In this document: positions 1-64,000 of the stretch, one piece after another
Position numbering within the stretch: the first letter of the stretch is position 1
How the letters are laid out: every line of letters starts with the position of its first letter
Source of the DNA: an uncultured Elusimicrobia bacterium
GTDB lineage: Bacteria; Elusimicrobiota; Elusimicrobia; UBA1565; UBA9628
DNA length: 64,000 nucleotides
NCBI GenBank assembly: GCA_964537395.1
Contig: CAZIBN010000007.1
Span: 2,843 to 66,842, forward strand
Direction of reading: 5' to 3'
Position numbers and translations under genes: made by a program
Notes under the pieces: model-generated
Told to the model about the DNA's origin: nothing
What the model saw: the letters and a program-made list of their open reading frames with translations, nothing else
Databases searched by the model: none

Positions 1-589
1 GTTCGCCGCGCGCCTGCGCCGGCTCTGCGCCCGCGACGGCCGCGGGCCCGGGTCGATCTGGGAGGGCGACCTCATCGATGCGCCCCTGCCGAAGGGGAAA
101 TACGATCTGATCTTCGCGCGCTGGGTGTTCCTGTTCCTGCCCGAGCCCGAGAAGCATCTGCGCAAGCTGGCGCGCGCGCTCAAGCCTGGCGGGCGCATCG
201 CGATCCAGGATTATCACCGTGCCACGATGGCTCTGTATCCGAAGCCGAAGGATTGGGACGCGCTGATGGCCTCCGACCAGCTCTTCTTTAAGACGCAGGG
301 GGGCGACGCGAGCATCGGCGGGCGCCTGCCCGCGCTGTACAAGCGCGCCGGTCTCATCCCGACCGAGGCTCGCCCGAATCTCAAATCCGGCTTCCCCGGC
401 TCCGCCGTCTGGACCTGGGCGTCGTGGTACTTCCTTGGTGTGATGCCGCGTTTAGGGAAGCTCCGGCCCTTCACGCCGGGCGCGGCGCGGCGAACCTCCG
501 CCGCCTGGCGCGCGGCCGCGCGCCGCCCCGAAAGCCTGTTCATCGCGCCCTGCGTCCTCGACTGCGTCGCGCGCAAGCCGCGGAAATGA
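1..589 (+). CDS. class I SAM-dependent methyltransferase, C-terminal part (5' end lies outside the window)
   Basis: Open in frame from the window edge. Sequence DLIFARWVFLFLPEPEKHL...LKPGGRIAIQDYH resembles the MTase motif II/III region. The stop TGA at 587-589 overlaps the next ATG (ATGA). Confidence 0.55.
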   Translation, partial: FAARLRRLCARDGRGPGSIWEGDLIDAPLPKGKYDLIFARWVFLFLPEPEKHLRKLARALKPGGRIAIQDYHRATMALYPKPKDWDALMASDQLFFKTQGGDASIGGRLPALYKRAGLIPTEARPNLKSGFPGSAVWTWASWYFLGVMPRLGKLRPFTPGAARRTSAAWRAAARRPESLFIAPCVLDCVARKPRK

Positions 590-1515
590 TCGAGAGCTGG
601 ATCGCCGTCTCGACGGCGTACCTGAGCTCGCAGAAGGCGAAGGACAGCCTCGCCCTCGATCCGTATTGGCCGAAGTGGGACTCTCCCTGGTGGCACATGA
701 CCTTGCTGTGGGAGCTCGGCCGCGCCGACGCCATCCCGCAGGAGGCGGCGGAGGCGATGCTCGCCGCCATCGAGTCGAAGTATGTCCGTTTTTTCCCGAA
801 CCCGCGCGAGCCCATGCCGCCCGGGAAGGACTATCACCGCGACGGCCTGTGCCACTGCGCCCTCGGCAACATGTATCAGACCTTGGCGGCCTGCGGCCTC
901 GACCTCGACGCGCGCGCGCCGTGGATGAGGGCGTGGTTCCTCCATTATCAGCTGCCCGACGGCGGGCTGAACTGCGATGAGAAGGCGTATGAGAAGGGCG
1001 GCGCGTCCTCGGTTCAGTCCACCTTGCCCGCGCTCGAGGCGGTGCTCGCCGCGGGGCGGCCGTTGACCCCGATCGAGGAGCATTTCGTGGACCGCGGCGC
1101 CGAGTACCTTCTTGAAAGACGGTTGGCCTTCCGGCTGCGGGACGGGCAATTGATGGATCCCGATTTTCTCGAGATCGGATTTCCGCGCTACTACGATTAC
1201 GATATCTTAAGAGGCCTCGCGTTCATCGCCGACTGGGCGCGCCTGCGTAAACGTCGCGTTCAGCGTAGTGCCGTGGGCTGGGTCATCGACTCGTTCGATG
1301 ACCGGTTTCCGGATGGGCGCATCAAAGTCGAAAAGCCGGGCCTCATCTCCGTGGAAAACACTTTGCTGTTCGATAAATCGGGAAACACGGTCCGAGGCCC
1401 GGCGACCTCGTTCCCGCTATTGGATTCCGTCCGAAAGCCGGGTACGATCTCCGAGATTATGACCCGCTCCTGGGCCGAGACGCGCAAGGTTCTGGAATCA
1501 CGCCTTGAGGGGTAG
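586..1515 (+). CDS. hypothetical Trp-rich protein (about 309 aa), family not recognised
   Basis: ORF 424..1515. The ATG at 586 (MIESWIAV...) overlaps the upstream stop by 4 nt, suggesting translational coupling with the MTase. No recognisable motif (DPYWPKWDSPWWHMTLLWELG). Confidence 0.5.
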   Translation: MIESWIAVSTAYLSSQKAKDSLALDPYWPKWDSPWWHMTLLWELGRADAIPQEAAEAMLAAIESKYVRFFPNPREPMPPGKDYHRDGLCHCALGNMYQTLAACGLDLDARAPWMRAWFLHYQLPDGGLNCDEKAYEKGGASSVQSTLPALEAVLAAGRPLTPIEEHFVDRGAEYLLERRLAFRLRDGQLMDPDFLEIGFPRYYDYDILRGLAFIADWARLRKRRVQRSAVGWVIDSFDDRFPDGRIKVEKPGLISVENTLLFDKSGNTVRGPATSFPLLDSVRKPGTISEIMTRSWAETRKVLESRLEG

Positions 1516-1586
1516 GTCCAACGCTCTGAGCAGGGGGTCCGAACGACCCTGGGAGATGACCGGGTCTTTGGGTTATGCTGATGAGG

Positions 1587-3401
1587 ATGCGAAAGGTATT
1601 CGTCGCCGTGATTTGCGGAAGCCTGTTTGTCGGCTCCGCGCCCACTCAAGCGTTCGCCCAGGCGCGCATCGTCCTCCCAGCGAATACTCGATCCGTTGCC
1701 GTTCCAAACTTCGTCCCGTCACTCCCAAGTATCAACGGCTCGTCGCTCCTCTCGAATATCTCCGGTTTGTCGTTAACTCCGTCCATATCGTTAGCTCCGT
1801 CGATTGCGCCGTCGATCAATACCCCATCCGTTGCCGTTTCCGCCGTAGCTACCCTGCAGCCGGCGATCACGCCCGTCCTCTCCATGAGAACGCCGGCCCC
1901 CCACGCAAACCCCCTCCTTCCTCAAGCCCTCCTCTCCCAGGCCGCCGCCCGTCTCACCGCCGCCTCTGCGCCGGACAAGCCGGTCCTGGACGGCAAGAAG
2001 ACGGGGGACGAGGTTTTCTACGGCGAGACCCCGCGTGCTCCCTCGGACGAAGCCCCCGTCCCCGGCAAGCTCTCCCATACGCCGTCGCTTTCCCCGTCCG
2101 CTCCCGCCGCCGTCCCCGCGAAGAAGGAGCCCCTCATCGCCCGCTGGAAATCCTCCATGACTAACGGCTCCGGCCCCCTCGTCATCGCGGCCTTCGCCTG
2201 GAACTTCCTCACGATCGCCGCCTACTCGATCATCGGCCCCGCCCGCGGCGCCCTCCTGATGACGAAATTCGGCCCGGACACCTTGCCCTGGGTCTACCTG
2301 GCCAGCGCCGCGCTGACCGGCGCCGTCGTCTTCGTCTATAGCCGCTTCTCCCATGCTCCGCGCAAGCTGTTGATCGGCGGCTCCCTGGCCATGCTCGCGG
2401 TCACCTTGGTCGCCGGCGCGTTCGCCGTGTCCGCCACGGCGCTGCCGTCCGTCGCGTTCGGCTATTTCCTGTGGACCGACGTGTTCGGCATCATGTCCGC
2501 GACTTTGTTCTGGACCTACGCGAACGACGTGTTCACGCGCGACGAGTCCAAGCGCGTGTTCGGCCTCCTCGCCGCCGGCGCGCCCCTCGGCTCGATCGCG
2601 GGCGCCTTCCTGATGAAGATGGTCGTGGGCTCGATGGGGCCGATCCCGATGCTGATGGTCGCGGCGGGCATTTTCGCGGCGGTGCTCCCGATCTTCTTCT
2701 TCATGGAGAGCCGCTCCAAAGAGCGCGGCGCCAAGCCCGCCCCCGCTTCGACGGCCGCCGCGGCCGTGCCCGAGACGGGGATCCTCAAGACCATCCTGGC
2801 CTCGCCGTTCCTGATCTTCCTGACCGTCGTCGTCGCCCTCGAGCGCCTGGTCCCCGACATCACCAACTATCTGTACAGCGTCGCGGCGTCCGCCGCCTAC
2901 GCGGGCGACCCGAAAGGCATGGCCCAGATGTTCGCCAACGTGAACTTCTACACGAGCATCGCCTCGTTCACCGCGAGCAGCCTTCTCGTCGGGCTGACCT
3001 TGCGCAAGATCGGCACCGGCGGCAGCCTGATGACGGCCGGGCTCGTGAACCTGGCCCTGTTCGCGCTGTACCCCTTCATGCCCACGCTCGGCGTCGCGGC
3101 GCTGTTCTTCGGCCTCGACGGCGTGACGCGCTACACCTGGTTCAAGACCGCGAAGGAGTCCACCTACGCGGCGACCGACCGCGACACGATCTACCGCGTG
3201 AAGGCCTTCATCGAGATGTTCGTCTACCGCTTCGCCCGCGGCCTCGCCGGCCTGCTCCTCCTCGGCGTGGCGTGGCTTCAGGGCGGCCCGACCGGCGCGG
3301 CCTTGCTCGGCATACCGCTCGCGCTGCTGTGGCTGTACGCCTCCTGGCGCATGGGCCGCGAGCACAAGAAGCTCGAAGCCGCGAACGAAGCGAAGAAGTA
3401 G
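1587..3401 (+). CDS. TLC/NTT-family nucleotide transporter (ATP:ADP antiporter family) with a roughly 190-aa N-terminal signal peptide plus Pro/Ser/Ile/Ala-rich extension
   Basis: The C-terminal ~410 aa is polytopic and contains LFWTYANDVFTRDESKRVFGLLAAG, matching the TLC signature of Rickettsia Tlc1 ([24 protein letters not shown]). There are three in-frame ATGs at 1575, 1581 and 1587; a TATGCT hexamer lies 7 nt upstream of 1587. An alternative internal start (M at 2157) would remove the extension. Confidence 0.65.
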   Translation: MRKVFVAVICGSLFVGSAPTQAFAQARIVLPANTRSVAVPNFVPSLPSINGSSLLSNISGLSLTPSISLAPSIAPSINTPSVAVSAVATLQPAITPVLSMRTPAPHANPLLPQALLSQAAARLTAASAPDKPVLDGKKTGDEVFYGETPRAPSDEAPVPGKLSHTPSLSPSAPAAVPAKKEPLIARWKSSMTNGSGPLVIAAFAWNFLTIAAYSIIGPARGALLMTKFGPDTLPWVYLASAALTGAVVFVYSRFSHAPRKLLIGGSLAMLAVTLVAGAFAVSATALPSVAFGYFLWTDVFGIMSATLFWTYANDVFTRDESKRVFGLLAAGAPLGSIAGAFLMKMVVGSMGPIPMLMVAAGIFAAVLPIFFFMESRSKERGAKPAPASTAAAAVPETGILKTILASPFLIFLTVVVALERLVPDITNYLYSVAASAAYAGDPKGMAQMFANVNFYTSIASFTASSLLVGLTLRKIGTGGSLMTAGLVNLALFALYPFMPTLGVAALFFGLDGVTRYTWFKTAKESTYAATDRDTIYRVKAFIEMFVYRFARGLAGLLLLGVAWLQGGPTGAALLGIPLALLWLYASWRMGREHKKLEAANEAKK

Positions 3402-3468
3402 GTGTCAGGCCTACCGGTAGTTACAGTATTGAAGCGGCCAAACTGTAATTACCGGTAGGCCTGACACC
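3401..3468. repeat. large near-perfect palindrome (about 26-bp stem, 16-nt loop) with termini GGTGTCAGGC / GCCTGACACC
   Basis: GGTGTCAGGCCTACCGGTAGTTACAG..CTGTAATTACCGGTAGGCCTGACACC lies directly after the NTT stop. There is no T-tract. It shares outer arms with the element at 15917-16001. Confidence 0.6.
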
Positions 3469-3510
3469 ATGAATGGCTGAAGAAGTGGTATCATATTCGT
3501 ATAAACGAAT

Positions 3511-3846
3511 ATGAATGAGCTTCTGTTCAAGGCCTTCGCCGATCCGACGCGCCTGCGCCTCCTGGGCCTTTTGTCGGGACGAGAGGTGTGCGTCTGCGAT
3601 CTTATGGCCGTCTTGGGCGCGCCGCAGTCCAAGGTCTCGCAGCATCTGGCGTTCCTTCGTTCCGCGGGGCTTGTCGTTTTCCGTCAGGAGGGAAAATGGC
3701 GGCATTACGCGTTGGCCAAGCCCGCGGGCCGCGTGCACGCCCGCCTGGTGGGCTGCCTCGAGGAGTGCTTTTCCGAGATTGGCGACTTGAAGCTCGACCG
3801 TGCGAAGCTCAGGAAGATACTGCGCGCCAAGGAGAAGTGCTCATGA
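3511..3846 (+). CDS. arsR: ArsR/SmtB-family metalloregulator
   Basis: wHTH motif LFKAFADPTRLRLLGLL...EVCVCDL...SQHLAFLRSAGLV. It is first in an arsR-arsC-acr3 arrangement. A TATAAA hexamer lies 5 nt upstream of the ATG. Confidence 0.85.
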   Translation: MNELLFKAFADPTRLRLLGLLSGREVCVCDLMAVLGAPQSKVSQHLAFLRSAGLVVFRQEGKWRHYALAKPAGRVHARLVGCLEECFSEIGDLKLDRAKLRKILRAKEKCS

Positions 3847-4253
3847 ATCGCCTGCCGACCGTCCTTTTTGTGTGCATCGAGAACTCCTGCCGGTCCCAGA
3901 TGGCCGAGGGCTTCGCCCGGCGCCACGGCGCGGGAAAGGTCGCGGCCTGGAGCTCGGGCTCGCGGCCCAGCGGAAAGGTCAACGAGACGGCGATCGCGCT
4001 CATGGAGGAGAAGGGCGTGGACATGTCCTCGCACCGCTCCAAGGGCCTGGCCGAGCTCCCGGCCCAGAAGTGGGACTATGTGATCACCATGGGCTGCGGC
4101 GACGCCTGCCCCTTCGTGCCCTCGCGGGGCAAGGAGGACTGGGCGATCCCCGATCCCAAGCATCTGTCCCCCGATGAGTTCCGCAAGGTCCGCGACCTGG
4201 TCGAGAGCAAGGTCAAGGATCTCATCGCGCGGGCCGTCAAGGCGGGCGCATGA
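3843..4253 (+). CDS. arsC: arsenate reductase, LMW-PTP/thioredoxin-coupled type
   Basis: Carries the CX5R P-loop ([17 protein letters not shown]). The ATG at 3843 overlaps the arsR stop (ATGA). Confidence 0.85.
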
Positions 4254-5281
4254 CCGGCGCCAAGCTGTCGTTTCTGGACCGATACCTCACGGGCTGGATC
4301 TTCGGTGCGATGGCTTTGGGCGTGGGGCTGGGCTATTTCCTTCCGGGGGTGCCGGCTTTCGTCAATCGCTTCCAGATCGGGACGACGAACATCCCGATCG
4401 CGATCGGCCTCATCCTGATGATGTATCCGCCGCTGGCCAAGGTGCGCTATGAGGAGCTCGGCGAGGTGTTCCGGGATAAGAAGGTCCTGACGCTCTCTCT
4501 CGTGCAGAACTGGTTCGTCGGCCCCGTCCTGATGTTCGTCCTGGCCGTGGTTTTTCTGCGCGGCTATCCCGAATACATGGTGGGCCTGATCATGATCGGC
4601 CTGGCGCGCTGCATCGCCATGGTCATCGTCTGGAACGAGCTCGCCGAGGGAGACAGCCAATACGCGGCGGGGCTTGTGGCCTTGAACAGCGTGTTCCAGG
4701 TCCTCTTCTACAGCCTCTACGCCTGGTTCTTCATCACGATATTGCTTCCGATGGTCGGGCAGTCCGGCTCCGTGGTCGACGTCGGCGTCGGAGACATCGC
4801 ACGGAGCGTGTTCATCTATCTGGGCGTTCCTTTCCTGGCCGGGATGGCGACGCGGTGGGCGCTGCTGCGTTCGAAGGGGAAAGAGTGGTACGAGTCCGTC
4901 TTCATCCCGCGCGTCAGCCCGCTGACCTTGCTGTCTCTGCTCTTCACCATCGTGGTCATGTTCAGCCTCAAGGGCAAGCTCATCGTGAGCCTTCCCCTTG
5001 ATGTCCTGCGCATCGCGCTGCCGCTTCTGATCTATTTCGCGGTGATGTTCCTCCTCAGCTTCTGGATGGGGCGCAAGGCGGGGGCGGATTACTCAAGGAC
5101 GGCGACCCTCGCTTTCACCGCCGCCGGCAACAATTTCGAGCTGGCCATCGCTGTGGCCGTGGCCGTGTTCGGCATCGACTCCGGGCAGGCCTTCGCCGCG
5201 GTCATAGGCCCGCTGGTCGAGGTGCCGGCCCTCATCCTGCTGGTGGACGCATCCTTGTTCTTTAAAAAACGTTTCTTCTGA
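4250..5281 (+). CDS. acr3: ACR3-family arsenite efflux permease
   Basis: 10-TM protein, [22 protein letters not shown]..., typical ACR3 length of 343 aa. The ATG overlaps the arsC stop. Confidence 0.85.
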
Positions 5282-5288
5282 GCTCGCT

Positions 5289-6002
5289 TCAGGCGAAGAT
5301 GAGCTTAAAGCCGGCGATGGCGAGGACGACGGCCAGCAGGCGCTTGATCGCGGCATGCGGCAGACGCGTGCTGCCGAGGTAGGAGCCCGCGGCCCCTCCG
5401 GCCAGCGCGGCAAGGGCGAGCGGCCAGGCGACGTTCGGAATGGAGCCGGTCTTGCTGAGATAGCCGGCCAGCCCTGACATGGAATTGACGAGGATGAACG
5501 CGGCGGAGACCGCGGCGATCGTTTTCGTGCCGTCCCATCTCAGGAATATCCCGAGCGGCGTGAGGAAGATTCCGCCACCGGTGCCGGTCAGCCCGGAGAG
5601 CAGGCCGAGCCCCGCCCCGACGCCGAGCGACACGGGCAGCGCCGGAGGCTTCGACGCCGGCTCCGCCGGAGGGTCGAGGAGAAAGCGCGCGGCGGAGGCC
5701 AGCAGGACCAGGCCGACGGCGATCTTGAAGGCCCGGGTAGGGAGGTTGAGCCAGCCGCCGAGGAACGCGCAGGGCACGGAGGCCAGCGCGAGCGGCCAGA
5801 ACAGCTTCCAGGAAAAGTGGCCGGCGCGCCGGAACTGCCACGAGGCGATCGTCGCGACGAGGATGTTGAGCGCCAGCGCCGTCGGCTTGACGATATCGGG
5901 CGCCAGGCCGAACAAGGTCATCACGGCGATATAGCCGGACGCTCCCGCGTGTCCCACGCACGAATAAAGAAAAGCGACGGCAAACACCGCGATGGCCAGC
6001 AA
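5289..6002 (-). CDS. TauE/SafE (DUF81, TSUP) family anion exporter
   Basis: Two-repeat 8-TM protein with glycine-rich loops (GLTGTGGGIFLTPL). Confidence 0.7.
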   Translation of the reverse strand: MLAIAVFAVAFLYSCVGHAGASGYIAVMTLFGLAPDIVKPTALALNILVATIASWQFRRAGHFSWKLFWPLALASVPCAFLGGWLNLPTRAFKIAVGLVLLASAARFLLDPPAEPASKPPALPVSLGVGAGLGLLSGLTGTGGGIFLTPLGIFLRWDGTKTIAAVSAAFILVNSMSGLAGYLSKTGSIPNVAWPLALAALAGGAAGSYLGSTRLPHAAIKRLLAVVLAIAGFKLIFA

Positions 6003-6005
6003 GAT

Positions 6006-6404
6006 CTATAAACGCGCGGACCAGCTGTTCGGGTCGAGCATCTCCCGGACCATCGTCACGAGGGCATCCATGTCCATCGGCTTGCGGAGGAAGCGCACGC
6101 GCGGCTCGGGGGGGATCTGGCTGGCGAAGCGCACGGCCTCCGTGCCGCTGATGAACAGCACCGGGAGCAGATTCGTTTCCTGCCGGGCGCGCAGGTCGGC
6201 GAGCAGCTGGACGCCGGTCTTGCGCGGCATCTGATAGTCGAGGATCGCGAGATCGGGATTCTCCTCGAGCGCGATGCGTTCGGCGGCCAACGGGTCGTGG
6301 CAGACGATGACGTCGTGGCCCTCGCCCGCGAGGCATTCCCGCAGGACTGCGGTCAGGGCCTCTTCATCGTCGACCACGAGTATCTTTGCCATCAGGTAGA
6401 GCAT
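6006..6404 (-). CDS. single-domain response regulator (CheY-like receiver)
   Basis: KILVVDDEEALTAVLRECLAGEGHDV...LAILDYQMPRKTG. An SD-like AAGAGG lies 5 nt upstream of the ATG at 6404. The ORF track extends to 6626, but that extension has no SD. Confidence 0.75.
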   Translation of the reverse strand: MLYLMAKILVVDDEEALTAVLRECLAGEGHDVIVCHDPLAAERIALEENPDLAILDYQMPRKTGVQLLADLRARQETNLLPVLFISGTEAVRFASQIPPEPRVRFLRKPMDMDALVTMVREMLDPNSWSARL

Positions 6405-6486
6405 AAAGACCTCTTGCGGCGCCGTCAAGTGCAGTGTGACCATACCGTGCTTGCGGGCACGCCTGGCGAGGGGTACACTATGAAGC

Positions 6487-8064
6487 GTGAAATTCCCCGT
6501 GCCGAGCGGCGAATCCGGATTCCTCGAATCGATCATCGATACGGTGGACGACCCTGTTTTCGTCAAGAACCGCGACCATCGCTGGGTGCTTTTCAACCAG
6601 GCGTTCGTCGTCCTTCTCGGGCACACGCGCGAGCAGCTCCTGGGAAAGTCGGATTACGATTTCTTCCCGAAGGCCCAGGCCGATGTGTTCCGGAGGCAGG
6701 ACGAGCTCGTCTTCGAGACGGGCCGTGAGAACTCCAATGAGGAGACTTTGACCGACGCGCAGGGGATGACCCATGTGCTGGTCACCAGGAAGAACCTTTG
6801 GACCTCGCCGGGCGGAGAGAAATACCTTGTTGGCGTGATCCGGGACATCACCGCGCTCGTTGGCGCGGCCGATGACGCCAAGCTGAGCAAAGAGCGGCTG
6901 TTCCGCGCGCATAAGCTGGAGACGCTGGGGAATGTGGCCGGCGGCGTGGCGCACGACTTCAATAATCTGCTCACGGCCATACGCGGCAGCGCGGGCCTTC
7001 TGCTCGAGAGCCTTCCGGCCAACCACCCGTCTCGCGTCGAGGCCGAGGAAGTCCTGCGCGCCGCGGAGCATGCCGCGACGCTGACGGCGAGGCTTCTGTC
7101 ATTCAGCCGGCGTCCCGACGGCATGCCGCGGCCCGTGGATCTTGCTGAGATCGTGAAGGGCATGCAAGAGGTGCTCCGGCGGCTGCTGCCCTCCAGCGTG
7201 GCATTGGATCTGGTCCTGCCGGAGAAGCTGGGCTCGGTCCTCGCCGATCCGGGGCTCATCGAGCAGGTGCTGCTTAATCTCGTCGTCAACGCCGGGGAGG
7301 CCCTGCCTAAGGGCGGAAACGTCACGATCGAGCTTGCGGGCGCGCCGAAAGGCGGGGCCGGTGTCGCCGGACCCTGCGTTCGTCTCACCGTGCGCGATGA
7401 CGGGGCCGGGATGACCGAAAAGGTCCGCGCGCGCATCTTCGAGCCGTTCTTCACGACCAAGGAGAGCGGAAGCGGCCTCGGGCTCTCGACGGTCGCTGAG
7501 ACCGTTCGCCGCAACGCGGGGGCCGTCGAGGTCGTCAGCGCGCCGGGCAAAGGCACCTCCTTCCACGTTTACTGGCCGTTGTGCGCGGGCAAGGCCGCGC
7601 CCGTCAAAAAAGCGAGAAGCGGGTCGAAGCCTGGGCAAGGACGCGGGCGGGCTCTCGTCGTCGACGATGACGATGCGGTGCGCCGCTTCCTGGTGCGCTG
7701 CCTGGAGAAGGAGGGCTACGAGGTCCTGTCCGCGAGAGAGCCTGTCGAGGCGCTGCGGATCGGCGATGCCAACGAAGGCCTCTTCGACCTGCTTGTGATC
7801 GACGTCGTGATGCCGCGGATGCGCGGGCCGGAGCTGGCTGCTCGCCTGCGCTTGCGCCAGCGCGAGGCGCGGGTGCTGTTCACCTCGGGCCGGCGTCGCG
7901 AGGATTGCGGCCTTCCCGAAGGCGAGGCGGCCGAATTCCTGGCAAAGCCCTTCTCGGCGAGAGATCTGACCGGGATCGTCAGCGGCGCGCGGCTCGGCGC
8001 AGGCGGTCCATCACGGCGCGCCCGACGCCCCGGTCCGGCACGGTCTCGACGTAAAGCGTCCTGA
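6487..8064 (+). CDS. hybrid sensor histidine kinase (PAS - HisKA - HATPase_c - receiver)
   Basis: H-box LETLGNVAGGVAHDFNNLLTAI, followed by an ATPase G-box (DDGAGMTEKV...GSGLGL) and a C-terminal receiver (ALVVDDDDAVRRF...LLVIDVVMPRMRG). The GTG at 6487 lies 7 nt after a TACACT hexamer. Confidence 0.85.
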   Translation: MKFPVPSGESGFLESIIDTVDDPVFVKNRDHRWVLFNQAFVVLLGHTREQLLGKSDYDFFPKAQADVFRRQDELVFETGRENSNEETLTDAQGMTHVLVTRKNLWTSPGGEKYLVGVIRDITALVGAADDAKLSKERLFRAHKLETLGNVAGGVAHDFNNLLTAIRGSAGLLLESLPANHPSRVEAEEVLRAAEHAATLTARLLSFSRRPDGMPRPVDLAEIVKGMQEVLRRLLPSSVALDLVLPEKLGSVLADPGLIEQVLLNLVVNAGEALPKGGNVTIELAGAPKGGAGVAGPCVRLTVRDDGAGMTEKVRARIFEPFFTTKESGSGLGLSTVAETVRRNAGAVEVVSAPGKGTSFHVYWPLCAGKAAPVKKARSGSKPGQGRGRALVVDDDDAVRRFLVRCLEKEGYEVLSAREPVEALRIGDANEGLFDLLVIDVVMPRMRGPELAARLRLRQREARVLFTSGRRREDCGLPEGEAAEFLAKPFSARDLTGIVSGARLGAGGPSRRARRPGPARSRRKAS

Positions 8065-8953
8065 CGCCCGCGGCTTCGGCGTCGCGCAGCGCCGAGAACA
8101 GCGCGGCCGCGTAGGGTCCCGCTCCGCCGCGTACGCGCACGGCGAACGCGGGACGCCGCCCCGGCCACGGCGCACGGTGCACGAGCCCGGCGCCCGCGCC
8201 GGACAGGCCGGCCAACGCTCCGCGCCGGATGAGCGCCGGCGGAACAAGGATCACACGGCACGATGGCGCGTAATGGCGGTGTTTGGTTCCGGGAGATAAA
8301 GGGGAGGAGCCTCCCGGAATCCGCAGGGGGGCGCCGGCCGCGCGGGAGATCGATTCTGCGGTCAAAGTCCCATGGCGCAGGACGACGGGCCGTTTCCCGC
8401 GCGCGTCCACGATCGCCGACTCGAGGCCTTTGCGGCAGGGCCCGCCGTCGAGTATGAGGGCCACGCGTCCGCGCAGGTCGCGCAGGACATGCGCCGCGGT
8501 CGTCGGGCTCGGACGTCCTGAGAGGTTCGCCGAGGGCGCGGCGATCGGCTCGCCGAGGGCGCGGATCAGGGCGCGCGCCGTGGGATGGCCGGGGCAACGC
8601 ACGGCGACGGTGCTCCCGCCTGCCGTGACGGCGCCGGGGACGCGCGCCGACTTCTCGAGTATCAAGGTGAGCGGGCCCGGCCAGAACGCGTCCATCAGGC
8701 GGCGCGCCAGCGGCGTCACCCGCTTGACGACGTCCGCGAGCATGGCCTCATCGCTGACGTGCACGATCAGGGGGTTGTCCGAGGGGCGTCCCTTCGCCTT
8801 GTAGACGCGGCGCGCGGCGGATGCATCGTAGGCGCGGGCGCCGAGCCCGTAGACGGTCTCCGTCGGGAAGGCGACCAGGCCGCCGCTATTGAGAAGTGCG
8901 ACGGCCGCAGCCAGGCTCTCTTTGCTCGGCCGGAGCACGCGCGTGCGGATCAC
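7979..8953 (-). CDS. tsaC: L-threonylcarbamoyladenylate synthase, Sua5 long form
   Basis: YrdC domain (AFPTETVYGLGA...KGRPSDNPLIVHV) plus a C-terminal Sua5 domain. Its 3' end overlaps the kinase 3' end by 86 nt in convergent orientation. Confidence 0.85.
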   Translation of the reverse strand: MIRTRVLRPSKESLAAAVALLNSGGLVAFPTETVYGLGARAYDASAARRVYKAKGRPSDNPLIVHVSDEAMLADVVKRVTPLARRLMDAFWPGPLTLILEKSARVPGAVTAGGSTVAVRCPGHPTARALIRALGEPIAAPSANLSGRPSPTTAAHVLRDLRGRVALILDGGPCRKGLESAIVDARGKRPVVLRHGTLTAESISRAAGAPLRIPGGSSPLSPGTKHRHYAPSCRVILVPPALIRRGALAGLSGAGAGLVHRAPWPGRRPAFAVRVRGGAGPYAAALFSALRDAEAAGVRTLYVETVPDRGVGRAVMDRLRRAARR

Positions 8954-9615
8954 GGCAGGGTGGCTTTGACGCGCGCCAGCTCGGCGAGGAAGTCGCCTTC
9001 CTTCAGCACGCGCGCGCAGATCCGGGCCCCGAGATCCTGGCCGGCGGCGACGTCGCTGGGGTGATGCACTCCGGCGATGACGCGAAGGTCGCCCGCGTCA
9101 CGGCCATGGGAGGCGAGTATGCCCGCGCGGTCCGGGAACAGGCGGCCCAGGACGCAGGCGTCGAAGACGCCGGCCGCGGCGTGGGTGCTCGGGTAGGACG
9201 TAGCGCCTCCCGGCTTCTCGATGCAGGGCTGCACGCGCGCGTCGGCGCTGTAAGGGCGCGGACGCGCGAACTTCTTTTTGTAGTAGCCGGAGACCTTGGA
9301 GAGGAATTTCGAGGCGGCGTTCACGAACGGCGCGACGGCGTCCGCTTCGGCCTTGGATAGGATGCCTGAGGCTCCGAACAGGGACTGGAAATCGGGTATC
9401 GCCTGCCCGGCGGCGAGCGCGCATTGCTCGGGCTTGCGCTCGGCCTGGAGCTTCAGCAGCTGCTCGTAGTCCCGGTCGGACTCGGGAGTGCCGGCGGCTG
9501 GAGGCGTCGCCATCGGGAAATCGGTCGACGGGATGTCCTGCCACGAGGCGGCGGCAGGCCCGGCGAGAAGGAGGGCTGAAAGGGCAAGGCGGGCGGGGAA
9601 GCACGCACGGTTCAT
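8950..9615 (-). CDS. secreted PAP2-family (class A acid) phosphatase
   Basis: Signal peptide. PAP2 motifs KKKFARPRP, YPSTHAA and GVHHPSDV. The stop overlaps the tsaC start. Confidence 0.8.
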   Translation of the reverse strand: MNRACFPARLALSALLLAGPAAASWQDIPSTDFPMATPPAAGTPESDRDYEQLLKLQAERKPEQCALAAGQAIPDFQSLFGASGILSKAEADAVAPFVNAASKFLSKVSGYYKKKFARPRPYSADARVQPCIEKPGGATSYPSTHAAAGVFDACVLGRLFPDRAGILASHGRDAGDLRVIAGVHHPSDVAAGQDLGARICARVLKEGDFLAELARVKATLP

Positions 9616-9621
9616 GGGTTC

Positions 9622-9705
9622 ATTATACCGCGCCGGCCCCGTCCGTCAAGGGCCCAAAACCGGGGCCCGGGCGGAGTTGACGGCGTGCATACGGGGGGGT
9701 ATACT
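9622..9705. promoter_or_regulatory. back-to-back divergent sigma70-like promoters driving leaderless PAP2 and PPK2 transcripts
   Basis: Plus strand: TTGACG (9677-82), 17-nt spacer, TATACT (9700-05), 6 nt, ATG at 9712. Minus strand: TTGACG (9649-44), 16-nt spacer, TATAAT (9627-22), 6 nt, ATG at 9615. Confidence 0.65.
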
Positions 9706-9711
9706 GCGCTC

Positions 9712-11181
9712 ATGTTCGAGAGCGCGGAAGTCGGCCGTTCGGTGGAGAAGAAGGAGTACGAGAAGCGCGTCGCGGTCCTGCGCACTCGCATTCTCAAGGC
9801 TCAGCAGGCCCTGGCCGTCACAAGCCTGCGGCTTGTCGTCGTCGTGGGCGGCGTCGAGGGCGGAGGCAAGACCGAGGTCGCGCGCCGCTTCCTCGATTGG
9901 ATGGATCCGCGCGGCCTGAGCGTCGAGGCCTACGGAGAGCCTTCCAACGAGGAGGACGAGCGGCCCGAGTACTGGCGCTACTGGCGCACCTTGCCCTCCG
10001 GTGGACGCGGGGCGGTGCTGGTGGGCTCGTGGTACACCCGGCCCATCGTTCGCCGCACCTTCAAGGAGATCGGCTCCGGCGACTTCGATCAGGCGCTCGA
10101 TCGGGCGATGGCCTTCGAGGCCATGCTGGTCCGCGAGCAGACCGTGCTGGTGAAGCTGTGGCTTCACCTGTCCAAGAAGGGCCAGAAGCGCCGCTTCAAG
10201 GAGCTCGAGTCCGACCGCGACACCGCGTGGCGCGTGACCAAGCAGGATTGGGAGTTCTCCAAGAAATACGACCGCTTCCGAGAGGTGTGCGAGAGGGCGC
10301 TGACCAAGACCAGCGTCGCCCACGCGCCGTGGACGGTGATCGAGGCGACCGACCACCGTCATCGCGATCTGGCCGCGGGCGAGGCGGTGCTGGCGGCGCT
10401 CGAGGCCGCGCTCAAGCCGTCCTCGGCGCCGGCCGCCAAGCCCGTGCCGGACCGCGCGAAGCCGCCGAAGATCTCGATCCTCAGCCGTCTCGACCTGACC
10501 CAGCGGCTCGAGGAGGAGGATTCGAAGAAATTCCAAAAACAGCAGACGCGCGTGGCGCTCCTGTCGCGGCGCCTGCGCAAGGAGGGGCGCTCCCTTATCT
10601 GCGCCTTCGAGGGCGTGGACGCCGCGGGCAAGGGCGGCGCCATCCGCCGGCTGCTCTCCGCCATCGATGTCCGTAATGCGCGGGTCATGGCCGTGGCCGC
10701 GCCCACGGACGAGGAGCGCGAGCACCCGTACCTGTGGCGGTTCTGGCGCAACCTTCCGCGCCTGGGTCGTGCCACGATCTACGACCGCAGCTGGTACGGA
10801 CGCGTGCTCGTCGAGCGCGTCGAGGGCTTTTGCCCGGCGGAGGATTGGAAGCGCGCCTACTCCGAGATCGTGGACTTCGAGTCCGAGCTGGCCGAGGCCG
10901 GGACCATCGTCTGCAAGTTCTGGCTGCAGATCTCGCCCGAGGAGCAGCTGAAGCGCTTCAAGGAACGGGTCAAGACCCCGTTCAAGCACTACAAGATCAC
11001 CGAGGACGATTGGCGCAACCGCGGCAAGTGGGACGCCTATCAGGCCGCGGCCGTCGACCTGATCGAGAAGACGAGCACGCCCGACGCGTCCTGGACGCTC
11101 ATCGAGGCCGAGGACAAGCGATGGGCGCGGTTGAAGGTCATGAAGACCGTGGCGGATCGTCTCGAGGAAGAGCTGGGTTGA
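9712..11181 (+). CDS. ppk2: two-domain polyphosphate kinase 2 (polyP:AMP phosphotransferase type)
   Basis: Tandem PPK2 domains with Walker-A-like GVEGGGKT and FEGVDAAGKGG. Conserved EYWRYWRTLP and YLWRFWRNLP follow each. Confidence 0.85.
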   Translation: MFESAEVGRSVEKKEYEKRVAVLRTRILKAQQALAVTSLRLVVVVGGVEGGGKTEVARRFLDWMDPRGLSVEAYGEPSNEEDERPEYWRYWRTLPSGGRGAVLVGSWYTRPIVRRTFKEIGSGDFDQALDRAMAFEAMLVREQTVLVKLWLHLSKKGQKRRFKELESDRDTAWRVTKQDWEFSKKYDRFREVCERALTKTSVAHAPWTVIEATDHRHRDLAAGEAVLAALEAALKPSSAPAAKPVPDRAKPPKISILSRLDLTQRLEEEDSKKFQKQQTRVALLSRRLRKEGRSLICAFEGVDAAGKGGAIRRLLSAIDVRNARVMAVAAPTDEEREHPYLWRFWRNLPRLGRATIYDRSWYGRVLVERVEGFCPAEDWKRAYSEIVDFESELAEAGTIVCKFWLQISPEEQLKRFKERVKTPFKHYKITEDDWRNRGKWDAYQAAAVDLIEKTSTPDASWTLIEAEDKRWARLKVMKTVADRLEEELG

Positions 11182-13172
11182 GGATCGGCATCGGGCTGGG
11201 CACGGGTAAAGATCCCGCCAAGGCCGCGCGCGACGCGGTGCGTCAGGCCAAGAAGGCCGTGCCGCGACCTTCGCTAGCGCTCGTTTTTGCCGGTGTGAAG
11301 TTGGACCAAAAAAAGGTCCACGCGGCGCTGTGCCGCGTCCTCGACCCGGCCATTCTCATCGGTGGTTCCTCCTACGCCGAGATCACGCCTGCGGGCGTGA
11401 GCAAAAATTCCGTGGCGGTGCTCCTGCTCGACTACCCTCAGGCGGGCTTCGCCTTCGCGGGCTCGTGCATCGGCAAGGATCCCGCCGGCGCCGGAGAAAG
11501 GATGGCGGATGCTCTGGGGCCGCCGCCGAAACGCTGCCAGCTGGGGCTGGTGCTCTCCGGCGTCAGCGACGGACGCGACGATCGTCTGCTGCGCAAGCTT
11601 CACGAGCGGTTTCCGGGCATGCCGTTTTTCGGCGGGGTGCCTTCGGGCGACCACGACGCGGGCATGGAGAGCCCGCTGTTCTCGAAGGGCTGGCAGTACG
11701 TCGGGTCGAAGCTCGAAACCGAGGCCGCGAGCCTGACGATGATCGACCTGCCCTCGGACGTCGGCCTTGGCTTCGGCTTCGAGCATGGCTGGAGCCCGGT
11801 CGGGCCGCTGGCGCGTGTGACCAAGGCGGATGGAGCCCGTGTCATGGAGGTCGATGGCATACCCGCGATCGACTATTACCGGCAGTTCTTCGGCGCCGAC
11901 GCCTCGCGCGAGGTGATGCTCCGTTCCATCCAGCGCTTCGGCTTCGCGTTGCATCTTGAGGGGGAGTATGCCGGAAAGACCTTGATGAAGCTTCCCGTGC
12001 GAATGGATTTCAAGAAGGGCTGGATCGAGTACTATCCGCCCGAAGATCTGCAGGGCCGCCGGGTCCAGCTCATCGCGGCCAGCCGTCAGGGGCTTATCGG
12101 GGGCGCGCGTGAGGCCGCGCGGCGCGCGCTCAATGCGCTCAAGGGCCGCAAGCCCTCGCTCGTGCTCGCCGTCTCCTGCTGCACGCGCTCGTCGTGGCTC
12201 AACAGCCGCATCGACCTCGAGATGGACGCGGCGCGCGAGGTCTTCGGTCGGAACACCCCATTCTTCGGCTTCTACTCGGGCGGCGAGCTTCTTCCATTCC
12301 TGAGCAGCTTCGAGGAGGCCTCCGACGCGTCGCTGCCGTTTGGCGGCTCGTTCTATCATACGACCACGGTCGGCTTCATGGCCTTATCGGTCCCGGGCCG
12401 GGCGAAGGTGTCGGTTCCCAAGGATCTGCCTGCCGCCTGCCGCGCCGCCCAGACCCCGGAATACATGCTCGCGCGCAGCGAGACCGCCATCGACGATACC
12501 GAGTCCTTCATGGCCAATCTCAGCCGCAAGAGCGTCGAAGACGCCGCTAAGCTGCGCCTGCAGACCGAGGTCATCCGCCGCTACACGCCTCACAACGTCT
12601 GGAAGGCGGTCGGCGCGCGCGCGGCCAAGGGCGTGTACGAGCTTCCCGACGCCGCCTTCGACGGCGCCTTTCTATTCATGGACGTGAAGGGCTTCACCTC
12701 CTATTCCGAGAAGCACGCGCCGCGACAGGTCGTGGCCGCGCTCAACAAGATACTCGGCCCGGCCGCCGACCTGATCCACGCCAACGGCGGCGACGTGGAC
12801 AAGTTCGTCGGCGACTGTATCTTCGCCGCCTTCCGCAGGCCTGAGAGGGCCGTGGAGGCCGGACGCCGGATCCTCGATCTGGTCTCGCGCTTGGCCGCCG
12901 AAGGCGGCCCGTTCTCCGTGCGCATCGGCATCAACGCCGGCCGCGCCGTGCGCGCCAACGTGGGCTCCGGCGACCGCCGCGAGTACACCTACATCGGCGA
13001 CGCGGTCAACCTGGCCCAGCGCCTGGAGTCGAACGCGACTCCGGGGACCATGCTCGTCTCGGCGTCGGTGTACGTGCGCGTGAAGAAGAAGTGGCCGTGC
13101 CTCACGCGCAAGAAGCTGCTGGTGAAGGGCAAGAAGAAGGCCGTGACGGCCTACGAGCTTGTGGCCCGCTAG
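11178..13172 (+). CDS. FIST-domain sensor fused to a class III adenylate/guanylate cyclase catalytic domain
   Basis: N-terminal FIST_N/FIST_C (SLALVFAGV...SLVLAVSCCTRSSW). C-terminal cyclase motifs FLFMDVKGFTS, KFVGDCIFAAF, VRIGINAGRAV and YTYIGDAVNLAQRLES. A TTG at 11178 overlaps the ppk2 stop (TTGA) and follows an SD-like GAGGAAGAG. Confidence 0.75.
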   Translation: MRIGIGLGTGKDPAKAARDAVRQAKKAVPRPSLALVFAGVKLDQKKVHAALCRVLDPAILIGGSSYAEITPAGVSKNSVAVLLLDYPQAGFAFAGSCIGKDPAGAGERMADALGPPPKRCQLGLVLSGVSDGRDDRLLRKLHERFPGMPFFGGVPSGDHDAGMESPLFSKGWQYVGSKLETEAASLTMIDLPSDVGLGFGFEHGWSPVGPLARVTKADGARVMEVDGIPAIDYYRQFFGADASREVMLRSIQRFGFALHLEGEYAGKTLMKLPVRMDFKKGWIEYYPPEDLQGRRVQLIAASRQGLIGGAREAARRALNALKGRKPSLVLAVSCCTRSSWLNSRIDLEMDAAREVFGRNTPFFGFYSGGELLPFLSSFEEASDASLPFGGSFYHTTTVGFMALSVPGRAKVSVPKDLPAACRAAQTPEYMLARSETAIDDTESFMANLSRKSVEDAAKLRLQTEVIRRYTPHNVWKAVGARAAKGVYELPDAAFDGAFLFMDVKGFTSYSEKHAPRQVVAALNKILGPAADLIHANGGDVDKFVGDCIFAAFRRPERAVEAGRRILDLVSRLAAEGGPFSVRIGINAGRAVRANVGSGDRREYTYIGDAVNLAQRLESNATPGTMLVSASVYVRVKKKWPCLTRKKLLVKGKKKAVTAYELVAR

Positions 13173-14632
13173 GGGATCAGGATGCCGGCGATGTTGGCGG
13201 TCATGAAGGTGGCGATGGCGCCGACCACCATGGCCTTGAGGCCGAGCTTGGCGAGGTCGTGGCGGCGCGTGGGGGCGATGCCGGAGATGCCTCCGATCTG
13301 GATCGCGATCGAGGAGAAGTTCGCGAAGCCCGAGAGCGCGTAGCTCACGATGACGACCGAGCGGTGCGTGAGAGGCTGGCCCGACTTGAGGATGTCGGTT
13401 AGCTGCAGGTACGCGACGAACTCATTGAGAACGGTCTTGACGCCGATGAGCTTGCCCACCGTCCAGCAATCCTGCGTGGGCACGCCCATGAGCCAGGCGA
13501 GCGGCCAGCCGAGGACGGCCAGCAGGTTCTCGAGGCTGATCTGCGGGTAGCCGACCCAGACCCCGGCGGCCTTGAGCATCCCGTTGAGCATCGCGATCAG
13601 GGCGATGAAGGCCAGGAGCATCGCGGCGACGTTGAAGGCGAGCGCCAGGCCTTCGGAAGCGCCGCGCGCGGCCGCGTCGATCACGTTCGCGTCGAGCTTC
13701 TCGCGGCCCATCTTGACGTGCCCGAGCGTCTTGGGGATGCCGGTCTCGGGCATCGCGATCTTCGCGCACACGAGCGCCGCCGGGGCGGACATCACGGACT
13801 GGGCGATCAGATGGCCGGCGATGTCGGGGAAGTACGGGTGAAGCATGCCGACATACGCCGCGAGCACGCCGCCCGCGGTGTTGGCGAAGCCGCCGACCAT
13901 GACGGCCAGGAGCTCGGAGTTGGTCATCTCCGCGACGTAGGGCTTGACCACGAGCGGGGCCTCGGTCTGGCCGACGAATATGTTCGCGGCCGTGGACAAA
14001 GTCTCGGCGCCGGAGGTCTTCATCGTCTTGAACATGACGACCGCGAAGATGTCGACGATCCACTGCATGATCCCGATGTGATAGCCGACGGTCATGAGCG
14101 CGGAGACGAAGATGATGGTGGGCAGGACGTTGAAGGCGAAGTTGATCATCGGCGCCTCGATCTTGCCGGTGATGAAGGAGCCGAACAGGAACTTCGTGCC
14201 CTCGCCCGTGAAGCCGAGAAGCGCCATCGTCCCGTCGTTGAGCTTCGAGAAGAACCACAGGCCGGGCGTGGTCTTGAGGACGATGATGCCGAAGATGAGC
14301 TGAAGCGCCATGCCCCAGGCGACGAGCGTCCAGTTGATCTTCTTGCGATCGGTGGACATCAGCCAGCACAGCCCGACCAGGGCGAACAGGCCGAAGAAGG
14401 AGGTCGAGCGCTGGAGGACTGTGCTGGGCGGCTCCGCCGCCCTGCGAGCTTCCATCTCCGCGCGGATCAGATCGGCCTGGGACGGGGCGTCCGCGGATGC
14501 GGCGGAGGCCGCGGCCTTCTCCTTTGGGACGGCGGCTGAGAAGGCGGCGGTTCCGAGGGCTCCGAAGAGGCCGCATAGAGCGAAAAGGGCCCAAACACGT
14601 CCGAGGCGGCGCACCGAGGGGGGGAGGGTCAT
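13169..14632 (-). CDS. nupC: concentrative nucleoside transporter (NupC/CNT family)
   Basis: CNT core motifs (GFANTAGG, GISGIAP) with a roughly 80-aa N-terminal extension. TACAAT lies 6 nt upstream of the ATG at 14632 (leaderless). Confidence 0.8.
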   Translation of the reverse strand: MTLPPSVRRLGRVWALFALCGLFGALGTAAFSAAVPKEKAAASAASADAPSQADLIRAEMEARRAAEPPSTVLQRSTSFFGLFALVGLCWLMSTDRKKINWTLVAWGMALQLIFGIIVLKTTPGLWFFSKLNDGTMALLGFTGEGTKFLFGSFITGKIEAPMINFAFNVLPTIIFVSALMTVGYHIGIMQWIVDIFAVVMFKTMKTSGAETLSTAANIFVGQTEAPLVVKPYVAEMTNSELLAVMVGGFANTAGGVLAAYVGMLHPYFPDIAGHLIAQSVMSAPAALVCAKIAMPETGIPKTLGHVKMGREKLDANVIDAAARGASEGLALAFNVAAMLLAFIALIAMLNGMLKAAGVWVGYPQISLENLLAVLGWPLAWLMGVPTQDCWTVGKLIGVKTVLNEFVAYLQLTDILKSGQPLTHRSVVIVSYALSGFANFSSIAIQIGGISGIAPTRRHDLAKLGLKAMVVGAIATFMTANIAGILIP

Positions 14633-14680
14633 GGAGGAATTGTAGCATGGGGTCGCGCGAACTTTTCTATGCTCTCCCCC

Positions 14681-15913
14681 ATGAACAAGGATGCCTCCAA
14701 GCGCAACGCGGCCGCCGCCGTCCTCCTCGCGGCCCTCGGCTATTTCGTCGATATCTACGACCTGATCCTGTTCAGCATCGTGCGCGTGGCGAGCCTCAAG
14801 GACATCGGGGTCGCCCCGGAAAAGATGCTCGACACCGGCCTCCTGTTGATCAACATGCAGATGATCGGCATGCTGATCGGCGGGCTGCTGTGGGGCATCC
14901 TCGGCGACAAGAAAGGGCGGCTGTCGGTTCTGTTCGGCTCGATCGCGATGTACTCGATCGCCAACATCGCCAACGGCTTCGTTCACTCGATCCCTGCCTA
15001 CGCTGTCTGGCGCTTCGTCGCCGGGATCGGCCTCGCGGGAGAGCTCGGCGCGGGCATCACGCTCGTCTGCGAGCTGATGCCCAAGGAGACCCGCGGCTAC
15101 GGCACGATGGTCGTGGCCGGCGTCGGCATCGCGGGCGGCGTCGTGGCCGGCCTCGTCGGCGACTGGTTCGGCTGGCGCAACGCCTACTTCATCGGCGGCG
15201 CGATGGGCCTGGCCTTGCTGACCTTGCGCGTCGGCGTCTACGAGTCGGGCATCTTCGACAAGGTGCTCAAGGATTCTTCGGTCAAGCGCGGCGATTTCTT
15301 CATGCTGTTCGCGACCAAGGATCGAGTGCTTCGCTATCTGTCCTGCATCGCGCTCGGCATCCCGGTCTGGTTCGTGATCGGCATACTCGCGACCTTCGCG
15401 CCCGAGTTCGGCAAGGCGCTGGAGATGCCCGTTCTTCCGACCGGCTCCCGCGCGGTGATGTGGCTGTACGCCGGCTGCGCGCTGGGCGATTTCGCGAGCG
15501 GCGGCCTGAGCCAGCTGCTGCGCAGCCGCAAGAAGGCGGCGCTTATCTTTGTAATCGCGACGGCCATGACGTGCGCGGTGTATCTGAATCTTCAGGGCGC
15601 TTCGCTTCGAACGTTCTACTGGACCTGCGGCTTTCTTGGGTTCTTCTCCGGCTACTGGGCGATCTTCGTGACCATCGCCTCAGAGCAGTTCGGCACGAAC
15701 ATCCGTGCGACTGCGACCACGACCGTCCCCAACTTCGTTCGCGGCTCGCTGGTCGTCGTATCGGCCTTGTTCCAGTTCCTTAAGCCGGGTCAGGGCATAC
15801 TCGGCGCCGCCGGCATCGTCGGCACGCTCTGCTTCGCCCTGGCCCTGTTCTCGCTTTTGGGCTTGCGCGAAACCTTCGCCAAAGACCTCGACTACCTAGA
15901 ACCCCACATGTAA
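14681..15913 (+). CDS. MFS transporter
   Basis: 12 TM. MFS motif GILGDKKGR. TATGCT lies 7 nt upstream of the ATG at 14681. An alternative ATG is at 14669. Confidence 0.75.
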   Translation: MNKDASKRNAAAAVLLAALGYFVDIYDLILFSIVRVASLKDIGVAPEKMLDTGLLLINMQMIGMLIGGLLWGILGDKKGRLSVLFGSIAMYSIANIANGFVHSIPAYAVWRFVAGIGLAGELGAGITLVCELMPKETRGYGTMVVAGVGIAGGVVAGLVGDWFGWRNAYFIGGAMGLALLTLRVGVYESGIFDKVLKDSSVKRGDFFMLFATKDRVLRYLSCIALGIPVWFVIGILATFAPEFGKALEMPVLPTGSRAVMWLYAGCALGDFASGGLSQLLRSRKKAALIFVIATAMTCAVYLNLQGASLRTFYWTCGFLGFFSGYWAIFVTIASEQFGTNIRATATTTVPNFVRGSLVVVSALFQFLKPGQGILGAAGIVGTLCFALALFSLLGLRETFAKDLDYLEPHM

Positions 15914-15916
15914 GGC

Positions 15917-16007
15917 GGTGTCAGGCTTTCACATTCGCGCAATTCTCACCGCGCCGCTCCATCCCGCATGAGGAATTGCGCGAATGTGAAAGCCTGACAC
16001 CTTTTTT
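15917..16007 (+). terminator. rho-independent terminator: 29-bp perfect stem (termini GGTGTCAGGC/GCCTGACACC) plus T6
   Basis: GGTGTCAGGCTTTCACATTCGCGCAATTC..GAATTGCGCGAATGTGAAAGCCTGACACC followed by TTTTTT, directly after the MFS stop. It shares outer arms with the element at 3401-3468. Confidence 0.75.
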
Positions 16008-16016
16008 AAGCTGCGC

Positions 16017-19000
16017 CTATTGTGTCTTCAGCCAGCGAGCGAGCTTGAGGTAGACGAGCGCGACGCCGGTGTAGAAGGCGGCGAACATCCAGAAGGTCGC
16101 TGTGCCGAAGCCAGCGAACAAGCCGCCCCACAGCAGGAAGCCCGCGACGAAGCTCAGGTAGGTCAAGGTTCGGATCGCGCCGAGGATGCTGCCCGCGAGC
16201 GCCTTGTCCTCCTTGGGGATGCGGTCCTTCATGATGGTGTCGAGGTGGATGATCGCCATCTGGCTCGTGAAGCCGATCAGGAGCAGGAGCGGGGAGATCG
16301 GGAAGATCGGCCATACGAAGGTGAACAGCACGGTCTGGCTGACGAAGGCCCAGGAGCCGAGCATCGCGGCCGCGGTCCAGATCAGGGACTTGGCCGCGCT
16401 CTTTGCGTATAGCTTGCGGCCCGCGTCATCGCGCTCAGCCTCGGGCAGCAGCGCGGTCTTCTTATCGATGAGGCGGCTAAGGCGGTCCATCGCGAGCGCG
16501 CCGAACAGCGCTCCCACGCCGTAGAGGCCGGTCAGCGATCCCGCGACGGCGGCCGCGTGCTTCGGATCGCCGGCGACGTAGGCGCCGAAGGCCGTGGCGA
16601 TGATGTAGTACATCATGTACAGGAAGCTGGAAAGAAGGATGTATCCTAAAAGGGGCTTGGCGATGCCGGGGTTCTTGAACACGCCACGGAAGCCCGCGCC
16701 CCAGCCCGCTTTCTTCGCCTCGACGGCCGCGGCCGGCGTGGCCTTGGGCAGCTTGAGCAGGAAGGCCAGGCCCGCCGCGATCGCGAAGGCGACGGGCGCG
16801 GGGTAGATCACCGCGCCGAAGCCGAATGCGGCGATGGCGAGGCCCATCGCCGAGGCGACGAACACGGTCCCGTACTCGATGAAGTCACGGAAGGAGCCGA
16901 AGCGGCTCGACGAGGTCGGCTTGTCGTGGAACCAGGCGACCTGGAGCTTGTGCTCGGCGACGCGGCCGATCGAGTGGAAGAAGTAGTCGAGGCTGAACAG
17001 GCCGATGAGTGCTGCGAGCGGCAAGGTGCCGGTCAGCGGGTTGAACAGCAAGGCGATCGTGATCCAGATGCCGGTGCGCACGGTGAGGACGGTGCGGTAG
17101 GTGCGGCTGATGCCGAACTTATCCACCCAGCGGCCGCCGAACAGCGCGCCGGCGGTGTAGGCGAGGTAGCTCACGACGGTCAGGCCCGCGAGCGCCAGGA
17201 AGCCCTGGGTCAGCGGCTGGGTCATTTGGGAAACGGCGAGCGAGGTCGACTCGACGACGGTCGAGACGAGCACGAAGGTCGAGAGGAAGCCGAGCACGAC
17301 CTTAGAGAAGAGCCCAGGTGCAGGCGTCGGCGCGGCTTCCGCCGCAGGCGGAAGCTGCGACGACGGGGACTGCGTCTTCAGTTCCGGTACGAGGTCCTGA
17401 GCAGTCGGCTGCTGATAGTCGCCGCGCGCGCGCACGATCTCGCCGTTGTCGCGCTTGATCTTCAGGACCAGGCGGCGCGAGGCCAGGAGCGCGGAGCGGA
17501 TCGCGTCGCGCCAGGTCTTGCCCTTGCCGATGATCTCCGCCCACTCTTCATAGGCGTTGCCCTTGGCCGCGACGATGCGGTCGCCCGCCTCGACGAACAC
17601 TCGCGCGAGCTCGACGCCGGGAACCTTGCGCGCGGCCTCGAGGCCTTCGACGGACTCGAGCGTGCCGTTGCGGCTGGAGGCGAGGAAGGTGTAATGGATG
17701 ACGCCGTCGGGCGTGTGCCCGGGGTCGACCTTCAGGCCGAGTATGGAGCGCAGTCCTTGTTCCACGAGACTCATGCCGGTCAGGCTCTTCACTGCCTGCC
17801 AGATCGCGACGCCGCCCATGAAGGGATTGATCTCGATGACGCGCGGGCCGTCGGGGGTGGAGAACAGGTCGAGGCGCGCGTTGCCGTCTTTGAGGCCGAG
17901 CGCCTTGAGGGCGCGCTCGGAGGCGGCGATGAGCTCAGCGTGGTCCGCGACGGCCGTCTGTCCGGGGAACACGAGAATGCCGCCGGCGAGCTCGCCCTTC
18001 TGCCCTAGGCCCTTGGTATCGGAGACGATCGCGAAGGCGGCCTTGCCGTCCTGCATGACGACCTCGACGGAGGTCTCCTCGGTGCCCGGGTTCTTCTCGA
18101 GCATGCGCTCCATCATGAGGCCCGGGTGCGTGCTGAAGGTGGTCTGCCTGGCTTCGGGGCGGGCGACGAAGTCGCGCACGGCCGCGTCCATCTTGAGGTA
18201 GGCGGCGGCGGCCTCGTTCTCGGACTTGATGTTTAGGTCGAGGAAGCGGCTGTTCTCGCCGCGGCTGGTCTTGATCATGACCTTGTACTTGCCTTCCTCG
18301 GAGATCTCGTGGTACGCCTGGCGCGCCTCCTTCTCGCTTCCGATCACCGCGTACGCGACGTGCTGGCTCGCGTCCACGTTGAGGCGCTTGCGTGCCTCCG
18401 GCTTGTTGTCGGCCGCGGCGACGACATCGCCGGCGATGCCTTTTGCGCCGAGCTTGTCGGTGATCCTGCCGGTCAGGCTCGCGTACAGGCTCATGAAGCC
18501 GACGACCGCGTGCGCCTTCGCGCCTTCGGGGTGCGCGGCGACGGTCTCCGCGATCTTGCCCATCGTCTTGCCGTCGCGGGTGTTGATGGGCGCGGCGATG
18601 AAATTCGAGTCCGGAATGCTGTCGATGGAATTCTTGCGGTTCGCGGGATCGTCCACGAGCACGAGGTTGAGCCCGAGCTCCTTGGCGACGCGCAGAGCTT
18701 CCTGCATGATGAACGGGCGCGAGCCCTTCGTGCCGACCATGACGACGGTCTTGCCGCGAACCGCCGCTTCCGCCGCGGCCGCGGGAGAGAGCGCGATGAC
18801 GGACGCAGGCTGTGCCGAGGCGGGAGAAGGGCTCGCGGGCTCCGGCAGCGCCGAGGCGGCCGGGAGGATCGGGGCCTGTGCGGCGATCGCGGCCGGAACG
18901 GAGGCGCGTTCGAGAGGAACCGGCGCGCCCGAGGCCTGCAACGAAGGAGCGGACAGCGAGCCGAACGAAGGAGAGAGGAGCGATATGACGGATACGTTCG

Positions 19001-19151
19001 CGGCCGGTGCCGCGACGGCGCCCGCGGCCGAAGAGGCGGACGAGACGGGCGCGATGACGCGGGCGGTCTGCGCCCATGCCGGCCAGGGCGCGAGCACGAC
19101 GACGAACGAAACGACGAGGGACGCAACGGAGCGAAGCGCGCGTGATTTCAT
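16017..19151 (-). CDS. fusion protein: N-terminal signal-like hydrophobic segment + Ala/Ser/Pro linker + ATP-grasp ligase domain + C-terminal 12-TM MFS transporter
   Basis: N-terminus MKSRALRSVASLVVSFVVVLAPWPAWAQTA. ATP-grasp motifs: KYKVMIKTSRGENSRFLDL, EVVMQDGKAAFAIV, RLDLFSTPDGPRVIEINPFMGG. The last ~430 aa are 12 TM, MFS-like. An extended -10-like TGCTAACAT lies 8 nt upstream of the ATG at 19151. Confidence 0.7.
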   Translation of the reverse strand: MKSRALRSVASLVVSFVVVLAPWPAWAQTARVIAPVSSASSAAGAVAAPAANVSVISLLSPSFGSLSAPSLQASGAPVPLERASVPAAIAAQAPILPAASALPEPASPSPASAQPASVIALSPAAAAEAAVRGKTVVMVGTKGSRPFIMQEALRVAKELGLNLVLVDDPANRKNSIDSIPDSNFIAAPINTRDGKTMGKIAETVAAHPEGAKAHAVVGFMSLYASLTGRITDKLGAKGIAGDVVAAADNKPEARKRLNVDASQHVAYAVIGSEKEARQAYHEISEEGKYKVMIKTSRGENSRFLDLNIKSENEAAAAYLKMDAAVRDFVARPEARQTTFSTHPGLMMERMLEKNPGTEETSVEVVMQDGKAAFAIVSDTKGLGQKGELAGGILVFPGQTAVADHAELIAASERALKALGLKDGNARLDLFSTPDGPRVIEINPFMGGVAIWQAVKSLTGMSLVEQGLRSILGLKVDPGHTPDGVIHYTFLASSRNGTLESVEGLEAARKVPGVELARVFVEAGDRIVAAKGNAYEEWAEIIGKGKTWRDAIRSALLASRRLVLKIKRDNGEIVRARGDYQQPTAQDLVPELKTQSPSSQLPPAAEAAPTPAPGLFSKVVLGFLSTFVLVSTVVESTSLAVSQMTQPLTQGFLALAGLTVVSYLAYTAGALFGGRWVDKFGISRTYRTVLTVRTGIWITIALLFNPLTGTLPLAALIGLFSLDYFFHSIGRVAEHKLQVAWFHDKPTSSSRFGSFRDFIEYGTVFVASAMGLAIAAFGFGAVIYPAPVAFAIAAGLAFLLKLPKATPAAAVEAKKAGWGAGFRGVFKNPGIAKPLLGYILLSSFLYMMYYIIATAFGAYVAGDPKHAAAVAGSLTGLYGVGALFGALAMDRLSRLIDKKTALLPEAERDDAGRKLYAKSAAKSLIWTAAAMLGSWAFVSQTVLFTFVWPIFPISPLLLLIGFTSQMAIIHLDTIMKDRIPKEDKALAGSILGAIRTLTYLSFVAGFLLWGGLFAGFGTATFWMFAAFYTGVALVYLKLARWLKTQ

Positions 19152-19285
19152 TGAGTGTGATGTTAGCACGCGGTAACCGCGCACGTTGTCAAAATTGGTC
19201 CCACTCGGGGGAGGCAATCGCACTACCTTTACAGTGGGACCTTCGACTCTCGATGGTGGGTCCAAGGTCCCCGCGCCGGAAGAAA

Positions 19286-20152
19286 ATGATACGATGCGCC
19301 ATGCGAAAAAATGCATTTTTCTGCTTGGTGCTCATCGCCATGTGCATCTCCGCGACGGCGGCCGCGCCGTCGAAAGCTCCCGTCGTTCCCGACGCGCTGA
19401 TCGTCCGAGCCGTCTCCTGGGACTATTCCTGGAAGCCTTCGACGGACAAGGAGTGGGATGCTCGCGTCATCAGCGAGGTCGCCGCCGCCGCCAAGGCCGG
19501 GGCCGACGTCATCGTATTCCCGGAGCAGTTCTCGAACGGGCGCAGCCTCGAGGGCGTACTCTCCAGCGTCAGGGATGCCGCTGGCGCCGAGCGCCTCGTA
19601 GTTCTCGGCAACGCGCCGTATCAGGAGGCGGGCTGGGATCATGTCGTCAGCCGCGCCTATGTTCTCTCCGGCGGCTCCTGGCAGGTGATGGATAAGGTCG
19701 ACCCCACTCCGGCCGAGCGCGCGCAGAAGCCGCCGGTGAAGCCCGGCACGCGCTTCCCTCTGTTCCGCTTCCGCGGCGCGGTGGTCGCGGTACTTCCGGC
19801 GTTCTCGATCGAGAAGCCCGAGATCGCCGCTTCCATGAAGAAGCGCGCGGTCCAGCTCGTGCTCGTCTCCGCGCCCGCCGAGGACGAGGAAGGCTCGGCT
19901 CGCGTCTTGCGCGCCGCCTCCGCCCGCGCGGTCGAGCTCGGCGCCGCGGTCGTGGTCGCGACTCCGTCCTCCGCGGCACCCTCGCTCCATCTGCCCGCGC
20001 AAAAGGGATTCGAACTCAAGCCTCAGGCGCCCAAGGGGCGCGACTTCCGTCTTCCCTGGAAGAAGATCCTCGATCTGCGCGCCCAGCCCGACGGTAAGGG
20101 CGAAGCGCGCCCCTTCCTCGATCCGGCGCCGTACTACCAGATCGAGATTTAG
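19286..20152 (+). CDS. secreted carbon-nitrogen hydrolase (nitrilase/Lnt-like) homologue lacking the catalytic Cys (probable pseudo-enzyme)
   Basis: Signal peptide MIRCAMRKNAFFCLVLIAMCISATAAA. The Glu motif DVIVFPEQF is present and a Lys region (VMDKVDP) is present. At the ICYE position the sequence reads LPAF. SD GGAAG precedes the start. Confidence 0.5.
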   Translation: MIRCAMRKNAFFCLVLIAMCISATAAAPSKAPVVPDALIVRAVSWDYSWKPSTDKEWDARVISEVAAAAKAGADVIVFPEQFSNGRSLEGVLSSVRDAAGAERLVVLGNAPYQEAGWDHVVSRAYVLSGGSWQVMDKVDPTPAERAQKPPVKPGTRFPLFRFRGAVVAVLPAFSIEKPEIAASMKKRAVQLVLVSAPAEDEEGSARVLRAASARAVELGAAVVVATPSSAAPSLHLPAQKGFELKPQAPKGRDFRLPWKKILDLRAQPDGKGEARPFLDPAPYYQIEI

Positions 20153-20231
20153 AAGATCGGGGCCGTCCTGGTCCTATAATAAGGAAGAGCGGCGCAATAC
20201 GCACGCAACACCCCGCAGCTAAACTGCGGGT

Positions 20232-20780
20232 ATGGGAATCCTCTCGCTGCTCTTCGTCGCGTTCCTGTCCGCGCCCGCGTTCGCGGGCGAGCGCATGACG
20301 GTGCGCGATGCCGGCGGCTTCGATCCTTCGGGCCGGACCGTGGAATTCCCGGACCGCTTCGGCTGGCGCGGCTACGAGGCTGAGTTCTCGTTTTCGTTCG
20401 GTGAGGATGGGAAAGTGTCGGGCGCCTCACGGCTCAATATCGTGATCCTGCGTCGCGGCGGGGGGAAATGGAAGTACTCGTGCCGCGCTTCGAGCGACGA
20501 TCTCGCGTCTCGCGTCGTGCCTCTTGGCGGACGGATCTCCGTGATCGCCGAGTGCCGGGTCAAGCCGAAGGCTTTCGCTAAAGCCGTCGATCTCGACGCC
20601 GAGGACGTCGGCGCGCCTGTATTCGTCTTCGAGGCCGTCATCGAGAACGGCCAGGCGCGCGCAGGCGGCCAGCGCGGGCTGCGCTTCCGGCCCGATTCTC
20701 CGGTGGCGTCTTTGGACCTGAGCCCATTCGCGGCGTCTCCCGACGCCGCCGGCCTGGCCGTCCTATTTCGCGCAGACTGA
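20232..20780 (+). CDS. small secreted hypothetical protein (182 aa)
   Basis: Signal peptide MGILSLLFVAFLSAPAFAGE. No recognisable domain. Confidence 0.5.
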   Translation: MGILSLLFVAFLSAPAFAGERMTVRDAGGFDPSGRTVEFPDRFGWRGYEAEFSFSFGEDGKVSGASRLNIVILRRGGGKWKYSCRASSDDLASRVVPLGGRISVIAECRVKPKAFAKAVDLDAEDVGAPVFVFEAVIENGQARAGGQRGLRFRPDSPVASLDLSPFAASPDAAGLAVLFRAD

Positions 20781-20942
20781 AGCTGGTCGGTGGTCCTCTA
20801 ATAGGATGCTAGGACCCCTCAGGCCTAATTAGGCGTAGGCCGTTTGTCTGGGCCCCGCTTACCCATCTGCACCAGTCCCTTTCCCGGAAGTTCCTCTATA
20901 ATTCAGCAACGCCGCAGGTCGTTCTATTTAGAGGAGCCGATA

Positions 20943-23900
20943 ATGATCATCGAGAGAACCGTCGCGAAGAAGTCCCTGGCCGTGACCCTGGCCCTGGCCC
21001 TTTTCGCTTCCGCGCCGATGAGCGCCTGGTCTCAGACCCAGTCCGCAGCGGCCCGCGCGGGAAATAGCGCCGGAATCATCGGCGCCGTTGGCACGATGGG
21101 CACCATGACCCCGAATATGTCGGCGGTAATGGCTCCGGTGACGCTCCCTAGCCTTTCTCTGAACTCTCCGGCCCTCGTAGTCGCCCCCGCGGTGAAGGCG
21201 ATGGCCGCGGCCCCGATCGCTTCGGCGCAGGCGATGCCTGCCGCGGCCATGCCCCTCGCCGTCGAGGCGCACCCGGTGATCGGCCTCATCAACGCTTTGC
21301 AGGCCAAGGGCATCGTTCTGCCCGAGACGATGTCTTCGCGTGAGGACGCAGCTAAACTGATCGTCGCGGCCCAGGCCATGCCCGAGGGCTCGGCCAAGCA
21401 GAACATGATCACGATGGCCGCCGCCATCAACGCCGCGAACAGCTCCGGCTCTTCTGCCGAGCTGGGCAAGATCTGGGACGCCGAGAAGGCTCGCGCCGAA
21501 GCTCCCGAAGCGGCGCCCGTCCAGGCCGGCGGCTGGCGCTCGGTCGTTACGCGCCTGCTCCCCGCTCCGCTCGCGAAGATGGTCGCGAAGAAAGCCTCTG
21601 ACCCTGTTTCGCCGGCGAAGCCGGCAGATCCTGAGGACTACGCGGTGAAGATCGCGGACCTGCACTACGCGCCCTCGGTCGCGCAGCTCCCGGAGAACAC
21701 CTCCGCTATCCCCGTGTCGGACAACCAGGTCGTGGGCCAGGACGCCGCTCTGAAGGCGATCCGGTTCGGCCTGCAGATGCCCGGCCGCCACTACAACCTC
21801 TTCGTCGCCGGCCCGGACGGCTCCGGCCGCGAGACGGCCCTGCGCCACATGCTCCCCGACGTGGCCGCGAAGATGGCGACCCCCGGCGACCGCGTCGCCG
21901 TGACGAATTTCAAGGACAAGGAAAATCCGCTCGTGCTCGAGCTCGCGACGGGCCGCGCCCCGGCGTTCGTGAAGGGCGTGCGCAATTTCGTGGCGACGCT
22001 CAAGTCCTATCTGCCTCAGGTCCTCGGATCGGGCAAGATCGGCGAAGCAAAGAAGCAGATCGTCGCGCAGATCCAGGAAGCCGGTGCTCAGCGCGAGGAG
22101 GCTTTCCAGGCCGAGGTCAAGGCGATCACGCTCGCCGGCGGCCTTTTCACCGTCGAGTTCTTCGCGAAGCCTTCCGGCGAGGGCCGCATGATGGTCGGCC
22201 TCAAGCTCATGCGCAATGGCCAGGCCGTCGATCCCGCCAACATGGACGCGGACATCGCCGCCGGGGCCTACACCCGCGAGCAGATCGAAGCGGCCATGAA
22301 GGAGCGGGACCAGAAATTCCCCGGCGTCATGGAGAAGTTCAAGGCCATGATGGAGCAGAACAACAAGGAGATGGAGGCCGCCCAGGAGCAGATCGGCAAG
22401 ATGGAGACGCAGGCCGTCGCTTCCATCATCAACCAGGCCGGCGCGCCGCTGATGGAGGCGGTCATGCCTGAGGCCAAGGCGACCCCCGAGATGGCCGCGC
22501 TGCAGGCGAAGATCGATGCGTGGTCCGCCGATTTCGAGGCGCGCGTCTCCGCCGTCAACGTCGACGGCTTCGGCATCGCCTTCATCCAGAACGGCAGCAA
22601 GCTCCAGGTCGCCTACACGCACGGCGGCGAGGCTCTGAGCCAGCAGAAGGTCGAAGCGCTCATGAAGGCCGGCCTGACCCCGGCCAAGTTCAAGCAGATC
22701 CAGGAAGCTCTCGGCGCGGCCGTCGAGCCCCTGCTCACCGAGTTCAAGGCGAAGAACCAGGAGTTCGGCGCCGCGCAGCAGGCGCTGGCCAAGAGCCAGC
22801 CCAAGACAACCGCCACGCCGGAGCAGCTCAAGGCCGCCTCCTACGTGAAGGCGCTGATGAACTTCTCGGCGTCCAACTACCAGATCTTCATGGGCAAGAT
22901 CGCCACGCCGGCCGATGAGGACGGCGAGGAAGGGATCAAGGACGCCCCCGGGCAGAAGGCGATGGACGCCCAGGACTTCTTCGAGGCCAGCGTCCTCTCC
23001 AGCAACGGCGGCAAGACGGGCGCCCCGGTGGTCTGGGTCAAGAATCCGTCCCTCGACAAGGTCTTCGGCAAGGCCGACGACAACAAGCGCACGATGATCA
23101 TCCCGGGCGTGGGCCTCGTCAAGGGCGGCGCCCCGGGCGGCCCGACCTTGATCGGCGGCGCGATCCAGCAGGCCGAGGGCGGCTTCCTCGTGCTCGATTT
23201 CATGGACGTGCTGCGCGCTCCGGGCCTGTACCAGGCGTTGATGGCCGCCGTGAAGACCGGCGACGCGTCGATGGTCGAGGGCGGAATCCAGGGCCTGATG
23301 AACGGCAAGGGCGAGGCGTATCACGTCCCGAGCAAGGTCAAGGTCGTGCTGATCGGCTCTCCGAGCCTGCGCATGATGGTGGAGCGCCAGGACCAGGACT
23401 TCGCGATGAACTTTCAGGCGTCCGCCGACTTCCAGTCCACGCTCAAGGTCGGCGAGGAGTCGGTGGCCGGCTACGTGCAGTTCTTCAAGAAGGCCGTGCT
23501 GACGCTCGCCCGAGAGCTCAAGCAGGACGCGACGAACCTGACGCAGGACGCGATGAGCGCCCTCGTCGAGCAGGGCGCGCGCATGGCCGACTCCAATAAG
23601 AAGCTGACCGCGCAGTTTGGCGCGCTGTACAGCGTCGTCCGCGAGGCCACCTATTGGGCGCACGAGGCGGGCCGCAACGAGGTCCGCCGTGAGGACGTGG
23701 ACACCGCGATGCAGACCAAGCAGGATCGCGAGGAGGTCTATCGCCAGCACATGCTTCAGACCTATAAGGACAACGTGTTCGTCGTGGAGACGACCGGCAA
23801 GAAGGTCGGCCAGATCAACGGCCTGGCCGTCATGGGCACCTTCGGCGTGCCGATGCGCATCACCGTGGTGCCTTCCGCCGCGGCGGGCATGGGCGGGATC

Positions 23901-24458
23901 ATCTCGGTGGACCGCAACGCCGGCCCGAACCAGACCGGCTCGTCCTTCAACAAGGCGCTGGGCATCGTCGAGGGCTTCCTCCAGAACCTGTTCGCGCAGA
24001 AGCGGCCGTTTCCGGCGCGCCTCTCGATTTCCTATGAACAGAACTACGGCGGCATCGACGGCGACTCGGCGACCTCGACGGAGATCTACTCGATCCTGTC
24101 GGCGCTCTCGGGTGTTCCGATCGGCCAGAACTTCGCCGTGACCGGCTCGGCCGACCAGTTCGGCAACGTGCAGGCTATCGGCGGCGTGAACCACAAGATC
24201 GAGGGCTTCTACGAGCTCGCGAAGGCTCGCGGCCTGACGGGCGATCAGGGCATCGTGATCCCGCAGGCGAACGTGGCTGACCTCCAGCTCTCGCTCGAGG
24301 TGGTGGAGGCCGTGAAGGCCGGCAAGTTCCACATCTACGCCGTCAGCCACGTCAGCCAGGGCCTCGAGATCCTGACCGGCGTCGCCTACTCGGAGATCCT
24401 CGCCAAGTCGCGCGCGAACCTGGCGCAGATGGGCAAGCCGGAAGCCAAGAAGAACTGA
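20943..24458 (+). CDS. Lon-like protease (COG1067/LonC-like AAA-like module + Lon_C proteolytic domain), 1171 aa, with N-terminal signal peptide and Ala/Met-rich extension
   Basis: GAGGAG SD 6 nt before the ATG. Signal-like MIIERTVAKKSLAVTLALALFASAPMSAWSQ. AAA-like segment NLFVAGPDGSGRETALRHML, a degenerate Walker A with R in place of K. Lon_C Ser-Lys dyad region GGIDGDSATSTEIYSILSAL...GGVNHKIEG. Confidence 0.7.
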   Translation: MIIERTVAKKSLAVTLALALFASAPMSAWSQTQSAAARAGNSAGIIGAVGTMGTMTPNMSAVMAPVTLPSLSLNSPALVVAPAVKAMAAAPIASAQAMPAAAMPLAVEAHPVIGLINALQAKGIVLPETMSSREDAAKLIVAAQAMPEGSAKQNMITMAAAINAANSSGSSAELGKIWDAEKARAEAPEAAPVQAGGWRSVVTRLLPAPLAKMVAKKASDPVSPAKPADPEDYAVKIADLHYAPSVAQLPENTSAIPVSDNQVVGQDAALKAIRFGLQMPGRHYNLFVAGPDGSGRETALRHMLPDVAAKMATPGDRVAVTNFKDKENPLVLELATGRAPAFVKGVRNFVATLKSYLPQVLGSGKIGEAKKQIVAQIQEAGAQREEAFQAEVKAITLAGGLFTVEFFAKPSGEGRMMVGLKLMRNGQAVDPANMDADIAAGAYTREQIEAAMKERDQKFPGVMEKFKAMMEQNNKEMEAAQEQIGKMETQAVASIINQAGAPLMEAVMPEAKATPEMAALQAKIDAWSADFEARVSAVNVDGFGIAFIQNGSKLQVAYTHGGEALSQQKVEALMKAGLTPAKFKQIQEALGAAVEPLLTEFKAKNQEFGAAQQALAKSQPKTTATPEQLKAASYVKALMNFSASNYQIFMGKIATPADEDGEEGIKDAPGQKAMDAQDFFEASVLSSNGGKTGAPVVWVKNPSLDKVFGKADDNKRTMIIPGVGLVKGGAPGGPTLIGGAIQQAEGGFLVLDFMDVLRAPGLYQALMAAVKTGDASMVEGGIQGLMNGKGEAYHVPSKVKVVLIGSPSLRMMVERQDQDFAMNFQASADFQSTLKVGEESVAGYVQFFKKAVLTLARELKQDATNLTQDAMSALVEQGARMADSNKKLTAQFGALYSVVREATYWAHEAGRNEVRREDVDTAMQTKQDREEVYRQHMLQTYKDNVFVVETTGKKVGQINGLAVMGTFGVPMRITVVPSAAAGMGGIISVDRNAGPNQTGSSFNKALGIVEGFLQNLFAQKRPFPARLSISYEQNYGGIDGDSATSTEIYSILSALSGVPIGQNFAVTGSADQFGNVQAIGGVNHKIEGFYELAKARGLTGDQGIVIPQANVADLQLSLEVVEAVKAGKFHIYAVSHVSQGLEILTGVAYSEILAKSRANLAQMGKPEAKKN

Positions 24459-24491
24459 TTCATCTGACTAGCGACGTTTTGAAAGGAGCCT

Positions 24492-24535
24492 CCGTGCGAT
24501 TCGCGTTCGGCGAATCGACGGGGGCTTCTCTTTTT
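24492..24535 (+). terminator. rho-independent terminator after the Lon-like gene
   Basis: Hairpin CCGTGCGATTCGC-GTTC-GGCGAATCGACGG followed by TCTCTTTTT. Confidence 0.6.
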
Positions 24536-24552
24536 ACGGTAAACTGAACCCA

Positions 24553-25416
24553 GTGCACCCTCGCAATCGGCACAGCGGCCGTTACGACTTCGATCTGCTC
24601 GTGAAGAGCTCTCCCGAGCTTGAGGCCGTCGCGTACCTGAATCCTTCCGGGGAGCCCACGATCGACTTCACCGATCCGGAATCGGTGCTGATCCTCAATC
24701 GAGCCCTGCTGAGAACCTATTACGGCGTGAAGGAGTGGGTTCTGCCGCCCGGCTATCTTTGCCCGCCGATCCCTGGCCGAGCCGATTACGTGCATCACGC
24801 GGCGGACCTTCTGGACCTGCGGCGGGGGGACTCCGTTCGGGTGCTCGACGTCGGTGTCGGCGCCAACTGTGTGTATCCGATCATCGGCCGGGCCGAGTAC
24901 GGGTGGCGATTCACGGGCTGCGACACCGATCCTGTCGCCCTGGCCTCCGCGCAGCGCATCGTCGAGTCGAACCCCGGGCTGGCTGGCGGTGTGGATCTGC
25001 GCCTGCAGACGGGCTCCTCATCGATCCTGGAGGGGATCATCAACAGCGGGGAGTCGTTCGACCTCGTGATGTGCAACCCGCCGTTTCACGCGTCGCTCGA
25101 GGACGCGCGTAAGGCCGCCCGCGACAAATGGGAGAAGCTCGGCCGGCAGCCCGAGGCCGAACGTAATTTCGGAGGCGCGGAGAACGAGCTGTGGTCTCCG
25201 GGCGGCGAGGAGGCCTTCGTGCGCCGCCTGATCGAGGAGAGCGCGGACTTCCGGACGCAGGCTCTCTGGTTCACCGTCCTGATCTCGAAGGTCTCGACCT
25301 TGCCCGTCGTCGAGAAGGCCTTGAACAAGGCCGGCGCGCTCCAGCGGCGGCGCATTGACATGGCGCAGGGGCAGAAGAAAAGCCGGATCGCGGCCTGGTC
25401 CTTCCGCGCACCGTAG
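24553..25416 (+). CDS. rlmF: 23S rRNA (adenine1618-N6)-methyltransferase
   Basis: MHPRNRH.GRYDF N-terminus, NPPFH catalytic motif, VLDVGVGANCVYP SAM site. The GTG start lies 7 nt after a TAAACT hexamer. Confidence 0.8.
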   Translation: MHPRNRHSGRYDFDLLVKSSPELEAVAYLNPSGEPTIDFTDPESVLILNRALLRTYYGVKEWVLPPGYLCPPIPGRADYVHHAADLLDLRRGDSVRVLDVGVGANCVYPIIGRAEYGWRFTGCDTDPVALASAQRIVESNPGLAGGVDLRLQTGSSSILEGIINSGESFDLVMCNPPFHASLEDARKAARDKWEKLGRQPEAERNFGGAENELWSPGGEEAFVRRLIEESADFRTQALWFTVLISKVSTLPVVEKALNKAGALQRRRIDMAQGQKKSRIAAWSFRAP

Positions 25417-25441
25417 GGAACTTTTCGACCCCTTCGATCGT

Positions 25442-25897
25442 ATGATTGGTATGAAAGAAATCCTGAATTCTGCCGATCCGGTTCGTGACGCCATCGCGCA
25501 TGGAGAAGCCGCGCCTGCCGCGTTCGCCTCCTGGCCGCTGCCCGAGTTCCTGATGCGCCTGCGCATCCGCTTCAGCCTCAATCGAAAGCAGCTCGCCGCC
25601 AAGGCCGGCGTATCGGCGTCCCTGATCGGGCGCGCCGAGAAGGGCGCCGACGTGCGGCTCAGCACTCTTCGGAAGATATACGCCGCCGTGGGCTGCCGAT
25701 TATTGGTTCTGCCCACGGGGGCGCTTTACGACATGGATTGGACCAACGCGCATCTCGACAACGCGTGGTTCGACGAAGGCCGCGCGCAAGCTCGGTATGG
25801 TCGGGGAGCCGATGATCGAATACGCAATATCAACGTCCCCGGGGAGACCGAAATTCACGGAAACGCTATTTTACTTTCGGCGCCGGAAGTGAAATGA
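25442..25897 (+). CDS. XRE-family helix-turn-helix regulator
   Basis: HTH motif LNRKQLAAKAGVSASLIGRAEKG. Confidence 0.6.
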   Translation: MIGMKEILNSADPVRDAIAHGEAAPAAFASWPLPEFLMRLRIRFSLNRKQLAAKAGVSASLIGRAEKGADVRLSTLRKIYAAVGCRLLVLPTGALYDMDWTNAHLDNAWFDEGRAQARYGRGADDRIRNINVPGETEIHGNAILLSAPEVK

Positions 25898-25906
25898 ACG
25901 GATGCG

Positions 25907-26431
25907 CTAGTAAACGGCTTCCCAGTCGCGGTAGGTCACGCGGAACTCCACGCGCCGGTTCTTGGCGCGGCCCTCGTCGGTCGAGTTGTCCGCGATGGGC
26001 CTCGAGTAGCCCATGCCTTTGAAGCGGATCGTGGGCGGGTCGACTCCCTCCCTGACGAGAAAGCTCTTCACCGCGCGCGCGCGGCGCTCGCTGAGGTCCA
26101 GGTTGTACTCCGACGAGCCCACGCTGTCGGTGTGCGCCAGGCAGATGATCTTCAGGCGCGGATTCTTGATCAGGAGCTGTGCGACGAGGCTCAAGGTCGG
26201 ATCGGACTCGGGCGTGATCGCGTCCCGGTCGAACTCGAATTGGATCTTGGGCAAGGTGCCGGTCTCCACCTTCTTCTGGATGTCGGCCAGCGCTTCGCGC
26301 GCGCGGCGCTCCTCGGCGTCGTTGTCTCGGACGTAGGACTGGCGGTCGTCGTCGTTGATGAGGATGGTGGGGGGGCCCGCTTTGCACGCGCACAGGAGGC
26401 CGAGGACGGCGATGGCGAGGAGTTTATTCAC
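25907..26431 (-). CDS. OmpA-family (Pal-like) envelope protein
   Basis: Signal peptide ending in Cys. OmpA_C motifs LAHTDSVGSSEYNLDLSERRA and NRRVEFRV. The GTG start is chosen because any longer start would cover the tRNA. Confidence 0.7.
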   Translation of the reverse strand: MNKLLAIAVLGLLCACKAGPPTILINDDDRQSYVRDNDAEERRAREALADIQKKVETGTLPKIQFEFDRDAITPESDPTLSLVAQLLIKNPRLKIICLAHTDSVGSSEYNLDLSERRARAVKSFLVREGVDPPTIRFKGMGYSRPIADNSTDEGRAKNRRVEFRVTYRDWEAVY

Positions 26432-26509
26432 GAGGTTAGTGTACCCGCGCGCCGTGCCGCGCGCAAGGACGGAATTGTTAAGAGTGCTATAATCAGATCG
26501 CGGTCTTAC

Positions 26510-26582
26510 CGGGGCGTAGCTCAATTGGCAGAGCGCATGGTTTGGGACCATGAGGTTCCCGGTTCGAGACCGGGCGCCCCGA
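26510..26582 (+). tRNA. tRNA-Pro (anticodon TGG)
   Basis: Cloverleaf folded by hand: acceptor CGGGGCG/CGCCCCG, D-arm GCTC-AATTGGCA-GAGC, anticodon stem CATGG/CCATG with loop TTTGGGA, T-arm CCCGG-TTCGAGA-CCGGG, discriminator A, no encoded CCA. Confidence 0.85.
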
Positions 26583-26633
26583 GACCGCCCCGGTATTGAC
26601 GGCCCGTGCCAATCCGCTATCCTTATTGGGCGC

Positions 26634-27110
26634 ATGAAAACCGTTCTTGCCCTCGCCCTCCTGTTCCTGACCTTCCCGGCCGCGGCCCGCCGCGCAGATC
26701 GGGTCGATGCCGACTTCAAGAAGATCGATCAGCTGATCGAAAGGGGCGAGTACACGAGAGCCCGGGATGCGCTTGACGACGTGCTGGCCGAGCTCAGGCC
26801 GGGGGATCCTCGTCTGGTGCGCTATCACGAGCGCGTCGGGGCCGCCTGGCTGCGCGAGGGAGATATCTCCATGGCGCGATCATCCTTCACGTCTGCGCTC
26901 AAGGTGATCCAGCGTCTGAAGGTCTCCGACGACGCCGCCGCGAGAGCCTACGCCGGCATGGGCCTGTGCCTGAGGCGTGAGGAGAACGACAGCTACGCCC
27001 TCAAGTTCTTCAAGAGGGCGCTTGGCTTCAAGCTCGACGAGGGTACCAGGATGTTCGTGGAGGACCAGATCCGCGAGATCGAAGGCCTTCCGCCCGTTCC
27101 CGCCCGCTAG
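26634..27110 (+). CDS. secreted TPR-like protein
   Basis: Signal peptide MKTVLALALLFLTFPAAA followed by a helical TPR-like repeat region. Confidence 0.5.
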   Translation: MKTVLALALLFLTFPAAARRADRVDADFKKIDQLIERGEYTRARDALDDVLAELRPGDPRLVRYHERVGAAWLREGDISMARSSFTSALKVIQRLKVSDDAAARAYAGMGLCLRREENDSYALKFFKRALGFKLDEGTRMFVEDQIREIEGLPPVPAR

Positions 27111-27158
27111 ATCAGGGGCCTGGTGGCGGCATCCGCCGTGCCCTGTTATACTGCGCCC

Positions 27159-27689
27159 ATGCCCGCCCGCGCGCGCGTCCCGGACGCCTTCTTCCACCTG
27201 GCTCTCTGGCTCGGCATCATCGTCTTCGTCATCATGCTGGGCGTCGGCTTCGCCGCGCAAGCCTCGGATCGGTCCCCTTGGCCGTGGTGGCTCGGTTCCG
27301 TCGCGGCGTTCCTTCCATTCGCCCTTATCGTCTGGCTCCGGAAGACCGGCCGCATCGAGCTGATCGATACGGAGGAGGCCGAGCAGAGGTCGATGGACCG
27401 CTTCGTCGACAGGGCCGTCCGTGTTTTCGTGCTGTTTCCGCGGAGTTGGCGTCTGGCTCTGTGGCTCACGGGGACGATAGCCGTTTCCATTCTTTATCTG
27501 GCGTTGATGTGCCTGGAGTGGAACTCCAACGCGTATGCGGACCGCCTTGTCATCTTCTCCGGCCGGTTCGCTCATCCCGAATATGCCGCACGGCTGCTCA
27601 TCGCCGTCGGGTTCGTCGGTGCGGCCTACGAGACCTTCGCCGTCATCCGCGACGCGAAGGTGCGGGGAACGCCCGGCAAGGAGCCCTGA
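27159..27689 (+). CDS. hypothetical integral membrane protein (4 TM)
   Basis: TGTTATACT lies 6 nt upstream of the ATG (leaderless-type). Hydrophobic segments are present; no recognisable family. Confidence 0.5.
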   Translation: MPARARVPDAFFHLALWLGIIVFVIMLGVGFAAQASDRSPWPWWLGSVAAFLPFALIVWLRKTGRIELIDTEEAEQRSMDRFVDRAVRVFVLFPRSWRLALWLTGTIAVSILYLALMCLEWNSNAYADRLVIFSGRFAHPEYAARLLIAVGFVGAAYETFAVIRDAKVRGTPGKEP

Positions 27690-27694
27690 GGTCG

Positions 27695-28167
27695 TTACTT
27701 CGCTATAGAACCGCTCTCATCCAGCCGCCAGGGGCTATGCGCGAGCTTCAGATCGGCAGGGCAGGACAGGGTCTCCAGCTCCGCGACGGAGTAGAGTGCG
27801 ATGCCGCGTCCTCCGGGCTCCGTGAACAAAGTGACATGGGCCGGCATACGCGGCACCGTGTCGAGGGGGAGGTCCAGCGTTTTTTCCAGGCGCGCACAGT
27901 AGGCTTCCTGCCCCGAAACCTCGACGAGCTCGATGAGGCAGCGCTTCCCGCCCTTCTGAACGAGACGATAAGCCCCGGTCGGCTTGACCGTGAACTCGAG
28001 GCCGCTCGCGGCCGCTACTAGGGCCGCGCCGTCGTGCTTGTCGCGGGAACCGACGATCGTGACGTGAAGCTCGCTCTTGCGGACGAAGCGCTCTCCCCGA
28101 AACTCGATGAGCGCCGGCAGGCGCTCCGCCCCGGGGAGGGGGAGGATGGCCGTGCGCCCCTGCTCAT
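27695..28167 (-). pseudogene. ThpR/LigT-like 2H phosphoesterase (RNA 2',3'-cyclic phosphodiesterase family) with an apparent frameshift at the start
   Basis: The minus-strand frame encodes RTAILPLPGAERL...ELHVTIVG...MPAHVTLFTEPGG. The two H-x-T-x motifs are spaced as in E. coli LigT. There is no in-frame ATG, GTG or TTG near the N-terminus. The only ATG (28167) is +1 out of frame. The ORF track missed this gene. Confidence 0.55.
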
Positions 28168-28188
28168 CGACGATCAGTATGATCGGCT

Positions 28189-29103
28189 TCAGGCGTTCGG
28201 ATTCGACGGCGGGGCGTCGACGCGCGCGGCGATCATCTGCCGGAGCATGTCAGAGCCGGGAGGGACCATGGTGATCTGCGCGCCGCTCTCGAGCACGCGC
28301 TGGACCTCCAGGATCTCGAACATGGCCTGAAGTATGTCGGGCGCCGAGGAGATCTCCTTCAGGGCGTTGCCGACGATCTTGGGGCGCAGGGCCGCGGCCT
28401 CGCCGAAGGCGATGGACGCCTGGCGCTGGGCGGTGCTGGCGATGATGTTGACCTGGTTCTCGCCGTCTTGCTTGATCGACGAGGTCACCTGGCGTAGGCG
28501 GTTCACCACCTTCTCCTCGATCTGCTTGATCATGCGCGGATCGCGCAGGTGGACCTTACGGATGTAGACGGAGCCGAGCTTGTAGCCCCATTCGTGGGAC
28601 TTCGGCGACACTTCCTCTCGCACGACCTGGCTCATCTGGTGTCGCGAGCCGAGCATGGCCGCGAGCTTCATGTTCGACAGCGAGCGCACCGTGGCGTTGC
28701 TGACGTTGGCCGCGAGCGAGCCTCTCGGGTCGGCGTTCTTGAACAGGAAGGCGACCGGATCGGAGACGTACATCTCGTACCAGATGCCGATGCCCATCGG
28801 CGCGCCTTCCTCGGAGTTGACGGGCTCGGAGCGGCGATAGACCTGGTCCATGCGCATGTCGAGCGTGTAGCATGTGCCGATCCAGTTGACGATGAGCGCG
28901 GCGGGCCCTATCTTCAGCCACAGGAAGTGGATTCCGGGCTCGGTGATCGTCTCAAGGACGTTGCCGAACAGCACGAAGACCTTCGAGGTGCCCTCGTGGA
29001 CGATCGTGTAGAACCCGAGCATGCGCAGAAAGCCGAGCAGCACGGGAACAAGGATGAAAAGACCGAAGAACGTCACGCCTGCGGCGAGCGTAAAGGGGTT
29101 CAT
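28189..29103 (-). CDS. SPFH/band-7 (stomatin/HflC-like) membrane protein
   Basis: N-terminal TM followed by an SPFH domain. Confidence 0.75.
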   Translation of the reverse strand: MNPFTLAAGVTFFGLFILVPVLLGFLRMLGFYTIVHEGTSKVFVLFGNVLETITEPGIHFLWLKIGPAALIVNWIGTCYTLDMRMDQVYRRSEPVNSEEGAPMGIGIWYEMYVSDPVAFLFKNADPRGSLAANVSNATVRSLSNMKLAAMLGSRHQMSQVVREEVSPKSHEWGYKLGSVYIRKVHLRDPRMIKQIEEKVVNRLRQVTSSIKQDGENQVNIIASTAQRQASIAFGEAAALRPKIVGNALKEISSAPDILQAMFEILEVQRVLESGAQITMVPPGSDMLRQMIAARVDAPPSNPNA

Positions 29104-29104
29104 G

Positions 29105-30115
29105 TTAACGGCCCTCCCAGTGCTGCCGGTTCTCGAGGACCAGCTGCTTCGTGTTTTTGAAGATGCCGAGGCGGACGTTGCGCAGGTACGCGATCAGCGA
29201 GCCGGAGCCGCCGATGGCCTTGAGGTCGGTGAGCTGCTTGGCGAGCGCCAGCAACGGCTCGACCTCGGCCTGGGCGTTGAGCGTCTCGAGCTCGACGGCG
29301 CGTTTGGACTGCACGATCTTCTGGTCCGCCGACGCCTGCGCCAGGCTGATCTCGGAGGAGACGTGGTTGTGGGCCGTATTGATGGCGGCAAGCGCCGAGT
29401 CGACCTCGGGGGGCGGGTCGATGCCGGTGATCAAGGACGCGTCGAGGATGATGCCGTAGCGGGCGGTCGAGGACTTGCAGTCCTGATCCATATCGTCGTT
29501 AAGGGAGCGCAGGTTCTTGCGGATATCGTTGATCGACACACCGCTGAGCTCGCTCAAGCCCGTGGCCTGGGAGTGTGAGGCGCCCTCGAGCTTCGGCGCC
29601 TCGAACGTCGCGATCTTCTCGCGCAGCACCGAGACGAAATAGCCCATCACATGGACGATCGGGTTCTTGATGCCGAACAGGTAGGCGTACAGGTTGCGCT
29701 CCGAGACGCGGAAGCGGATCTGGCCGGTGAGGCCGGTGTTGAGCTGGTCCATCGTGATCGCCTCGAGGACGGAGCCGCCCTTGTTGGCTCCCGGCGTCTC
29801 GGGGTCCGTCGCGATGTGGATGCTCTCGGTCGCGATCGAGACCTTGTAGACCTTCTCCCAGGGCCACTTGAAGTACGGGCCGCCGGGCGGGATGACGCGA
29901 AGCTGAGGGTAGTTGTAGCGCAGCTGCTCGTCGGCGCTGAGCGTCGCCTTGAGCTCGGGGTCGTCGAGGGTCTTCGTCCCCTCGAGGCGCTGGGCGCGCC
30001 CGAAGCTCGTCTTGACCGCCCGCTCGTTCTGGTCGACCGTGTACAGGCCGGCCACGAGATAGCTGAGCAGGAACCACGCCACGAATCCGAACGCCGCGCC
30101 TAATAGAAAGCCCAT
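29105..30115 (-). CDS. SPFH/band-7 (HflK-like) membrane protein, tandem paralogue
   Basis: N-terminal TM followed by an SPFH domain and a coiled coil. It lies 1 nt upstream of the second SPFH gene. Confidence 0.75.
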   Translation of the reverse strand: MGFLLGAAFGFVAWFLLSYLVAGLYTVDQNERAVKTSFGRAQRLEGTKTLDDPELKATLSADEQLRYNYPQLRVIPPGGPYFKWPWEKVYKVSIATESIHIATDPETPGANKGGSVLEAITMDQLNTGLTGQIRFRVSERNLYAYLFGIKNPIVHVMGYFVSVLREKIATFEAPKLEGASHSQATGLSELSGVSINDIRKNLRSLNDDMDQDCKSSTARYGIILDASLITGIDPPPEVDSALAAINTAHNHVSSEISLAQASADQKIVQSKRAVELETLNAQAEVEPLLALAKQLTDLKAIGGSGSLIAYLRNVRLGIFKNTKQLVLENRQHWEGR

Positions 30116-30242
30116 GGGTCTCCTTGAGCGACGCGCTATTCAATCAAATTGAGGACGCCCGCAAGGCGAGCGCTGTGACCAAAGCCCCCCTTGAGTTTTT
30201 ATGCAATCCGCCCTATCCTCGTATGGATTCAGGAGGCTTTTA

Positions 30243-30785
30243 ATGAAACTCACTTTGCTCATCCTCACCGTTTCGCTGTTTGCCGCGGCCCCGCTTCGCG
30301 CTGAAGACAAAGCCAAGGGCGGGCCTCCCGAAGAGACGCCCTCCGGAACCCAGCCCGCCATTCCGGGCGAGCGCCCCGCGATCCCCGGCGACAAAGCCAA
30401 GGGAGGTTCACCGGAGGAGACGCCTTCCGGCACCCAACCTGCCATCCCCGGTGAGCGTCCGGCGATTCCCGGCGACAAGGAGCACAAGGGCGAGCGGGGT
30501 GAGCGCCGCGGAGATAAGCGTGAGCGCCGCAAAGAGCACAAGGGCGAACGCCGCGAGGAACGCCAAGGCGAACGCCGTGAGGAGCGCCAGGGCGAACGCC
30601 GTGAGGAACGCCAGGGCGAACGCCGCGAGGAACGCCAGGGCGAACGCCGTGAGCGTCGCGATAATGGCGTCAGAGACCATGGCCAGGGCGAGGGGCGCGG
30701 AGGGCGCGGCCAGGGAGCGGAGCGCCGACAGAGCGGTTCGCAGCGACAGGGCGGCGGTCAGCGCCGAGGCGGTCGAGGCCGCTGA
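30243..30785 (+). CDS. secreted repeat protein (2 x 28-aa DKAKGGxPEETPSGTQPAIPGERPAIPG repeats, then 5 x ERREERQG)
   Basis: AGGAGG SD 6 nt before the ATG. Signal peptide MKLTLLILTVSLFAAAPLRA. Tandem DNA repeats of 84 bp and 24 bp. Confidence 0.7.
   Translation: MKLTLLILTVSLFAAAPLRAEDKAKGGPPEETPSGTQPAIPGERPAIPGDKAKGGSPEETPSGTQPAIPGERPAIPGDKEHKGERGERRGDKRERRKEHKGERREERQGERREERQGERREERQGERREERQGERRERRDNGVRDHGQGEGRGGRGQGAERRQSGSQRQGGGQRRGGRGR
30306..30654 (+). repeat. coding tandem repeats (2 x 84 bp, then 5 x 24 bp)
   Basis: 84-bp units at 30306-30389 and 30390-30473. They differ mostly at synonymous positions. 24-bp units GGCGAACGCCG(T/C)GAGGA(A/G)CGCCA(A/G) at 30541-30654. Confidence 0.8.
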
Positions 30786-30812
30786 CTTAAGCCATAGAGA
30801 AGCGTAGGCTCT

Positions 30813-31412
30813 CTATTTGTGGAACGTCAGGCTTTCGAGCGCCACGCCCGCGTCCAGGCCCAGGCCGACGGAGACGTGGGCCAGGCTGATCGCGGTCTTG
30901 TCTGTCATGTCGAGGCTGCTGCGCAGATAGCTGACGGCCGCACCCGCGATGAAGTGGTAGCTGCCCTGGATCGAGGTGAAGCGGTCCATCAGCTGGTCTG
31001 TGTTCCGGGCACCGTAGACGAGGATGGTGACACGGCTGGCGCTTGCGCCCACGTTGAAGCCGATGGACGGGGCGTGCCACGCGAGGGACTGCGCCTGCGC
31101 CGCGGTCTGGCCTTTGGCGAGGAGCTTGCCGGAGCCCTTGCGGTAGCCGATGATGAACGCTCCCTGAGCCTCCTTTCCGACGATGACGCCGGTAGGGCGT
31201 CCGTTCTGGGCGAATACCGACTCGACTACCTTGGCCATGTCCGAGGACATGTCTCCGCCGAGATCCGAGATCGCCTTGAGGACCTCCGCTGAGGTGAATG
31301 TGTCGTCCTTCGCGCTTTGCGTCGCGGCCGTCTCGGCGCAGAAGCCGCGGGAGGGGAGAAGAGCGAGGCCCAGCACCGCGACCGCAGTCAGCACGTTTCG
31401 GACGTTCATCAT
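30813..31412 (-). CDS. secreted hypothetical protein (199 aa)
   Basis: Signal peptide MMNVRNVLTAVAVLGLALLP. Gly-rich beta-type sequence; family not recognised. Confidence 0.5.
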   Translation of the reverse strand: MMNVRNVLTAVAVLGLALLPSRGFCAETAATQSAKDDTFTSAEVLKAISDLGGDMSSDMAKVVESVFAQNGRPTGVIVGKEAQGAFIIGYRKGSGKLLAKGQTAAQAQSLAWHAPSIGFNVGASASRVTILVYGARNTDQLMDRFTSIQGSYHFIAGAAVSYLRSSLDMTDKTAISLAHVSVGLGLDAGVALESLTFHK

Positions 31413-31530
31413 TTTATCTCGCCTCTCGATGTCGATGGGCCGCGTGGAAAGTCTTCGCGCCAGGAACTTCTGTCATTATCGCTTATTTAGGCGCCTGCAC
31501 CGAGCCTCCGCCGAATGGTATTCTCTCTCT

Positions 31531-32670
31531 GTGATGCTGGCCATCTGGCACGGCCTTCTGCTTGGGCTCGTGCTGCTCTCCTGGGCGTATTGGATCATCG
31601 TGGCGATCACGGTGGCGATCTTCTTTGGGCGCAAGGCGCGTCCGGGGAAAGAGGGCTATCGGCCCTCGGTCTCGCTGATCAAGCCCGTGTGCGGCCTGGA
31701 GAAGAACCTCTACGAGAACCTTTCCAGCGCTTGCGCTCAGGACTATCCCGATTATGAGATCGTCTACGCGCTTCAGAATCCCGAGGATCCGGTCCTTCCG
31801 ATCCTCGAGCGCATCCGCGCCGAGAACCCGCAGCGCCGCGTGCGGATCGTGGTCGATCCCGCGGCCGCCGGGCCCAACGGCCGGCTCTGCAACATCCTCA
31901 ACGCCACCCGGCAGGCGACCGGCGAGGTGCTGGTCTATTCCGACAGCGACATGCTCCTGCCTCCGGACTATCTGCATGCGGTCACGGCGCCGCTGGCCGA
32001 CCCTGGGGTCGGCATCCATTGCACCCTCTACCGCGCGCACGGCGCCGTCAACCTCTGGGAGTCTCTCGAACTGCTGTCGCTCAACGCCGAGTTCGTGCCC
32101 TCGATGATCTTCGCGACCATGACCGGCGTGGCCCTGGCCTGCCCGGGCGCCTCTCAGGCCATCCGGCGCGAGACGCTCGATAAGATCGGGGGGCTTGAGC
32201 CGATGGCGGACAGCCTCGTCGAGGATCTTGAGCTCGGACGGCGGATCGTCGCCGCGGGCCTTCGGGTCGTGATCGGGCGTCATGTCGCCGGCACCGGCGT
32301 CGATCTCAGCGGCTGGCGTCCGTGGTGGCGGCATCAGGTCTACTGGGACCAGAATACGCGCGCCGCCTCCCCGGTCGGCTTCTTCTTCACCTGGCTCGTG
32401 CGCGGCGTGCCGCTGGTCGCGCTCTACTGCTCGACCCAGGGTTTGCTCGGGCTTGAGATCATGCTAGCGACCATCGGGGTGCGGCTGAGTTGCGCCGCGT
32501 CCTCCTGCCTTTTCCTTGGCGACCGTGAGGGCCTGCGCACGCTGTGGCTCCTGCCGCTGCGCGACCTCATCGGAGCGGCGACCTGGGCCGCCAGCTTTCT
32601 GCAAAGAGAGGTCCATTGGAAGGGGCGCGTGTTCGTGCTCTCCGGCAGCCGGCTCGTGGAAGCCGCGTGA
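31531..32670 (+). CDS. GT2-family glycosyltransferase (HpnI/FlmF2-like; lipid-linked hexosamine synthase candidate)
   Basis: N-terminal TM, then SLIKPVCGLEKNLYENL...DYEIVYALQNPEDP...YSDSDM (DXD region) and C-terminal TMs. The GTG start lies 6 nt after a TGGTATTCT extended -10. Confidence 0.65.
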   Translation: MMLAIWHGLLLGLVLLSWAYWIIVAITVAIFFGRKARPGKEGYRPSVSLIKPVCGLEKNLYENLSSACAQDYPDYEIVYALQNPEDPVLPILERIRAENPQRRVRIVVDPAAAGPNGRLCNILNATRQATGEVLVYSDSDMLLPPDYLHAVTAPLADPGVGIHCTLYRAHGAVNLWESLELLSLNAEFVPSMIFATMTGVALACPGASQAIRRETLDKIGGLEPMADSLVEDLELGRRIVAAGLRVVIGRHVAGTGVDLSGWRPWWRHQVYWDQNTRAASPVGFFFTWLVRGVPLVALYCSTQGLLGLEIMLATIGVRLSCAASSCLFLGDREGLRTLWLLPLRDLIGAATWAASFLQREVHWKGRVFVLSGSRLVEAA

Positions 32671-33512
32671 AGCAGGTCGTCGTCACGGCGGACGACTTCG
32701 GCCTCAGCCCCGAGGTCAACGAGGCGGTGATGCGCGGCCATGAGTTCGGGATCCTGAGCTGTGCGAGCCTCATGGTCGCCGCGCCGCAGGCGCACGCGGC
32801 CGCCGCCCTCGCGCGAGCGCGGCCCGGGCTCAAGGTTGGCCTTCACCTGACCCTCGCCGAGGGGAGGCCGATCCTCCCGGCGAACGAGGTGCCCGATCTC
32901 GTGGACGGCTCGGGACGCTTTCGCCCCGGGCTCGTCGGGCATGGGGCGCGCATCTTCCTATCGCCGCGCGCGCGCCGCCAGGCCGTCGCCGAGTGCCGGG
33001 CCCAGGTCGCGGCATTCCAGGCTCTGGGACTCGAGCTCGACCACCTTAACGGCCACAACCACTTTCATATCCACCCCACCATCCTGGGCGCCGTGCTTCA
33101 GATCGCCGCGAGCACGCGTATTCCTGCCGTGCGCGTGCCTTCCCAGCCGCTATCGACGATACCGCCGTCGGCGGTCTTGATGGCCGCCGTGATGGCGCCC
33201 TGGGTCGCCAGCACGCGTTCCCGGTTGAGGCGAGCGGGGATCGCCACGAACGACTGCCTCTTCGGTCTGTTCGAGACCGGCGCGATGGTCGAAAGCGCCT
33301 GGCTGCGGCTGATACCGCTCCTGCCCGACGGGCTCACCGAGATCTACTGCCACCCCGCGACGGCGACGGTCGGCCTGCTGCGGGAGACGATGCCCGATTA
33401 CCGGCACGCCGAGGAGCTCGCGGCGCTGACGAGCCCGCGCGTGCGCGAAGCCCTTGAGCGCTCGGGCGCGAGGCTGACCTCTTTCTCGCAGGCCTTCGCT
33501 CCCGCCGCATGA
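32667..33512 (+). CDS. YdjC-family carbohydrate deacetylase (HpnK/NaxD-like)
   Basis: N-terminus VKQVVVTADDFGLSPEVNEAV and HLNGHNHFHIHP match the YdjC/ChbG family. The GTG overlaps the GT2 stop (GTGA). Confidence 0.7.
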   Translation: MKQVVVTADDFGLSPEVNEAVMRGHEFGILSCASLMVAAPQAHAAAALARARPGLKVGLHLTLAEGRPILPANEVPDLVDGSGRFRPGLVGHGARIFLSPRARRQAVAECRAQVAAFQALGLELDHLNGHNHFHIHPTILGAVLQIAASTRIPAVRVPSQPLSTIPPSAVLMAAVMAPWVASTRSRLRRAGIATNDCLFGLFETGAMVESAWLRLIPLLPDGLTEIYCHPATATVGLLRETMPDYRHAEELAALTSPRVREALERSGARLTSFSQAFAPAA

Positions 33513-33892
33513 TCGCGACGACCCTCGTCCTCGTCTTGTCGGTCCTCTTCTCCGCGTACGGCAACGTGCTCACGCGTCGCGGCATGACCGAGCTTGGCCC
33601 TCTCGAGGACTTCCGTCCGCGACATCTTCTGCGCTACGGCTGGGCGGCTGTACGCAACCGGCACGTGCTGGCCGGGGTGGCCATCAACTTCGGGCAGTTC
33701 CTGGCCTGGCTCGTCGTGCTGTCCTGGGCGGAGCTGAGCTGGGCGCTGCCGATGAACGCGATCGAGTACATCTTCGTCGCGGCGCTGGCGTATAAGATGC
33801 TGGGCGAGCGTTTGGAGCCGCGCCGGCTCGCCGGGATCGGGATCATCGCCGTCGGCGTGTTCCTCACGATGTTCTCGTGGAAGGGGCCCTGA
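33509..33892 (+). CDS. 4-TM EamA/SMR-like small membrane protein (ArnE/ArnF-like flippase subunit candidate)
   Basis: 127 aa. The ATG overlaps the upstream stop (ATGA). Confidence 0.6.
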   Translation: MIATTLVLVLSVLFSAYGNVLTRRGMTELGPLEDFRPRHLLRYGWAAVRNRHVLAGVAINFGQFLAWLVVLSWAELSWALPMNAIEYIFVAALAYKMLGERLEPRRLAGIGIIAVGVFLTMFSWKGP

Positions 33893-34311
33893 TGCGGCGC
33901 GCGCTCGGCGTCGTCTTTCTCGCCACGATCTGCGGGTGCGCGGGCCATCTTTGCCTACGGGAAGGCATGATCGGCGTGGGGGCCCTGTCCGGCTCGTCCC
34001 CGGCCGCGCTGATCGCCTTTTTCGGGGCGGCGGCGTCCAGCCCCTGGATATGGCTCGGGATCGCGTTTGAGATCGCCTACTCGCTTCTTTGGCTCGCGGT
34101 CCTGTCCTGGTCCGAGATATCCTGGGCAGTGCCGATGAACGCGCTCGAGTATGTCCTGGCGGCCGCGGCGGCCTACGCCTTGCTTGGCGAGCCCATCGGG
34201 CCTCTACGCCTGGCGGGGATCGCTTTGATCTGCGTCGGCGTGGCGATGCTCAGCGGTTCGTGGGTTCAGGCCGGAACGGCGACCGACGCGTCCTTGACCC
34301 ACCGGATATAG
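33892..34311 (+). CDS. second 4-TM EamA/SMR-like protein (ArnE/ArnF-like partner)
   Basis: The ATG overlaps the upstream stop (TGATG). It is a paralogue of the 33509 gene. Its last 23 codons lie in direct-repeat copy A. Confidence 0.6.
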   Translation: MRRALGVVFLATICGCAGHLCLREGMIGVGALSGSSPAALIAFFGAAASSPWIWLGIAFEIAYSLLWLAVLSWSEISWAVPMNALEYVLAAAAAYALLGEPIGPLRLAGIALICVGVAMLSGSWVQAGTATDASLTHRI

Positions 34312-34323
34312 CTTTCGGAGCCC
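34243..34323. repeat. direct repeat copy A (81 bp)
   Basis: Matches 35092-35172 at 79 of 81 positions. Covers the last 23 codons of the second EamA-like gene plus 12 nt. Confidence 0.8.
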
Positions 34324-34375
34324 TCATGGTCACTGGTGTAAGGCGGGGCGGGCTGTTATACTCTAGGGACCTGAT

Positions 34376-34594
34376 ATGGGGAAAATCGCCCGAGTCGTTA
34401 AGATCGTTCCGCTTGAGCGCGATGAGGATGAAGCCTCTCTTGAGTACCGCGCGGGCTGTCTTGCGTTGTCTCCAGACGAACGGGTCGCTGAAATGCGCAG
34501 GTTGAGCCGGCGCATCATCTCGCTCAATCCTCGAAATCCGCGCTCTCCTCATATTGAACGGAGCATGGTGCGGGTAGTCCATGACGCCGTCTAA
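34376..34594 (+). CDS. small hypothetical protein (72 aa), possible antitoxin-like partner of the downstream nucleotidyltransferase
   Basis: TGTTATACT lies 13 nt upstream. Overlaps the next gene by 14 nt. No recognisable motif. Confidence 0.4.
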   Translation: MGKIARVVKIVPLERDEDEASLEYRAGCLALSPDERVAEMRRLSRRIISLNPRNPRSPHIERSMVRVVHDAV

Positions 34595-35045
34595 CGACGA
34601 GCCGTTGGACGATTACGAGGAGCTCATCTCGTGCCTCAACGTGCATGGCGTCGAGTATGTGATCATCGGGGCCTATGCCGTCGGCTTCCACGGCTATATC
34701 CGGGCCACCAGCGACATGGACATAGCTGTTGATCCTGCGCCGCCGAATGCCGTTAAGCTCGCGGCGGCCCTCAAGGATTTCGCCGGGGTCGAGATCGATC
34801 CGGCGGACATCAAAGAGAAAACGCTTCTCGAGCTTGGTCGGGATCCGAACAGCGTGGATATCATCACGACCATGAAAGGTTTGGCGTGGGAACGCGCATG
34901 GACGCTGCGGGTCGCCGGCCATGTCGGCAAGGCGCCCGCGTCGTTCCTCTCCAGGGAATGCCTCATCGAGAACAAGCTCGCGACCGGCCGTGAGCGCGAT
35001 TACCTCGACTTGAAGGGGATCGGCGCCGAGTTCAAAAAGCCCTGA
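34581..35045 (+). CDS. minimal nucleotidyltransferase-fold protein (pol-beta superfamily, MNT/AbiEii-like)
   Basis: NTase signature GAYAVGFHGYIRATSDMDIAV (hG[GS]x9-13 DhD). Confidence 0.55.
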   Translation: MTPSNDEPLDDYEELISCLNVHGVEYVIIGAYAVGFHGYIRATSDMDIAVDPAPPNAVKLAAALKDFAGVEIDPADIKEKTLLELGRDPNSVDIITTMKGLAWERAWTLRVAGHVGKAPASFLSRECLIENKLATGRERDYLDLKGIGAEFKKP

Positions 35046-35091
35046 TCAGTCGAGCCCGCCCCTGTTGCCATGAAGGGGCTTCTGCGGCGTC

Positions 35092-35172
35092 GCGATGCTC
35101 AGCGGCTCGTGGGTTCAGGCCGGAACGGCGACCGACGCGTCCTTGACCCACCGGATATAGCTCTCGGAGCCC
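35092..35172. repeat. direct repeat copy B (81 bp)
   Basis: Covers the last 19 codons of the epimerase gene (minus strand) plus 23 nt downstream. Confidence 0.8.
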
Positions 35173-36032
35173 GCGTCGAAGCCGACCGTCGGCTCCCAGC
35201 CGAGGAGCTTCTTGGCCTTCACGCCGCTGACGAGCTTGGCGTCGAGGTCGCCGCTGCGGGCCTCGATGTAGCGGATCTCGGCGTCGGGGAAGGACGCCTT
35301 GACCTTATCGGCGACCTGGCGGACCGAGACCTTCTCGATGCCTTCGAGGTTGATGATCTGGTTGGCGGCCTCGGGCTTGAGGGCGGCGACGTTGCCCAGG
35401 GCGAGGTCTTCCACGTAGACGAAGCGGCGCCACGCGCTGCCGTCGCCCTGGATCACGATGGGCTGCTTCTTGATCGCGCGCGCGACGAAGGTGGCGAGCA
35501 CGGTTCCCATGCGGGCGCGGGGCCCGTAGGGGATGCCGTAGCGCAGGATGGTCGTCTCGATGCCGTAGAGCTTCTGGTAGGCGACGCAGGCCATCTCGGC
35601 GGCGACCTTCGAGGCCGTGTAGACGTGGCCGACCTTGTTGATGGAGAGAGGGGTCTCCTCGTCGACTTCGGGCGCGTCGGTCATGCCGTACACCCAGGTC
35701 GTGCTGGCGAGGATGACGCGCTTGATGCCGGTGCGGCGCGCGGCCTCGAGCACGTGGGTCACCGCCATCACATTGGTGTTCATGCTCTCGACGGGGATGT
35801 GGTAGACGTCGTTGACGTTGGCGACGGCGGCGAGGATGTACACCGCGTCATAGCCGCCGGCCAGGGAGACGGTGGTGCGGCCCTGATCGGAGATGTCGGT
35901 GACGATGTGGCGGACGTCGCGCCGGTGGGGGGTCATGATGTCGAACACGGTGACCTCATGCCCCGCGTCGATGAGCTTGTCGACGACGTGCGAACCGATG
36001 AAACCTGAACCGCCGATGACTCCTACGCGCAT
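35115..36032 (-). CDS. NAD-dependent epimerase/dehydratase (SDR; UDP-sugar 4-epimerase or ArnA-C/UXS-like decarboxylase)
   Basis: Rossmann motif VIGGSGFIGSHVV and catalytic YTASK. Confidence 0.75.
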   Translation of the reverse strand: MRVGVIGGSGFIGSHVVDKLIDAGHEVTVFDIMTPHRRDVRHIVTDISDQGRTTVSLAGGYDAVYILAAVANVNDVYHIPVESMNTNVMAVTHVLEAARRTGIKRVILASTTWVYGMTDAPEVDEETPLSINKVGHVYTASKVAAEMACVAYQKLYGIETTILRYGIPYGPRARMGTVLATFVARAIKKQPIVIQGDGSAWRRFVYVEDLALGNVAALKPEAANQIINLEGIEKVSVRQVADKVKASFPDAEIRYIEARSGDLDAKLVSGVKAKKLLGWEPTVGFDAGSESYIRWVKDASVAVPA

Positions 36033-37162
36033 GATGCTGTCCTCTCCGCCTCAAGCGCTTGGCCCAGGGCTCCCACAACTTGATCGACCTCGGTGGTCGT
36101 CATTCCGGCGTAAACAGGCAGGCAGACGTGCCGCCCGCAGGCTTCGTCCGCACCCGGCAAAGCCTCGGTCGCGTACTTCGCGAACACGGGCTGGCGGTGG
36201 CAGGGCACCTCGTAGACTTCCCCGCTGAGGCTGACGCTGAACTTTTCCTTCATGGTCTTCTTGAAGCGCGCCCGGTCGATGCCCGGCTCGAGGCGCACGA
36301 TGTACTTGTAGAAGTTGGAGAGCGACCCGGCGGCCGGCAGCACCGGCGTGAGCCCCTTGAGCCCGACCAGCGCCTTAGTGTAGTGGTCGGCGGCGCGGCG
36401 GCGGTCGGCGAGGAACTCGGGCAGGCGCTTGAGCTGGGAGATGCCCACCGCGGCGTGAAGCTCGGAGAGGCGCCAGTTGTAGCCGAGGCGGACGTGGAAG
36501 TTGGTCGTGAAGCCTTCCTTGCCCTGGTCGCGGTACTGGAGCGCTTCCTTGTAGATGCGCTCGTCGTCGGTCACGATCATCCCGCCTTCGCCCGAGGTCA
36601 TGACCTTGGTCGGGTAGAAGGAGAACGACGCGGCGATGCCGAAGGTGCCCGCGGATTTCCCGCCGAGGGTGCTGCCGTGCGCGTGCGCGGCGTCCTCGAG
36701 GAAGAAAAGGCCCTTCTCCTTGCAGAAGGCCGCGATGGCGGGCGTTTCCGGGCTCACGATGCCGCCGATATGGACGATGACCACGCCGGCCGTCTTGGGC
36801 GTGAGCGCGCGGCGCACGGTCTCAAGGCTCAGCGCGAACGTCGAGGGATCCACATCGGCGAAGCGGACCGTTCCGCCGGCATGCAGCACCGCGGCCGGGG
36901 TCGCGAAAAAGGTGTTCGAGGGGACGATGACTTCCTTGCCTTCGACGCCGAGCACGCGCAGGGGGATCTCGAGGGCCGAGGTGCCGCTGTTGACCGCGAT
37001 CGCGTACTTCGAGCCGGTCAGAGCCGCAAACCCCTGCTCGAACTGCTTGGTCAGAGGCCCGAGCGTCAAAGCTCCCGTGCGCAGGGATTCGTCGATGAGC
37101 GCCAGGATCTCTTTGCGGTCGGCTTCGGGGATCACGATCTTCGCGGCGGGAATGTTGGGCAT
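36023..37162 (-). CDS. DegT/DnrJ/EryC1-family PLP-dependent sugar aminotransferase (ArnB-like)
   Basis: AVNSGTSALE...SFSFYPTKVMTSGEGGMIVT (PLP lysine region). SD GGAGAG precedes the start. The 3' end overlaps the epimerase start by 10 nt. Confidence 0.8.
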   Translation of the reverse strand: MPNIPAAKIVIPEADRKEILALIDESLRTGALTLGPLTKQFEQGFAALTGSKYAIAVNSGTSALEIPLRVLGVEGKEVIVPSNTFFATPAAVLHAGGTVRFADVDPSTFALSLETVRRALTPKTAGVVIVHIGGIVSPETPAIAAFCKEKGLFFLEDAAHAHGSTLGGKSAGTFGIAASFSFYPTKVMTSGEGGMIVTDDERIYKEALQYRDQGKEGFTTNFHVRLGYNWRLSELHAAVGISQLKRLPEFLADRRRAADHYTKALVGLKGLTPVLPAAGSLSNFYKYIVRLEPGIDRARFKKTMKEKFSVSLSGEVYEVPCHRQPVFAKYATEALPGADEACGRHVCLPVYAGMTTTEVDQVVGALGQALEAERTASCA

Positions 37163-37299
37163 CTGCTCTCCAGTGCGCCGAATACGGCGCAGGTCATATA
37201 GGCGGCCTTGCAACGCTATATTTTAGCACACCAAACGCCGCCTTTTGGGCCTCCGCTCGTCGAGCCCCTATATTTTCTTCAGGAACTCAGGCTTCAGCT

Positions 37300-37863
37300 T
37301 CATATCGGTGTGAGCTCGCAGGCGACGGCGAGGCCCCCGGGTGTCTTTGGGATCGTGACGAGCCCGCCTGCGACGGCCGTGTAGCCCGGCAAAAGCTCGA
37401 CGGCGCCCTCGAGCGTGCCCAGGCGCAGCGTCGCGGTGCCTTCCGGAGCGTGCACGATGACTAACGGCGCCTGGAGCTTGAGCGCGTGCCCGCGCGTAAT
37501 CCTCATGCGTCCGAGCCAGCGGCCTCGGCGCAGCATGAGGTTGATGTCTCGCACACCCGGGCCGAGCGGCTCGCCGCTCACGTGTTCTTCGCCGGGAAAG
37601 GGCAGCGCGTCGCCTTCGCAAGGGACGCTTTGACGGGCGCCGGCGCGCTCGAGGGTTAGGCCCGGCCCCGACAGGCAGGCGATGAGGCGGTCGATCCCGG
37701 GGAATGCCGAGAACGGCGCTCTCTCCGGCACATCGGCGATCGAGAGCCGCCAGGTCCACTCTCCGCCGGGCGCCGCGGCATCGGTCGCGAGCTCGAGCGT
37801 GGCGCCGAGGCCGTTCTTCCAGGGAGTCCGGCGCGAGGAGGCGGGTGTGATGAGACGTATCAA
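37300..37863 (-). CDS. hutD: HutD/Ves-family protein
   Basis: N-terminus ...TPWKNGLGATLELA matches the HutD signature W.NG.G.T.E. TTG start. Confidence 0.5.
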   Translation of the reverse strand: MIRLITPASSRRTPWKNGLGATLELATDAAAPGGEWTWRLSIADVPERAPFSAFPGIDRLIACLSGPGLTLERAGARQSVPCEGDALPFPGEEHVSGEPLGPGVRDINLMLRRGRWLGRMRITRGHALKLQAPLVIVHAPEGTATLRLGTLEGAVELLPGYTAVAGGLVTIPKTPGGLAVACELTPI

Positions 37864-37887
37864 GGCGTCGTCGCCGTCATGATCGCC

Positions 37888-38276
37888 TTACGCACGGCGT
37901 TTGGGGAGAGGCTTGCGCGTGGAGAAGCCCTCGTCCACGGGGTGGTAATAGGAAACGCGCTTCTCGCCGAGCTTCCAGCATAGGTACGCGTCGCGGCCCT
38001 CGATGCGGGAGGGGAAGTCCACCAGGGCCGGGCTCACGCCCTTTGGCAGGGCTCCGAGCTCGACGATCTTCTGCATCTGCTCGTTGATGCCTTGGGCGAG
38101 GAACTGGAGCTGGGACCGCTCGATGGCCTCGCCGGCATGATCCTCGTCGCCGGTCATCTGCCGTTTGCGCAGGCTCGCGGCCTTTACCTCGGCCTTCGCC
38201 GCGAGGTCGGCGACGGCCGCGAAGATCGTCTCGATTGCGGGGATGAGGGCGTCGGCCTCCTCAGCCGTGAAGTACT

Positions 38277-38280
<4 letters not shown>
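37888..38280 (-). CDS. DUF2203-like small protein
   Basis: N-terminus MKYFTAEEADALIP is typical of DUF2203. Family assignment is tentative. Confidence 0.4.
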
Positions 38281-39760
<1,480 letters not shown>

Positions 39761-39764
<4 letters not shown>

Positions 39765-40159
39765 GGGGCCTTAATGGTATCCAAATTGCGGCCCGGCATG
39801 TGCTTTCCCGCCGAGCGCGCGTGCGCGCGCGCCTTTCGGCGGCGCAGGCGCTCCATCTCCTGGAGCCGCTCGGAGGTCTCGGGAGAGATCTTCATCTCGA
39901 TCTGATCCACGAGCTCGCGCAGGGCGAGGAAGCGGTTGAGGCTGCGCTTGCGCTCTCGCTGGCAGGCCACGCGGATGTCGAGGGGAGGATAGCTCAATTG
40001 GACGCGGTTGGAGGTCTTGTTGACCTTCTGGCCGCCTTTGCCGCCCCCGCGCGAGAAGGACTCCTCGACGAGAGCGAGGCTGATCTTCAGCCGGACGATG
40101 CGAGCTTTGAGGTCCTCGAGCTTGGACGCAGCGACGCCGAAGTCCTCGTTGAGCTGCAC
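39761..40159 (-). CDS. arfB: ArfB/ICT1-like peptidyl-tRNA hydrolase (ribosome rescue factor)
   Basis: GGQ motif SRGGGKGGQKVNKTSNRVQL and a basic C-terminal tail. Confidence 0.7.
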
Positions 40160-40906
40160 CTAGTCCGAGATCAAAGTCGCGCGCAGGAACTCGCGGTTGA
40201 GCCGCGCGATATTGCTGATCTTGATCTCTTTGGGGCAGGCGGCCTCGCACTCGTACTCGTTCGTGCAGTGGCCGAAGCCTTCCGCGTCCATGGCCTCGCG
40301 CATGGCGAGCACGCGCTTCTCGCGCTCGGGTTGGCCTTGGGGCAGGAGCGCGTACTGGCTGACCTTGGCCGCGACGAAGAGCATCGCCGAGGCGTTCGGG
40401 CAGGCGGCCACGCAGGCGCCGCAGCCGATGCAGGAGGCGGCGTCCATGGCCTTCTCGGCCTTGTCGTGCGGGATCAGGATGTTGTTGCCGTCCACGGCGT
40501 TGCCGGTGTTGATGGACACGAAGCCGCCGGCGGCCTGGATGCGGTCGAAGGAGGAGCGGTCCACGACCAGATCCTTGACGAGGGGAAAGGCCTTGGAGCG
40601 GAAAGGCTCCACGGTGACGACCGCGCCGTCTTTATAACGGCGCATGTGGAGCTGGCAGGTCGTGGCCCCCTTGTCCGGCCCGTGGGCCTGTCCGTCGATG
40701 ACGAGGTCGCACATGCCGCAGATGCCCTCGCGGCAGTCGCTGTCGAAGGCGAGCGGATCCTCGCCCTTGGCGATGAGCTGCTCGTTGAGGGTGTCGAGCA
40801 TCTCAAGAAAGGACATTTCCGGCACCACGCCGGAAACAGTGTATTCCACGAGGCCGCCGGGGGCGGCCGGGCCCTTCTGACGCCAGACCTTCAGAGTGAT
40901 GTTCAT
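40160..40906 (-). CDS. sdhB: succinate dehydrogenase/fumarate reductase iron-sulfur subunit
   Basis: 2Fe-2S (CREGICGMC), 4Fe-4S ([12 protein letters not shown]) and 3Fe-4S ([12 protein letters not shown]) cysteine clusters. Confidence 0.9.
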
Positions 40907-40907
40907 G

Positions 40908-42821
40908 TTAGGCGTAGTTCCTCTGCGCGATGTGAACGTTCTCGAACGTCAGGGGCTCGGTGTGGCGCTCGGCCGGCTTGCCCTCGCCCTTATACTCCCA
41001 CGCGGCGACATGTTGGAATTTTTCGTCGTCGCGCTTGGCCTCGCCGTCGGGCGTCTGGTGCTCTTCCCGGAAGTGCCCGCCGCACGACTCTTCGCGCACG
41101 AGGGCGTCTTTGGCCAGGAGCTCGCCGAACTCGAGGAAGTCGGCCACGCGGCCGGCGCGCTCGAGGGTCTGATTGAAGTCCTCGCCGATGCCGGTCACGG
41201 ACACGTTCTTCCAGAATTCTGCCCGGACCTCGGGGATCTGCGAGAGGGCCGATTGCAGGCCCTTTGCGTTGCGGCCCATGCCGACGTTGTCCCACATGAT
41301 GTGGCCGAGGTCGCGATGGAACGCCGCGGGCGTCTTCTTGCCCTTGGCTCCGAGCAGGGCCTTGGTGCGGTTATTGACGTCGCCTTCGGCTTCGGCGAAG
41401 GCCTTGTGGTCGGTCGTCACCTTGGGGAGCTTGTTGCCTGTCAGGTAGCCGCCGATGGTGTAGGGCAGGACGAAGTAGCCGTCGGCCAAGCCCTGCATCA
41501 ACGCTGACGCGCCTAGCCGATTTGCTCCATGATCGGAGAAGTTCGCCTCGCCCAGGCAGAACAGGCCCGGGATGGTGGTCATCAGGTTGTAGTCCACCCA
41601 GAGGCCGCCCATGGTGTAATGCACCGCGGGGTAGATGCGCATCGGCTGCTCGTACGGGTTCTCGTCGGTGATGTGGTGGTACATGTCGAAGAGGTTGCCG
41701 TACTTCTCCTTGACGCTGTCGAGGCCTATGCGCTTGATCGCGTCGGCGAAGTCGAGGTACACCGACAGGCCGGTGGCGCCCACGCCGCGGCCTTCGTCGG
41801 TCATCTGCTTGGCCGCGCGCGAGGCGATGTCGCGGGGGACGAGGTTGCCGAAGGCGGGATACTTGCGCTCTAAGTAATAATCACGCTCCGCTTCGGGAAT
41901 GTCCTGCGGCTTGCGGTTGTCTCCCTTCTTCAGAGGCACCCAGACCCGGCCGTCGTTGCGCAGGGACTCGGACATCAAGGTCAGCTTGGACTGGTGCTCG
42001 CCGCTGACGGGCACGCAGGTCGGGTGGATCTGCGTGAAGCACGGGTTGGCGAAGGCCGCGCCGCGCTTGTACGCCCGCCACGTCGCCGTGACGTTGCAGG
42101 AGTTGGCGTTCGTCGAAAGGTAGAACACGTTGCCGTAGCCGCCGGTGCAGAGGAGGACCGCGTCGCCCCAATGGCGTTCGAGCTTGCCGGTGACGAGGTC
42201 GCGCACGATGATGCCGCGCGCGACGCCGTCGATCACGACGAGGTCGAGCATCTCGCGCCGGGTGTGCAGCTTGACCGTTCCGGCGCCGACCTGGCGCATC
42301 AGCGCGGAATAGGCGCCGAGAAGGAGCTGTTGGCCGGTTTGGCCGCGCGCGTAGAAGGTGCGGCTGACCTGCGCGCCGCCGAACGAGCGGTTGGAGAGCG
42401 TGCCGCCGTACTCGCGCGCGAAGGGCACGCCTTGGCCCACGCACTGGTCGATGATGGCGTTGGAGACCTGGGCGAGGCGGTAGACGTTGGCCTCGCGGGC
42501 GCGGAAGTCGCCGCCCTTCACCGTGTCGTAGAACAGGCGCCAGATCGAGTCGCCGTCATTGGTGTAGTTTTTCGCGGCATTGATCCCGCCCTGGGCGGCG
42601 ATGGAGTGCGCGCGGCGCGCGGAATCCTGCACGCAGAAGGACTCGACCTGATAGCCGAGCTCGGCGCAGGAGGCCGCGGCGGCGGAGCCGGCGAGGCCGG
42701 TGCCGACGACGAGGACCTTGAACTTGCGCTTGTTGGCTGGGTTGACCAGCTTCAGCTCGAAGCGGGCCTTGTCCCACGATTTTTCGATCGGGCCCGTCGG
42801 AACCTTGGATTCGAGCTTCAC
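40908..42821 (-). CDS. sdhA: succinate dehydrogenase/fumarate reductase flavoprotein subunit
   Basis: FAD-binding [14 protein letters not shown], 637 aa, typical FrdA/SdhA motifs. Confidence 0.9.
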
Positions 42822-43558
42822 TTGGAGCCTCCTTCAGTCGGCGTGCAGCAGGCCATGACCGGCTTATGGAAAAAGCCGAAGTATACGGGCAGGGACGCGA
42901 AGCCGACGAAGATGAGGAAGGCGAAGGCGAGCCCGGCCTTTTTGAGGAGCGGCGTGTATCGCGGGTGGCTGATGCCGAATGTCTGGATCGCGCTTTGCAC
43001 GCCGTGCGACAGATGAAGCCCCACGCCGCCGACGGCGAGGACGTAGAAGATCGAATAGAACGGGTTGGCGAACCAGCCGAGCACATGCGCGAACAGGCTT
43101 TCTTCCTGGCCCTCGATCTGCCCCTTCAGGCCGCCGATGTCGTACTTGAAGGTCGCGACATGGATGATGACGAAGACGAGGATCAAGGTCCCGGTCACCG
43201 CCATCGTGCGCGAGCCGGGCGTGCGCGCGCCCTTGCCGGTATAGACCTGGTAGCCCTCGGGGCGGGCGGCGCGGTTGGCGAGCGTCGCTCGGATGGAGAG
43301 GAAGATATGGACGAGGAAGAGCGCCACGAGCCCGCCCTCGGCGAGCGGCAGCAGCGGGTTGTGCTCGAGCGCCTCGGCGTACTGGTTGAAGGTCGTGCCG
43401 CCGACGAACATGAGCAGGTTCCCCGCCAGGTGGGCGACGAGGAAGCCGCACAGCAGGACTCCGGCGGCGGCGACCATGATCTTCTTCCCGATCGAAGACT
43501 CGAGGAACGCGAGGATGCGGCAGGAACATTTAGAGGCGCAGGTGGCTTTGGCTTCCAT
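42818..43558 (-). CDS. sdhC: succinate dehydrogenase cytochrome b subunit (three-subunit QFR type)
   Basis: Polytopic protein directly upstream of sdhA. An extended -10 TGATAGAAT lies 6 nt before the ATG (leaderless). Confidence 0.75.
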
Positions 43559-43689
43559 GGCCCGATTCTATCACGGCATTGATAGGCGGATGTTGATCTA
43601 GGTCAAATATTACGTGGAGCGCGGCCGCCTGTAATTTCTGTTGTTCCTGCGAGTGGATATGCCGTCACGAAAAACGCTATCGTGCCGCC

Positions 43690-45414
43690 ATGATCACCAC
43701 CCTTCTTCTCGCCGCATCCCTCGCGTCGGCCGCCGAAACGGTCAGGAACCCGGACATGTTCACCAACCTCGAGATCGGCGAGGTCGGCGGCCTCGACCCG
43801 GCCTATCCGTACGACGCGTCGAGCCAGTCGGTGATCCAGAACGTGTATGAGACTTTGATCGCGTTCAAAGGCGCGTCCCTGTCGGAGTACGAACCGAGGA
43901 TCGCGGAGAAGGTGCCTTCGCTTAAGAACAAGCTCATATCGGCCGATGGACTTACCTACCGGTTCCCGATCCGCAAGGGCGTCAAATTTCACGACGGGAC
44001 CGAGGTCACGCCTGAGGACGTGCGGTACTCGTTGCTTCGGTTCATGATCACGGATCGCGCGGGGGGGCCCTCAGGACTCCTGTTGGAGCCGATGGCGGGC
44101 GTCCCCTCGACCCGGAATTCCTCGGGGACGGTTACGCTTGATTATAACACCCTCGAAAAGGCGATAAAAATTAACGGCAACGAAGTGGTGATCTCGTTAC
44201 CACGGCCCTTCGGGCCCTTCCTTGGTATTCTCGCGCGGTGGTCTTACGTCGTCCCGAAGGCGTGGGCCGTGCAGCATGGCGACTGGGATGGAACGGCGGA
44301 AACCTGGAAGAATTATAACGATCCGCCCAAAGATAAATCGTTTTTTTATGAACATATGAATGGCGCCGGCCCTTTTAAGCTCGCGCGCTGGGACAAAACG
44401 GCCCGCTACGTGCTGTTGGCCAGGCATGAATCTTATTTTCGCGGCCCGGCGAAGTTCAAGCAGGTTCTCATTAAGGCCGTGCCTGAATTAAATACCCGCA
44501 AGCTGATGCTGCAGGCCGGCGACGCGGACATCATCGAGACGCCGCGTCCTTACGCCTCCCAATTGATCGGCATCCCCGGCGTGATCCTGCTCGACGGCCT
44601 GCCGCGCCTTCAGACGGATCCCGCGCTGTTCTTCACGGTCAAGATCAACCCGGTCGCCAACCCCGATATCGGCTCGGGCAAGCTCGACGGCGAGGGCATA
44701 ACGCCGGACTTTTTTGCCGACGCGGACGTGCGTCGCGGCTTTTCGTATGCGTTCGACTACGAGGCGATCCTGCGCGACACTTTCAAAGGAACGGCGAAGC
44801 GTGCGCTTGGCCCGATCCCGCCGACCGTCGCCGGCTACGACGCCAATCAGCCGCGCTACGTCTACGATCTCAAGAAAGCCGAGGCTCATCTGCGCAAGGC
44901 GTGGGGCGGGCAGGTCTGGGACAAGGGCTTCCGCTTCACCTTGACCTACAACACCGGCTCCGAGAACCGCGAGGCGGCGGCGCAGATCCTGAAGAAGAAC
45001 GTCGAGAAGCTCAATCCCAAGTTCCGCGTGGATCTGCGCGGCGTGGATTGGGCGAACTTCCTGGATAAGACCCAGCGGCATCTCATGCCGCTGTTCGCGC
45101 GCGGCTGGCTCGCGGATTATCCCGATGCGCACAACTTCATCTACGCCTTCTATCACTCCCAGGGCCGCTACCCGTCGGCGCAAGGCTACGCGAACCCGGA
45201 GCTGGACGGGCTGATCGAAAAGGCGGCCGGCGAGCCGTCGCCCGCCAAGCGCGCGGCGATGTACAGGAAGATCCTCGCCAAGGGCTTCGACGACGCGCCC
45301 GCGATCTTCACCGTGCATCCTGCCGGCGTCTACGGCGTCCGGACGTGGGTGAAGGGGCTGATCGATAATCCCGTCAACCTCGGCATCTACTACTACCCCA
45401 TCGAGAAACGGTGA
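43690..45414 (+). CDS. ABC transporter substrate-binding protein, family 5 (peptide/nickel, DppA/OppA-like); orphan
   Basis: Signal peptide. SBP_bac_5-like sequence. No permease or ATPase genes are adjacent. Confidence 0.75.
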   Translation: MITTLLLAASLASAAETVRNPDMFTNLEIGEVGGLDPAYPYDASSQSVIQNVYETLIAFKGASLSEYEPRIAEKVPSLKNKLISADGLTYRFPIRKGVKFHDGTEVTPEDVRYSLLRFMITDRAGGPSGLLLEPMAGVPSTRNSSGTVTLDYNTLEKAIKINGNEVVISLPRPFGPFLGILARWSYVVPKAWAVQHGDWDGTAETWKNYNDPPKDKSFFYEHMNGAGPFKLARWDKTARYVLLARHESYFRGPAKFKQVLIKAVPELNTRKLMLQAGDADIIETPRPYASQLIGIPGVILLDGLPRLQTDPALFFTVKINPVANPDIGSGKLDGEGITPDFFADADVRRGFSYAFDYEAILRDTFKGTAKRALGPIPPTVAGYDANQPRYVYDLKKAEAHLRKAWGGQVWDKGFRFTLTYNTGSENREAAAQILKKNVEKLNPKFRVDLRGVDWANFLDKTQRHLMPLFARGWLADYPDAHNFIYAFYHSQGRYPSAQGYANPELDGLIEKAAGEPSPAKRAAMYRKILAKGFDDAPAIFTVHPAGVYGVRTWVKGLIDNPVNLGIYYYPIEKR

Positions 45415-46055
45415 GCGTCAAGACCGAGCGCGTTCCGCGCCTGATCAAGGGCCTGCGCAAGCTCTATCCGGACGCGCATTGCGAGCTCGATTACACGACA
45501 CCGCACGAGCTGCTGTTCGCGGTGATCCTATCGGCGCAATGCACCGACGTGCGGGTCAACGCGACGACGAGGGCTTTGTTCAAGCGCTATAAGACCTTGG
45601 ACGACTACGCGAAGGCGGACCCCTTGGAACTCGAGGCGATCATCCATTCATGCGGCTTCTACCGCATGAAGGCGAAGTCGATCATCGAAAGTGCTACGGC
45701 CGTGCGCGACCTTCATGGCGGGAAGGTCCCGGACACGATGGAGGCGCTGCTCGCCTTGCGCGGCGTCGCGCGCAAGACCGCCAACGTGGTCCTGGGCGAG
45801 ATCTACGGTAAGCCCGAGGGCGTGGTCGTCGATACGCACATGAAGCGCCTGGCCTATCGCTTCGGCCTCACCGACGAGGAGGACCCGGTCAAGGTCGAGA
45901 GCGACCTGGCGGACATCGTCCCGCGCAAGGACTGGGTGTTCTGGTCCCACGCGGTGATCTGGCACGGACGGCGCGTGTGTAAGGCCCAGTCCCCGCAATG
46001 CGGGTCCTGCTTATTACGCCCCGACTGTCCCCAGCGCGGCATGGATTCCGACTGA
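45411..46055 (+). CDS. nth: endonuclease III
   Basis: HhH-GPD motifs and C-terminal 4Fe-4S CX6CX2CX5C (CKAQSPQCGSCLLRPDC). The GTG overlaps the upstream stop (GTGA). Confidence 0.9.
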   Translation: MSVKTERVPRLIKGLRKLYPDAHCELDYTTPHELLFAVILSAQCTDVRVNATTRALFKRYKTLDDYAKADPLELEAIIHSCGFYRMKAKSIIESATAVRDLHGGKVPDTMEALLALRGVARKTANVVLGEIYGKPEGVVVDTHMKRLAYRFGLTDEEDPVKVESDLADIVPRKDWVFWSHAVIWHGRRVCKAQSPQCGSCLLRPDCPQRGMDSD

Positions 46056-46056
46056 G

Positions 46057-46965
46057 ATGAGGCTCTTCCTATTGGGCCTGATCCCGCTCGCGATCGCCGC
46101 CGCCGCGGCTCCGGCGCCGGAATTCCGCATCGATCCGGCGCTCGTCGACTCTCTGTCCGTAGCGCCTCCCGGCCTGATGCGGGCCGAGCCTTACCTCGTT
46201 CACTTCCGCAAGGGCGAGCTGAATCTCTACTACGTCTCCGCGAACCACGAAAGCCGCGAGGGCGGCAAGACCTTCGAGGTCATCCGCAAGGCCTTCAAAG
46301 CATTCCCGGTCCGCCGCGTGATCGTCGAGGGGCGCCTGAACCACGAGGGCGATGTGTCCGAGGAGAGCGCCCGCCAGATCATCCGCGAAGCCAAAGGCGG
46401 CCGCTACAAATGGGGCGAGGGCGCTTACGCGATCGCGCTCGCCTACAAGAGGGGAATCTCCGTGATCGGCGGCGAGCCGCGCGAGCAGGATGTGTTTTTG
46501 GAGATGCGCCGCGCGGGCTTCGGCCCCGAGGACATGCTCGGTCTCGGCTTCGTCAACATGATCCCGTCTTATCGCGACCAGGGACGATTGGCGGCGGAGG
46601 GGCTTAATGTCCTGTTCGCCGAAACGATGGATTGGAAGCGAAAGGAGTTCGGCGTTCCTCCGAACCTGGCCTTCGACTATGCGGCGTTCGGCCGTTGGTA
46701 TGAGCGCAAGGCCGGCGCGGCCTTCGACCCGGCGAAGATCGACTATAACGTCCTGCGCCCTGATCCGAATGGAACCTTTCTTCAGCGCATGTCCGATGCG
46801 ACCGCCAACATGCGCAACGGCTTCCTCGCCGGCGTGATCGCCGGAGAGGTCCGCGAGTACGGGCACGTGCTCGTGGTCTACGGCAATGGCCACCACGCCG
46901 CCCAGCGCCGCGCCCTCGTCGCGGCGTTCGGCCAGCCGGTCTACGAAGGGCCGCTCGCCGACTGA
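46057..46965 (+). CDS. secreted TraB/GumN/Tiki-superfamily protein
   Basis: Signal peptide. Motifs LYYVSANHESRE and HVLVVYGNGHH resemble the GTxH...GxxH signatures of TraB/Tiki. Confidence 0.45.
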   Translation: MRLFLLGLIPLAIAAAAAPAPEFRIDPALVDSLSVAPPGLMRAEPYLVHFRKGELNLYYVSANHESREGGKTFEVIRKAFKAFPVRRVIVEGRLNHEGDVSEESARQIIREAKGGRYKWGEGAYAIALAYKRGISVIGGEPREQDVFLEMRRAGFGPEDMLGLGFVNMIPSYRDQGRLAAEGLNVLFAETMDWKRKEFGVPPNLAFDYAAFGRWYERKAGAAFDPAKIDYNVLRPDPNGTFLQRMSDATANMRNGFLAGVIAGEVREYGHVLVVYGNGHHAAQRRALVAAFGQPVYEGPLAD

Positions 46966-46981
46966 TCGAGCGCGCCGTCAA

Positions 46982-47025
46982 AGTTATCCCCAACACTTTC
47001 AACGTTGGAAACGCTGGGGATAACT
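46982..47025. repeat. 44-bp nested palindrome AGTTATCCCCA..CAACGTTG..TGGGGATAACT
   Basis: Lies between convergent genes. A second copy, about 40 of 44 identical, is at 52854-52897. Confidence 0.7.
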
Positions 47026-47851
47026 ATTCGGTAGCTTTGGGAAGCGACACCAGGAAGGTCTTGATCGCCGCGCCGTAGGCGGGACCTGTGTCGAGGAAGC
47101 CCTCGTTGTGCGAGCCCTTGAGGTCGACGAGGCGCTTCTTGGCGGCGCCGGAGGCGCCCAGGTTGCGCAGGGCCATCTCGTAGGGGATGATCTCGTCGTC
47201 GGGGCTGTGCAGGAAAAGCGTCGGGATCGTCACGCGGGGAAGGCGCGTGATATTGTCGAAGCGCAGGCTGGCGAGCCGGACCGGGAACCAGGGCAGGACG
47301 AGGCGGCTCATGTCCATGAGCGAGGTGAAGCCGCTGTCCACGATGAGCCCGGCGGCGGCGACGCGCGTCGCGAGCTCGATGGCCGGGCCGTTGCCGAGGG
47401 ACTCGCCGTACAGCACGAGGCGCGAGGCGGGCACGAGCTTGACCGCGTTGAGCCACGCCCAGCCGGCGAGCGCGTCGCGGTACAGGCCCTGCTCGTCGGG
47501 GCTTCCGCCGCTTTCGCCGTAGCCGCGCCAGTCGAGCCAGAGCTGGGAGGCGCCCGCGTCGTGGAAGAGTCGCATCTTGTCGGTGCGGTGGGAGAGGTTG
47601 CCGCCGTTGCCGTGCAGGCAGAGCATGACGGGGGCGTCCTCGGCCGGGCCGGGGATCCACCAGGCCTTCAGGATGACGCCGTCGGACGCCTTGAGGCTCA
47701 GCGTCTCGTAGGCGAGGCCGACGGTGCCCGGATGAGCGGACATCTCGCGCGAGGGTGCGAACACCATGGCCCTTTCGAAGAAGCGCAGTCCGAGCCAGAG
47801 GAGCGCCGCGGCGACGACGAGCGCGGCGAGGAGGTTCAGCTTCACTTCCAC
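47024..47851 (-). CDS. alpha/beta hydrolase (S33/S9-like)
   Basis: HGNGGN oxyanion motif and nucleophile elbow GESLG. Confidence 0.75.
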   Translation of the reverse strand: MEVKLNLLAALVVAAALLWLGLRFFERAMVFAPSREMSAHPGTVGLAYETLSLKASDGVILKAWWIPGPAEDAPVMLCLHGNGGNLSHRTDKMRLFHDAGASQLWLDWRGYGESGGSPDEQGLYRDALAGWAWLNAVKLVPASRLVLYGESLGNGPAIELATRVAAAGLIVDSGFTSLMDMSRLVLPWFPVRLASLRFDNITRLPRVTIPTLFLHSPDDEIIPYEMALRNLGASGAAKKRLVDLKGSHNEGFLDTGPAYGAAIKTFLVSLPKATE

Positions 47852-48318
47852 TTGATCGTGCAGCCGATCGCGTGCGTCTCGGGCACGCGCACGGGGCGGG
47901 CCGCGACGAGATCGTCGAGCGCGGCGCGCAGATTTGAAACGGCGCCGGCGTAGGCGAGCTTGAGATCGCGATCGAACACGAAGAGCTGGGGCGTATGCGT
48001 CGCGCCGTAGGCCTTGGCGGCCTGCTGGCTCCGGTCGTGGAGGTAGGCGAAGGGGAACCTCTTGTCCGCCGCGCGGAGGACCATGTTCTCGAAGGAGTCC
48101 TCGGGATAGGCGTCGGAGTTGTTGGAGTTGATCGCGGCCATACCAACGCCCATCGGCCGGTATTTATGGAAGATCGCGATGAGCTCGTCCTCGGCCTTCA
48201 TCACGTAGGGGCAGTGGTTGCAGGAGAAGACGATGATCGTCGCCTTGGCGCCCTTGAGGGACTCGAGCGTGTGCGTTTGGCCGTCCACGCCCTTGAGGCT
48301 GAACGCTGGCGCCTTCAT
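47842..48318 (-). CDS. thioredoxin-fold redoxin (AhpC/TSA / thiol-disulfide oxidoreductase-like)
   Basis: FSCNHCPYV active site. The ATG overlaps the upstream GAF gene stop (ATGA). Confidence 0.7.
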   Translation of the reverse strand: MKAPAFSLKGVDGQTHTLESLKGAKATIIVFSCNHCPYVMKAEDELIAIFHKYRPMGVGMAAINSNNSDAYPEDSFENMVLRAADKRFPFAYLHDRSQQAAKAYGATHTPQLFVFDRDLKLAYAGAVSNLRAALDDLVAARPVRVPETHAIGCTIKWK

Positions 48319-49199
48319 GCCTTCTTTTGGAAAGCGGTGATATCCTGGAAGGTGATGCCCGCGCCGACCACCTGGCCGTGCGGATCCTGGATGAGCAAGG
48401 TCGAGTAGCCGAGCACGCGGCTCTGGCCCTTGTGCTTCCAATTCAGATCCCGGCGCTTGACCGTCTCCTTCTTGACCAAAGTGTCCATGAGGATCTCAGC
48501 CATGTCGGGGATCATGATCAAGGTGGCGTCCACGGGCTGGTTCAGCGGAAGATCGGCGTGCAGGCCGAGGATCTTCTTCGCGGCCGGGTTGCACAGCATC
48601 ACACGGCCGTGAATGTCCACCGCGACGAAGCCGCCGCCGAGGTTCTCGAGGATGCTGGCGTTGTGGGCGGTGACCTTGTCGACGGTTGATTCGAGGCGCA
48701 GCGCCCGCAAGGCGGTCGCGCAGGCCGAGCAGGCGGCCTGAACGAACGCGAGGTCGGCTTCGGTGAAGGCTCCGCCTCGTTTGTTGATCAGCTCGAGGAC
48801 GCCGCCCAGCTCTCCGCGCTCGAGCAGGGGCACGGCCAGGACATTGCTCGTTTTGTAGCCCGTCTCCTCGTCGAACTGCTTCAGAAAGCGCGGGTCGTCA
48901 TAGGCGTCGGACGTCAGCACCGGCTCGCGGTACTTCGCGACCCAGCCGCAAAGCCCCTTCCCCGACTCGATGGCGCGCGATTCGAAGCGGTGGCCGGCGG
49001 AGCCGAGCGTGGCGCGGGCGATGAGCTGCTGGGGCTTGGGCAGGAAGACGAAATAGGTCGCGGCCTCGCAGCCGAGCGCCGCGGCGAGCTTGTCGAGGAC
49101 GCGCGCCCAGACCTGGTCCTCCTCGGACTCCGTTACGGAGGACAGGAACTGGAGCAGATCGACGAGGGCGGGCTGGGCTCCGGCGCCCGGCGTGATCAA
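48315..49199 (-). CDS. GAF-PAS sensor protein without an output domain
   Basis: N-terminal GAF domain and C-terminal PAS domain. Confidence 0.65.
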   Translation of the reverse strand: MITPGAGAQPALVDLLQFLSSVTESEEDQVWARVLDKLAAALGCEAATYFVFLPKPQQLIARATLGSAGHRFESRAIESGKGLCGWVAKYREPVLTSDAYDDPRFLKQFDEETGYKTSNVLAVPLLERGELGGVLELINKRGGAFTEADLAFVQAACSACATALRALRLESTVDKVTAHNASILENLGGGFVAVDIHGRVMLCNPAAKKILGLHADLPLNQPVDATLIMIPDMAEILMDTLVKKETVKRRDLNWKHKGQSRVLGYSTLLIQDPHGQVVGAGITFQDITAFQKKA

Positions 49200-51022
49200 G
49201 GCTTCCTCCGGGCGGTGCGCAGGAACTTCTCGAGGCCTTCTGAAAGAGCTCGTGCGAGTTCTTCCCTGAACGACGCATCGTTGAGCAGGGCTTCCTGGTC
49301 GGGGAACATCATGTAGGCGTTCTCCACGAGGATCGCGGGCATCGCGCTTTGGCGGGAGACGAGCAGGTTGCCCCAGCGCAGGCCTTCGTCGCCGAGCCTG
49401 ATCCGCCCGCGATAGGCCTCGTGCACGGCGCGGCCGAGCTCGAGGCTTTGCGGATGGTAGTAGAAGATGGTGAAGCCGCGGGGCTTGCCGAACGGATTCT
49501 CGCCATCGGGCAGCGCGTTGTTGTGCAGGCTCACGAAGATATCCGCGCCGCGCTCCACGGCCTGCTTCGGCCGGTCCGCGAGCGGGACCTCATGCAGAGG
49601 GTCGTTGCGGGTCATCAGGACGGTCGCGCCGCCGCGCTCGAGGCGGGCCTTCGCGGCGAGCGCGATCGCGTAGTTGGCGTCCATCTCGCGCGTGCCGAGC
49701 GGCCCCGTCGCGCCCGTCGCCGACGGCATGTGGCCGGGGTCGAGCATGATCCTGATGCCAGACAGCGGCTTGTACTCCGAGATCCTCGGGGTGCGGCGAA
49801 GCTCGAGGCGCAGCGACCCTCCGTCGTAGCTCGGCCACCAGCCCCACAATACTTCGTTCGGCTTGAGCAGGATGGTCACGGCCACGACATCGGTGGCTTC
49901 CTGGCGCCAGCGGACCTCCTGGACGAAATCGGGCGCGTCGTTGACCATCCAGTTCGTGTGCCCGGTCGCGTTGTACAGGCGCACGGTCATCGCGTCGAGC
50001 CCGGCCGAGGGCTCGATGTCGAAGGCGACCTTCTCCGAGACCCCGATCTTGACGATCGCGCCGAGGTCGGTCTTCGCGATGCCGATCGTTCCGGTCACCG
50101 CGTGAGGTGCGGAGGCGGAGGTCGAGACCTCGACGTCCTTCGCCTCGATCCATCCGGAGAGTGAGTCGGACAGGCGCACGCGCAGCGTGCTATTCTCGCG
50201 GCCGGTCACCGGCAGGCGCGTGCCCGGCAGCGGGAACATCAGGAAGCCGTTCGAGGGCCCGGTCTTCACGCTCGTGAAGCCCGCCGTGCTCATTTTGATC
50301 GTCGCGACTGAGTAGGGCTTTGCGGATGCGGACACCAGAGCCGTTCCCTTGGCCTTCATCGAGGACCAGCCCTGGCCGAGCTCGTATTCGACCTGGCTCG
50401 GCTCGAAGTCCGCCCCGGGGGCGAGGAGCTTCGTTCCTTCATACGTGCCGAGCACGGCGTTGACGACGCGCATGGGCTGCCAGTCGTCCTTGCCGACGCG
50501 GAAGCGCGCGGCCTTGCCCGGGGTGCCTTTCATGCGAACCGTGAGCAGGTCTCCGCCGCGCAACTCCAGGTCAGACTTTGGTGAAAGCGAGGCCGGATCG
50601 ATGGCGAGCTTGCCGGGCAGCGGTTGAGCCGGGACGGGCACGAGGATGCGGCGCTCGGCGATCGCCGTGAAGGACGTCGATAGGACCAGCTCGGCGCGGA
50701 ACGTGAAGGTGCCTGCCGAGATCGGCAGCCAGGCGAGAAAGCCGCCGTTGGGGTGAACGGCTATGGTCGTCCCGTTGATCGTGAAGGGCGCGGTCGCCGG
50801 GGAGACGGAGCCGAGGATGAACTCGCTCTCGGCCGCGAGCGGCATGTTCTCCGGGGGCCAGATGAAGACTATCGGCTCGGTCGAGCGGACCGGATAGAGA
50901 GGCGGCGCGGCGGCGGCCCGGGGCTCTTCGGGCGAGGCCTCGGTCTTGAGCGTATGCTTGGGACGGGCGGCGGCGGGAAGCGCCAGGCCCAGCAATAATA
51001 CGGCTGTGAGCGCTCGATTCAT
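49196..51022 (-). CDS. N-acetylmuramoyl-L-alanine amidase (Amidase_3, AmiC-like) with large N-terminal beta domains
   Basis: Signal peptide. C-terminal Amidase_3 motifs (IMLDPGHM, VSLHNNA, ILVENAYM). Confidence 0.8.
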   Translation of the reverse strand: MNRALTAVLLLGLALPAAARPKHTLKTEASPEEPRAAAAPPLYPVRSTEPIVFIWPPENMPLAAESEFILGSVSPATAPFTINGTTIAVHPNGGFLAWLPISAGTFTFRAELVLSTSFTAIAERRILVPVPAQPLPGKLAIDPASLSPKSDLELRGGDLLTVRMKGTPGKAARFRVGKDDWQPMRVVNAVLGTYEGTKLLAPGADFEPSQVEYELGQGWSSMKAKGTALVSASAKPYSVATIKMSTAGFTSVKTGPSNGFLMFPLPGTRLPVTGRENSTLRVRLSDSLSGWIEAKDVEVSTSASAPHAVTGTIGIAKTDLGAIVKIGVSEKVAFDIEPSAGLDAMTVRLYNATGHTNWMVNDAPDFVQEVRWRQEATDVVAVTILLKPNEVLWGWWPSYDGGSLRLELRRTPRISEYKPLSGIRIMLDPGHMPSATGATGPLGTREMDANYAIALAAKARLERGGATVLMTRNDPLHEVPLADRPKQAVERGADIFVSLHNNALPDGENPFGKPRGFTIFYYHPQSLELGRAVHEAYRGRIRLGDEGLRWGNLLVSRQSAMPAILVENAYMMFPDQEALLNDASFREELARALSEGLEKFLRTARRKP

Positions 51023-51052
51023 GGCCGGAATTCTACCAACTTTCCCTTAAGT

Positions 51053-52774
51053 CTAGTCCTGCGTGTTGGGGGGCTGGCTCGCCCAGAACGGGCGGCCGCC
51101 GAGTGCTACGCGCAGGGTCTTGCGCATCGACGGACGGCCGATCAAGGGCCAGCCGACCAGGCGCGGGTTCTGCATCAGGTGGTCGGTGCCCGCGATGACA
51201 TGGACGGTGGCGCCCGACGCGTCGGCGTCAGACGCGGCCTTGGCGACGGCGCGGTCGAGGTCGCCGTTGCGCACGATCAGGGCGGCCTTCCACAGCTCTT
51301 GATAGCCCCGCCAGGCGATGAGCGCGGCGCGCGCGAGCTCACGGTAATAGCGCCAGCCGCGCAGCTCTCCGTGGGCGAGATGATTGAGCGCGAGCTTGTC
51401 CATGTGGTGCTGAAGCAGGGGGTGCTTGGAGGCGTCGTAGTTGTCGGAGACATCCCAGCCGCGCAGCTCGATCTCGCCGCTCGCGATATTCTTCTCCGTC
51501 AGCGCGTCGGGATCGAGCCCGCGGTCGGCGAGATACTTGATCGCCGGCCAGCCGCGCAGGCTCCAGCCGGTGTAGCCCTCGACGAGGACGATCATCGGCT
51601 TGCCGGGGCGGGCGTCCGCCACCAGGCGCTTCATGTTGGCGGTGATGAGGTCGCCGTCGGTGTGGCGCTCACCGTAGAAATAGACGCGCGCATCCTCTCG
51701 CTTGGCCGCGCCGGGGATCTCGAAGCCCTTCACGTAGGGGCTTTTCTTGTCCGCGAGGACGCGCCGGATGAGGGCGTCGAGCGGCGGGATGCCGTGGCCC
51801 GGGGACTTCTCGATGGGCTGCCAGCCGAAGATGCTGCCGGGAACGGCGACCGAGGCGTAGCCGTCGGGATCCTCAGGATGCTGATTCGCCTTCGGCGAAT
51901 CAATGACGACTTGTGGCGCCTGCGGCGCCGGGGTCAGGTTCAGCTTCGGCGTCTCGGCCGTCTCGACGGAGGCCTCGACCTGCGAGGCGAAGAGCTTGGC
52001 GTCGGCGACGATCGCCTCGAGCGTGCCCTTCGACGCGGCGATCGCCATCTCCTGATCGAAGACCTGCCACACCGCGAGCGCGCGGCGGATGCTGTCGGCG
52101 AGAGGCTTGTCGGCGGGGATGAGGGCGCGGGCCACGCGCACGACCTGCGCCGTGATCTCTCGCGCGGCGGCGTCGGCGGCGGGCGTCGGGGCGGCGGGTG
52201 CGGTGGCGCGGGCTTCCTCGAGGATCGACAGGAAGTCGGCGCCGCTCATGCGCCCCGCCTTGAGGCTCTTCGAATCGGCGAGATCGTCGGCGCGCGCGGC
52301 GAGCGCCTGCGAGGCGCCGGCAGCGTAGGTCAGCTCGGCGGGGGAGGCGGCTTCGTCTGAAGCGGACGGCGCGGACAGAACGGCGCCGGTAAGAAGGGCC
52401 TCGATGTCGCGGCCCGCCGTCAGCGCGGCGGCGCCGGAGGCCGGGTTGTCGCCGAGCGATGCGACGGCCTTGGAGATCCCCGCGTTCAGCGCCGCGATCT
52501 GCGCCGGCACGGGGGCGAAGGCGGCGGGCTGGATCGCCTGCAAGGCGGAGGGGACGATGAGCGGCGCCGGAACCGCAAGCGCGGCGGCAGGCGTCAAGGA
52601 AATTGAGAGCGAGGGGGAGAGGCTCGGGGATGCGAGCAGGCTCGGCGCGGGCGCGGCGGCGAACGGAGCCGCAAGCCCGATCGTCGGCACGGACACGGTG
52701 ACGGGTGCCACGCGGGTCTGCGCCCAGGCGGGCGCGGCCAGCAGAAGCGCGGCTAAGAGCGAGGGGATCCTCAT
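51053..52774 (-). CDS. secreted TraB/GumN/Tiki-superfamily paralogue with roughly 300-aa Ala/Pro/Ser-rich N-terminal extension
   Basis: Signal peptide MRIPSLLAALLLAAPAWA. C-terminal VYFYGERHTDGD and ATVHVIAGTDHL parallel the motifs of the 46057 gene. Confidence 0.5.
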   Translation of the reverse strand: MRIPSLLAALLLAAPAWAQTRVAPVTVSVPTIGLAAPFAAAPAPSLLASPSLSPSLSISLTPAAALAVPAPLIVPSALQAIQPAAFAPVPAQIAALNAGISKAVASLGDNPASGAAALTAGRDIEALLTGAVLSAPSASDEAASPAELTYAAGASQALAARADDLADSKSLKAGRMSGADFLSILEEARATAPAAPTPAADAAAREITAQVVRVARALIPADKPLADSIRRALAVWQVFDQEMAIAASKGTLEAIVADAKLFASQVEASVETAETPKLNLTPAPQAPQVVIDSPKANQHPEDPDGYASVAVPGSIFGWQPIEKSPGHGIPPLDALIRRVLADKKSPYVKGFEIPGAAKREDARVYFYGERHTDGDLITANMKRLVADARPGKPMIVLVEGYTGWSLRGWPAIKYLADRGLDPDALTEKNIASGEIELRGWDVSDNYDASKHPLLQHHMDKLALNHLAHGELRGWRYYRELARAALIAWRGYQELWKAALIVRNGDLDRAVAKAASDADASGATVHVIAGTDHLMQNPRLVGWPLIGRPSMRKTLRVALGGRPFWASQPPNTQD

Positions 52775-52853
52775 CTGATCACCATTATAAGGGAACGGCG
52801 CTATTTGCCCTGGGCCGAAGGTCCCGGCGCTCCTAACGGAAAGGACCTAGACG

Positions 52854-52897
52854 AATTATCCCCATCACTTCCAACGTTGGAAACGCTGGGGATAACT
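52854..52897. repeat. second copy of the 44-bp nested palindrome
   Basis: AATTATCCCCATCACTTCCAACGTTGGAAACGCTGGGGATAACT, immediately 3' of the murC stop. Confidence 0.7.
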
Positions 52898-54256
52898 TTA
52901 TTTTGCTTTTAGCGCGGTCAGGATGGCGAGGGCGAAGTCGGAGAGCGAGGGGTCACGCGCGCCCATCACAATCACGAGGTCTCCTTCCTTCGCTTCGGCC
53001 GCGATCAAGGCCGTGATGGCGGCGCGATCGGGGATGTGAAAGGCGTTGAGGCCCTTGGCTCGCAGGGGTGCGACGACGTCGTTCGAGGAGATGTCCTTGC
53101 TGGCGGTGCCGCCGACATAATAGATGTCGGGAAGCCAGAGATGGTCGCCGGGGCGCAGGCCCTCGGCGAAGGCCGCGATGAGCTCGTTCTTGAGATGGCG
53201 CGTGGGCGCGAAGCCGTGAGGCTGATAGACCGCGAGGATGCGGCGCGCGCGCAGGCGAGCCGCGGTCAAAGTCGCGGCGATCTTGGCGGGATTGTGGGCG
53301 AAGTCGTCGACGACCTCCACTCCTCTCACCGAGCCGAGGCTTTGGAAACGGCGGGCCACGCCTTGGAAGGAGGCCAGCGCCCGGCTGCAGTCGGCGAGCG
53401 ATACGCCCTCGTTGACGCAGGCGGCGATGGCGGCGAGGGCGTTCTCGGCGTTGTGGCGGCCTGGGACGGGAAGCGTGAATGCGACCTCCTTCACGCGAAA
53501 CTGCGAGCCTGCTGCGGTCAGCGTAAGATCCTCGGCGTGTATAGAGCCGGACGACAAGCCGAACGATACGTCGGCGCGGATGTCGGCCAGCGCGGGATCG
53601 TCGGAGTTCACGAGGCCCGTCACGACGTTGGCCCGGAATTTGAGGAAAATCTCGCGCAGGGCGGAGACCTCGAGATGATCCTTGGTCAGGTTGAGGAACA
53701 CGCCCACGGCCGGCTTGTAGTTGACGAGCGACCCGTCGCTCTCATCGGCTTCGACGACGAGGATGTCCGATTTTCCGCGGAAGGCGTTGCCGGTGAGGCC
53801 TTTCTTCTGGAGCGCGATGAGGGCCCCGCCCGTGATGGCCGAGGGCCCGCGTCCGGCGGCCTCGAGGATCTCGAAGATCATGGCCACGACCGTGGACTTG
53901 CCGCTCGTGCCGGTGACCGCGACGGTGCGCATGTCCGATACGTGGCGGGCCAGGAATTCGGAGCGATGCATCAGGGGTACGCCCAAGGCCTTGGCCGCGG
54001 CGATCTCCGGGTTGCTGTCCTCGATGGCTGTGGAGAGCACGACAAGGCTCGTCTCGCGCGTGATGGCGCTGCCGTTCTGGGGGAAGAGGCGCACGCCGAG
54101 TGCTTCGAGCTTGTTGCGCAGGCCCGCGCCGCGGCCGAGGTCGAAATCCCGGTCGGAGCCCGTGGCGGGACCTCCGTCCATGGCGTGGATCTGGGCCAGC
54201 GCGCTCATGCCCGCTCCGCCGATGCCCACGAAGTGGATCAGGGGCTTCGTCGTCAT
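52898..54256 (-). CDS. murC: UDP-N-acetylmuramate--L-alanine ligase
   Basis: HFVGIGGAGMSALA N-terminus and Mur ligase motifs (GTSGKST). Confidence 0.9.
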   Translation of the reverse strand: MTTKPLIHFVGIGGAGMSALAQIHAMDGGPATGSDRDFDLGRGAGLRNKLEALGVRLFPQNGSAITRETSLVVLSTAIEDSNPEIAAAKALGVPLMHRSEFLARHVSDMRTVAVTGTSGKSTVVAMIFEILEAAGRGPSAITGGALIALQKKGLTGNAFRGKSDILVVEADESDGSLVNYKPAVGVFLNLTKDHLEVSALREIFLKFRANVVTGLVNSDDPALADIRADVSFGLSSGSIHAEDLTLTAAGSQFRVKEVAFTLPVPGRHNAENALAAIAACVNEGVSLADCSRALASFQGVARRFQSLGSVRGVEVVDDFAHNPAKIAATLTAARLRARRILAVYQPHGFAPTRHLKNELIAAFAEGLRPGDHLWLPDIYYVGGTASKDISSNDVVAPLRAKGLNAFHIPDRAAITALIAAEAKEGDLVIVMGARDPSLSDFALAILTALKAK

Positions 54257-56218
54257 CTAAAAATACGAGCCGAAGAATACGCGGCGCCGCCGCGGCTTGG
54301 CGAAGGACACATCGGAGACGGCGTCGCCGGACTCGATCGTGGTCAGCGGCTGGCCGAAGCGCTCGAGGAAGGTGGTGCGCAGCACGCGGCCCGAGGATTT
54401 GCGGCTTTCGATGAGCCCGTCGCCGCCGGTGAAGATCATGACGTGCGTGATGCGCTCGCTCGTCTCGTCGTCGGTCAGGAAGATCAGGTCCCCGGCCTGG
54501 AGCTCGGCGCTGCGCGCCGCGCGGCTATGGAGCTTCTGCTCGTGCGAGTCGCGCGGCACGTCGCGGCCGTGGATGCGGTAGGCCAGGCTCACGAGGCCCG
54601 AGCAGTCCACCCCGATCTTCGGATCGGCCTGCACGCCCGAGCGGCCGCCCCAGTAGTAGCTCGTGCCGAGGAAGAGCTCGGCGGTGCGGATGATCTCGGC
54701 GCGGGAGGCGGCGGTGGGCTCGGCGGGCGCCTGGTAAAGCGAAGCGGAGGGGATCTCGGCCAGCGAGCCGTCGAGCAGCCGCACTGTTGTGTTCGAGCCG
54801 CTCTCGCTGACGCGTTCGAGGCGCGTGCCGACGGACAGGGTCAGCATCCTATCGCCGCGCTGGAGAAGGGCCTGGCGCACGCGCACGATCGGGCCGGCCT
54901 TGGGCGGGGGCGTGGACACCAAGGTGTCGGCCTTGATCCAGCCCGGGTAGCCCTGCCACTCGCCGCCGTGAAGGAAGCTTTCCTGTTCTTCAGCGCGCAC
55001 GCGGACCCACTCGCCCTTGGCCTCGAGCGCGGTCACGACCTCGCCGTACAGGATCTGGGAGAGGTGCGCCTCGTCGTCGAGCCTGACGCCGGTGCGGCGC
55101 ACCGGCTTCGTCCACAGATCGGCGACGGGCGCGCCGACGGTGAACGTCCGGGGGAAGGTGGGGCCGAGGAGATAGGCGAGGCCGCGCTTGTGCGCGCGCC
55201 AGACCTTGTGGAACGCGGCGCGCGGATAGACGCGGCGCACCTGGTCCTTGCCTTTGCCGGCGGGATCGTAGGCGATGACGTCGCCCTCGGCCGTGAAGCC
55301 GCCGATCACCATGATGTGGCCGCGCGTCTTCTTGATCGGGGCGTTGGGCAGCTCGCCTTCCGCGAAGGTCACGCTGACGATCACCGGGCGGCCCGCCGCG
55401 ATCTCGGACTCGGCGTCGGCCAGGGACTCGAGCCGCGCGACGCGGCCTTCGAGACCGAGCGAGCCGGCGTAGGCGACGTTCGCGGGCCAGTTGCCGAATA
55501 AAAGGGAGCCGCGGTCTTGCGCGGCGAGCGCGACCTCTTCGAGATCCTTTTTGTGCCCCCAGAATTCGAGGACCATCGCCAGCGAGGTCGGCGAGCAGAT
55601 GTCGTGCTTGTACTTCTCCTGCGCGTCGCCCTGCGAGCGGGGCGAGAGCCCGAGGTCGCGGACCCAGGGGCCGGCCGAGAACGCGGGCGGCGCGTCCGGG
55701 GCCACGGCGTCGGACACCGCGACCGCGACGGAGCGCAGGCGCACGGCCTTCTTGCCGGCCTTGAACTTGAGACGATAACGGAACGCGGAGGCCTTTTTGT
55801 TGAGCTTGAGCGTGTCCACGTCGACGACCCCGGCGGCGTCGACGATCTTGACGGGCGACGTCCAGCCTTTATCGTTGAGCGCCCCGAGCGAGAACCATTC
55901 GGTCCAGCCTTCTTCGAGGCGGACCTTCACGCTGAGCTCCACCTCTCCGCCGGCGGGCACCTCCGCTGTGAAAGAGCCCACGAGGTCGTCGAACGCGAAC
56001 GGGGCCTCGAGATCGCGCGACTCGAGCGTCGCCGTCGCGCCCTTCGTGCGGAACAGGCCTTCGGCTAAAGGCAGGCGCTCGAGGCCCGCGGCGCGGGACC
56101 CGGCGGCGTCAAGCGGCGTGCGGTGAAGGACGTTGTGGTTCATGGCTTGCGCGAAGGACGCTGACAGCATAAAGAAAAAGCCGAGCGACCACAGCGGCCG
56201 CCCGGCTTTTTCATTCAA
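54257..56218 (-). CDS. secreted multidomain peptidoglycan hydrolase (peptidase C39-like domain + SH3-like + C-terminal NlpC/P60)
   Basis: Signal peptide. C39_2-like catalytic Cys (HDICSPTSLAMVLEFWG). NlpC/P60 Cys (GVDCSGLVSLAYRIHG) and His (ITHVMIFTG). Confidence 0.65.
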   Translation of the reverse strand: MNEKAGRPLWSLGFFFMLSASFAQAMNHNVLHRTPLDAAGSRAAGLERLPLAEGLFRTKGATATLESRDLEAPFAFDDLVGSFTAEVPAGGEVELSVKVRLEEGWTEWFSLGALNDKGWTSPVKIVDAAGVVDVDTLKLNKKASAFRYRLKFKAGKKAVRLRSVAVAVSDAVAPDAPPAFSAGPWVRDLGLSPRSQGDAQEKYKHDICSPTSLAMVLEFWGHKKDLEEVALAAQDRGSLLFGNWPANVAYAGSLGLEGRVARLESLADAESEIAAGRPVIVSVTFAEGELPNAPIKKTRGHIMVIGGFTAEGDVIAYDPAGKGKDQVRRVYPRAAFHKVWRAHKRGLAYLLGPTFPRTFTVGAPVADLWTKPVRRTGVRLDDEAHLSQILYGEVVTALEAKGEWVRVRAEEQESFLHGGEWQGYPGWIKADTLVSTPPPKAGPIVRVRQALLQRGDRMLTLSVGTRLERVSESGSNTTVRLLDGSLAEIPSASLYQAPAEPTAASRAEIIRTAELFLGTSYYWGGRSGVQADPKIGVDCSGLVSLAYRIHGRDVPRDSHEQKLHSRAARSAELQAGDLIFLTDDETSERITHVMIFTGGDGLIESRKSSGRVLRTTFLERFGQPLTTIESGDAVSDVSFAKPRRRRVFFGSYF

Positions 56219-56226
56219 AACCGACC

Positions 56227-56541
56227 TTACTTGACGAGCTTGTTCGTCGGCTTGTGGGGAGGATCGTTGGGGGCGCGCGGCGTCACCTTGGGGTTGTCCT
56301 TGAAGGTGGGGGTGAGATCGGCGTTGATCTTCGCCCAGGCGGGATCCTCATCGGCCGAGCCCTTGATCGCGCCGATCGGGCACTCGGGGAGGCAGACGCC
56401 GCAGTCGATGCAGACCTCGGGGTTGATGATCATGAACGCTTCGCCCTTGTACGGGCCGGGGTGGATGCATTCGACGGGGCAGACATCGACGCACGCGGCG
56501 TAAACTTCGCCCAGACAGCCTTCGACGATAATGTGAGTCAT
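56227..56541 (-). CDS. 2x[4Fe-4S] ferredoxin
   Basis: CVDVCPVEC and CIDCGVCLPECP. Confidence 0.85.
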   Translation of the reverse strand: MTHIIVEGCLGEVYAACVDVCPVECIHPGPYKGEAFMIINPEVCIDCGVCLPECPIGAIKGSADEDPAWAKINADLTPTFKDNPKVTPRAPNDPPHKPTNKLVK

Positions 56542-56601
56542 GGTGGTTCTCCCTTTGCGCCGCGTGGCGCGCTACTTAAAAACGCGTTATACTTATCCAG
56601 C

Positions 56602-58047
56602 GTGGTCCATCGTACATCTTCATCCATTTATTGTCAAATTTTCGTCGGCCTTCTCCTTCTGGCCGCGGCGGCGCCCGTGCGCGCCGAGGAAGTCGTCGGC
56701 TCCACCGTGACGATCAGCCCGGCCCTCACGCGCGTGCTCGAGCGGCTGGCCAAGGTGAGGCTGTTCGGCACCGCTTCCCTTAATTGGCGCAACGTCGGCC
56801 CGCGCGAGCCCGGCTTCGAGACTCAGATCCAGAACCAGGTCTACCTCGCCGACATGTATCTCGGCGCCGAGGGTCCCGTGACCGCGGACGTGCCGGTGAG
56901 GCTCGAGTGGAACCTTCCGACCGCGGGCCGCGGCGCGCCGCGCCTGAGCCAGGCCTACGCGGAGTACAACGGCGTACGCCGCATCAAATTCCAGCTCGGC
57001 AAGTTCATGGTCCCGTTCGGGCGCTACAACGAGCTGTACCGCCCCGACCAGTATCTCGCGGTGACGCGCCCGCTGCTCTACGCCTCGCCGGACAGCCTCG
57101 ATCTCGTCGTGCGCCCGAACTCGCCGCGCCCGCCGGTCAGCTACGGCTACAGCGACATCGGCATCCGCTGGAGCTGGTATCCGGTGCGCGTGCACCCGCT
57201 GGTGCCGAGCGAGGCCACGCTCTTCGTCGTCAACGGCATCGGCGAGCAGAAGAACCGCCTTCGCACGTTCCCTAATCCGTCGAACCTCGGCATTCCTGGC
57301 CCCAGCACGAACGGCGTCGTGCCGGACTTCGGCCATGAGAACAACAACCTCGCCGACAACAACAACGCCAAGTCCCTCGGCGGCCGCATCGTGTTCGCCC
57401 TCGGCGACCTGCGCCTGCCCTGGCCCGTCTCCGAGCAAGCGGCCGACCTGAACGGCACTCACCTGGGGCTGTCCGGCATGGGCGGCAACTACGACCTCGA
57501 GGGCGCTCTCAACTACGACATGTGGAGCGCGGACTGGTCCTTCGAATACAAGGGCGTGAACCTGTCCGGCGAGGTGATGTACAGCAAGAACCATTTTCTG
57601 GTGGCGAGGATGGCGCCAGGCGCCACGGAGTCCGCGCCGGTGCTTGTGGCCACGGGCACTCATACACGCAAGCTCGAGCACCTGTACGGCTATTTCATCC
57701 AGGCCTCGTTCCCTCTCATGCGCAAGCCGCCGTACGGCAAGCGTCTGACCGGCGTGCTCGTCTACAACGAGATGTACCGGCGCGGTCCGCTGCTCGACTT
57801 CCTGCTCAACTTCAACGACGGGACCACGACCTTCGACTCCATGACCGCCTACCGTTCCGGGACGCCGTACGTCACCACCCGGATCCGGAAATATACCGGG
57901 GGCCTCCATTGGCAGATGGCCGAGCATTTCGCCTCGAAATTCGAGTACTCCTACTGGGTCATGGGTAAATCCACGATCCGCAGCGTCAACTCCCTCGGCC
58001 TCAACGACATCTACCAGGGCGCCTTTTCTCTGGTCATGGGCTTCTAG
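56602..58047 (+). CDS. outer-membrane beta-barrel protein (porin-like)
   Basis: The GTG lies 8 nt after a TTATACT hexamer. Signal peptide VHRTSSSIYCQIFVGLLLLAAAAPVRA. Alternating amphipathic strands. The C-terminus ends in F (SLVMGF). Confidence 0.6.
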   Translation: MVHRTSSSIYCQIFVGLLLLAAAAPVRAEEVVGSTVTISPALTRVLERLAKVRLFGTASLNWRNVGPREPGFETQIQNQVYLADMYLGAEGPVTADVPVRLEWNLPTAGRGAPRLSQAYAEYNGVRRIKFQLGKFMVPFGRYNELYRPDQYLAVTRPLLYASPDSLDLVVRPNSPRPPVSYGYSDIGIRWSWYPVRVHPLVPSEATLFVVNGIGEQKNRLRTFPNPSNLGIPGPSTNGVVPDFGHENNNLADNNNAKSLGGRIVFALGDLRLPWPVSEQAADLNGTHLGLSGMGGNYDLEGALNYDMWSADWSFEYKGVNLSGEVMYSKNHFLVARMAPGATESAPVLVATGTHTRKLEHLYGYFIQASFPLMRKPPYGKRLTGVLVYNEMYRRGPLLDFLLNFNDGTTTFDSMTAYRSGTPYVTTRIRKYTGGLHWQMAEHFASKFEYSYWVMGKSTIRSVNSLGLNDIYQGAFSLVMGF

Positions 58048-58052
58048 CTGCT

Positions 58053-59015
58053 ATGAGGATTTCCTCAGCGGCAGCTGCGCCGGGCCCCTCCGGGCCCGGC
58101 GTGCTCATATGCACCTGGCTACTCATCTCCGCCCCCTGTGCCGCGGCCCCGCTGGAAACGCCTGGAACGAACTTCACGGTGTCGGTCGTCGAAACGAGCA
58201 CCGCTCCCGGCCGGACCGACTACCTGCTCAAGTTTCCTTCGGCCAGCAAGAGCCCCTGGCCTGCGAACGATACGGTGTGGGCGCACCTGACCGTGCCGGA
58301 TTCGGCGAAGGGCAAGGCGGGTGCGGCGGTGCTGGTCTTGCCCGTGATGGCCGCCCCGAACATCTGGATCGAGACCCAGTTCCTGGACCGTTTCGTGAAA
58401 GACGGGCTCATCACGATGTGGATCGAGATGCCCACGCAGTTCCGCCGACGGCCGCATGCGTCGATGCCCAGCGGGCAGGTGTTTCTCGCGCGCACGACCG
58501 GCCAGCTTTCGCGCAACTTCAGCCAGTCGGTCTCGGACGCGCGCCGGGCGCTCGGAGTCCTGTCCGCCCGCCCCGAGGTGGACGCCAAGCGCGTGGCGCT
58601 GTTCGGGATCAGCCTCGGCGCCATCGTGGGCGCGGTGACCTGGTCCGTGGACCCGCGACCGGCCGCCGGGGTGTTCGTGATGGGCGGGGCCGACTTTCCG
58701 GGCATCGCGCTGAACGGCTCGTTGAGCGGGCCGTTCGCCAGAAAAATGGGCCTTAAGCCCGAGGAGCTGAGGACGGCCTGGGTCGGCCTTGATCCGCTCG
58801 ACTACCAGGCCGCCAATGCGGGTAAGAAGGCTCTTCTGATCAACGTCAACTCTGACACGGTCATCCCCCGGGCCAATGCCCTGCGCCTTAAGGAGGCCTT
58901 CCCGGACTCCCGGCAGGTTTGGCTGCCCCTGGGCCACTATACGGCCATCCTGCACCTGATCTGGCTGCCCCGTTGGGTGTCCCGGCGCCTCCAGGAGGCT
59001 CTATCAAAGCGGTAA
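58053..59015 (+). CDS. secreted alpha/beta hydrolase (dienelactone hydrolase-like)
   Basis: Nucleophile elbow GISLG. Signal peptide. Confidence 0.6.
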   Translation: MRISSAAAAPGPSGPGVLICTWLLISAPCAAAPLETPGTNFTVSVVETSTAPGRTDYLLKFPSASKSPWPANDTVWAHLTVPDSAKGKAGAAVLVLPVMAAPNIWIETQFLDRFVKDGLITMWIEMPTQFRRRPHASMPSGQVFLARTTGQLSRNFSQSVSDARRALGVLSARPEVDAKRVALFGISLGAIVGAVTWSVDPRPAAGVFVMGGADFPGIALNGSLSGPFARKMGLKPEELRTAWVGLDPLDYQAANAGKKALLINVNSDTVIPRANALRLKEAFPDSRQVWLPLGHYTAILHLIWLPRWVSRRLQEALSKR

Positions 59016-59042
59016 AAATTCGATTAAAAGGGGGGGTAAGCC

Positions 59043-59071
59043 TTGACAGCCCATCTTGGTGGGCTTACACT
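59043..59071 (+). promoter_or_regulatory. consensus-like sigma70 promoter for the tandem lipoprotein genes
   Basis: TTGACA (59043-48), 17-nt spacer, TACACT (59066-71). A 5' UTR of about 40 nt carries GGGAGA. Confidence 0.55.
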
Positions 59072-59108
59072 GTCTCTAGACGCAAGCAAGCGCTTTGGGA
59101 GAATTGAC

Positions 59109-59285
59109 ATGAAAAGCTTATCGTTGATCGTCTTAACCGTGGTTTCCTTCGGAGCGCTTGCGTTATCCGGTTGCAGCGGCTGTAGCGGCGAGGAGACGGC
59201 CAAGGCCAAGGCTCCGCCGCCCGTGACCTGCGGCCGGGGAACCGTCGCCCAGGGCAACCAGTGCGTCGGACAGGTCCATAACTAG
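59109..59285 (+). CDS. small Cys-motif lipoprotein (58 aa)
   Basis: Lipobox LSGC. Mature peptide C-SGCSGEETA...C...GNQCVG. Confidence 0.6.
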   Translation: MKSLSLIVLTVVSFGALALSGCSGCSGEETAKAKAPPPVTCGRGTVAQGNQCVGQVHN

Positions 59286-59297
59286 GTTTGGAGGCTT

Positions 59298-59546
59298 ATG
59301 AATAAATTACTGCTTAGACTGTCCACCGTGATTCTGAGCCTCGGTATGCTGGGCGCGGCCGCTTGCAGTGGTTGTTCGGGCGAAACGGCTGAGGACGCGT
59401 CCAAGAGCCCGGCTCTGCAGCAGCAGTCCATGAACTGCGGCGCTTACACGCACCGCGAGGGCAACCAGTGCGTCGGGAACACCTCGACGAGGAGCACTCG
59501 CACCACGGGGTCGCCGACCACGCTGGGCACCAACGGCAACAACTGA
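59298..59546 (+). CDS. small Cys-motif lipoprotein paralogue (82 aa)
   Basis: Lipobox AAAC. Same CSGCSGE...C...GNQCVG framework. SD GGAGG. Confidence 0.6.
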   Translation: MNKLLLRLSTVILSLGMLGAAACSGCSGETAEDASKSPALQQQSMNCGAYTHREGNQCVGNTSTRSTRTTGSPTTLGTNGNN

Positions 59547-59568
59547 TCGCGCCGGCCGTATAAAAGAG

Positions 59569-59601
59569 ATCCGTCCCGCTCGCGGGACGGATTTTCTTTT
59601 T
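59569..59601. terminator. bidirectional rho-independent terminator
   Basis: ATCCGTCCCG-CTCG-CGGGACGGAT followed by TTTCTTTTT. Sits between convergent genes. Confidence 0.75.
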
Positions 59602-59618
59602 ACCGGCGGAAATGAAAG

Positions 59619-60545
59619 CTAGCGGCCGCCCAGGGGAGTGAAGCCGTTGTTGGGCGCCGCGTCCTTGGCCTTGTCGAGGGCATTCCGATCGAGGGGCACC
59701 GGGCCTTGCTTGCTCTGCATGGCTTTTTTCATGTCGTCGGAATTCATGATGTCGGCCATGACCTTGTTTTGATCTGGCGCCTTGGTGTCGCTGCCGTCGA
59801 GCATGCCGGTCAGGCTCGCGGGCAGGCCCACGGCTTTGACGATGGTCGTCACGAGATCCTTCGTGACCTTGTCGTTCTGGAAGATGCCGCCGGCCGCGGC
59901 CGTCAGGCCCGGAGGCGCCTCTCTGACCCCCGTGACGATAGCGTCGCGAACGCCCGGATCGGTCGCGTATTTTTTGACCAGCTTGCCGAAATCGTTCGAC
60001 TTGGCTATGCCATACGCGAACTTAAGAGGATCCTTATCTTTCCAATATTGATCGCGCACGGCGCGCAGCTCGGGAGAGGCGGCCCAGTCCTTGCCGTATT
60101 GGGTGATGGACGGATGTTTTTTCTCCATACGCTTGACGAACGCGTAGACAAGCTTCTCATATTTGAGCGCGGCGTCTTTAAAGCTCAGCGCAGCCGCATC
60201 CTTGGGATTGGTGGGATTCGCAGTGGAGCCGGGGGACCCCGAGGCCTTCGGAGTCGAGGCGCCGGGGCCGACGACCTGCATGCCCGCATCGCCCTTGACC
60301 ATGCCCAGGCTCGTCTGCTGCGCCGGCGCCTGAGCGGAAGGAGCGGAAGCCGGGAACGAGGGCGGGGCCGCGGATTTTGCCGGGTCCGGCGCGGTGCTCA
60401 TGTCGAAGCCGGAGGTGTCGAGGCCGGCGTTGCGGTTGGAGAGCAGGTGCCACCCCACGACGCCGACCGCCGAGCCGCCGACCGCGATCAGAACAAAAAT
60501 CAGGCCAGCGCGGCTCGTCTGGTGCTTGGGCTCTTCGCTCATCAC
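59619..60545 (-). CDS. membrane-anchored hypothetical protein with low-complexity linker
   Basis: N-terminal TM (LIFVLIAVGGSAVGVVGW), Ala/Pro/Ser-rich linker, unknown C-terminal domain. Confidence 0.5.
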   Translation of the reverse strand: MMSEEPKHQTSRAGLIFVLIAVGGSAVGVVGWHLLSNRNAGLDTSGFDMSTAPDPAKSAAPPSFPASAPSAQAPAQQTSLGMVKGDAGMQVVGPGASTPKASGSPGSTANPTNPKDAAALSFKDAALKYEKLVYAFVKRMEKKHPSITQYGKDWAASPELRAVRDQYWKDKDPLKFAYGIAKSNDFGKLVKKYATDPGVRDAIVTGVREAPPGLTAAAGGIFQNDKVTKDLVTTIVKAVGLPASLTGMLDGSDTKAPDQNKVMADIMNSDDMKKAMQSKQGPVPLDRNALDKAKDAAPNNGFTPLGGR

Positions 60546-60617
60546 CTCATTATGGCCCGGCGCCGCCTCCCTGTCAAGGCAAGGGGAGCTCTCCGATACT
60601 CAATTCCGTAATGGGCA

Positions 60618-61988
60618 ATGGCTATAATTCGAAGGATGACGAGAAGGGCTTTGTCGCTCCTCCTCGCCCTCGCGCTGGCCGCTCCGAACGCCGGGGCGGT
60701 CGCTTTTAACGATGTTTTGCCGGGCGCCAGGGCGATGGGCATGGGCACCGCGTATTCGGCGATCGCCGACGACGCGTTCGGCCTGTTTTATAACCCCGCC
60801 GGCACGGCGAACACGCCCTACGTCCAGGGCGCGGGCACGGTCGGCCGGATGCTGTCGCCGAGGGGGCCATTATCCTTCGTCTCGGCCGTCTACCTGAGGC
60901 CGTATGAATCGATCAATACGGCGACCGTGGGAGCCGCCTATCATCTCGAGCGCCAGCGCAACGGCGGCGACATCGATTCCCTGATGTTCAACTACGCTCA
61001 GGAGTACAAGGTCCGCGACCTTCCGTTGTCAAAGCCGCTCAAGATCGGGGCCAACGTCAAGATCGTCAACTCCGACACGGGCGACGGGACTAATGACAAG
61101 TTCGGGCTCGGCTTTGACGTGGGCGTGATCGCCCGCTCGAACATGGGCCTGTCGGCCGGCATCGTCCTCAGCGACCTGGTCACCGCGCTGGCGTACCCGC
61201 GCCCCGCCATCACGCTCGCGACGGCGTACAGCTGGGACCGGCGCTTCACGCTCGCCGGCGACTTCCGCATTCGCGGCGGCCTGGCGGAGTTTTATCCCGG
61301 CATCGAGGCGTCGTTTCATCAGGGGCTTCTCCGCTTGCGGGCGGGCAAGGGGCTGACCCTGGACGGCGTGAACACTTTCGCCTTCGGCCTCGGCCTGAAC
61401 TTCTCGCCGATGATCCTCGACATCGCGATGTCCCTGCCGACCGGGGGCCTCAATCGCTCGGGCGGCGGATATCAGGGCACCTTCAGCTACCGGTTCGGCG
61501 CGCCGTCCTTCACCGGACAATTCATCGGCGAGGCGGCGGCGCGGGCGGAGAGCGTGCGCACGGATCTTTCGAACCTCGAGCAGAAGCAGAAGACGATGTC
61601 CCAGCAGGCCGGCACGGCCGAGAGCAATAAAACGACTGCCGAATCCCAGCTTCGTGTCTTGGAAAAGCGCGTGGCCGAGGCTCAGGACGAGTACCGCGTC
61701 CTGCTCAAGCGCAACGATGAGCTCGATTACCGCGCCGCCGAGAAGGCCGCCGGCCTTGTGGGCAAGCCGAAGCCCGTCGAGATCAAGGTCAAGCGGGCGA
61801 AGCCGGCGCCGCCCGCGTGGCCCAAGCGCCATATCGTGGCGGCCGGAGACACCTTGCGCACGATGGCCAAGGAGTATTACGGCGATCCCAACCAGTGGGA
61901 GAAGATCTACGACGCGAACCGGGAAAAGGTCGAGCGCGGCCTGCCCTCCGAGGGCGCCTCCCTCGTGATCCCCGCGCCGAACCCCTGA
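60618..61988 (+). CDS. secreted beta-barrel-like protein with coiled coil and C-terminal LysM domain
   Basis: Signal peptide. N-terminal GARAMGMGTAYSAIADDAFGLFYNPAG (PorV/FadL-like outer-membrane motif). C-terminal LysM HIVAAGDTLRTMAKEYYGDPNQWEKIY. Confidence 0.55.
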   Translation: MAIIRRMTRRALSLLLALALAAPNAGAVAFNDVLPGARAMGMGTAYSAIADDAFGLFYNPAGTANTPYVQGAGTVGRMLSPRGPLSFVSAVYLRPYESINTATVGAAYHLERQRNGGDIDSLMFNYAQEYKVRDLPLSKPLKIGANVKIVNSDTGDGTNDKFGLGFDVGVIARSNMGLSAGIVLSDLVTALAYPRPAITLATAYSWDRRFTLAGDFRIRGGLAEFYPGIEASFHQGLLRLRAGKGLTLDGVNTFAFGLGLNFSPMILDIAMSLPTGGLNRSGGGYQGTFSYRFGAPSFTGQFIGEAAARAESVRTDLSNLEQKQKTMSQQAGTAESNKTTAESQLRVLEKRVAEAQDEYRVLLKRNDELDYRAAEKAAGLVGKPKPVEIKVKRAKPAPPAWPKRHIVAAGDTLRTMAKEYYGDPNQWEKIYDANREKVERGLPSEGASLVIPAPNP

Positions 61989-61989
61989 T

Positions 61990-63141
61990 ATGGCCGCCAT
62001 CGGATTGCTGGCGAAGGAGGCCTCGGACCGGGAGCTTCTCGGGCTGATGCTCGGCGAGCTCGGCCACAGCGCCGAGGGCGCGGGCCGTCTTGAAGAGGCG
62101 ATCGAGTTCGCTCGCGAGCGCAAGACCCGCGCGTTCCTGCTCGTGGACGGCGGAGGCGCCGACGCCGAGAGCCTGACGCGCGAACTGATCCGTGCGTTCC
62201 CGCTCCTGCCTGTCGTGGTCGCGATGAAGGTGCGCGACGCCAGCCGCGCGGTCGCGCTGATGCGCGTGGGCGCGGTCGAGGTCGTGGCGCCGCCGTGGAC
62301 GCCGGAGGATCTTAAGGCCTCGGTCTCCAAGGGCCTGCGCTTCCAGGGCACGGTGATGACGGCCGCGAGCGCGGCTCCTCTGAGCCGCTCGCCGATCTGG
62401 TACGCGCTGGCCGTGTCGCTGTTCCTGGCCGCGGGCCTCGGCGTCGCCTCTCTCAAGCGCGTCGACCTCAACCGCGCGGCCGTCGCCGCGCGCACCGACC
62501 GCTGGGAGCTGCCGGTGCGCCATCCTGCGGGCCTGGCGTTCGACGGGAAATCGCTGTGGCTCGTCGAGTGGTTCACCCAGTCTTTCTATTCGTTATCTCC
62601 CAATGACACGTCCGTACAGATCGTGCGCCATTTGACCGCCGAGACGCCGGTGGCCGCGGCGTTCACCACCGAGGCGATGTGGACGGTCTCGGCTGACGGC
62701 ACCGTCATCCGCCGCATGCGCGACGACAAGATGACGCCGTTGATGCGGTACCCCAAGGCCGCGCCCAACTCGGCGGGCCTCGCCTTCGACGGGCTCTACC
62801 TGTGGACGCTGGACGCGCGCGCGAAGGTCCTGCGCAAGCACCTCGTGGACCGAGAGCTCAGCGTGATCGCGACGTATAAATGGCGCGGCCTCAAGCCGGC
62901 CGGCCTTCTTTATGACGGGCGATCGCTCTGGTCTCTCGATGCCGTGAACCGGCGGCTCCTGAGGCACGGCCTCGATCACCCGGAGGATTTCGTCGATTCC
63001 ATCCCGCTGTCCGAATACGCCGAGGGCGCCTATAAGCTGGTGGGCGCGGCCTGGGACGGCTCCCGCTTCTGGACCGTGGGCGAGGCGGTCGACGGCAAAG
63101 GGCCGGCTCGGCTGGTCCGGCATAAAGAGGAGGCGCGATGA
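61990..63141 (+). CDS. receiver-like domain - TM - beta-propeller repeat protein
   Basis: N-terminal REC-like fold. One TM (IWYALAVSLFLAAGLGV). At least four P(A/S)GLxxDGxxLW repeats (Vgb/YVTN-like blades). Confidence 0.5.
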   Translation: MAAIGLLAKEASDRELLGLMLGELGHSAEGAGRLEEAIEFARERKTRAFLLVDGGGADAESLTRELIRAFPLLPVVVAMKVRDASRAVALMRVGAVEVVAPPWTPEDLKASVSKGLRFQGTVMTAASAAPLSRSPIWYALAVSLFLAAGLGVASLKRVDLNRAAVAARTDRWELPVRHPAGLAFDGKSLWLVEWFTQSFYSLSPNDTSVQIVRHLTAETPVAAAFTTEAMWTVSADGTVIRRMRDDKMTPLMRYPKAAPNSAGLAFDGLYLWTLDARAKVLRKHLVDRELSVIATYKWRGLKPAGLLYDGRSLWSLDAVNRRLLRHGLDHPEDFVDSIPLSEYAEGAYKLVGAAWDGSRFWTVGEAVDGKGPARLVRHKEEAR

Positions 63142-63449
63142 AGCAGGCGCCGTTCCTCGTCCCCGCCCTCCTGCGCTTCCCGGGCTCCTCCGCGCGCCAG
63201 GACTCGTGGGGCCGCCTGCTTGAGATCACCGGGGGAGGATGCGAGCTGTCCACCGCGGCCCGCCTGACGAAAGGCGAGACTGTTCTGGTTCAGTTCGAGC
63301 TTGGAGGCGATCGACTGCTCCTCCGCGCGCGCGTGCATCACGCCTACGACGACGATGACGGGGGCCGCGTGGCCGAGCTGCGCTGGAGCGACATGGTGGA
63401 GCGCCGCCGCCTGGCGCGCGCCCTGCTGGACGTGCTTTCCCGCGCCTGA
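63138..63449 (+). CDS. PilZ-like small protein (tentative)
   Basis: LLEITGGGCEL resembles the PilZ D.S.GG motif. The ATG overlaps the upstream stop (ATGA). Confidence 0.3.
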   Translation: MKQAPFLVPALLRFPGSSARQDSWGRLLEITGGGCELSTAARLTKGETVLVQFELGGDRLLLRARVHHAYDDDDGGRVAELRWSDMVERRRLARALLDVLSRA

Positions 63450-63470
63450 GGGCGCAGTCCGGCGGCAGGG

Positions 63471-64000
63471 TCAGAGGTAGGGAGTGAAGATTCGCTCGAG
63501 CTTCTGAAGCGAACGGCTCATCAGCGCCGCCGTCGGCAAAAGGAAGCAGTCCAGGCTGACGATCGCGTTCAGGTTCGCGTCCTTCATGGGCAGGGAGCGC
63601 AGGCGTTCCACGAAATCGCGGTTGACCTGGCCGATGTCTCCCTCGATCTTCTCGAGGCCGCTCAAGTCCCAGTCCGCCGAAAGGCCCTTCCGGGCGCGGA
63701 AGAACTGGGCGAACAGGTACATCGAGATCGTGCGGTAGCGCGTCTCCTCGACCTCCGCGAACGGCAGGTGGGTCAAGGTCATCGGCCGGAGCTTGTCCAG
63801 GATCGGGCAGCCGCTGCTGGCCATGATCAGGCCGAACAGGCCGCTGACCGCCTTCTGCAGGCTGAGTCGCTTGTGGTATTCCCGCGCCGGCGTGGTCACC
63901 CAGACCTCGACGTCCTCGTAGGAAAGGCGGTTGAGAAAACGGTCGATCGCCGGCGCCAGGTTCACGGCCACGGGGCAGCGCGGCGAGGCTTCCGCCTTCA
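63471..64000 (-). CDS. hypothetical protein, N-terminus probably truncated by the window edge
   Basis: The ORF is open in frame up to position 64000. No recognisable motif. Confidence 0.4.
   Translation of the reverse strand, partial: KAEASPRCPVAVNLAPAIDRFLNRLSYEDVEVWVTTPAREYHKRLSLQKAVSGLFGLIMASSGCPILDKLRPMTLTHLPFAEVEETRYRTISMYLFAQFFRARKGLSADWDLSGLEKIEGDIGQVNRDFVERLRSLPMKDANLNAIVSLDCFLLPTAALMSRSLQKLERIFTPYL

Follow-up and report, generated by a model that had tools for sequence, protein, structure and literature searches.

The window analyzed here is a 64,000-nt stretch of DNA from an uncultured Elusimicrobiota bacterium. It encodes an NTT-like carrier at positions 1575 to 3401 of the forward strand, where the longest open reading frame comprises 608 residues; residue 1 is the start of this longest frame at 1575 throughout. 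The gene and its surroundings contain the following features.

1 to 589, forward: class I SAM-methyltransferase gene, 3' part, cut by the window start
586 to 1515, forward: conserved upstream partner gene; its all-helical product (309 aa) has invariant CHC and NCD motifs
1549 to 1579, forward: promoter-like element, CTGGGAG (1549 to 1555), 18 nt, TATGCT (1574 to 1579), then 7 nt to the ATG at 1587
1587 to 3401, forward: carrier coding sequence, 604 aa counted from the orthologous start
1587 to 1658, forward: signal-peptide-like segment, residues 5 to 28; MRK and 15 hydrophobic residues precede P(-6) T Q A(-3) F A(-1), with Q next
1659 to 1904, forward: uncharged Pro/Ser/Ala/Leu/Val/Ile-rich spacer, residues 29 to 110, predicted disordered, of variable length
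1905 to 2030, forward: conserved helix motif, residues 111 to 152, L..AA.RL.AASAP..P...K..DE.F[SY]G
2031 to 2120, forward: second disordered linker, residues 153 to 182, containing a P.L.PS motif
2121 to 2171, forward: basic juxtamembrane segment, residues 183 to 199, KKEPLIARWKSSMTNGS
2172 to 3398, forward: 12-helix MFS/NTT-like transport core, residues 200 to 608, 6+6 helices with a central loop at 381 to 410
2505 to 2564, forward: signature LFWTYANDVFTRDESKRVFG, residues 311 to 330, end of TM4 and TM4-5 loop
3401 to 3468, forward: hairpin directly 3' of the carrier stop, 27-bp main stem, 30 pairs in all
3489 to 5281, forward: adjacent ars unit (TATCAT box and palindrome, arsR, arsC, acr3)
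3489 to 3513, forward: ars palindrome CATATTCG-N4-CGAATATG, which includes the arsR start and is conserved in six loci
3511 to 3846, forward: arsR
3843 to 4253, forward: arsC, LMWP-type
4250 to 5281, forward: acr3

Gene context and transcription

The ATG of the upstream partner gene overlaps the stop codon of the SAM-methyltransferase gene (ATGA), and the order methyltransferase, partner, carrier is kept in most orthologous loci, so placing the methyltransferase two genes upstream of the carrier. The partner protein had no Pfam or PDB sequence match; it shows weak similarity to the squalene-cyclase C-terminal region, and its single-sequence structure model has a pLDDT of 51.5. In locus L004, the partner also precedes a short paralogue of the carrier, with overlapping stop and start codons. 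The paralogues in L023, L024, and L026 (57 to 59%) occur without any of this gene context. We considered the neighboring methyltransferase as an ArsM. ArsM activity requires Cys, and the copy in L002 has no cysteines and therefore is not ArsM-like.

The sequence-only reading placed the carrier next to an arsenic operon. The adjacency is real, and arsC and/or arsR come next after the carrier in the majority of orthologous loci as well as in L004, but partnership in one operon did not hold up. The ars block is absent from L010 and L020, is reduced to arsC in L013 and L015, and has a MIP in place of Acr3 in L001 and L004. Because the block varies between loci, arsR has its own conserved operator, and a hairpin lies between the two units, the ars genes appear to form an insert that is variable and under separate regulation. 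Among NCBIfam models, TIGR00769 alone matched the carrier, and thus no ars transporter or permease model did. The hairpin is very stable (dG, −54.4 kcal/mol; z = −10.25), and its arm sequence was not found elsewhere in the 64,000-nt window. It is followed by no U-tract and is not conserved in orthologues; it probably serves as the 3' end or an insulator of the transcription unit. Rfam families were not found upstream of or within the carrier gene, sub-threshold microRNA models matching the 3' hairpin only.

Translation likely starts at 1587 rather than at 1575. When the upstream regions of 14 orthologues were aligned, the orthologous start fell on the ATG at 1587 (MRKVFVAV...), four codons inside the longest frame. 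The T/G/G/A and TA...T columns of the promoter-like element are nearly invariant (14-sequence alignment; upstream sequences of 16 orthologous loci). Since a sigma-70 consensus scan for a carrier promoter gave no match, it is conservation alone that suggests a promoter role. No correctly spaced Shine-Dalgarno sequence precedes the ATG at 1587, and the carrier mRNA is therefore probably leaderless or nearly so.

Family and fold of the transport core

AF2 models the core as 12 helices between residues 200 and 607 with pLDDT values of 80 to 98. The HMM search against PF03219 that the sequence-only reading had proposed as a check was run and scored 26.8 bits, above the gathering score of 21, with a partial match of residues 306 to 480 to profile positions 161 to 349 of 491. 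The general MFS_1 model (PF07690) scored higher, with 39.9 bits against a gathering score of 33.4. TIGR00769 (NTP/NDP exchange transporter) gave 30.4 bits, far below its cutoff of 387.2, and all relatives tested likewise fell below it (22 to 81 bits). When the family profile was searched against the PDB, only 9j3n (1.1e-12) and 9j3j (6.5e-9) were retrieved, with no other MFS protein at E ≤ 1. The top five Foldseek matches are all NTT structures (E of 2e-10 to 4e-7; TM-score normalized to the target of up to 0.74), leading generic MFS proteins (E of ~4e-6) by about 4 orders of magnitude; some 200 further PDB fold matches have E ≤ 0.001, with MFS transporters among the matches listed. Identity to the solved NTTs is 16 to 17%. 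A deep profile search yielded 13,015 cluster representatives, and more distant relatives (E of 1e-23 to 1e-5) include HEAT/cNMP-fused proteins, as seen in a Pfam run on protein P0147.

The signature LFWTYANDVFTRDESKRVFG, from which membership in the TLC/NTT family was first proposed, aligns with FWGFANE/Q..T..EAK[RK]FY of NTTs, and a second signature between TM10 and TM11, [KR]Y..F...KE..Y...D.......KA.I[DE], aligns with NTTs as does the FW..AN...EsKR motif. In AtNTT1, the four conserved charged residues K155, E245, E385, and K527 are important for transport (PMC4256464, PMC3306366). We read their equivalents off the PDB profile alignment, using a chain numbering offset of 84 verified at each of the four positions. 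D302 stands at the place of E245 and R555 at that of K527, both conservative replacements that are invariant or nearly so in the homologue alignment. E385 corresponds to N431 and is not conserved; nor is K155, which corresponds to Y241 in the weak TM1-2 part of the alignment. The TM1 Lys of NTTs (chain K52 of 9j3j) matches the invariant R224. The cavity helix TM7 carries its own invariant set, E423, R424, P427, and D428, unlike that of NTTs. Some microsporidian members of the NTT family also differ at three of the four critical positions (PMC4256464).

The carrier thus shares with AtNTT1 of Arabidopsis and NTT1 of Chlamydia pneumoniae (PDB 9j3j to 9j3o) a 12-helix MFS-type fold with predicted N-in/C-in topology, the motifs FW..AN...E.KR after TM4 and KE..Y...D...KA.I[DE] between TM10 and TM11, and, as far as the alignment shows, charged residues at the positions of R224 (basic, TM1), D302 (acidic), and R555 (basic). 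It differs in its shorter core (~410 residues versus ~480 to 500), its low identity and subcutoff TIGR00769 score, the apparent lack of K155 and E385 equivalents, the E-R-x-x-P-D set of TM7, the signal-peptide-like leader, and the free-living host. The proposed family membership therefore stands, with qualifications. A PF03219 score above gathering, NTTs as the only PDB sequence matches, and NTTs as the top five folds speak for it; the partial match scoring below MFS_1, the TIGR00769 result, the low identity, and the conservative retention of only two of the four critical residues speak against an orthodox NTT. These comparisons support placing the carrier, as a distant member, in the TLC/NTT branch of the MFS.

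The N-terminal leader

The protein begins with MLMRMRKVFVAVICGSLFVGSAPTQAFA, continues across the putative cleavage site with QARI, and then runs through ~170 residues rich in Ala (15%), Pro (15%), Ser (14%), and Leu (11%). Judged by inspection and simple scripts, the N-terminus has the pattern of a type I signal peptidase substrate: a basic n-region (MRK), a short h-region (VFVAVICGSLFVGSA), and P-T-Q-A-F-A before Q, with a helix breaker and small residues at −3 and −1. AF2 places a helix at residues 2 to 20. The pattern is kept in 23 aligned homologues, 16 further loci, and the fused relatives described below. In relatives down to 40% identity, the basic n-region persists with a hydrophobic stretch of often 11 to 16 residues and a cleavage-site pattern of P at −6, A/V/S at −3, A at −1, and Q at +1.

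The spacer that follows is predicted to be disordered (pLDDT of 32 to 41 for residues 29 to 110). Residues 30 to 110 contain Ser (19%), Pro (15%), Ala (12%), Leu (11%), Val (10%), and Ile (9%), with 3 charged residues in 81, and include PSL, PSI, two APSI, and two TPS units. The spacer has no transmembrane-like segment, its maximum KD19 of 1.49 lying in a Pro-containing stretch. The Pro/Ser/Ile-rich, low-complexity character first described for this region is borne out by its composition, but the repetition does not extend to the DNA: Tandem Repeats Finder detected no repeat beneath the PSI/APSI units, and the low complexity of the leader is therefore compositional. Downstream, the conserved motif at 111 to 152 is modeled as two short helices (116 to 130 and 137 to 148; pLDDT of ~80) and ends in an F-x-G or FDG-type motif; behind this point, sister proteins have an inserted enzyme domain. 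The juxtamembrane segment, with an AF2 helix at 187 to 196, is 88 to 100% identical in most of the closest orthologues and 59 to 82% identical in four. Leaders of the same style were found, as two weak matches, on a subtilisin-like protease and another ORF of a related genome.

Several lines of evidence from comparative analysis indicate that the leader is real, translated, and under purifying selection rather than a chance open frame in GC-rich DNA. Its frame is open for 169 to 197 codons in 17 orthologous loci despite the varying linker length, with an in-frame stop just 5' of the signal-peptide Met in all loci except those running off a contig end. GC content is highest at codon position 3 along the whole extension (0.66 to 0.84). 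The leader evolves fast, with dN/dS of 0.3 to 0.6 compared with 0.11 for the core; among close orthologues, omega is 0.5 to 0.8 for the spacer and ~0.28 for the helix motif, and in close pairs it is below 1 for every leader segment. The presence of a secretory-looking extension in front of the core, noticed at first reading, is thereby confirmed.

Enzyme domains in sister proteins

In the nearest outgroup proteins (core E-values of 1e-112 to 1e-127), the stretch separating helix 1 from a leader of similar build holds either an intact adenylate kinase (ADK) or an EEP nuclease/phosphatase domain, an arrangement that is new. The ADK domains (71 to 128 bits in Pfam; 140 to 149 bits in NCBIfam) are spread over six distinct clusters drawn from independent sources, and the EEP domains over two. 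The insertion point was demonstrated for the EEP pair P0062/P0222 only, where P0222 corresponds to P0062 with ~330 extra residues inserted right behind the FFDA motif. The leaders of the ADK fusions resemble that of the carrier in architecture only, and the fusions belong to sister clades; the carrier studied here would be the form without an enzyme domain.

Fusions are known from NTT-like proteins of free-living bacteria, namely NTT-HEAT, NTT-HEAT-cNBD, NTT-SAM-MTase, and 2OG-oxygenase-NTT (Major, Embley & Williams 2017, PMC5381601). The architectures listed there do not include ADK or EEP cassettes, and no NTTs were reported for Elusimicrobia. Like those proteins, the present family combines an NTT-like core in free-living bacteria with accessory modules, and a SAM methyltransferase is a conserved near neighbor of the carrier; it differs in that the module is N-terminal and opens with a signal-peptide-like helix.

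Membrane topology and the side of the leader

The core is predicted to be N-in and C-in. Lys and Arg residues number 28 on the side of the N-flank, central loop, and C-tail, to which the juxtamembrane segment contributes 4, versus 4 on the other side; in 31 relatives, the counts are 20 to 32 inside versus 2 to 7 outside. No hydrophobic segment able to cross the membrane is present between the signal peptide and helix 1. Two candidates for such a segment were rejected: residues 86 to 104 (KD of 1.49) contain Pro and correspond to K/R-containing sequence in orthologues, and the conserved helix has a polar or acidic character in P0078, P0062, P0220, and P0221. A predicted N-in helix 1 with no preceding membrane segment would not be compatible with Sec export of the leader. 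The leader looks secretory, as the sequence-only reading had it, but its conflict with the N-in core went unnoticed there. A signal-peptide-like leader and an uncharged Pro/Ser spacer before an N-in core, with no intervening membrane segment, is a new combination.

We lean, at somewhat less than even confidence, toward a leader that stays in the cytoplasm, its N-terminal helix serving early on to target the protein to the membrane or to anchor it there, because this is the only arrangement that fits an N-in core and the lack of an extra membrane segment. A cytoplasmic leader would leave the conserved P..A.A/Q motif and the exported-protein-like composition of the spacer unexplained. That the leader is truly exported and cleaved is possible but doubtful, and some other placement is quite unlikely.

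One form of export, somewhat unlikely in our view, is that the leader is a cleaved Sec signal peptide and that the spacer, the motif, and the enzyme cassette of the relatives are periplasmic and tethered to the carrier. The module would then capture or process extracellular nucleotides at the mouth of an importer, a nuclease yielding nucleotides and ADK interconverting AMP, ADP, and ATP. The canonical signal peptidase pattern persisting to 40% identity, a spacer whose 3 charges in 81 residues and composition are typical of exported tethers, the same-style leaders on the protease and the other ORF, and the EEP cassette, which is closest, weakly, to the extracellular endonucleases ExeM/NucH, all point in this direction. 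They are opposed by the very strong N-in charge bias of the core in every member, as in NTTs, by the basic and highly conserved segment abutting helix 1, by the missing second crossing, and by the ADK fusions, which leave just 15 to 45 residues between the kinase and helix 1. Basic residues soon after a cleavage site are unfavorable for Sec export; here an Arg is conserved at +2/+3, and ADK fusions have 2 to 3 basic residues in the first 15 after the site.

Proteins of the DsbD type combine a cleavable signal peptide, a periplasmic N-terminal soluble module, and a multi-helix membrane domain in one polypeptide. Their first membrane helix runs from outside to inside, which makes the topology consistent; helix 1 of the carrier, in contrast, is predicted to run from inside to outside. 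Diatom NTTs show that NTT-type cores have independently gained N-terminal signal- or targeting-like extensions (PMC5381601, Fig. 3). There the extension guides the protein through the additional membranes that a secondary plastid has in a eukaryotic cell, whereas the carrier belongs to a bacterial host without such compartments and its leader has conserved internal motifs and, in relatives, enzyme domains.

The boldest version, which we regard as unlikely, is that the leader is a working secretion signal and that, in this clade, a module is held by a tether at the inner membrane's outer face. Such a module would be empty in the carrier studied and hold an adenylate kinase or nuclease in sister proteins. 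Because the core is N-in and has no extra helix, this would need a topology or insertion route not described for the MFS; one might imagine a targeting leader that is cleaved and leaves an uncharged tail to slip back, a crossing by an unconventional path, or a first helix in inverted orientation. If true, free-living bacteria would have the processing of extracellular nucleotides tied directly to their uptake.

Substrate and rival readings

We take an adenine nucleotide, or a closely related phosphorylated compound, to be the most likely substrate; this lead comes from the nearest outgroup proteins with their ADK and EEP fusions. The opinion that the substrate cannot be inferred from sequence was thus somewhat too cautious. 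The stable neighbors, a SAM methyltransferase and a Cys-containing protein, could point to a different substrate.

It is quite unlikely that the carrier is an MFS-type transporter of a non-nucleotide substrate, its NTT likeness reflecting shared ancestry only. The substrate would then be tied to the methyltransferase and Cys-protein pair, or the carrier would export organoarsenicals or arseno-metabolites like ArsJ/ArsK. Such a role would suit the conserved order of methyltransferase, partner, and carrier, the partner gene before the short paralogue in L004, the frequent arsC and/or arsR downstream, the MFS_1 score above that of TLC, and the TM7 cavity residues that differ from those of NTTs. 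Against it, the PDB sequence search at E ≤ 1 returned NTTs and no other MFS protein, TIGR00769 was the only NCBIfam match with no ars transporter model, the ars block, under an operator of its own, varies or is missing between loci, the L002 methyltransferase is not ArsM-like, the paralogues of 57 to 59% identity lack this context, and the fusions in sister clades argue for nucleotides.

We think it highly improbable that the extension lies outside the working protein, with a start near residue 104 or 195 and an upstream frame that is a GC accident or a minor isoform. NCBI and other gene calls for several orthologues do give shorter products of 483 to 501 or ~410 aa, GC3 is 0.66 to 0.70 in the first 300 nt compared with 0.96 in the core, genuinely short paralogues occur, and in L016 the signal peptide and spacer are replaced with the motif retained. 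The frame nevertheless survives variable-length linkers in 17 loci with a stop just before the signal-peptide Met, omega is below 1 in all leader segments of close pairs, the signal-peptide features persist to 40% identity, and the promoter-like element directly precedes the signal-peptide Met. Internal Met candidates show no conservation (M/R/V/A/L at residue 195) and have no spaced Shine-Dalgarno sequence, and the full 608-aa frame is open in the complete genome CP096137.1. Public annotations cut ~100 to 200 residues off the protein in several cases.

A classical ATP/ADP antiporter serving energy parasitism, and with it a host-dependent lifestyle, is scarcely credible: the JGI label "AAA family ATP:ADP antiporter" on some homologues and the NTT structures as best matches are outweighed by the 16 to 17% identity, the 30 bits against 387 for TIGR00769, the apparently lost K155 and E385 equivalents, relatives in ~3.8-Mb genomes from groundwater and sediment (one on a complete 3.80-Mb chromosome), and the fact that the canonical, horizontally acquired NTTs of Elusimicrobiota are a different lineage confined to Endomicrobiellum endosymbionts (PMC11257099). 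An NTT-family protein does occur here in a free-living genome, as first noted, but this is not surprising: NTT-domain proteins occur widely across free-living bacteria (PMC5381601), and the deep profile search yielded 13,015 cluster representatives.

Implications

With the side of the leader set aside, we consider it on balance probable that the three parts of our reading, an NTT-branch carrier, a real leader, and a nucleotide lead, hold jointly. The protein would be an inner-membrane secondary carrier, working by exchange or by proton-coupled uptake, of a deep, Elusimicrobiota-specific TLC/NTT branch (ATP:ADP antiporter, TC 2.A.12) of the MFS. The closest solved relatives of its core in sequence and fold are the plastid and chlamydial ATP/ADP translocators. 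In its translated, fast-evolving leader, a signal-peptide-like helix and the uncharged Pro/Ser spacer are followed by a short conserved helix with an F-x-G motif and by a basic juxtamembrane segment; a conserved promoter-like element belongs to the gene itself, which in this genome also ends in a strong 3' hairpin.

In textbooks, NTT-type carriers mark energy parasitism, yet many homologues belong to free-living bacteria. The fusions to ADK and to nuclease/phosphatase-type domains lead to the hypothesis that these carriers scavenge or exchange environmental adenine nucleotides. A signal-peptide-like leader before an N-in 12-helix carrier contradicts the standard topology rules for membrane proteins, and this puzzle, once resolved, would reveal either a new topology or the use of signal-peptide-like helices for early targeting or anchoring of long cytoplasmic N-termini.

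A remote relative within the NTT/TLC lineage

The sequence-only reading described an NTT/TLC nucleotide transporter with a secretory-type N-terminal extension of ~170 residues beside an arsenic operon. The reading frame, signature motif, signal-peptide-like N terminus and extension were all found in the window sequence (residues are numbered from position 1575).

1575..3401, + strand: carrier ORF, 608 codons
2505..2564, + strand: signature LFWTYANDVFTRDESKRVFG, residues 311 to 330 of the carrier

In a Pfam search, the carrier matched MFS_1 (39.9 bits) and, above the gathering score of 21, TLC (PF03219; 26.8 bits), the latter over profile positions 161 to 349 of 491. It scored far below the cut-off of NCBIfam TIGR00769 (30.4 versus 387 bits), as would a distant relative rather than an orthodox ATP/ADP antiporter. 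When a profile of 19 core sequences (residues 200 to 608) was searched against all PDB sequences, the NTT1 proteins of Chlamydia pneumoniae (9j3n, 1.1e-12) and Arabidopsis (9j3j, 6.5e-9) were the only matches at E ≤ 0.9, with no non-NTT MFS protein among them. The AlphaFold model (mean pLDDT, 74.7; 80 to 98 in the core) contains 12 helices within residues 200 to 607, arranged 6+6. Its top five Foldseek matches in the PDB were NTT structures (E of 2e-10 to 4e-7, 16 to 17% identity, TM-score normalised to the target up to 0.74), and the first generic MFS transporters followed at ~4e-6. These NTT-only profile matches and the NTT-first ranking of the model argue that the carrier truly belongs to the NTT/TLC lineage, though very distantly.

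Profile alignment revealed two signatures common to the carrier and NTTs, FW..AN...E.KR after TM4 and [KR]Y..F...KE..Y...D.......KA.I[DE] between TM10 and TM11. In AtNTT1, the charged residues K155, E245, E385 and K527 matter for transport and are conserved across NTTs (PMC4256464); ADP binding has been linked to K155 and ATP binding to K527 (PMC3306366). On the 9j3j chain, one offset of 84 puts these K, E, E and K residues at positions 71, 161, 301 and 443, which validates the residue mapping. The carrier has Y241 (in a weakly aligned region), D302, N431 and R555 at these positions; thus, with D302 and R555, two of the four critical residues are conservatively retained. Helix 7 bears an invariant E423-R424-x-x-P427-D428 specific to the carrier's family.

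Distribution among free-living bacteria

All relatives at least 40% identical to the carrier come from Elusimicrobiota metagenome-assembled genomes, mainly from groundwater and sediment, and the complete chromosome that carries one orthologue (CP096137.1) measures 3.80 Mb, a size that fits a free-living organism. Of the 13,015 relatives that a profile search of 1.84 billion cluster representatives returned at E ≤ 1e-3, 1,966 reached E ≤ 1e-30, and most were 410 to 470 residues long; those at 21 to 33% identity belong to Gemmatimonadota, Acidobacteriota, Myxococcota, Betaproteobacteria and others. NTT-domain proteins are widespread in free-living bacteria, often fused to HEAT or cyclic-nucleotide-binding domains, and none had been reported in Elusimicrobia at the time of that survey (Major, Embley and Williams, PMC5381601). 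The free-living setting, singled out in the earlier reading, is therefore plausible for this genome but not very unusual; it is expected. Canonical ATP/ADP antiporters in Elusimicrobiota are known only from the endosymbiotic Endomicrobiellum, which acquired them horizontally from Alphaproteobacteria with critical residues retained (PMC11257099); they and the carrier represent different lineages.

Translation of the N-terminal leader

The carrier begins with MLMRMRKVFVAVICGSLFVGSAPTQAFA/QARI (the slash marks the signal-peptide-type site), followed by ~170 residues in which Ala, Pro, Ser and Leu are abundant. PSL, PSI, APSI and TPS units are present in residues 30 to 110, where 3 of 81 residues are charged. 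The region contains no tandem repeat in the DNA, so the repeat units noted earlier exist as low complexity of a compositional kind.

Four lines of evidence indicate that the extension is translated. Codon position 3 has the highest GC content throughout its frame (0.66 to 0.84; higher in the core, 0.92 to 1.0). Upstream of helix 1, the frame stays open for 169 to 197 codons in 17 orthologous loci despite varying linker length, and an in-frame stop lies just 5' of the signal-peptide-like Met in all those not truncated by a contig end. Relative to the closest orthologues, whose cores are 93% identical, dN/dS is 0.3 to 0.6 in the signal peptide and linkers, ~0.28 in the conserved helix motif and 0.11 in the core. 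The basic segment preceding helix 1 is 88 to 100% identical in most of the closest orthologues and 59 to 82% in four. In CP096137.1, the NCBI gene model has 494 aa while the frame runs 608 aa, which makes the model a downstream start call. Candidate internal starts at residues 104 and 195 are unconserved and have no spaced ribosome-binding site.

Upstream alignment places the orthologous start at the ATG at 1587 (MRKVFVAV...), probably the true one, four codons inside the longest ORF. As the fourth line of evidence, in 14 aligned loci this Met is preceded by a conserved element (CTGGGAG, ~18 nt, TAyyCT, 7 nt, ATG), with no Shine-Dalgarno sequence at the correct spacing in the alignment and no promoter in a sigma-70 consensus scan upstream of the carrier. 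From the conservation of the element, we infer that the carrier may be transcribed from a promoter of its own as a leaderless or near-leaderless mRNA.

Truly short paralogues, 57 to 59% identical, also exist. Among the homologous loci compared (L handles), L004, L024 and L026 have an in-frame stop 14 to 28 codons 5' of helix 1; in L004 the preceding gene stops 8 nt into the short paralogue. A long form (L015) and a short form (L023) occur on one contig. Among public gene models (P0011, P0017, P0020, P0029 and P0031), the NCBI starts of several orthologues lie 100 to 115 codons past the conserved signal-peptide Met (models of 483 to 501 aa), and some metagenome gene calls comprise a 410-aa core only. 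With such downstream start calls, the leader is systematically absent from databases. In another locus (L016:2..2104, + strand), an unrelated in-frame sequence running off the contig end replaces the signal peptide and Pro/Ser spacer; the helix/F-x-G motif and core remain, and the replacement reflects a rearrangement or else an assembly chimera.

Stable upstream partners and a variable arsenic block

In the orthologous clade (core identity at least 67%), the gene order is SAM methyltransferase, 309-aa protein, carrier, variable block, and TauE and Sua5 on the opposite strand. The two upstream genes are stable partners of the carrier.

586..1515, + strand: 309-aa helical protein, directly 5' of the carrier in 14 loci, including short-form L004
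3401..3468, window: hairpin with a 27-bp main stem, starting at the last base of the carrier stop codon
3489..3513, window: TATCAT box and palindrome CATATTCG-N4-CGAATATG, the last three bases being the arsR start codon

The ATG of the 309-aa protein overlaps the methyltransferase stop (ATGA), and in L004 its stop overlaps the start of the short paralogue. It has invariant CHC and NCD motifs, no match in Pfam or the PDB, and weak similarity to the squalene-cyclase C-terminal domain. In CP096137.1 (L002:6490..7589, the same as L019), the partner gene is broken into two ORFs that overlap (6490..7140 and 7098..7589), which points to a frameshift or a pseudogene; the carrier is intact there. No riboswitch was found in the carrier region.

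Downstream of the carrier, at 3511..5281, lie arsR, an LMWP-type arsC and acr3, the arsenic operon of the earlier reading. This three-gene block is shared with the closest relatives. L002/L019, L009, L014, L016 and L022 have arsR-arsC (a contig end truncates some of them), L013 and L015 have only arsC, L001 has arsC and then a MIP channel, and L004 has arsR-arsC-MIP, with an aquaglyceroporin in place of Acr3; in L010 and L020 nothing lies between the carrier and TauE/Sua5. The position behaves like an insertion hot spot. The box and palindrome also occur just 5' of arsR in L007, L008, L012, L014, L019 and L022, being kept wherever arsR follows the carrier, and likely form an ArsR operator on a short-leader transcript. 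Between the carrier stop and this element, the hairpin (-54.4 kcal/mol, z = -10.25) has no U-tract after it, no other copy of its arm sequence within the window, and no conservation in orthologous loci. The variable block, arsR's own box and palindrome, and the hairpin point to a separately regulated cassette that tends to occupy the position 3' of the carrier. Comparison of orthologous loci gave no evidence of a functional link, and the ars genes, adjoining as they are, appear to be incidental neighbors. Between TauE and Sua5, a response-regulator receiver protein (6006..6626, - strand) and a PAS/histidine-kinase/receiver hybrid (6487..8064, + strand) were recognized by eye.

Enzyme cassettes in sister proteins

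The nearest relatives outside the window clade (E of 1e-107 to 1e-127 against the core profile) have N-terminal extensions of 95 to 490 residues. In six of these proteins (P0083, P0219, P0220, P0221, P0081 and P0073), which come from independent sources and fall into distinct 90%-identity clusters, a whole adenylate kinase domain separates the signal-peptide-like leader from helix 1 (Pfam ADK, 71 to 128 bits; NCBIfam adenylate kinase models, 140 to 149 bits), with P-loop, ...LDGFPRR motif and short-LID arginines present by inspection. In two further clusters (P0078 and P0222), an endonuclease/exonuclease/phosphatase (EEP) domain takes its place, at about the Pfam cut-off (24.8 versus 24.5 bits) and with weak best NCBIfam similarity to ExeM/NucH extracellular endonucleases (22.9 bits). 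The published catalogue of NTT protein architectures (PMC5381601) includes neither of the two.

P0222 aligns with P0062, which lacks the domain, at 49% in the leader and at 79% in the junction and core, and it has a ~330-residue insertion immediately behind the ...FFDA motif; in this EEP pair, therefore, the enzyme is a cassette placed after a short F-x-G/FDG-type motif. The carrier has this motif as DEVFYGE (residues 144 to 150) and, by analogy, would be a form without a cassette. The leader profile matched the P0222 leader (E of 3e-7) and did not match those of the adenylate kinase fusions, where the likeness is in architecture only. Repeated fusion to adenylate kinase is a classic pointer to adenine nucleotides as the cargo; seen here in sister clades, it hints that the carrier may handle them.

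A conflict between leader and topology

NTTs are assumed to have 12 helices with the N terminus inside, and the predicted orientation of the core matches: 28 Lys and Arg residues fall on the side of the helix 1 N-flank, central loop and C-tail and 4 on the other (20 to 32 versus 2 to 7 in 31 relatives, all fusions included). The N terminus nevertheless has the hallmarks of a cleavable Sec signal peptide, with a basic n-region, a hydrophobic stretch often of 11 to 16 residues, and a site with Pro at -6, small residues at -3 and -1, and Gln at +1, all kept down to 40% identity. The spacer is uncharged and Pro/Ser-rich, like exported tethers.

No membrane-spanning segment was found between the signal peptide and helix 1. 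The most hydrophobic stretch of the leader (Kyte-Doolittle maximum, 1.49) contains prolines and is unconserved, several relatives have a polar or acidic version of the conserved leader helix, and only 15 to 45 residues separate kinase and helix 1 in the adenylate kinase fusions. Under standard rules, an N-in core with no preceding spanning segment would leave the leader in the cytoplasm, a location we favor tentatively, at somewhat short of an even chance. The N-terminal helix could then serve in early targeting or anchoring, which might help where the first true membrane helix emerges only after 200 to 500 residues. The conserved basic segment, a conserved Arg at +2/+3 and, in the adenylate kinase fusions, two to three basic residues within 15 residues past the site fit this location.

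True export of the leader, at odds with the N-in core and the missing spanning segment, is possible though rather doubtful. It would account for three features that a cytoplasmic leader leaves unexplained: the signal-peptidase-type motif, the extracellular-nuclease affinity of the EEP cassette, and similar leaders on two other products of a related Elusimicrobiota genome, a subtilisin-like (S8) protease (L023:2236..4782, + strand) and a truncated ORF (L023:569..3, - strand). Both have a signal peptide ending A-x-A/Q, then an uncharged linker rich in A/P/S, then an Ala-rich helix, the protease additionally having ...ARIFDSS; the profile match is weak (E of ~1e-5) and partly composition-driven. 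Other solutions are unlikely.

The carrier is thus an NTT-lineage protein with a real signal-peptide-like leader, on a very distant, uncharacterised branch. Lineage and leader survive from the sequence-only reading; the carrier is no orthodox ATP/ADP antiporter, its free-living setting is expected, and the ars genes are incidental neighbors. The value for follow-up lies in how leader and topology clash across the family and in the adenylate kinase and nuclease-type cassettes of the sister proteins.

What the first reader, a model, noticed from the sequence alone, without database searches (positions are those of the whole stretch)
9712..13172. Two-domain PPK2 translationally coupled to a FIST-sensor class III nucleotide cyclase
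The ppk2 stop overlaps a TTG start (TTGA) of a gene encoding a FIST_N/FIST_C ligand-binding module fused to a complete class III cyclase catalytic domain. Both metal Asp residues, the GD(C)IFAAF motif and RIGINAG are present. Two-domain PPK2s regenerate ADP from AMP using polyphosphate. The pairing suggests a link between polyphosphate and adenylate status and cAMP or cGMP signalling. FIST domains are thought to sense amino acids or other small ligands. A FIST-cyclase fusion coupled to PPK2 is not a described arrangement.
Basis: partly seen in the sequence, partly recalled or inferred. Interest (0 to 1): 0.6.

Follow-up and report, generated by a model that had tools for sequence, protein, structure and literature searches.

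The report
PPK2 and FIST adenylate cyclase operon
A polyphosphate-using AMP kinase gene and a sensor-linked cAMP-making enzyme gene do overlap by four bases and form a small operon here, but related bacteria have repeatedly split the pair or lost the cyclase, so it is an ordinary, optional arrangement and not a fixed signalling module.

Summary
ppk2 (9712-11181) is a full-length two-domain polyphosphate:AMP phosphotransferase. Its TGA stop overlaps the TTG start (TTGA, 11178-11181) of a 664-aa protein with FIST_N, FIST_C, a long helix and a complete class III cyclase domain. All catalytic residues are present, and the Lys/Thr pair predicts cAMP, not cGMP. Homologous loci place the start at the same codon.

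The FIST-cyclase architecture is already a populated, database-annotated but uncharacterised family: at least 159 homologs, mostly Elusimicrobiota, and most of those examined have no PPK2 nearby. PPK2 sits upstream only in one monophyletic clade (cyclase at least 64% identical). Within that clade the pair is labile:
- Four loci have 1.4-6.2 kb of unrelated genes inserted between the two genes.
- One contig keeps ppk2 next to an in-frame deletion remnant of the cyclase.
- Three close PPK2 orthologs have no cyclase nearby; two of these loci, one in a complete genome, are otherwise syntenic with the window.

So the operon is real and ancestral to the clade, but dispensable. A biochemical link between polyphosphate or AMP and cAMP remains speculation. 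The FIST ligand is unknown, and the protein is not a NosP equivalog.

The parts
9677..9705 (+). Sigma-70-like promoter TTGACG-N17-TATACT. It ends 6 nt before the ppk2 ATG, so the transcript may be leaderless. It probably drives both genes.
   Evidence: 10 of 12 consensus matches; 3 promoter-like sites found in the region against 0.3 expected from shuffles. The same TTGACx/TAnAnT pair lies upstream of ppk2 in L013, L045, L092 and L098.
9712..11181 (+). ppk2: two-domain polyphosphate:AMP phosphotransferase (PA3455 type), 489 aa. P-loops are GGVEGGGKTE (aa 46, N-terminal domain) and GVDAAGKGG (aa 301, C-terminal domain).
   Evidence: Pfam PPK2 x2, E 2.5e-130. NCBIfam TIGR03708 equivalog 630.7 bits, above the 547.65 cutoff. 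Full-length match to PDB 3CZP, E 1.2e-147. P-loop positions.
11164..11168 (+). Shine-Dalgarno-like GAGGA inside the 3' end of ppk2, 9 nt before the TTG start.
   Evidence: Read from the sequence. GAGGAG or GAGGCG-like purine runs occupy the same place in L002, L004 and L005. Its function is inferred.
11178..11181 (+). TTGA: the start codon of the cyclase gene overlaps the stop codon of ppk2.
   Evidence: The same NTGA overlap occurs in L002, L004, L005, L013, L092 and L098.
11178..13172 (+). FIST-sensor class III (IIIb-type) adenylate cyclase, 664 aa, soluble.
   Evidence: Pfam hits. AlphaFold2 model with mean pLDDT 86.5. Catalytic residues invariant across 38 homologs.
11274..12296 (+). FIST_N (aa 33-227) plus FIST_C (aa 230-373) sensor module. 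Family-invariant residues include H203, C334 and H394.
   Evidence: The FIST-only model has pLDDT 92.1 and pTM 0.91, and its best PDB fold match is the FBXO22 FIST domain (E 2.3e-9, TM 0.61).
12456..12584 (+). Long helix (about aa 427-469) linking the sensor to the cyclase. It is the presumed signalling helix or coiled coil of a dimer.
   Evidence: Secondary structure of the model, helix 426-468 with lower pLDDT in the monomer model. The helix plus cyclase aligns to OaPAC and bPAC over about 228 columns. Dimerisation is inferred.
12669..13148 (+). Class III cyclase catalytic domain (aa 498-657): D502 and D546 (metal), K542 and T604 (adenine), N611 and R615 (transition state).
   Evidence: Foldseek TM 0.81 to Spirulina CyaC (1wc0) and 0.80 to P. 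aeruginosa CyaB (3r5g).
13169..13172 (.). CTAG: the stop codon of the cyclase (+) and the stop codon of the convergent nupC (-) overlap. This marks the end of the operon.
   Evidence: nupC matches the TIGR00804 NupC/NupG family at 422.5 bits, just below the model's 442-bit cutoff.

Best explanation
ppk2 and the FIST-cyclase gene form a two-gene operon in this Elusimicrobiota-like genome. It is read from a near-consensus promoter that abuts the ppk2 ATG. The cyclase TTG start overlaps the ppk2 TGA stop, and a GAGGA lies 9 nt upstream, so cyclase translation probably follows ppk2 translation.

The first product is a PA3455-type two-domain PPK2, which phosphorylates AMP to ADP at the expense of polyphosphate. 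The second is a soluble, presumably homodimeric class IIIb adenylate cyclase. An N-terminal FIST_N/FIST_C module, whose ligand is unknown, is connected by a helix of about 45 residues to a fully competent catalytic domain that should make cAMP.

The arrangement arose once, at the base of one clade, and was inherited. The cyclase sits in a variable slot between ppk2 and nupC. In relatives that slot has repeatedly gained other genes or lost the cyclase. The coupling is therefore best read as shared expression, not as an obligate biochemical partnership.

Shown here: gene identities, the overlap, the start codon, intact catalytic residues, the phylogenetic distribution and the lability of the pair. 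Inferred: co-transcription, translational coupling, dimerisation, both enzyme activities and the absence of direct interplay.
For: Identities:
- Searches identify PPK2: TIGR03708 above its cutoff, and PDB 3CZP at E 1.2e-147.
- Searches identify the FIST fold and the class III cyclase with invariant D/D/K/T/N/R.

Operon:
- The promoter at 9677-9705 is the only strong (+)-strand promoter-like site in 9400-13500; one weak 9-of-12 match lies inside the cyclase gene at 12796-12823.
- The promoter is conserved in relatives, and the overlap is conserved.

Single origin:
- PPK2-linked cyclases form one clade in the cyclase tree.

Lability:
- L103 has 2 genes (1.4 kb), L095 3 genes (3.4 kb), L101 4 genes (4 kb) and L102 8 genes (6.2 kb) between ppk2 and the cyclase.
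- L045 has ppk2 followed by a 1731-nt in-frame deletion remnant of the cyclase.
- Three close PPK2 orthologs (72-84% identical) have no cyclase within 8 kb: the P0288 contig, L104 and L105. The P0288 contig shares the window's neighbouring gene families. L105, from complete genome CP096137.1, aligns to window 1941-20013 apart from two segments, one of which is exactly 11188-13168. L104 has unrelated neighbours.
- These states are interleaved on the PPK2 tree.
- About 30 FIST-cyclase loci at 29-57% identity have no PPK2.
- PPK2 is the only recurrent neighbour, and only within the clade.
Against: - The pair kept its 4-nt overlap while the cyclase diverged to 65% identity. In L092 and L098 the downstream neighbour differs (a response regulator in place of nupC). 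That hints at some selection for keeping the two genes together.
- No transcript data exist.
- Contig-length matching, used to estimate how many PPK2 contigs also carry the cyclase, is only a heuristic.
- Apart from L105, the cyclase-less cases come from metagenome contigs, so a cyclase copy elsewhere in those genomes cannot be excluded.
Confidence: 0.7

Rival explanations
1. The pair is a true functional module linking polyphosphate and adenylate status to cAMP. PPK2 might recycle AMP, the end product of cAMP breakdown. It might sustain the ADP/ATP pool that feeds the cyclase under energy limitation. Or the FIST module might sense an adenylate or polyphosphate-related ligand produced or consumed by PPK2.
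For: - The overlap and co-orientation are conserved in at least 8 distinct loci spanning 65-90% cyclase identity.
- PPK2 is the only recurrent neighbour of this cyclase.
- Both enzymes act on adenine nucleotides (family knowledge: TIGR03708, and the class III Lys/Thr pair).
Against: - Natural variants carry either partner alone or have the two genes uncoupled.
- Most FIST-cyclases have no PPK2 nearby.
- Most close PPK2 orthologs on long contigs share no contig with a FIST-cyclase.
- No PPK2-cyclase fusion appears among the 120 closest PPK2 homologs.
- No paper in the searched library links PPK2 to a cyclase.
Confidence: 0.13
2. The FIST module is a NosP/CdpA-like heme-based sensor. The protein would then be an NO-, heme- or redox-regulated adenylate cyclase, a bacterial cAMP analogue of soluble guanylate cyclase. 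PPK2 would be an unrelated operon passenger.
For: - FIST-FIST_C proteins NosP and CdpA are reported to bind heme and/or NO (PMC8846402, PMC12570481).
- His203, Cys334 and His394 are invariant in the FIST module of the family.
- There is a weak N-terminal match to the NosP model (E 1.2e-8).
Against: - The NosP equivalog score is 34.5 bits against a cutoff of 450, and only residues 10-92 match.
- No NosP structure is available for comparison. The best fold match is the non-heme FBXO22 FIST domain.
- The heme ligands of NosP could not be retrieved, so the invariant His and Cys residues are not shown to correspond to them.
Confidence: 0.15
3. The overlap is an annotation artefact. The cyclase would really start at the upstream ATG 11121, giving a 61-nt overlap, or at a downstream codon, so there would be no TTGA coupling.
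For: ATG 11121 is in frame and has GAGGA 6 nt upstream.
Against: - ATG 11121 is absent in L002, L004 and L005.
- All homologs start at the codon aligned with 11178, and L001 homology begins exactly there.
- The family consensus begins MRIGIGLG.
- The FIST_N match already starts at aa 33, and strand 2-7 is part of the fold.
Confidence: 0.02

Closest known systems
P. aeruginosa PA3455 (PDB 3CZP), two-domain PPK2 / polyphosphate:AMP phosphotransferase (TIGR03708)
   Same: It aligns end to end (residues 1-485 to 3-491, E 1.2e-147). Both have two PPK2 domains and the same C-terminal P-loop context (DAAGKGGAIRR). The window protein scores above the NCBIfam equivalog cutoff.
   Different: The N-terminal-domain P-loop reads GGGKTE where PA3455 has GAGKGE. 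Activity was not tested here. The genomic context is Elusimicrobiota, with a cyclase gene overlapping the stop codon.
Sensor-helix-class IIIb adenylate cyclases: OaPAC (5x4t/4yus), bPAC (5m27), Spirulina CyaC (1wc0), P. aeruginosa CyaB (3r5g)
   Same: The catalytic fold matches (TM about 0.8). The motifs are identical in pattern: F-x-D, K-F-x-G-D-C, Y-T-x-x-G-D-A-V-N-x-A-x-R-L-E. The Lys/Thr adenine pair is shared. A long N-terminal helix precedes the catalytic domain, as in the photoactivated cyclases.
   Different: The sensor is a 400-residue FIST_N/FIST_C module, not BLUF, GAF or MASE. The ligand is unknown. No member of this FIST-cyclase family has been characterised in the searched literature.
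NosP (NF041558) and V. cholerae CdpA, the experimentally studied FIST-FIST_C sensors
   Same: The same Pfam FIST and FIST_C domains act as an N-terminal or stand-alone sensor controlling a second-messenger output (PMC8846402).
   Different: NosP is a single-domain partner of a histidine kinase, and CdpA has an EAL output. Here the output is a fused adenylate cyclase. The sequence does not reach NosP equivalog level (34.5 bits against 450). Heme binding is untested.
FBXO22 FIST domain (8ua3, 8s7d), the best-matching solved structure and the only FIST-domain protein among the PDB fold matches
   Same: It is the best structural match to the predicted sensor module (E 2.3e-9, TM 0.58-0.61).
   Different: It is a eukaryotic F-box substrate receptor with only 10-12% identity and an unrelated function.

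Membership tests
Two-domain PPK2 / polyphosphate:AMP phosphotransferase (TIGR03708) | Two tandem PPK2 (PF03976) domains in one polypeptide of about 490-500 aa | tested here: met
   Pfam PPK2 hit as 2 stretches, E 2.5e-130. 489 aa.
Two-domain PPK2 / polyphosphate:AMP phosphotransferase (TIGR03708) | Score above the curated equivalog cutoff, with full-length profile coverage | tested here: met
   630.7 bits against a cutoff of 547.65. Residues 2-488 match profile positions 1-493 of 493. The alternative model NF050016 is below its cutoff (380.9 against 800).
Two-domain PPK2 / polyphosphate:AMP phosphotransferase (TIGR03708) | Polyphosphate-dependent AMP to ADP activity | not testable with these tools
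   Inferred from homology to PA3455/3CZP and from what is established for that family.
Class III nucleotidyl cyclase (PF00211), adenylate-specific, subclass IIIb | Cyclase homology domain above the Pfam gathering score | tested here: met
   77 bits against 21.9. Fold TM 0.81 to CyaC.
Class III nucleotidyl cyclase (PF00211), adenylate-specific, subclass IIIb | Two metal-binding Asp residues, plus the transition-state Asn and Arg | tested here: met
   D502, D546, N611 and R615 are present and invariant in 38 homologs. They align with the OaPAC motifs.
Class III nucleotidyl cyclase (PF00211), adenylate-specific, subclass IIIb | Substrate-defining Lys plus Asp/Thr for ATP (Glu plus Cys/Ser would indicate GTP). 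Thr at the second position marks subclass IIIb. | tested here: met
   K542 and T604 are invariant. The same K...T pattern is seen in OaPAC. The assignment rule is taken from established knowledge of the family.
Class III nucleotidyl cyclase (PF00211), adenylate-specific, subclass IIIb | Homodimeric active site and cAMP production | not testable with these tools
   Only a monomer model was made.
FIST sensor domain (PF08495 + PF10442) | Both FIST_N and FIST_C above their gathering scores, in that order | tested here: met
   98.9 bits against 23.2, and 61.1 bits against 28.5. The confident model's best fold match is FBXO22 FIST.
NosP (NF041558), heme-based NO sensor | Equivalog-level similarity over the whole 368-position model | tested here: not met
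   34.5 bits against a cutoff of 450. Only residues 10-92 match.
NosP (NF041558), heme-based NO sensor | Heme binding and an NO-dependent change in output | not testable with these tools
   No structure or ligand-residue map was available.
Conserved functional gene pair (operon retained by selection) | Adjacency retained across the family and across rearranged flanks | tested here: inconclusive
   Retained with the overlap in at least 8 loci of one clade. Broken by insertions in 4 loci, deleted in 1, and absent beside 3 close PPK2 orthologs and in about 30 more distant FIST-cyclase loci.

The most novel reading that the evidence does not exclude
In this Elusimicrobiota clade the FIST-cyclase may be a genuine readout of polyphosphate or adenylate energy status. 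For example, the FIST module might bind AMP, ADP or short polyphosphate, or PPK2 might supply nucleotide locally to the cyclase. The operon would then encode a polyphosphate-to-cAMP signalling link that some lineages later lost. Separately, the FIST module could be a heme/NO sensor, which would make this a gas-regulated adenylate cyclase; no FIST-linked cyclase has been characterised in the searched literature.
Probability: 0.12. Interest if true: 0.6.

Novelty: new member of a known kind. Interest (0 to 1): 0.28.

Why it matters
If the coupling were functional, it would connect polyphosphate energy storage to cAMP signalling, a link with no described precedent in the searched literature. The comparative data argue that the link is optional. 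The remaining value is more modest. FIST-linked adenylate cyclases form a sizeable, experimentally untouched family, mainly in Elusimicrobiota. The natural variants found here (coupled, separated, cyclase-deleted) are a ready-made comparison set for anyone wishing to test the ligand of a FIST sensor with an easy enzymatic readout.

Tried and rejected
- Alternative start ATG 11121: rejected, because it is not conserved and homology begins at 11178.
- NosP membership: rejected at equivalog level.
- Solved FIST homolog by sequence: none found, only cyclase-domain hits. By fold, only FBXO22 and distant Toblerone-fold hydrolases.
- PPK2-cyclase fusion proteins (Rosetta-stone evidence): none among the 120 closest PPK2 homologs, which carry only PF03976, sometimes with P-loop kinase models.
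- Family-wide conserved neighbour of the FIST-cyclase: none besides the clade-restricted PPK2.
- Literature on FIST plus adenylate cyclase, or PPK2 plus cyclase/cAMP: only incidental two-hybrid mentions. The Borziak and Zhulin FIST paper is not held in the library.
- cAMP effector in the window: no cNMP_binding domain in about 45 ORFs scanned. There is one GAF-PAS protein at 48315-49199.
- RNA elements: Rfam finds only tRNA-Pro at 26510-26582.
- Cyclase remnant in the cyclase-less syntenic genome L105: none at E < 0.05.
- The first impression that L001, L012 and L100 'lack PPK2' was revised. For L012 and L100, ppk2 lies 4-6 kb upstream on the same contig. L001 has only 1.5 kb of upstream sequence and remains undetermined.
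Full report
**The observation**

The window is 64-71% G+C. The finding region holds two same-strand ORFs with strong third-position GC bias.

ORF 9712-11181 encodes 489 aa. It hits Pfam PPK2 as two stretches (E 2.5e-130). It passes the NCBIfam equivalog model for polyphosphate:AMP phosphotransferase, TIGR03708, at 630.7 bits against a cutoff of 547.65. It aligns end to end with the two-domain PPK2 PA3455 (PDB 3CZP, E 1.2e-147).

The next ORF in its frame is open from 10734, but the sequence at 11175-11183 is gggTTGAgg. TTG 11178-11180 therefore overlaps the ppk2 stop TGA 11179-11181. Translated from 11178, the 664-aa product passes the gathering scores for FIST_N, FIST_C and Guanylate_cyc.

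**The start codon**

An in-frame ATG at 11121 with its own GAGGA was a possible alternative. Five related loci settle the matter. Each starts at the codon aligned to 11178: L001 TTG, L002 GTG, L003 ATG, L004 TTG, L005 GTG. The 11121 ATG is not conserved. Nucleotide homology between L001 and the window begins exactly at 11178. A GAGGA lies 9 nt upstream of the TTG, inside ppk2.

**Transcription**

The 96-nt gap between ppk2 and the divergent PAP2 phosphatase gene holds two near-consensus promoters. On the + strand, TTGACG-N17-TATACT spans 9677-9705. On the - strand, TTGACG-N16-TATAAT spans 9649-9622. Each ends 6 nt before its ATG. Three promoter-like sites were found in the region, against 0.3 expected.

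The ppk2 promoter recurs in L013, L045, L092 and L098. No comparable promoter precedes the cyclase gene. The cyclase stop overlaps the stop of the convergent nupC gene (CTAG at 13169-13172). The simplest reading is a bicistronic ppk2-cyclase transcript.

**What the cyclase is**

In an alignment of 38 homologs, the two metal-binding Asp residues (D502, D546), the substrate-defining pair (K542, T604) and the transition-state residues (N611, R615) are all invariant.

The closest solved proteins by sequence are adenylate cyclases: OaPAC, CyaB, bPAC and CyaC. By fold the catalytic domain matches CyaC at TM 0.81. By established knowledge of class III cyclases, Lys plus Thr indicates ATP specificity and subclass IIIb. 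The expected product is therefore cAMP, not cGMP.

The full-length AlphaFold2 model (pLDDT 86.5) shows three parts: a FIST module at residues 1-405, a long helix at about 426-468, and the cyclase domain at 490-661. A FIST-only model (pLDDT 92.1, pTM 0.91) finds the FBXO22 FIST domain as its best PDB match (E 2.3e-9).

The ligand is unknown. The experimentally studied FIST proteins, NosP and CdpA, are reported to bind heme and/or NO (PMC8846402, PMC12570481). This protein scores only 34.5 bits against the NosP model, whose cutoff is 450. Invariant His203, Cys334 and His394 are noted but not interpreted.

**Is the fusion new?**

No. A database search returned 159 homologs at E <= 1e-10. All but two truncated entries among the 120 listed carry the same three Pfam domains. 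Where a source names the organism it is an Elusimicrobiota MAG, and many are already named 'class 3 adenylate cyclase' or FIST-domain protein. Genome contigs add members from UBP16 and Muiribacteriota at about 30% identity.

An exhaustive profile search of 50%-identity representatives lists roughly 25 clusters that match the profile over its full length, as a FIST-cyclase would. No paper in the searched library describes a FIST-linked cyclase.

**Is the pair conserved? Seen from the cyclase side**

I collected 105 loci and searched each for PPK2.

- PPK2 lies directly upstream, with the NTGA overlap, in the window, L013, L002, L004, L005, L092/L093 and L098/L099. In L003 there is a 10-nt gap instead.
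- These cyclases are 65-90% identical to the window's and form one clade in a neighbour-joining tree.
- No PPK2 occurs in about 30 loci at 29-57% identity.
- In an all-against-all clustering of flanking ORFs, PPK2 is the only recurrent neighbour, and only within that clade.

**Is the pair conserved? Lability inside the clade**

Several close relatives at first seemed to lack PPK2: L001, L012 and L100, at 87-92% identity.

PPK2-centred look-ups showed that ppk2 is still on the same contig in two of them, but separated from the cyclase:
- 4 genes (4 kb) in L101, which is the L012 contig.
- 8 genes (6.2 kb) in L102, which is the L100 contig.
- 2 opposite-strand genes (1.4 kb) in L103.
- 3 genes (3.4 kb) in L095.

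L045 carries ppk2 followed by only the first 5 or so and the last 79 codons of the cyclase. This is a 1731-nt in-frame deletion, and nupC follows it.

Three close PPK2 orthologs have no cyclase within 8 kb:
- The 637-kb contig of P0288 (PPK2 84% identical), where ppk2 abuts nupC directly.
- L104 (77% identical), where an ankyrin-repeat gene follows ppk2.
- L105, from the complete genome CP096137.1 (72% identical). It aligns to window 1941-20013 with only two segments missing: 8956-9671 (the PAP2 gene) and 11188-13168 (the cyclase gene).

On a PPK2 tree the coupled, separated and cyclase-less states are interleaved, and the basal group has the cyclase. The parsimonious history is one origin of the coupled pair, followed by several independent insertions and losses.

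As a rough further indication, only 3 of 17 close PPK2 orthologs on contigs longer than 50 kb share a contig length with any FIST-cyclase contig. This is a heuristic.

**Interpretation**

The operon is real here and ancestral to a clade. Both partners occur naturally without the other or uncoupled from it, so an obligate biochemical dependence is unlikely. The cyclase sits in a variable slot downstream of ppk2, inside an otherwise conserved block: Sua5, ppk2, nupC, an MFS transporter and an amino-acid-ligase/MFS fusion.

Persistence of the 4-nt overlap down to 65% cyclase identity leaves room for a modest selective benefit of co-expression. A functional link between polyphosphate or AMP and cAMP cannot be excluded, but nothing positive supports it beyond adjacency.

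**Verdict**

Both genes are new members of known kinds. The FIST-cyclase family is uncharacterised and would repay biochemical work. The PPK2 pairing itself is of low to moderate interest.

Noticed in passing
window 9616-9711: Two divergent near-consensus sigma-70-type promoters: (+) TTGACG-N17-TATACT at 9677-9705 and (-) TTGACG-N16-TATAAT at 9649-9622. Each ends exactly 6 nt before the ATG of its gene (ppk2 at 9712, the PAP2 phosphatase gene at 9615). This suggests leaderless mRNAs on both sides. More distant relatives (L092, L098) have a 20-24 nt leader with a GGAGG instead.
   Followed up: partly
window 13169-13172: The stop codons of the cyclase gene (+) and the convergent nupC gene (-) overlap as CTAG, leaving no intergenic space for a terminator. 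In relatives (L012, L013, L005, L002) 0.9-2.5 kb of other sequence lies between these two genes.
   Followed up: partly
L045 3886-4135 (contig Ga0163144_10112892): A natural in-frame 1731-nt deletion of the FIST-cyclase, corresponding to window 11193-12923. It has about 9 nt of overlap at the junction and leaves ppk2, a mini-ORF of about 84 codons, and nupC. L012 comes from the same sample and has the intact cyclase 4 kb away from ppk2.
   Followed up: partly
L103 about 3260-3305; L100 about 4010-4030; L014 about 118-140: Cyclase copies not coupled to ppk2 share a conserved upstream element, GGCTACGATGGTCGGGTGA. TACGAT looks like a -10 box, and in L100 it is preceded by TTGCAT-N17 and followed 6 nt later by the GTG start. 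Uncoupled copies therefore seem to carry their own promoter. The element occurs in different subclades of the cyclase tree, which may hint at recombination of a cyclase cassette.
   Followed up: no
window 8950-9615 (-): A PAP2/PhoC-like acid phosphatase gene with an N-terminal signal-like sequence. It is an indel relative to complete genome CP096137.1, where window 8956-9671 is absent. Other relatives have two unannotated genes (about 611 and 174 aa) in that position. Together with nupC, ppk2, Sua5 and an MFS/TLC-like transporter (1575-3401), the neighbourhood has a nucleotide or nucleoside scavenging flavour.
   Followed up: partly
window 16017-19316 (-): A 1099-aa ORF combining an L-amino-acid-ligase (ATP-grasp, LAL_C2) region with a C-terminal MFS transporter domain. 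It is conserved in CP096137.1 (L105, 1037 aa). This is an unusual enzyme-transporter fusion.
   Followed up: no
window 20844-24458 (+): A 1204-aa LonB-like protease (AAA_32, LonB lid, Lon_C) whose first 700 or so residues have no Pfam match. The P0288 contig has a counterpart at the corresponding position with the same three Pfam domains.
   Followed up: no
proteins P0134, P0145-P0147, P0149, P0154-P0157: Very large proteins (1,200-2,400 aa) contain two to four stretches matching the FIST-cyclase profile, with the best-scoring stretch in its FIST part. They may be giant multi-FIST signalling proteins.
   Followed up: no
L012 2397-4001 / L101 9398-10495: Where a beta-lactamase-family gene has replaced ppk2 as the upstream neighbour, its stop also overlaps the cyclase start by 4 nt. 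The second codon of the cyclase begins with A, so any upstream gene in the right frame ends in NTGA. The overlap alone therefore says little about a specific partnership.
   Followed up: partly

Follow-up and report, generated by a model that had tools for sequence, protein, structure and literature searches.

Organization of an Elusimicrobiota gene neighborhood encoding a ligase-permease fusion, a secreted CN-hydrolase-fold protein, a small secreted protein, and a LonC-type protease

Do four adjacent genes whose products all begin with a signal-like segment make up one envelope system? The question is raised by positions 16017–24458 of the window (the whole 64,000-nucleotide stretch of DNA that was analyzed, from an uncultured Elusimicrobia bacterium), for which an earlier note had proposed a relay: a conjugate is synthesized and exported by a ligase-exporter, bound or presented by a pseudo-amidase, and processed or controlled by a periplasmic protease. 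Four adjacent open reading frames were present at that span, as had been described, and are designated A, B, C, and D in order; each of the four proteins had a hydrophobic signal-like segment at its N-terminus. The relay itself found no direct support, none of its steps being backed by sequence. The explanation that we favor, and that we hold to be about evenly poised between right and wrong, is an Elusimicrobiota-specific neighborhood of two loosely linked pairs, A with B and C with D, rather than one four-part system, since B stays with an MFS gene and C with a protease gene.

Locus layout and the four predicted proteins

Gene A (16017–19151) was located on the minus strand and diverged from genes B, C, and D on the plus strand; therefore, the four genes do not form one transcription unit. 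On the left, a bidirectional terminator-like hairpin (15917–16007) lay between gene A and a convergent MFS gene (14669–15913, plus strand) and consisted of a perfect 29-bp inverted repeat at 15917–16001 with a loop of 27 nt, followed by TTTTTT. On the right, a terminator-like hairpin on the plus strand 3' of gene D (24492–24535) had an 8-bp stem, CGATTCGC/GCGAATCG, at about 24500–24535, followed by a T-rich tract, TTCTCTTTTT. A consensus terminator scan made no call at this hairpin, and its action as a terminator is plausible; the earlier note had described strong terminators at both ends. None of the four proteins matched PADLOC models of known anti-phage defense (e.g., the Lon-like BrxL of BREX) at E ≤ 0.001, and the literature searched held no description of the four families.

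Gene A encodes 1044 aa (from MKSRALRS), in which a leader is followed by an L-amino-acid-ligase-type ATP-grasp domain and a 12-TM MFS permease; Pfam matches to LAL_C2 (1.4e-10) and MFS_1 (2.1e-11) agreed with the previous assignment of ATP-grasp plus MFS. The protein contained no Cys and showed 55–90% identity across Elusimicrobiota. Its leader comprised a signal-peptide-like helix (residues 1–27; 19071–19151, minus strand) ending in a cleavage-like junction, APWPAWA/Q, with P24, A25, and Q28 nearly invariant, and an almost uncharged low-complexity linker of Ala, Pro, Ser, and Val (residues 28–122; 18786–19070, minus strand) that was predicted to be disordered (pLDDT about 32). In the ligase domain (residues 123–589, including LAL_C2; 17385–18785, minus strand), K294, E440, and N442 (EINP) were invariant in the family and E359 and E363 were conserved; by their likeness to ATP-grasp motifs, these would be ATP/Mg-binding residues. 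A PDB profile search with A returned five sequences, all of them L-amino-acid ligases, to which the match was distant (E about 1e-8, 14–17% identity). In the AF2 model (pLDDT 83.9, pTM 0.53), the best Foldseek matches of the ligase domain were RizA, BacD, and BL00235, with target-normalized TM-scores of 0.69–0.81. The helices of the permease (residues 617–1044; 16020–17303, minus strand) spanned 617–1043 in the model as twelve TM segments in two six-helix halves, and MFS motif A, GGRWVDKFG (GGRWVDKFGISRTY), came after TM2.

The loops of the permease obeyed the positive-inside rule, TM1 was entered from the cytoplasm, and the long K/R-rich loops were on the ligase's side of the membrane. These charges placed the ligase on the cytoplasmic side, indicating that the ligase domain is not exported; the earlier note's claim of export signals on all four proteins therefore held for the signal-like segments but not for the export of this domain. 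A would be an inner-membrane protein whose cytoplasmic ligase joins two amino-acid-like substrates at the expense of ATP to give a small, dipeptide-like amide, and the fused permease would then move this product across the membrane. Such synthesis followed by transport is the most likely use of the fusion; import with ligation as the second step is less likely. Because the relative orientation of the two domains was not fixed in the model, as its pTM reflects, product channeling is put forward only as a possibility.

Gene B (19301–20152, plus strand) encodes 283 aa with a signal peptide, which is its one N-terminal hydrophobic segment, and a CN-hydrolase fold (Pfam CN_hydrolase, 4.1e-8). Active CN-hydrolases have a Glu-Lys-Cys triad. 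In B of the window, Glu (FPE) and Lys (MDKVDPTP) were retained, Ala occupied the canonical Cys position (VLPAFSIEKPE, compared with VLVCFSLEKPE and VLICFDIE in relatives), and there was no Cys outside the leader, which confirmed the description of a Cys-less CN-hydrolase. Glu and Lys were present in nearly all homologues examined, the Pro of FPE being Ala in locus L001. The Cys was lost in the window clade, where Ala, Ser, or Gly replaced it, and in L088 and L112; it was retained in L002, P0227 (B of L110), P0229–P0245, and cytosolic relatives. These motif states suggested that B of the window is likely a pseudoenzyme. With the Cys gone, B of the window clade would probably only bind its ligand, without catalysis, and B of relatives with the full triad would be an active amidase or acyltransferase in the periplasm.

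Gene C (20232–20780, plus strand) encodes 182 aa consisting of a plain signal peptide (AFA/GE junction), without a lipobox, and a beta-rich domain. It had been called an orphan; indeed, it had no family match in Pfam or NCBIfam, but we found 78 homologues, all in Elusimicrobiota. C84 and C108 were invariant, from which we infer a disulfide between them. The AF2 model was confident (pLDDT 86.6), and its fold had no match in PDB.

Gene D (20943–24458, plus strand) encodes 1171 aa and matched AAA_32, LonB_AAA-LID, and Lon_C in Pfam. Its best solved relative in a PDB profile search was MtaLonC (4FWD, E 1e-99), and by sequence D is a protease of the already described LonC type; of the earlier description as a Walker-A-degenerate Lon-like protease, the motif stood, and the type was not a new one. 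Residues 1–102 (20943–21248, plus strand) formed a signal-peptide-like helix (SAPMSAWS/Q) and an uncharged low-complexity stretch with LPSLSL, followed by a small, conserved, family-specific N-domain (residues 103–165; 21249–21437, plus strand) with the consensus AVEAHPVIGLINxLQAxGVxLPE…ALPEGSA. In the degenerate Walker A, GPDGSGRET (residues 290–298; 21810–21836, plus strand; family form GPxGSGRE), Lys was changed to Arg and Thr to Glu, and G290, G293, G295, and R296 were invariant; the Asp-Glu of Walker B was absent, the corresponding GGFLVLDFMD having no Glu and an Asp that was itself not conserved. An enlarged, duplicated helical insertion (residues about 340–665; 21960–22937, plus strand) was composed of two helix/"G-FGV" beta-hairpin/helix units and lay where LonC has its helical-hairpin extension. 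The start of the insertion aligned to MtaLonC residues 16–152, the insertion being much larger, and it scored 19.7 bits against Pfam LonC_helical, under the 24-bit cut-off. In the Lon proteolytic domain (residues about 940–1145; 23760–24377, plus strand), the dyad residues Ser1042 (D1039-G-D-S1042; codon 24066–24068) and Lys1085 (codon 24195–24197) were invariant in 24 sequences. LonC is ATP-independent, and its helical insertion recognizes substrates and acts in chaperoning (PMC3391209, PMC13069640). By analogy, D would be a LonC-type, ATP-independent Ser-Lys chamber protease with a leader and a duplicated substrate-recognition insertion, which C would serve as an adaptor, a regulator, or a dedicated substrate. 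To our knowledge, this is the first known case of a LonC-type protease with a secretion-type leader.

The protease slot, the leader, and the compartment of D

The protease slot beside gene C was occupied by a subtilase (S8) in L090 and by a PDZ-S41 protease in L108, instead of D. Both enzymes kept the leader of D and one unit of the helical insertion. In their N-terminal modules, the two enzymes showed 35% identity over 196 aa (E 1e-25), and these modules matched D at residues 295–491 (E 6e-5) and 514–601 (E 3e-5); the insertion matches from D to S8 and from D to S41 were weak (E about 1e-5) and mutually consistent. Since other folds took the slot with the leader and the insertion kept, it is most likely that the insertion and C define which envelope proteins are captured and that the catalytic fold is interchangeable. 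One slot filled by three unrelated serine-protease folds, with the same recognition module and small partner, amounts to a natural experiment, in which the conserved function would be substrate selection and not catalytic chemistry.

The leader shared by A and D, a signal-like helix with a low-complexity uncharged linker, was unusual but lineage-wide: it was also found on two unrelated genes within the window and ahead of MFS-only paralogues, a TLC/MFS-like transporter, and stand-alone ATP-grasp proteins. Because it is not specific to the locus, its presence on both A and D is no evidence for a common system. Its position ahead of domains that must be cytoplasmic (the ligase of A and the N-terminal parts of three kinds of transporter) also put the exported status of D in doubt. 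The compartment in which D works is judged here from such sequence features. D may not be exported, its leader serving as a membrane anchor and its LonC body lying on the cytoplasmic face of the membrane like archaeal LonB or FtsH, where it would survey membrane proteins such as A and other leader-bearing transporters. We lean against this possibility but take it seriously: the ligase, transporter, and ATP-grasp proteins that carry the leader all need a cytoplasmic continuation, a conserved Arg follows 3–8 residues after the AxAQ motif, the linker of P0129 is strongly basic, and LonC relatives elsewhere are without leaders. Against it, the leader resembles a canonical cleavable signal peptide, neither the A nor the D family has a consistent second hydrophobic segment, the S8 and S41 enzymes that fill the same slot are typically extracytoplasmic, the partner C is clearly secreted, and D contains no Cys, compared with 1–6 in LonC cores from outside Elusimicrobia. 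If the leader behaves alike everywhere, D would face the cytoplasm with C in the periplasm, and the adaptor idea would fail.

A broader proposal covers the leader itself. The AxA/Q-x-x-R signal peptide and uncharged Ala/Pro/Ser "PSLS" linker might be a new sorting or tethering module of Elusimicrobiota, carried by proteins nearly devoid of Cys, among them transporters, ATP-grasp ligases, and proteases, with C and the insertion-bearing protease (S16, S8, or S41) as the processing or quality control of that class. We regard this as a long shot; if true, normally cytoplasmic enzymes (LonC and perhaps even the ATP-grasp paralogues) may work outside the cytoplasmic membrane in Elusimicrobiota. The contradictory topology of the leader points to a gap in the localization-prediction rules for these genomes.

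Gene order in relatives

We compared gene order in about 35 Elusimicrobiota loci, many of them from close relatives, so that each pair was seen in about 4–5 independent contexts. The region was generally syntenic, with a backbone NupC-MFS414-...-D-OmpA around variable inserts, and the adjacency of A and D was no better kept than adjacency to unrelated flanking genes. In L007, AA_permease and amidohydrolase genes lay nearby; in the window, a nucleoside transporter and a second MFS gene did. The four genes, A being replaced by an MFS-only paralogue in some cases, co-occurred in three arrangements with the identity of D down to about 46–49%: the window type, L112 (SpoU inserted, C inverted), and L110 (B-MFSpar-SpoU-C-D). 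Loci L003, L006, L091, L093, L095, L097, and L101 had D and A but neither B nor C, L005 and L009 had D and none of the other three, and L088 had A and B but neither C nor D. Many genomes had D without C, including L101, the D of which was about 80% identical to that of the window. The co-conservation that had been set as a check on the relay was therefore seen in the three arrangements and broken elsewhere.

Two pairs outlasted the rearrangements. B adjoined A or an MFS paralogue in every B-bearing locus, L112 included; the two genes stood head-to-head in L088 and the window type and tail-to-tail in L002 and L110. C adjoined a protease gene in the window type, L110, L007, L112 (divergent), L090 (S8), and L108 (S41 with PDZ). 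The intergenic DNA between A and B (19152–19300) was unusually conserved. Its inverted repeats, GGTCCCAC/GTGGGACC and GGGACCTTGGAC/GTCCAAGGTCCC, were nested, GGCAATCGCACTAC was invariant, and extended -10-like motifs lay 5–8 nt ahead of both start codons; the region was kept in 11 loci, including L002 with a different minus-strand partner gene. It probably serves both genes as a divergent promoter and operator.

These pairs bear on another explanation, that of plain synteny: four functionally unrelated genes that happen to share a block whose gene order changes slowly within one bacterial order. The kept backbone, the order MFS414-SpoU-D in L009 with A missing from it, and the housekeeping RNA methyltransferases SpoU and RlmF located inside the cluster are what plain synteny would give. 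SpoU, a tRNA/rRNA methyltransferase that is presumably unrelated, accompanied C and the protease as faithfully as these accompanied each other (L007, L108, L110, and L112), which shows that adjacency alone can mislead. Nevertheless, we consider this explanation unlikely, because B kept its MFS neighbor through a swap of order and the replacement of A by a paralogue, C kept its protease neighbor through inversion, replacement of the catalytic domain, and a different upstream context (L108), and the A-B regulatory DNA was conserved as a cassette.

One integrated four-component envelope system, in which a peptide or amino-acid conjugate is made and exported by A, bound or presented by B, and processed or controlled by an exported D together with C, appeared more doubtful still. 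The occurrence of all four functions together in three gene orders, at D identities of about 46–100%, and the Cys-free, leader-bearing nature of both A and D would fit it; however, the loci with only part of the set, the equally conserved synteny with the unrelated NupC, MFS414, OmpA, SpoU, and RlmF, the lineage-wide leader, and the divergent transcription of A argue against it. Nutrient scavenging, with an extracytoplasmic D degrading proteins, B trimming, the MFS permease importing, and the ligase trapping or converting the products, would suit the nearby transporter genes and, as bulk proteolysis, the interchangeable S8 and S41 proteases, but it is improbable given a B that is catalytically dead in the window clade yet conserved, a conserved, putative recognition insertion and a dedicated small partner that suggest selective proteolysis, and the fact that we know of no precedent for the fusion of an importer with a ligase that consumes ATP. 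We thus return to two loosely linked pairs as the preferred reading.

Comparison with known systems

The locus defines four uncharacterized protein families in a phylum of which hardly any members have been cultured, and the fusion in A may couple the synthesis of a small amide compound, core to these bacteria, to its export; these findings bear directly on no long-standing open question. The best sequence and fold matches of the ligase domain, which carries LAL_C2, were L-amino-acid ligases (BacD/YwfE of bacilysin synthesis, RizA, and BL00235). Dipeptide-antibiotic pathways have an L-amino-acid ligase and a separately encoded MFS exporter, e.g., BacE. A resembles them in pairing a ligase with an MFS permease but combines both in one polypeptide with a leader, and its neighbors are transporters, RNA methyltransferases, OmpA, and the protease, with no biosynthetic genes of a bacilysin-like cluster. 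Whereas such clusters are sporadic secondary metabolism, A belongs to the conserved core genes of a group at phylum level.

B resembles Lnt in its match to Pfam CN_hydrolase, its weak matches to Lnt domains, and a predicted orientation toward the periplasm like that of the Lnt catalytic domain; in its homologue P0230, the B-like domain is preceded at the N-terminus by a membrane domain. B differs in being soluble, without the 8-TM domain of Lnt and without the catalytic Cys. Its NCBIfam Lnt score was 18 bits against a cut-off of 427, and it fell in an unnamed branch of CN-hydrolases far under every NCBIfam cut-off.

NlpI-Prc of E. coli and LbcA-CtpA of Pseudomonas each combine a small exported partner with an ATP-independent envelope protease. 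C is likewise encoded beside a protease, and one enzyme of its slot is a PDZ-S41 protease of the Prc/CtpA type. C is not a TPR lipoprotein, however, lacking a lipobox and having an unmatched fold, and the likeness would be one of working mode and not of family.

The closest known relative of D is LonC (MtaLonC of Meiothermus taiwanensis; PDB 4FW9/4FWD; MEROPS S16 subfamily C), to which the core of D aligned at the above E-value across both its AAA-like and its protease domain, the Ser-Lys dyad being intact, the Walker A and B motifs degenerate, and a helical insertion lying at the same position of the AAA-like domain. MtaLonC is a cytosolic heat-shock protein, whereas D adds about 250 N-terminal residues (the signal-like helix, the low-complexity linker, and the small conserved domain), has a duplicated insertion about three times longer, and is Cys-free and restricted to Elusimicrobiota.

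Layout and neighbourhood of the locus

The four genes proposed by an earlier note within 16017–24458 were confirmed as open reading frames: gene A, encoding an ATP-grasp ligase joined to an MFS permease (16017–19151, minus strand, 1044 aa); gene B, of the CN-hydrolase fold (19301–20152, plus strand); gene C, for a small secreted protein (20232–20780, plus strand); and gene D, for a LonC-type protease (20943–24458, plus strand). The G+C content of the window was approximately 65%, and close homologues of A, B, C, and D were all found in Elusimicrobiota genomes assembled from metagenomes. Because A was transcribed away from B-C-D, the four genes did not form one operon. The terminator proposed at the left boundary was present between A and the convergent MFS gene as a hairpin (15917–16001) with perfect 29-nt arms, a 27-nt loop, and a following T run; this hairpin far exceeded the usual size of intrinsic terminators. 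At the right boundary, D was followed by a shorter hairpin that ended in a T-rich tail but was not called by a consensus terminator scan. PADLOC gave no anti-phage defence match for the proteins A, B, C, and D, and Rfam gave no known RNA or riboswitch at E ≤ 1 within 15500–25000.

Approximately 35 Elusimicrobiota loci were collected by contig look-ups with exact proteins, a metagenome scan with an A profile, and a genome scan with a D profile, and 14 query proteins were mapped onto them by tblastn. Most hits of the D-profile scan were ordinary LonC genes spread over many phyla, which showed the core to be widespread; with only four Elusimicrobiota loci among its hits, the scan was unfit for neighbourhood statistics. 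Across these loci, the region was a syntenic backbone of NupC–MFS414–[variable part]–D–[RlmF]–OmpA. The variable part was A (minus strand), B, and C in the window and in L001, L008, L089, L096, L100, and L103 (L089 and L096 end within D); A (minus), B, SpoU, and C (minus) in L112; B, an MFS-only paralogue of A (minus), SpoU, and C in L110; A, a histidine-phosphatase gene, and SpoU in L003, L095, and L097, with a divergent form in L006, L091, and L093; A alone in L101, where D was about 80% identical to the window D; SpoU alone in L009; and B with the MFS paralogue in L002. D lay in an unrelated context in L005, and in L088, where C and D were absent, B and A adjoined an MFS paralogue. The survey indicated that adjacency of A–D was common, yet no better kept than that of unrelated flanks, and dispensable. 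For the co-conservation considered in the earlier note, the outcome was mixed: the four genes were often neighbours, yet A, B, C, and D were separable.

The ligase-permease A and its proposed partner B

Pfam domains LAL_C2 and MFS_1 were matched in A. A profile of 19 homologues matched five PDB sequences, every one an L-amino-acid ligase (BacD, BL00235, RizA), with E-values down to 5e-9. The AlphaFold model of A (65 sequences) had a mean pLDDT of 83.9, and the best fold matches of the ligase domain were again BacD, BL00235, and RizA, with target-normalised TM-scores of 0.69–0.81. Since the predicted ATP/Mg-binding residues were kept across the A family, with K294, E440, and N442 invariant, the ligase domain is probably catalytically active. 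In the permease part, twelve helices were predicted and MFS motif A followed TM2; this part showed no significant sequence match to solved structures and matched none of the NCBIfam MFS families. All of the long K/R-rich loops and the C-terminus lay on the ligase side, and the loops on the opposite side were all short and uncharged; from this sidedness the ligase is predicted to face the cytoplasm, in agreement with its need for ATP. In the same genomes, A was much better conserved than D (approximately 70% versus 42% identity).

The larger relatives P0141 (1412 aa) and P0147 (1627 aa) had the reversed order leader-MFS-ATP-grasp, and P0141 carried a further C-terminal region. The existence of ligase and permease domains in both orders suggests that their linkage is functional. 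In L088 (2439–7397) and L102, A was followed by a tandem MFS-only paralogue with the same leader and the HAVxRGFEF motif and without a ligase, an arrangement suggestive of duplication; in L110, L002, and L007 it was this paralogue, instead of A, that adjoined B and D. A possible split A gene in L002 was rejected, as the 482-aa gene was unrelated to A and the MFS gene was of the paralogue type. In clades without B and C, a small histidine-phosphatase (SixA-like) gene followed A (L003 8905–9426; L006 5416–5997; also L095, L097, L099, and L105). The two genes overlapped in L003 and L006 and are thus probably translationally coupled there; no histidine-phosphatase gene adjoined A in the window. 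A literature search on ligase-MFS fusions found nothing relevant.

Pfam CN_hydrolase was matched in B at 4e-8, B lay far under all curated family cut-offs, and an exhaustive HMMER search gave only 119 relatives. An alignment of 19 of these with the copies encoded in the loci showed the catalytic residues Glu (FPE) and Lys (DK-x-x-TP) to be retained in almost all of them. The window clade, L088, and L112 had Ala, Ser, or Gly in place of the nucleophile Cys, which was kept in L002, the L110 copy (P0227), P0229, P0230, and the cytosolic relatives. The view of B as a dead hydrolase was accordingly right for the window clade, and the loss of Cys is a recent one, inside an otherwise catalytically competent, secreted branch. 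One relative, P0230 (638 aa; L114 1645–4199), had a polytopic N-terminal membrane domain and a B-like CN-hydrolase domain with intact Cys, an architecture resembling that of Lnt, and its gene was followed by a GNAT acetyltransferase gene.

In every B-bearing locus, B adjoined A or the MFS-only paralogue, head-to-head or tail-to-tail. The A–B spacer (19152–19300), compared across 11 loci, was conserved above the flanking genes and proteins. It contained the overlapping or nested inverted repeats GGTCCCAC-N29-GTGGGACC and GGGACCTTGGAC-N12-GTCCAAGGTCCC, an invariant GGCAATCGCACTAC, and TGn-extended -10-like motifs located 5–8 nt ahead of both start codons without a Shine-Dalgarno sequence. This composition suggests leaderless divergent promoters with a common operator. 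The same cassette was found upstream of B in L002 despite a different minus-strand gene. The spacer was also tested for RNA structure in either orientation; covariation amounted to one compensatory pair and wobble pairs favouring the plus strand, too little for a call, and a structured RNA on the plus strand is a possible alternative.

The protease D, its proposed partner C, and exchange of the catalytic domain

Residues 260–1147 of D (approximately) formed a LonC-type protease core, for which the best solved relative was Meiothermus taiwanensis LonC (E 1e-99); LonC-like cores with about 35% identity occurred in many bacterial and archaeal phyla. In the D family, the Ser-Lys dyad was invariant, Walker A read GPxGSGRE, and the acidic pair of Walker B was missing, so that the Lon-like protease with a degenerate Walker A noted earlier is indeed one, of the LonC type. 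Published work describes LonC as working without ATP, with a helical-hairpin insertion that serves in substrate recognition and provides chaperone activity (PMC3391209, PMC13069640); the kept dyad and dead Walker motifs of D match this description. Three traits were peculiar to the Elusimicrobiota D family. Its N-terminus was longer by about 250 residues, in which a signal-peptide-like helix ending AW(A/S)↓Q was followed by an uncharged linker and then by a small conserved domain and another linker; its insertion spanned about 330 residues and comprised two similar helix/beta-hairpin/helix units; and Cys was almost absent. Nothing relevant was found in the literature on Elusimicrobia envelope proteases.

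Gene C, previously regarded as an orphan, had 78 homologues, all in Elusimicrobiota and mostly 73–91% identical. The protein had a plain signal peptide, invariant Cys residues C84 and C108, and approximately 40 invariant positions. Its model was beta-rich and confident (pLDDT 86.6, pTM 0.81) and showed no resemblance to solved structures (best TM 0.24). In the complete genome CP096137 (L001 9031–9578), the C homologue was split into two frames, called as 109-aa and 73-aa genes, which is either a frameshift/pseudogene or an assembly error.

C adjoined a protease gene in all C-bearing loci surveyed. Within the 163-bp C–D spacer lay small hairpins, a hexamer resembling TATAAT, and a good ribosome-binding site, and D may accordingly have a promoter of its own. 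In L090, which had the window-type backbone, D was replaced in place by an 856-aa chimera (4636–7206, minus strand) whose first 68 residues were 44% identical to the D leader, whose residues 114–310 matched D 295–491, and whose C-terminus was a subtilase (S8) domain. In L108, SpoU-C was followed by a 740-aa protein (4097–6319, plus strand) that combined a similar leader with one insertion-like unit and a protease part of the PDZ + S41 type; the upstream context differed, its genes encoding a large membrane protein and an alpha/beta hydrolase. The N-terminal modules of the S8 and S41 proteins were 35% identical (E 1e-25), and they matched the first and the second D insertion repeat, respectively (E about 1e-5). 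By these matches, and with S16 in D, three catalytic folds have a leader, a recognition module, and a small partner in common.

Leader topology and interpretation of the locus

The leaders of A and D were of one type, with a 13–15-residue hydrophobic core, Pro, AxA↓Q, and an Arg a few residues on, and with a linker of 60–170 uncharged Ala/Pro/Ser/Val residues containing PSLS-like motifs. The module was also found on MFS-only paralogues and stand-alone ATP-grasp paralogues, on a 608-aa TLC/MFS-like (ATP/ADP-translocase-like) transporter (1575–3401, plus strand) with a PSLS-rich low-complexity stretch of about 160 aa and its sole Cys in the leader, and, as …LLAAPAWA↓QTRV plus a PSLS linker, on a Cys-free 573-aa protein (51053–52774, minus strand) without a Pfam match. 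Its presence on unrelated window genes and paralogues indicated that it is lineage-wide and not a mark of the A–D locus, and a shared envelope destination could not be read from the N-terminal signals as had been supposed. A Ser/Thr protein kinase domain (residues 232–481) was encoded at 38277–39764 (minus strand) behind an N-terminal signal-like helix, another ATP-using domain behind a hydrophobic N-terminus.

The module presents a topology paradox: by prediction, the post-linker part of A and the transporters must be cytoplasmic, but the leader resembles a cleavable signal for export. The idea of a stop-transfer helix concealed within the linker was rejected, as the best 19-residue hydropathy was only about 1.2–1.6, at inconsistent positions, in the A and D families; the A homologue P0129 had a short basic linker and no candidate stop-transfer segment. 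All module-bearing proteins examined were Cys-free or nearly so, compared with 8–14 Cys per 1000 residues in neighbouring genes and 1–6 Cys in LonC cores of other phyla. D may be periplasmic, as favoured by its signal-like leader, Cys depletion, S8/S41 substitutes, and secreted partner C, or it may be tethered to the cytoplasmic side of the membrane, the case favoured if the behaviour that A requires of the leader also applies to D.

On sequence and gene order, the locus is best read as two pairs, A–B and C–D. Plain synteny of A–D is a serious alternative. The relay of the earlier note, in which all four proteins act as one envelope system, lacked specific support and is improbable. With two pairs, A would most likely synthesise, within the cytoplasm, a small product with an amide linkage and move it via its own permease, and B would serve as its partner in the periplasm, as an enzyme in relatives and as a binder in the window clade. 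D would be an ATP-independent chamber protease, whose enlarged recognition insertion and C would select targets. New here are the ligase-permease fusion, a LonC-type protease that carries the leader, a catalytic domain that can be exchanged, the C family, and the conserved A–B regulatory cassette, for which no literature was found. The known kinds present are LonC, L-amino-acid ligase, MFS permease, and CN-hydrolase, and each component is a variant of its kind; in target selection, D with C may be likened to adaptor-guided envelope proteases.
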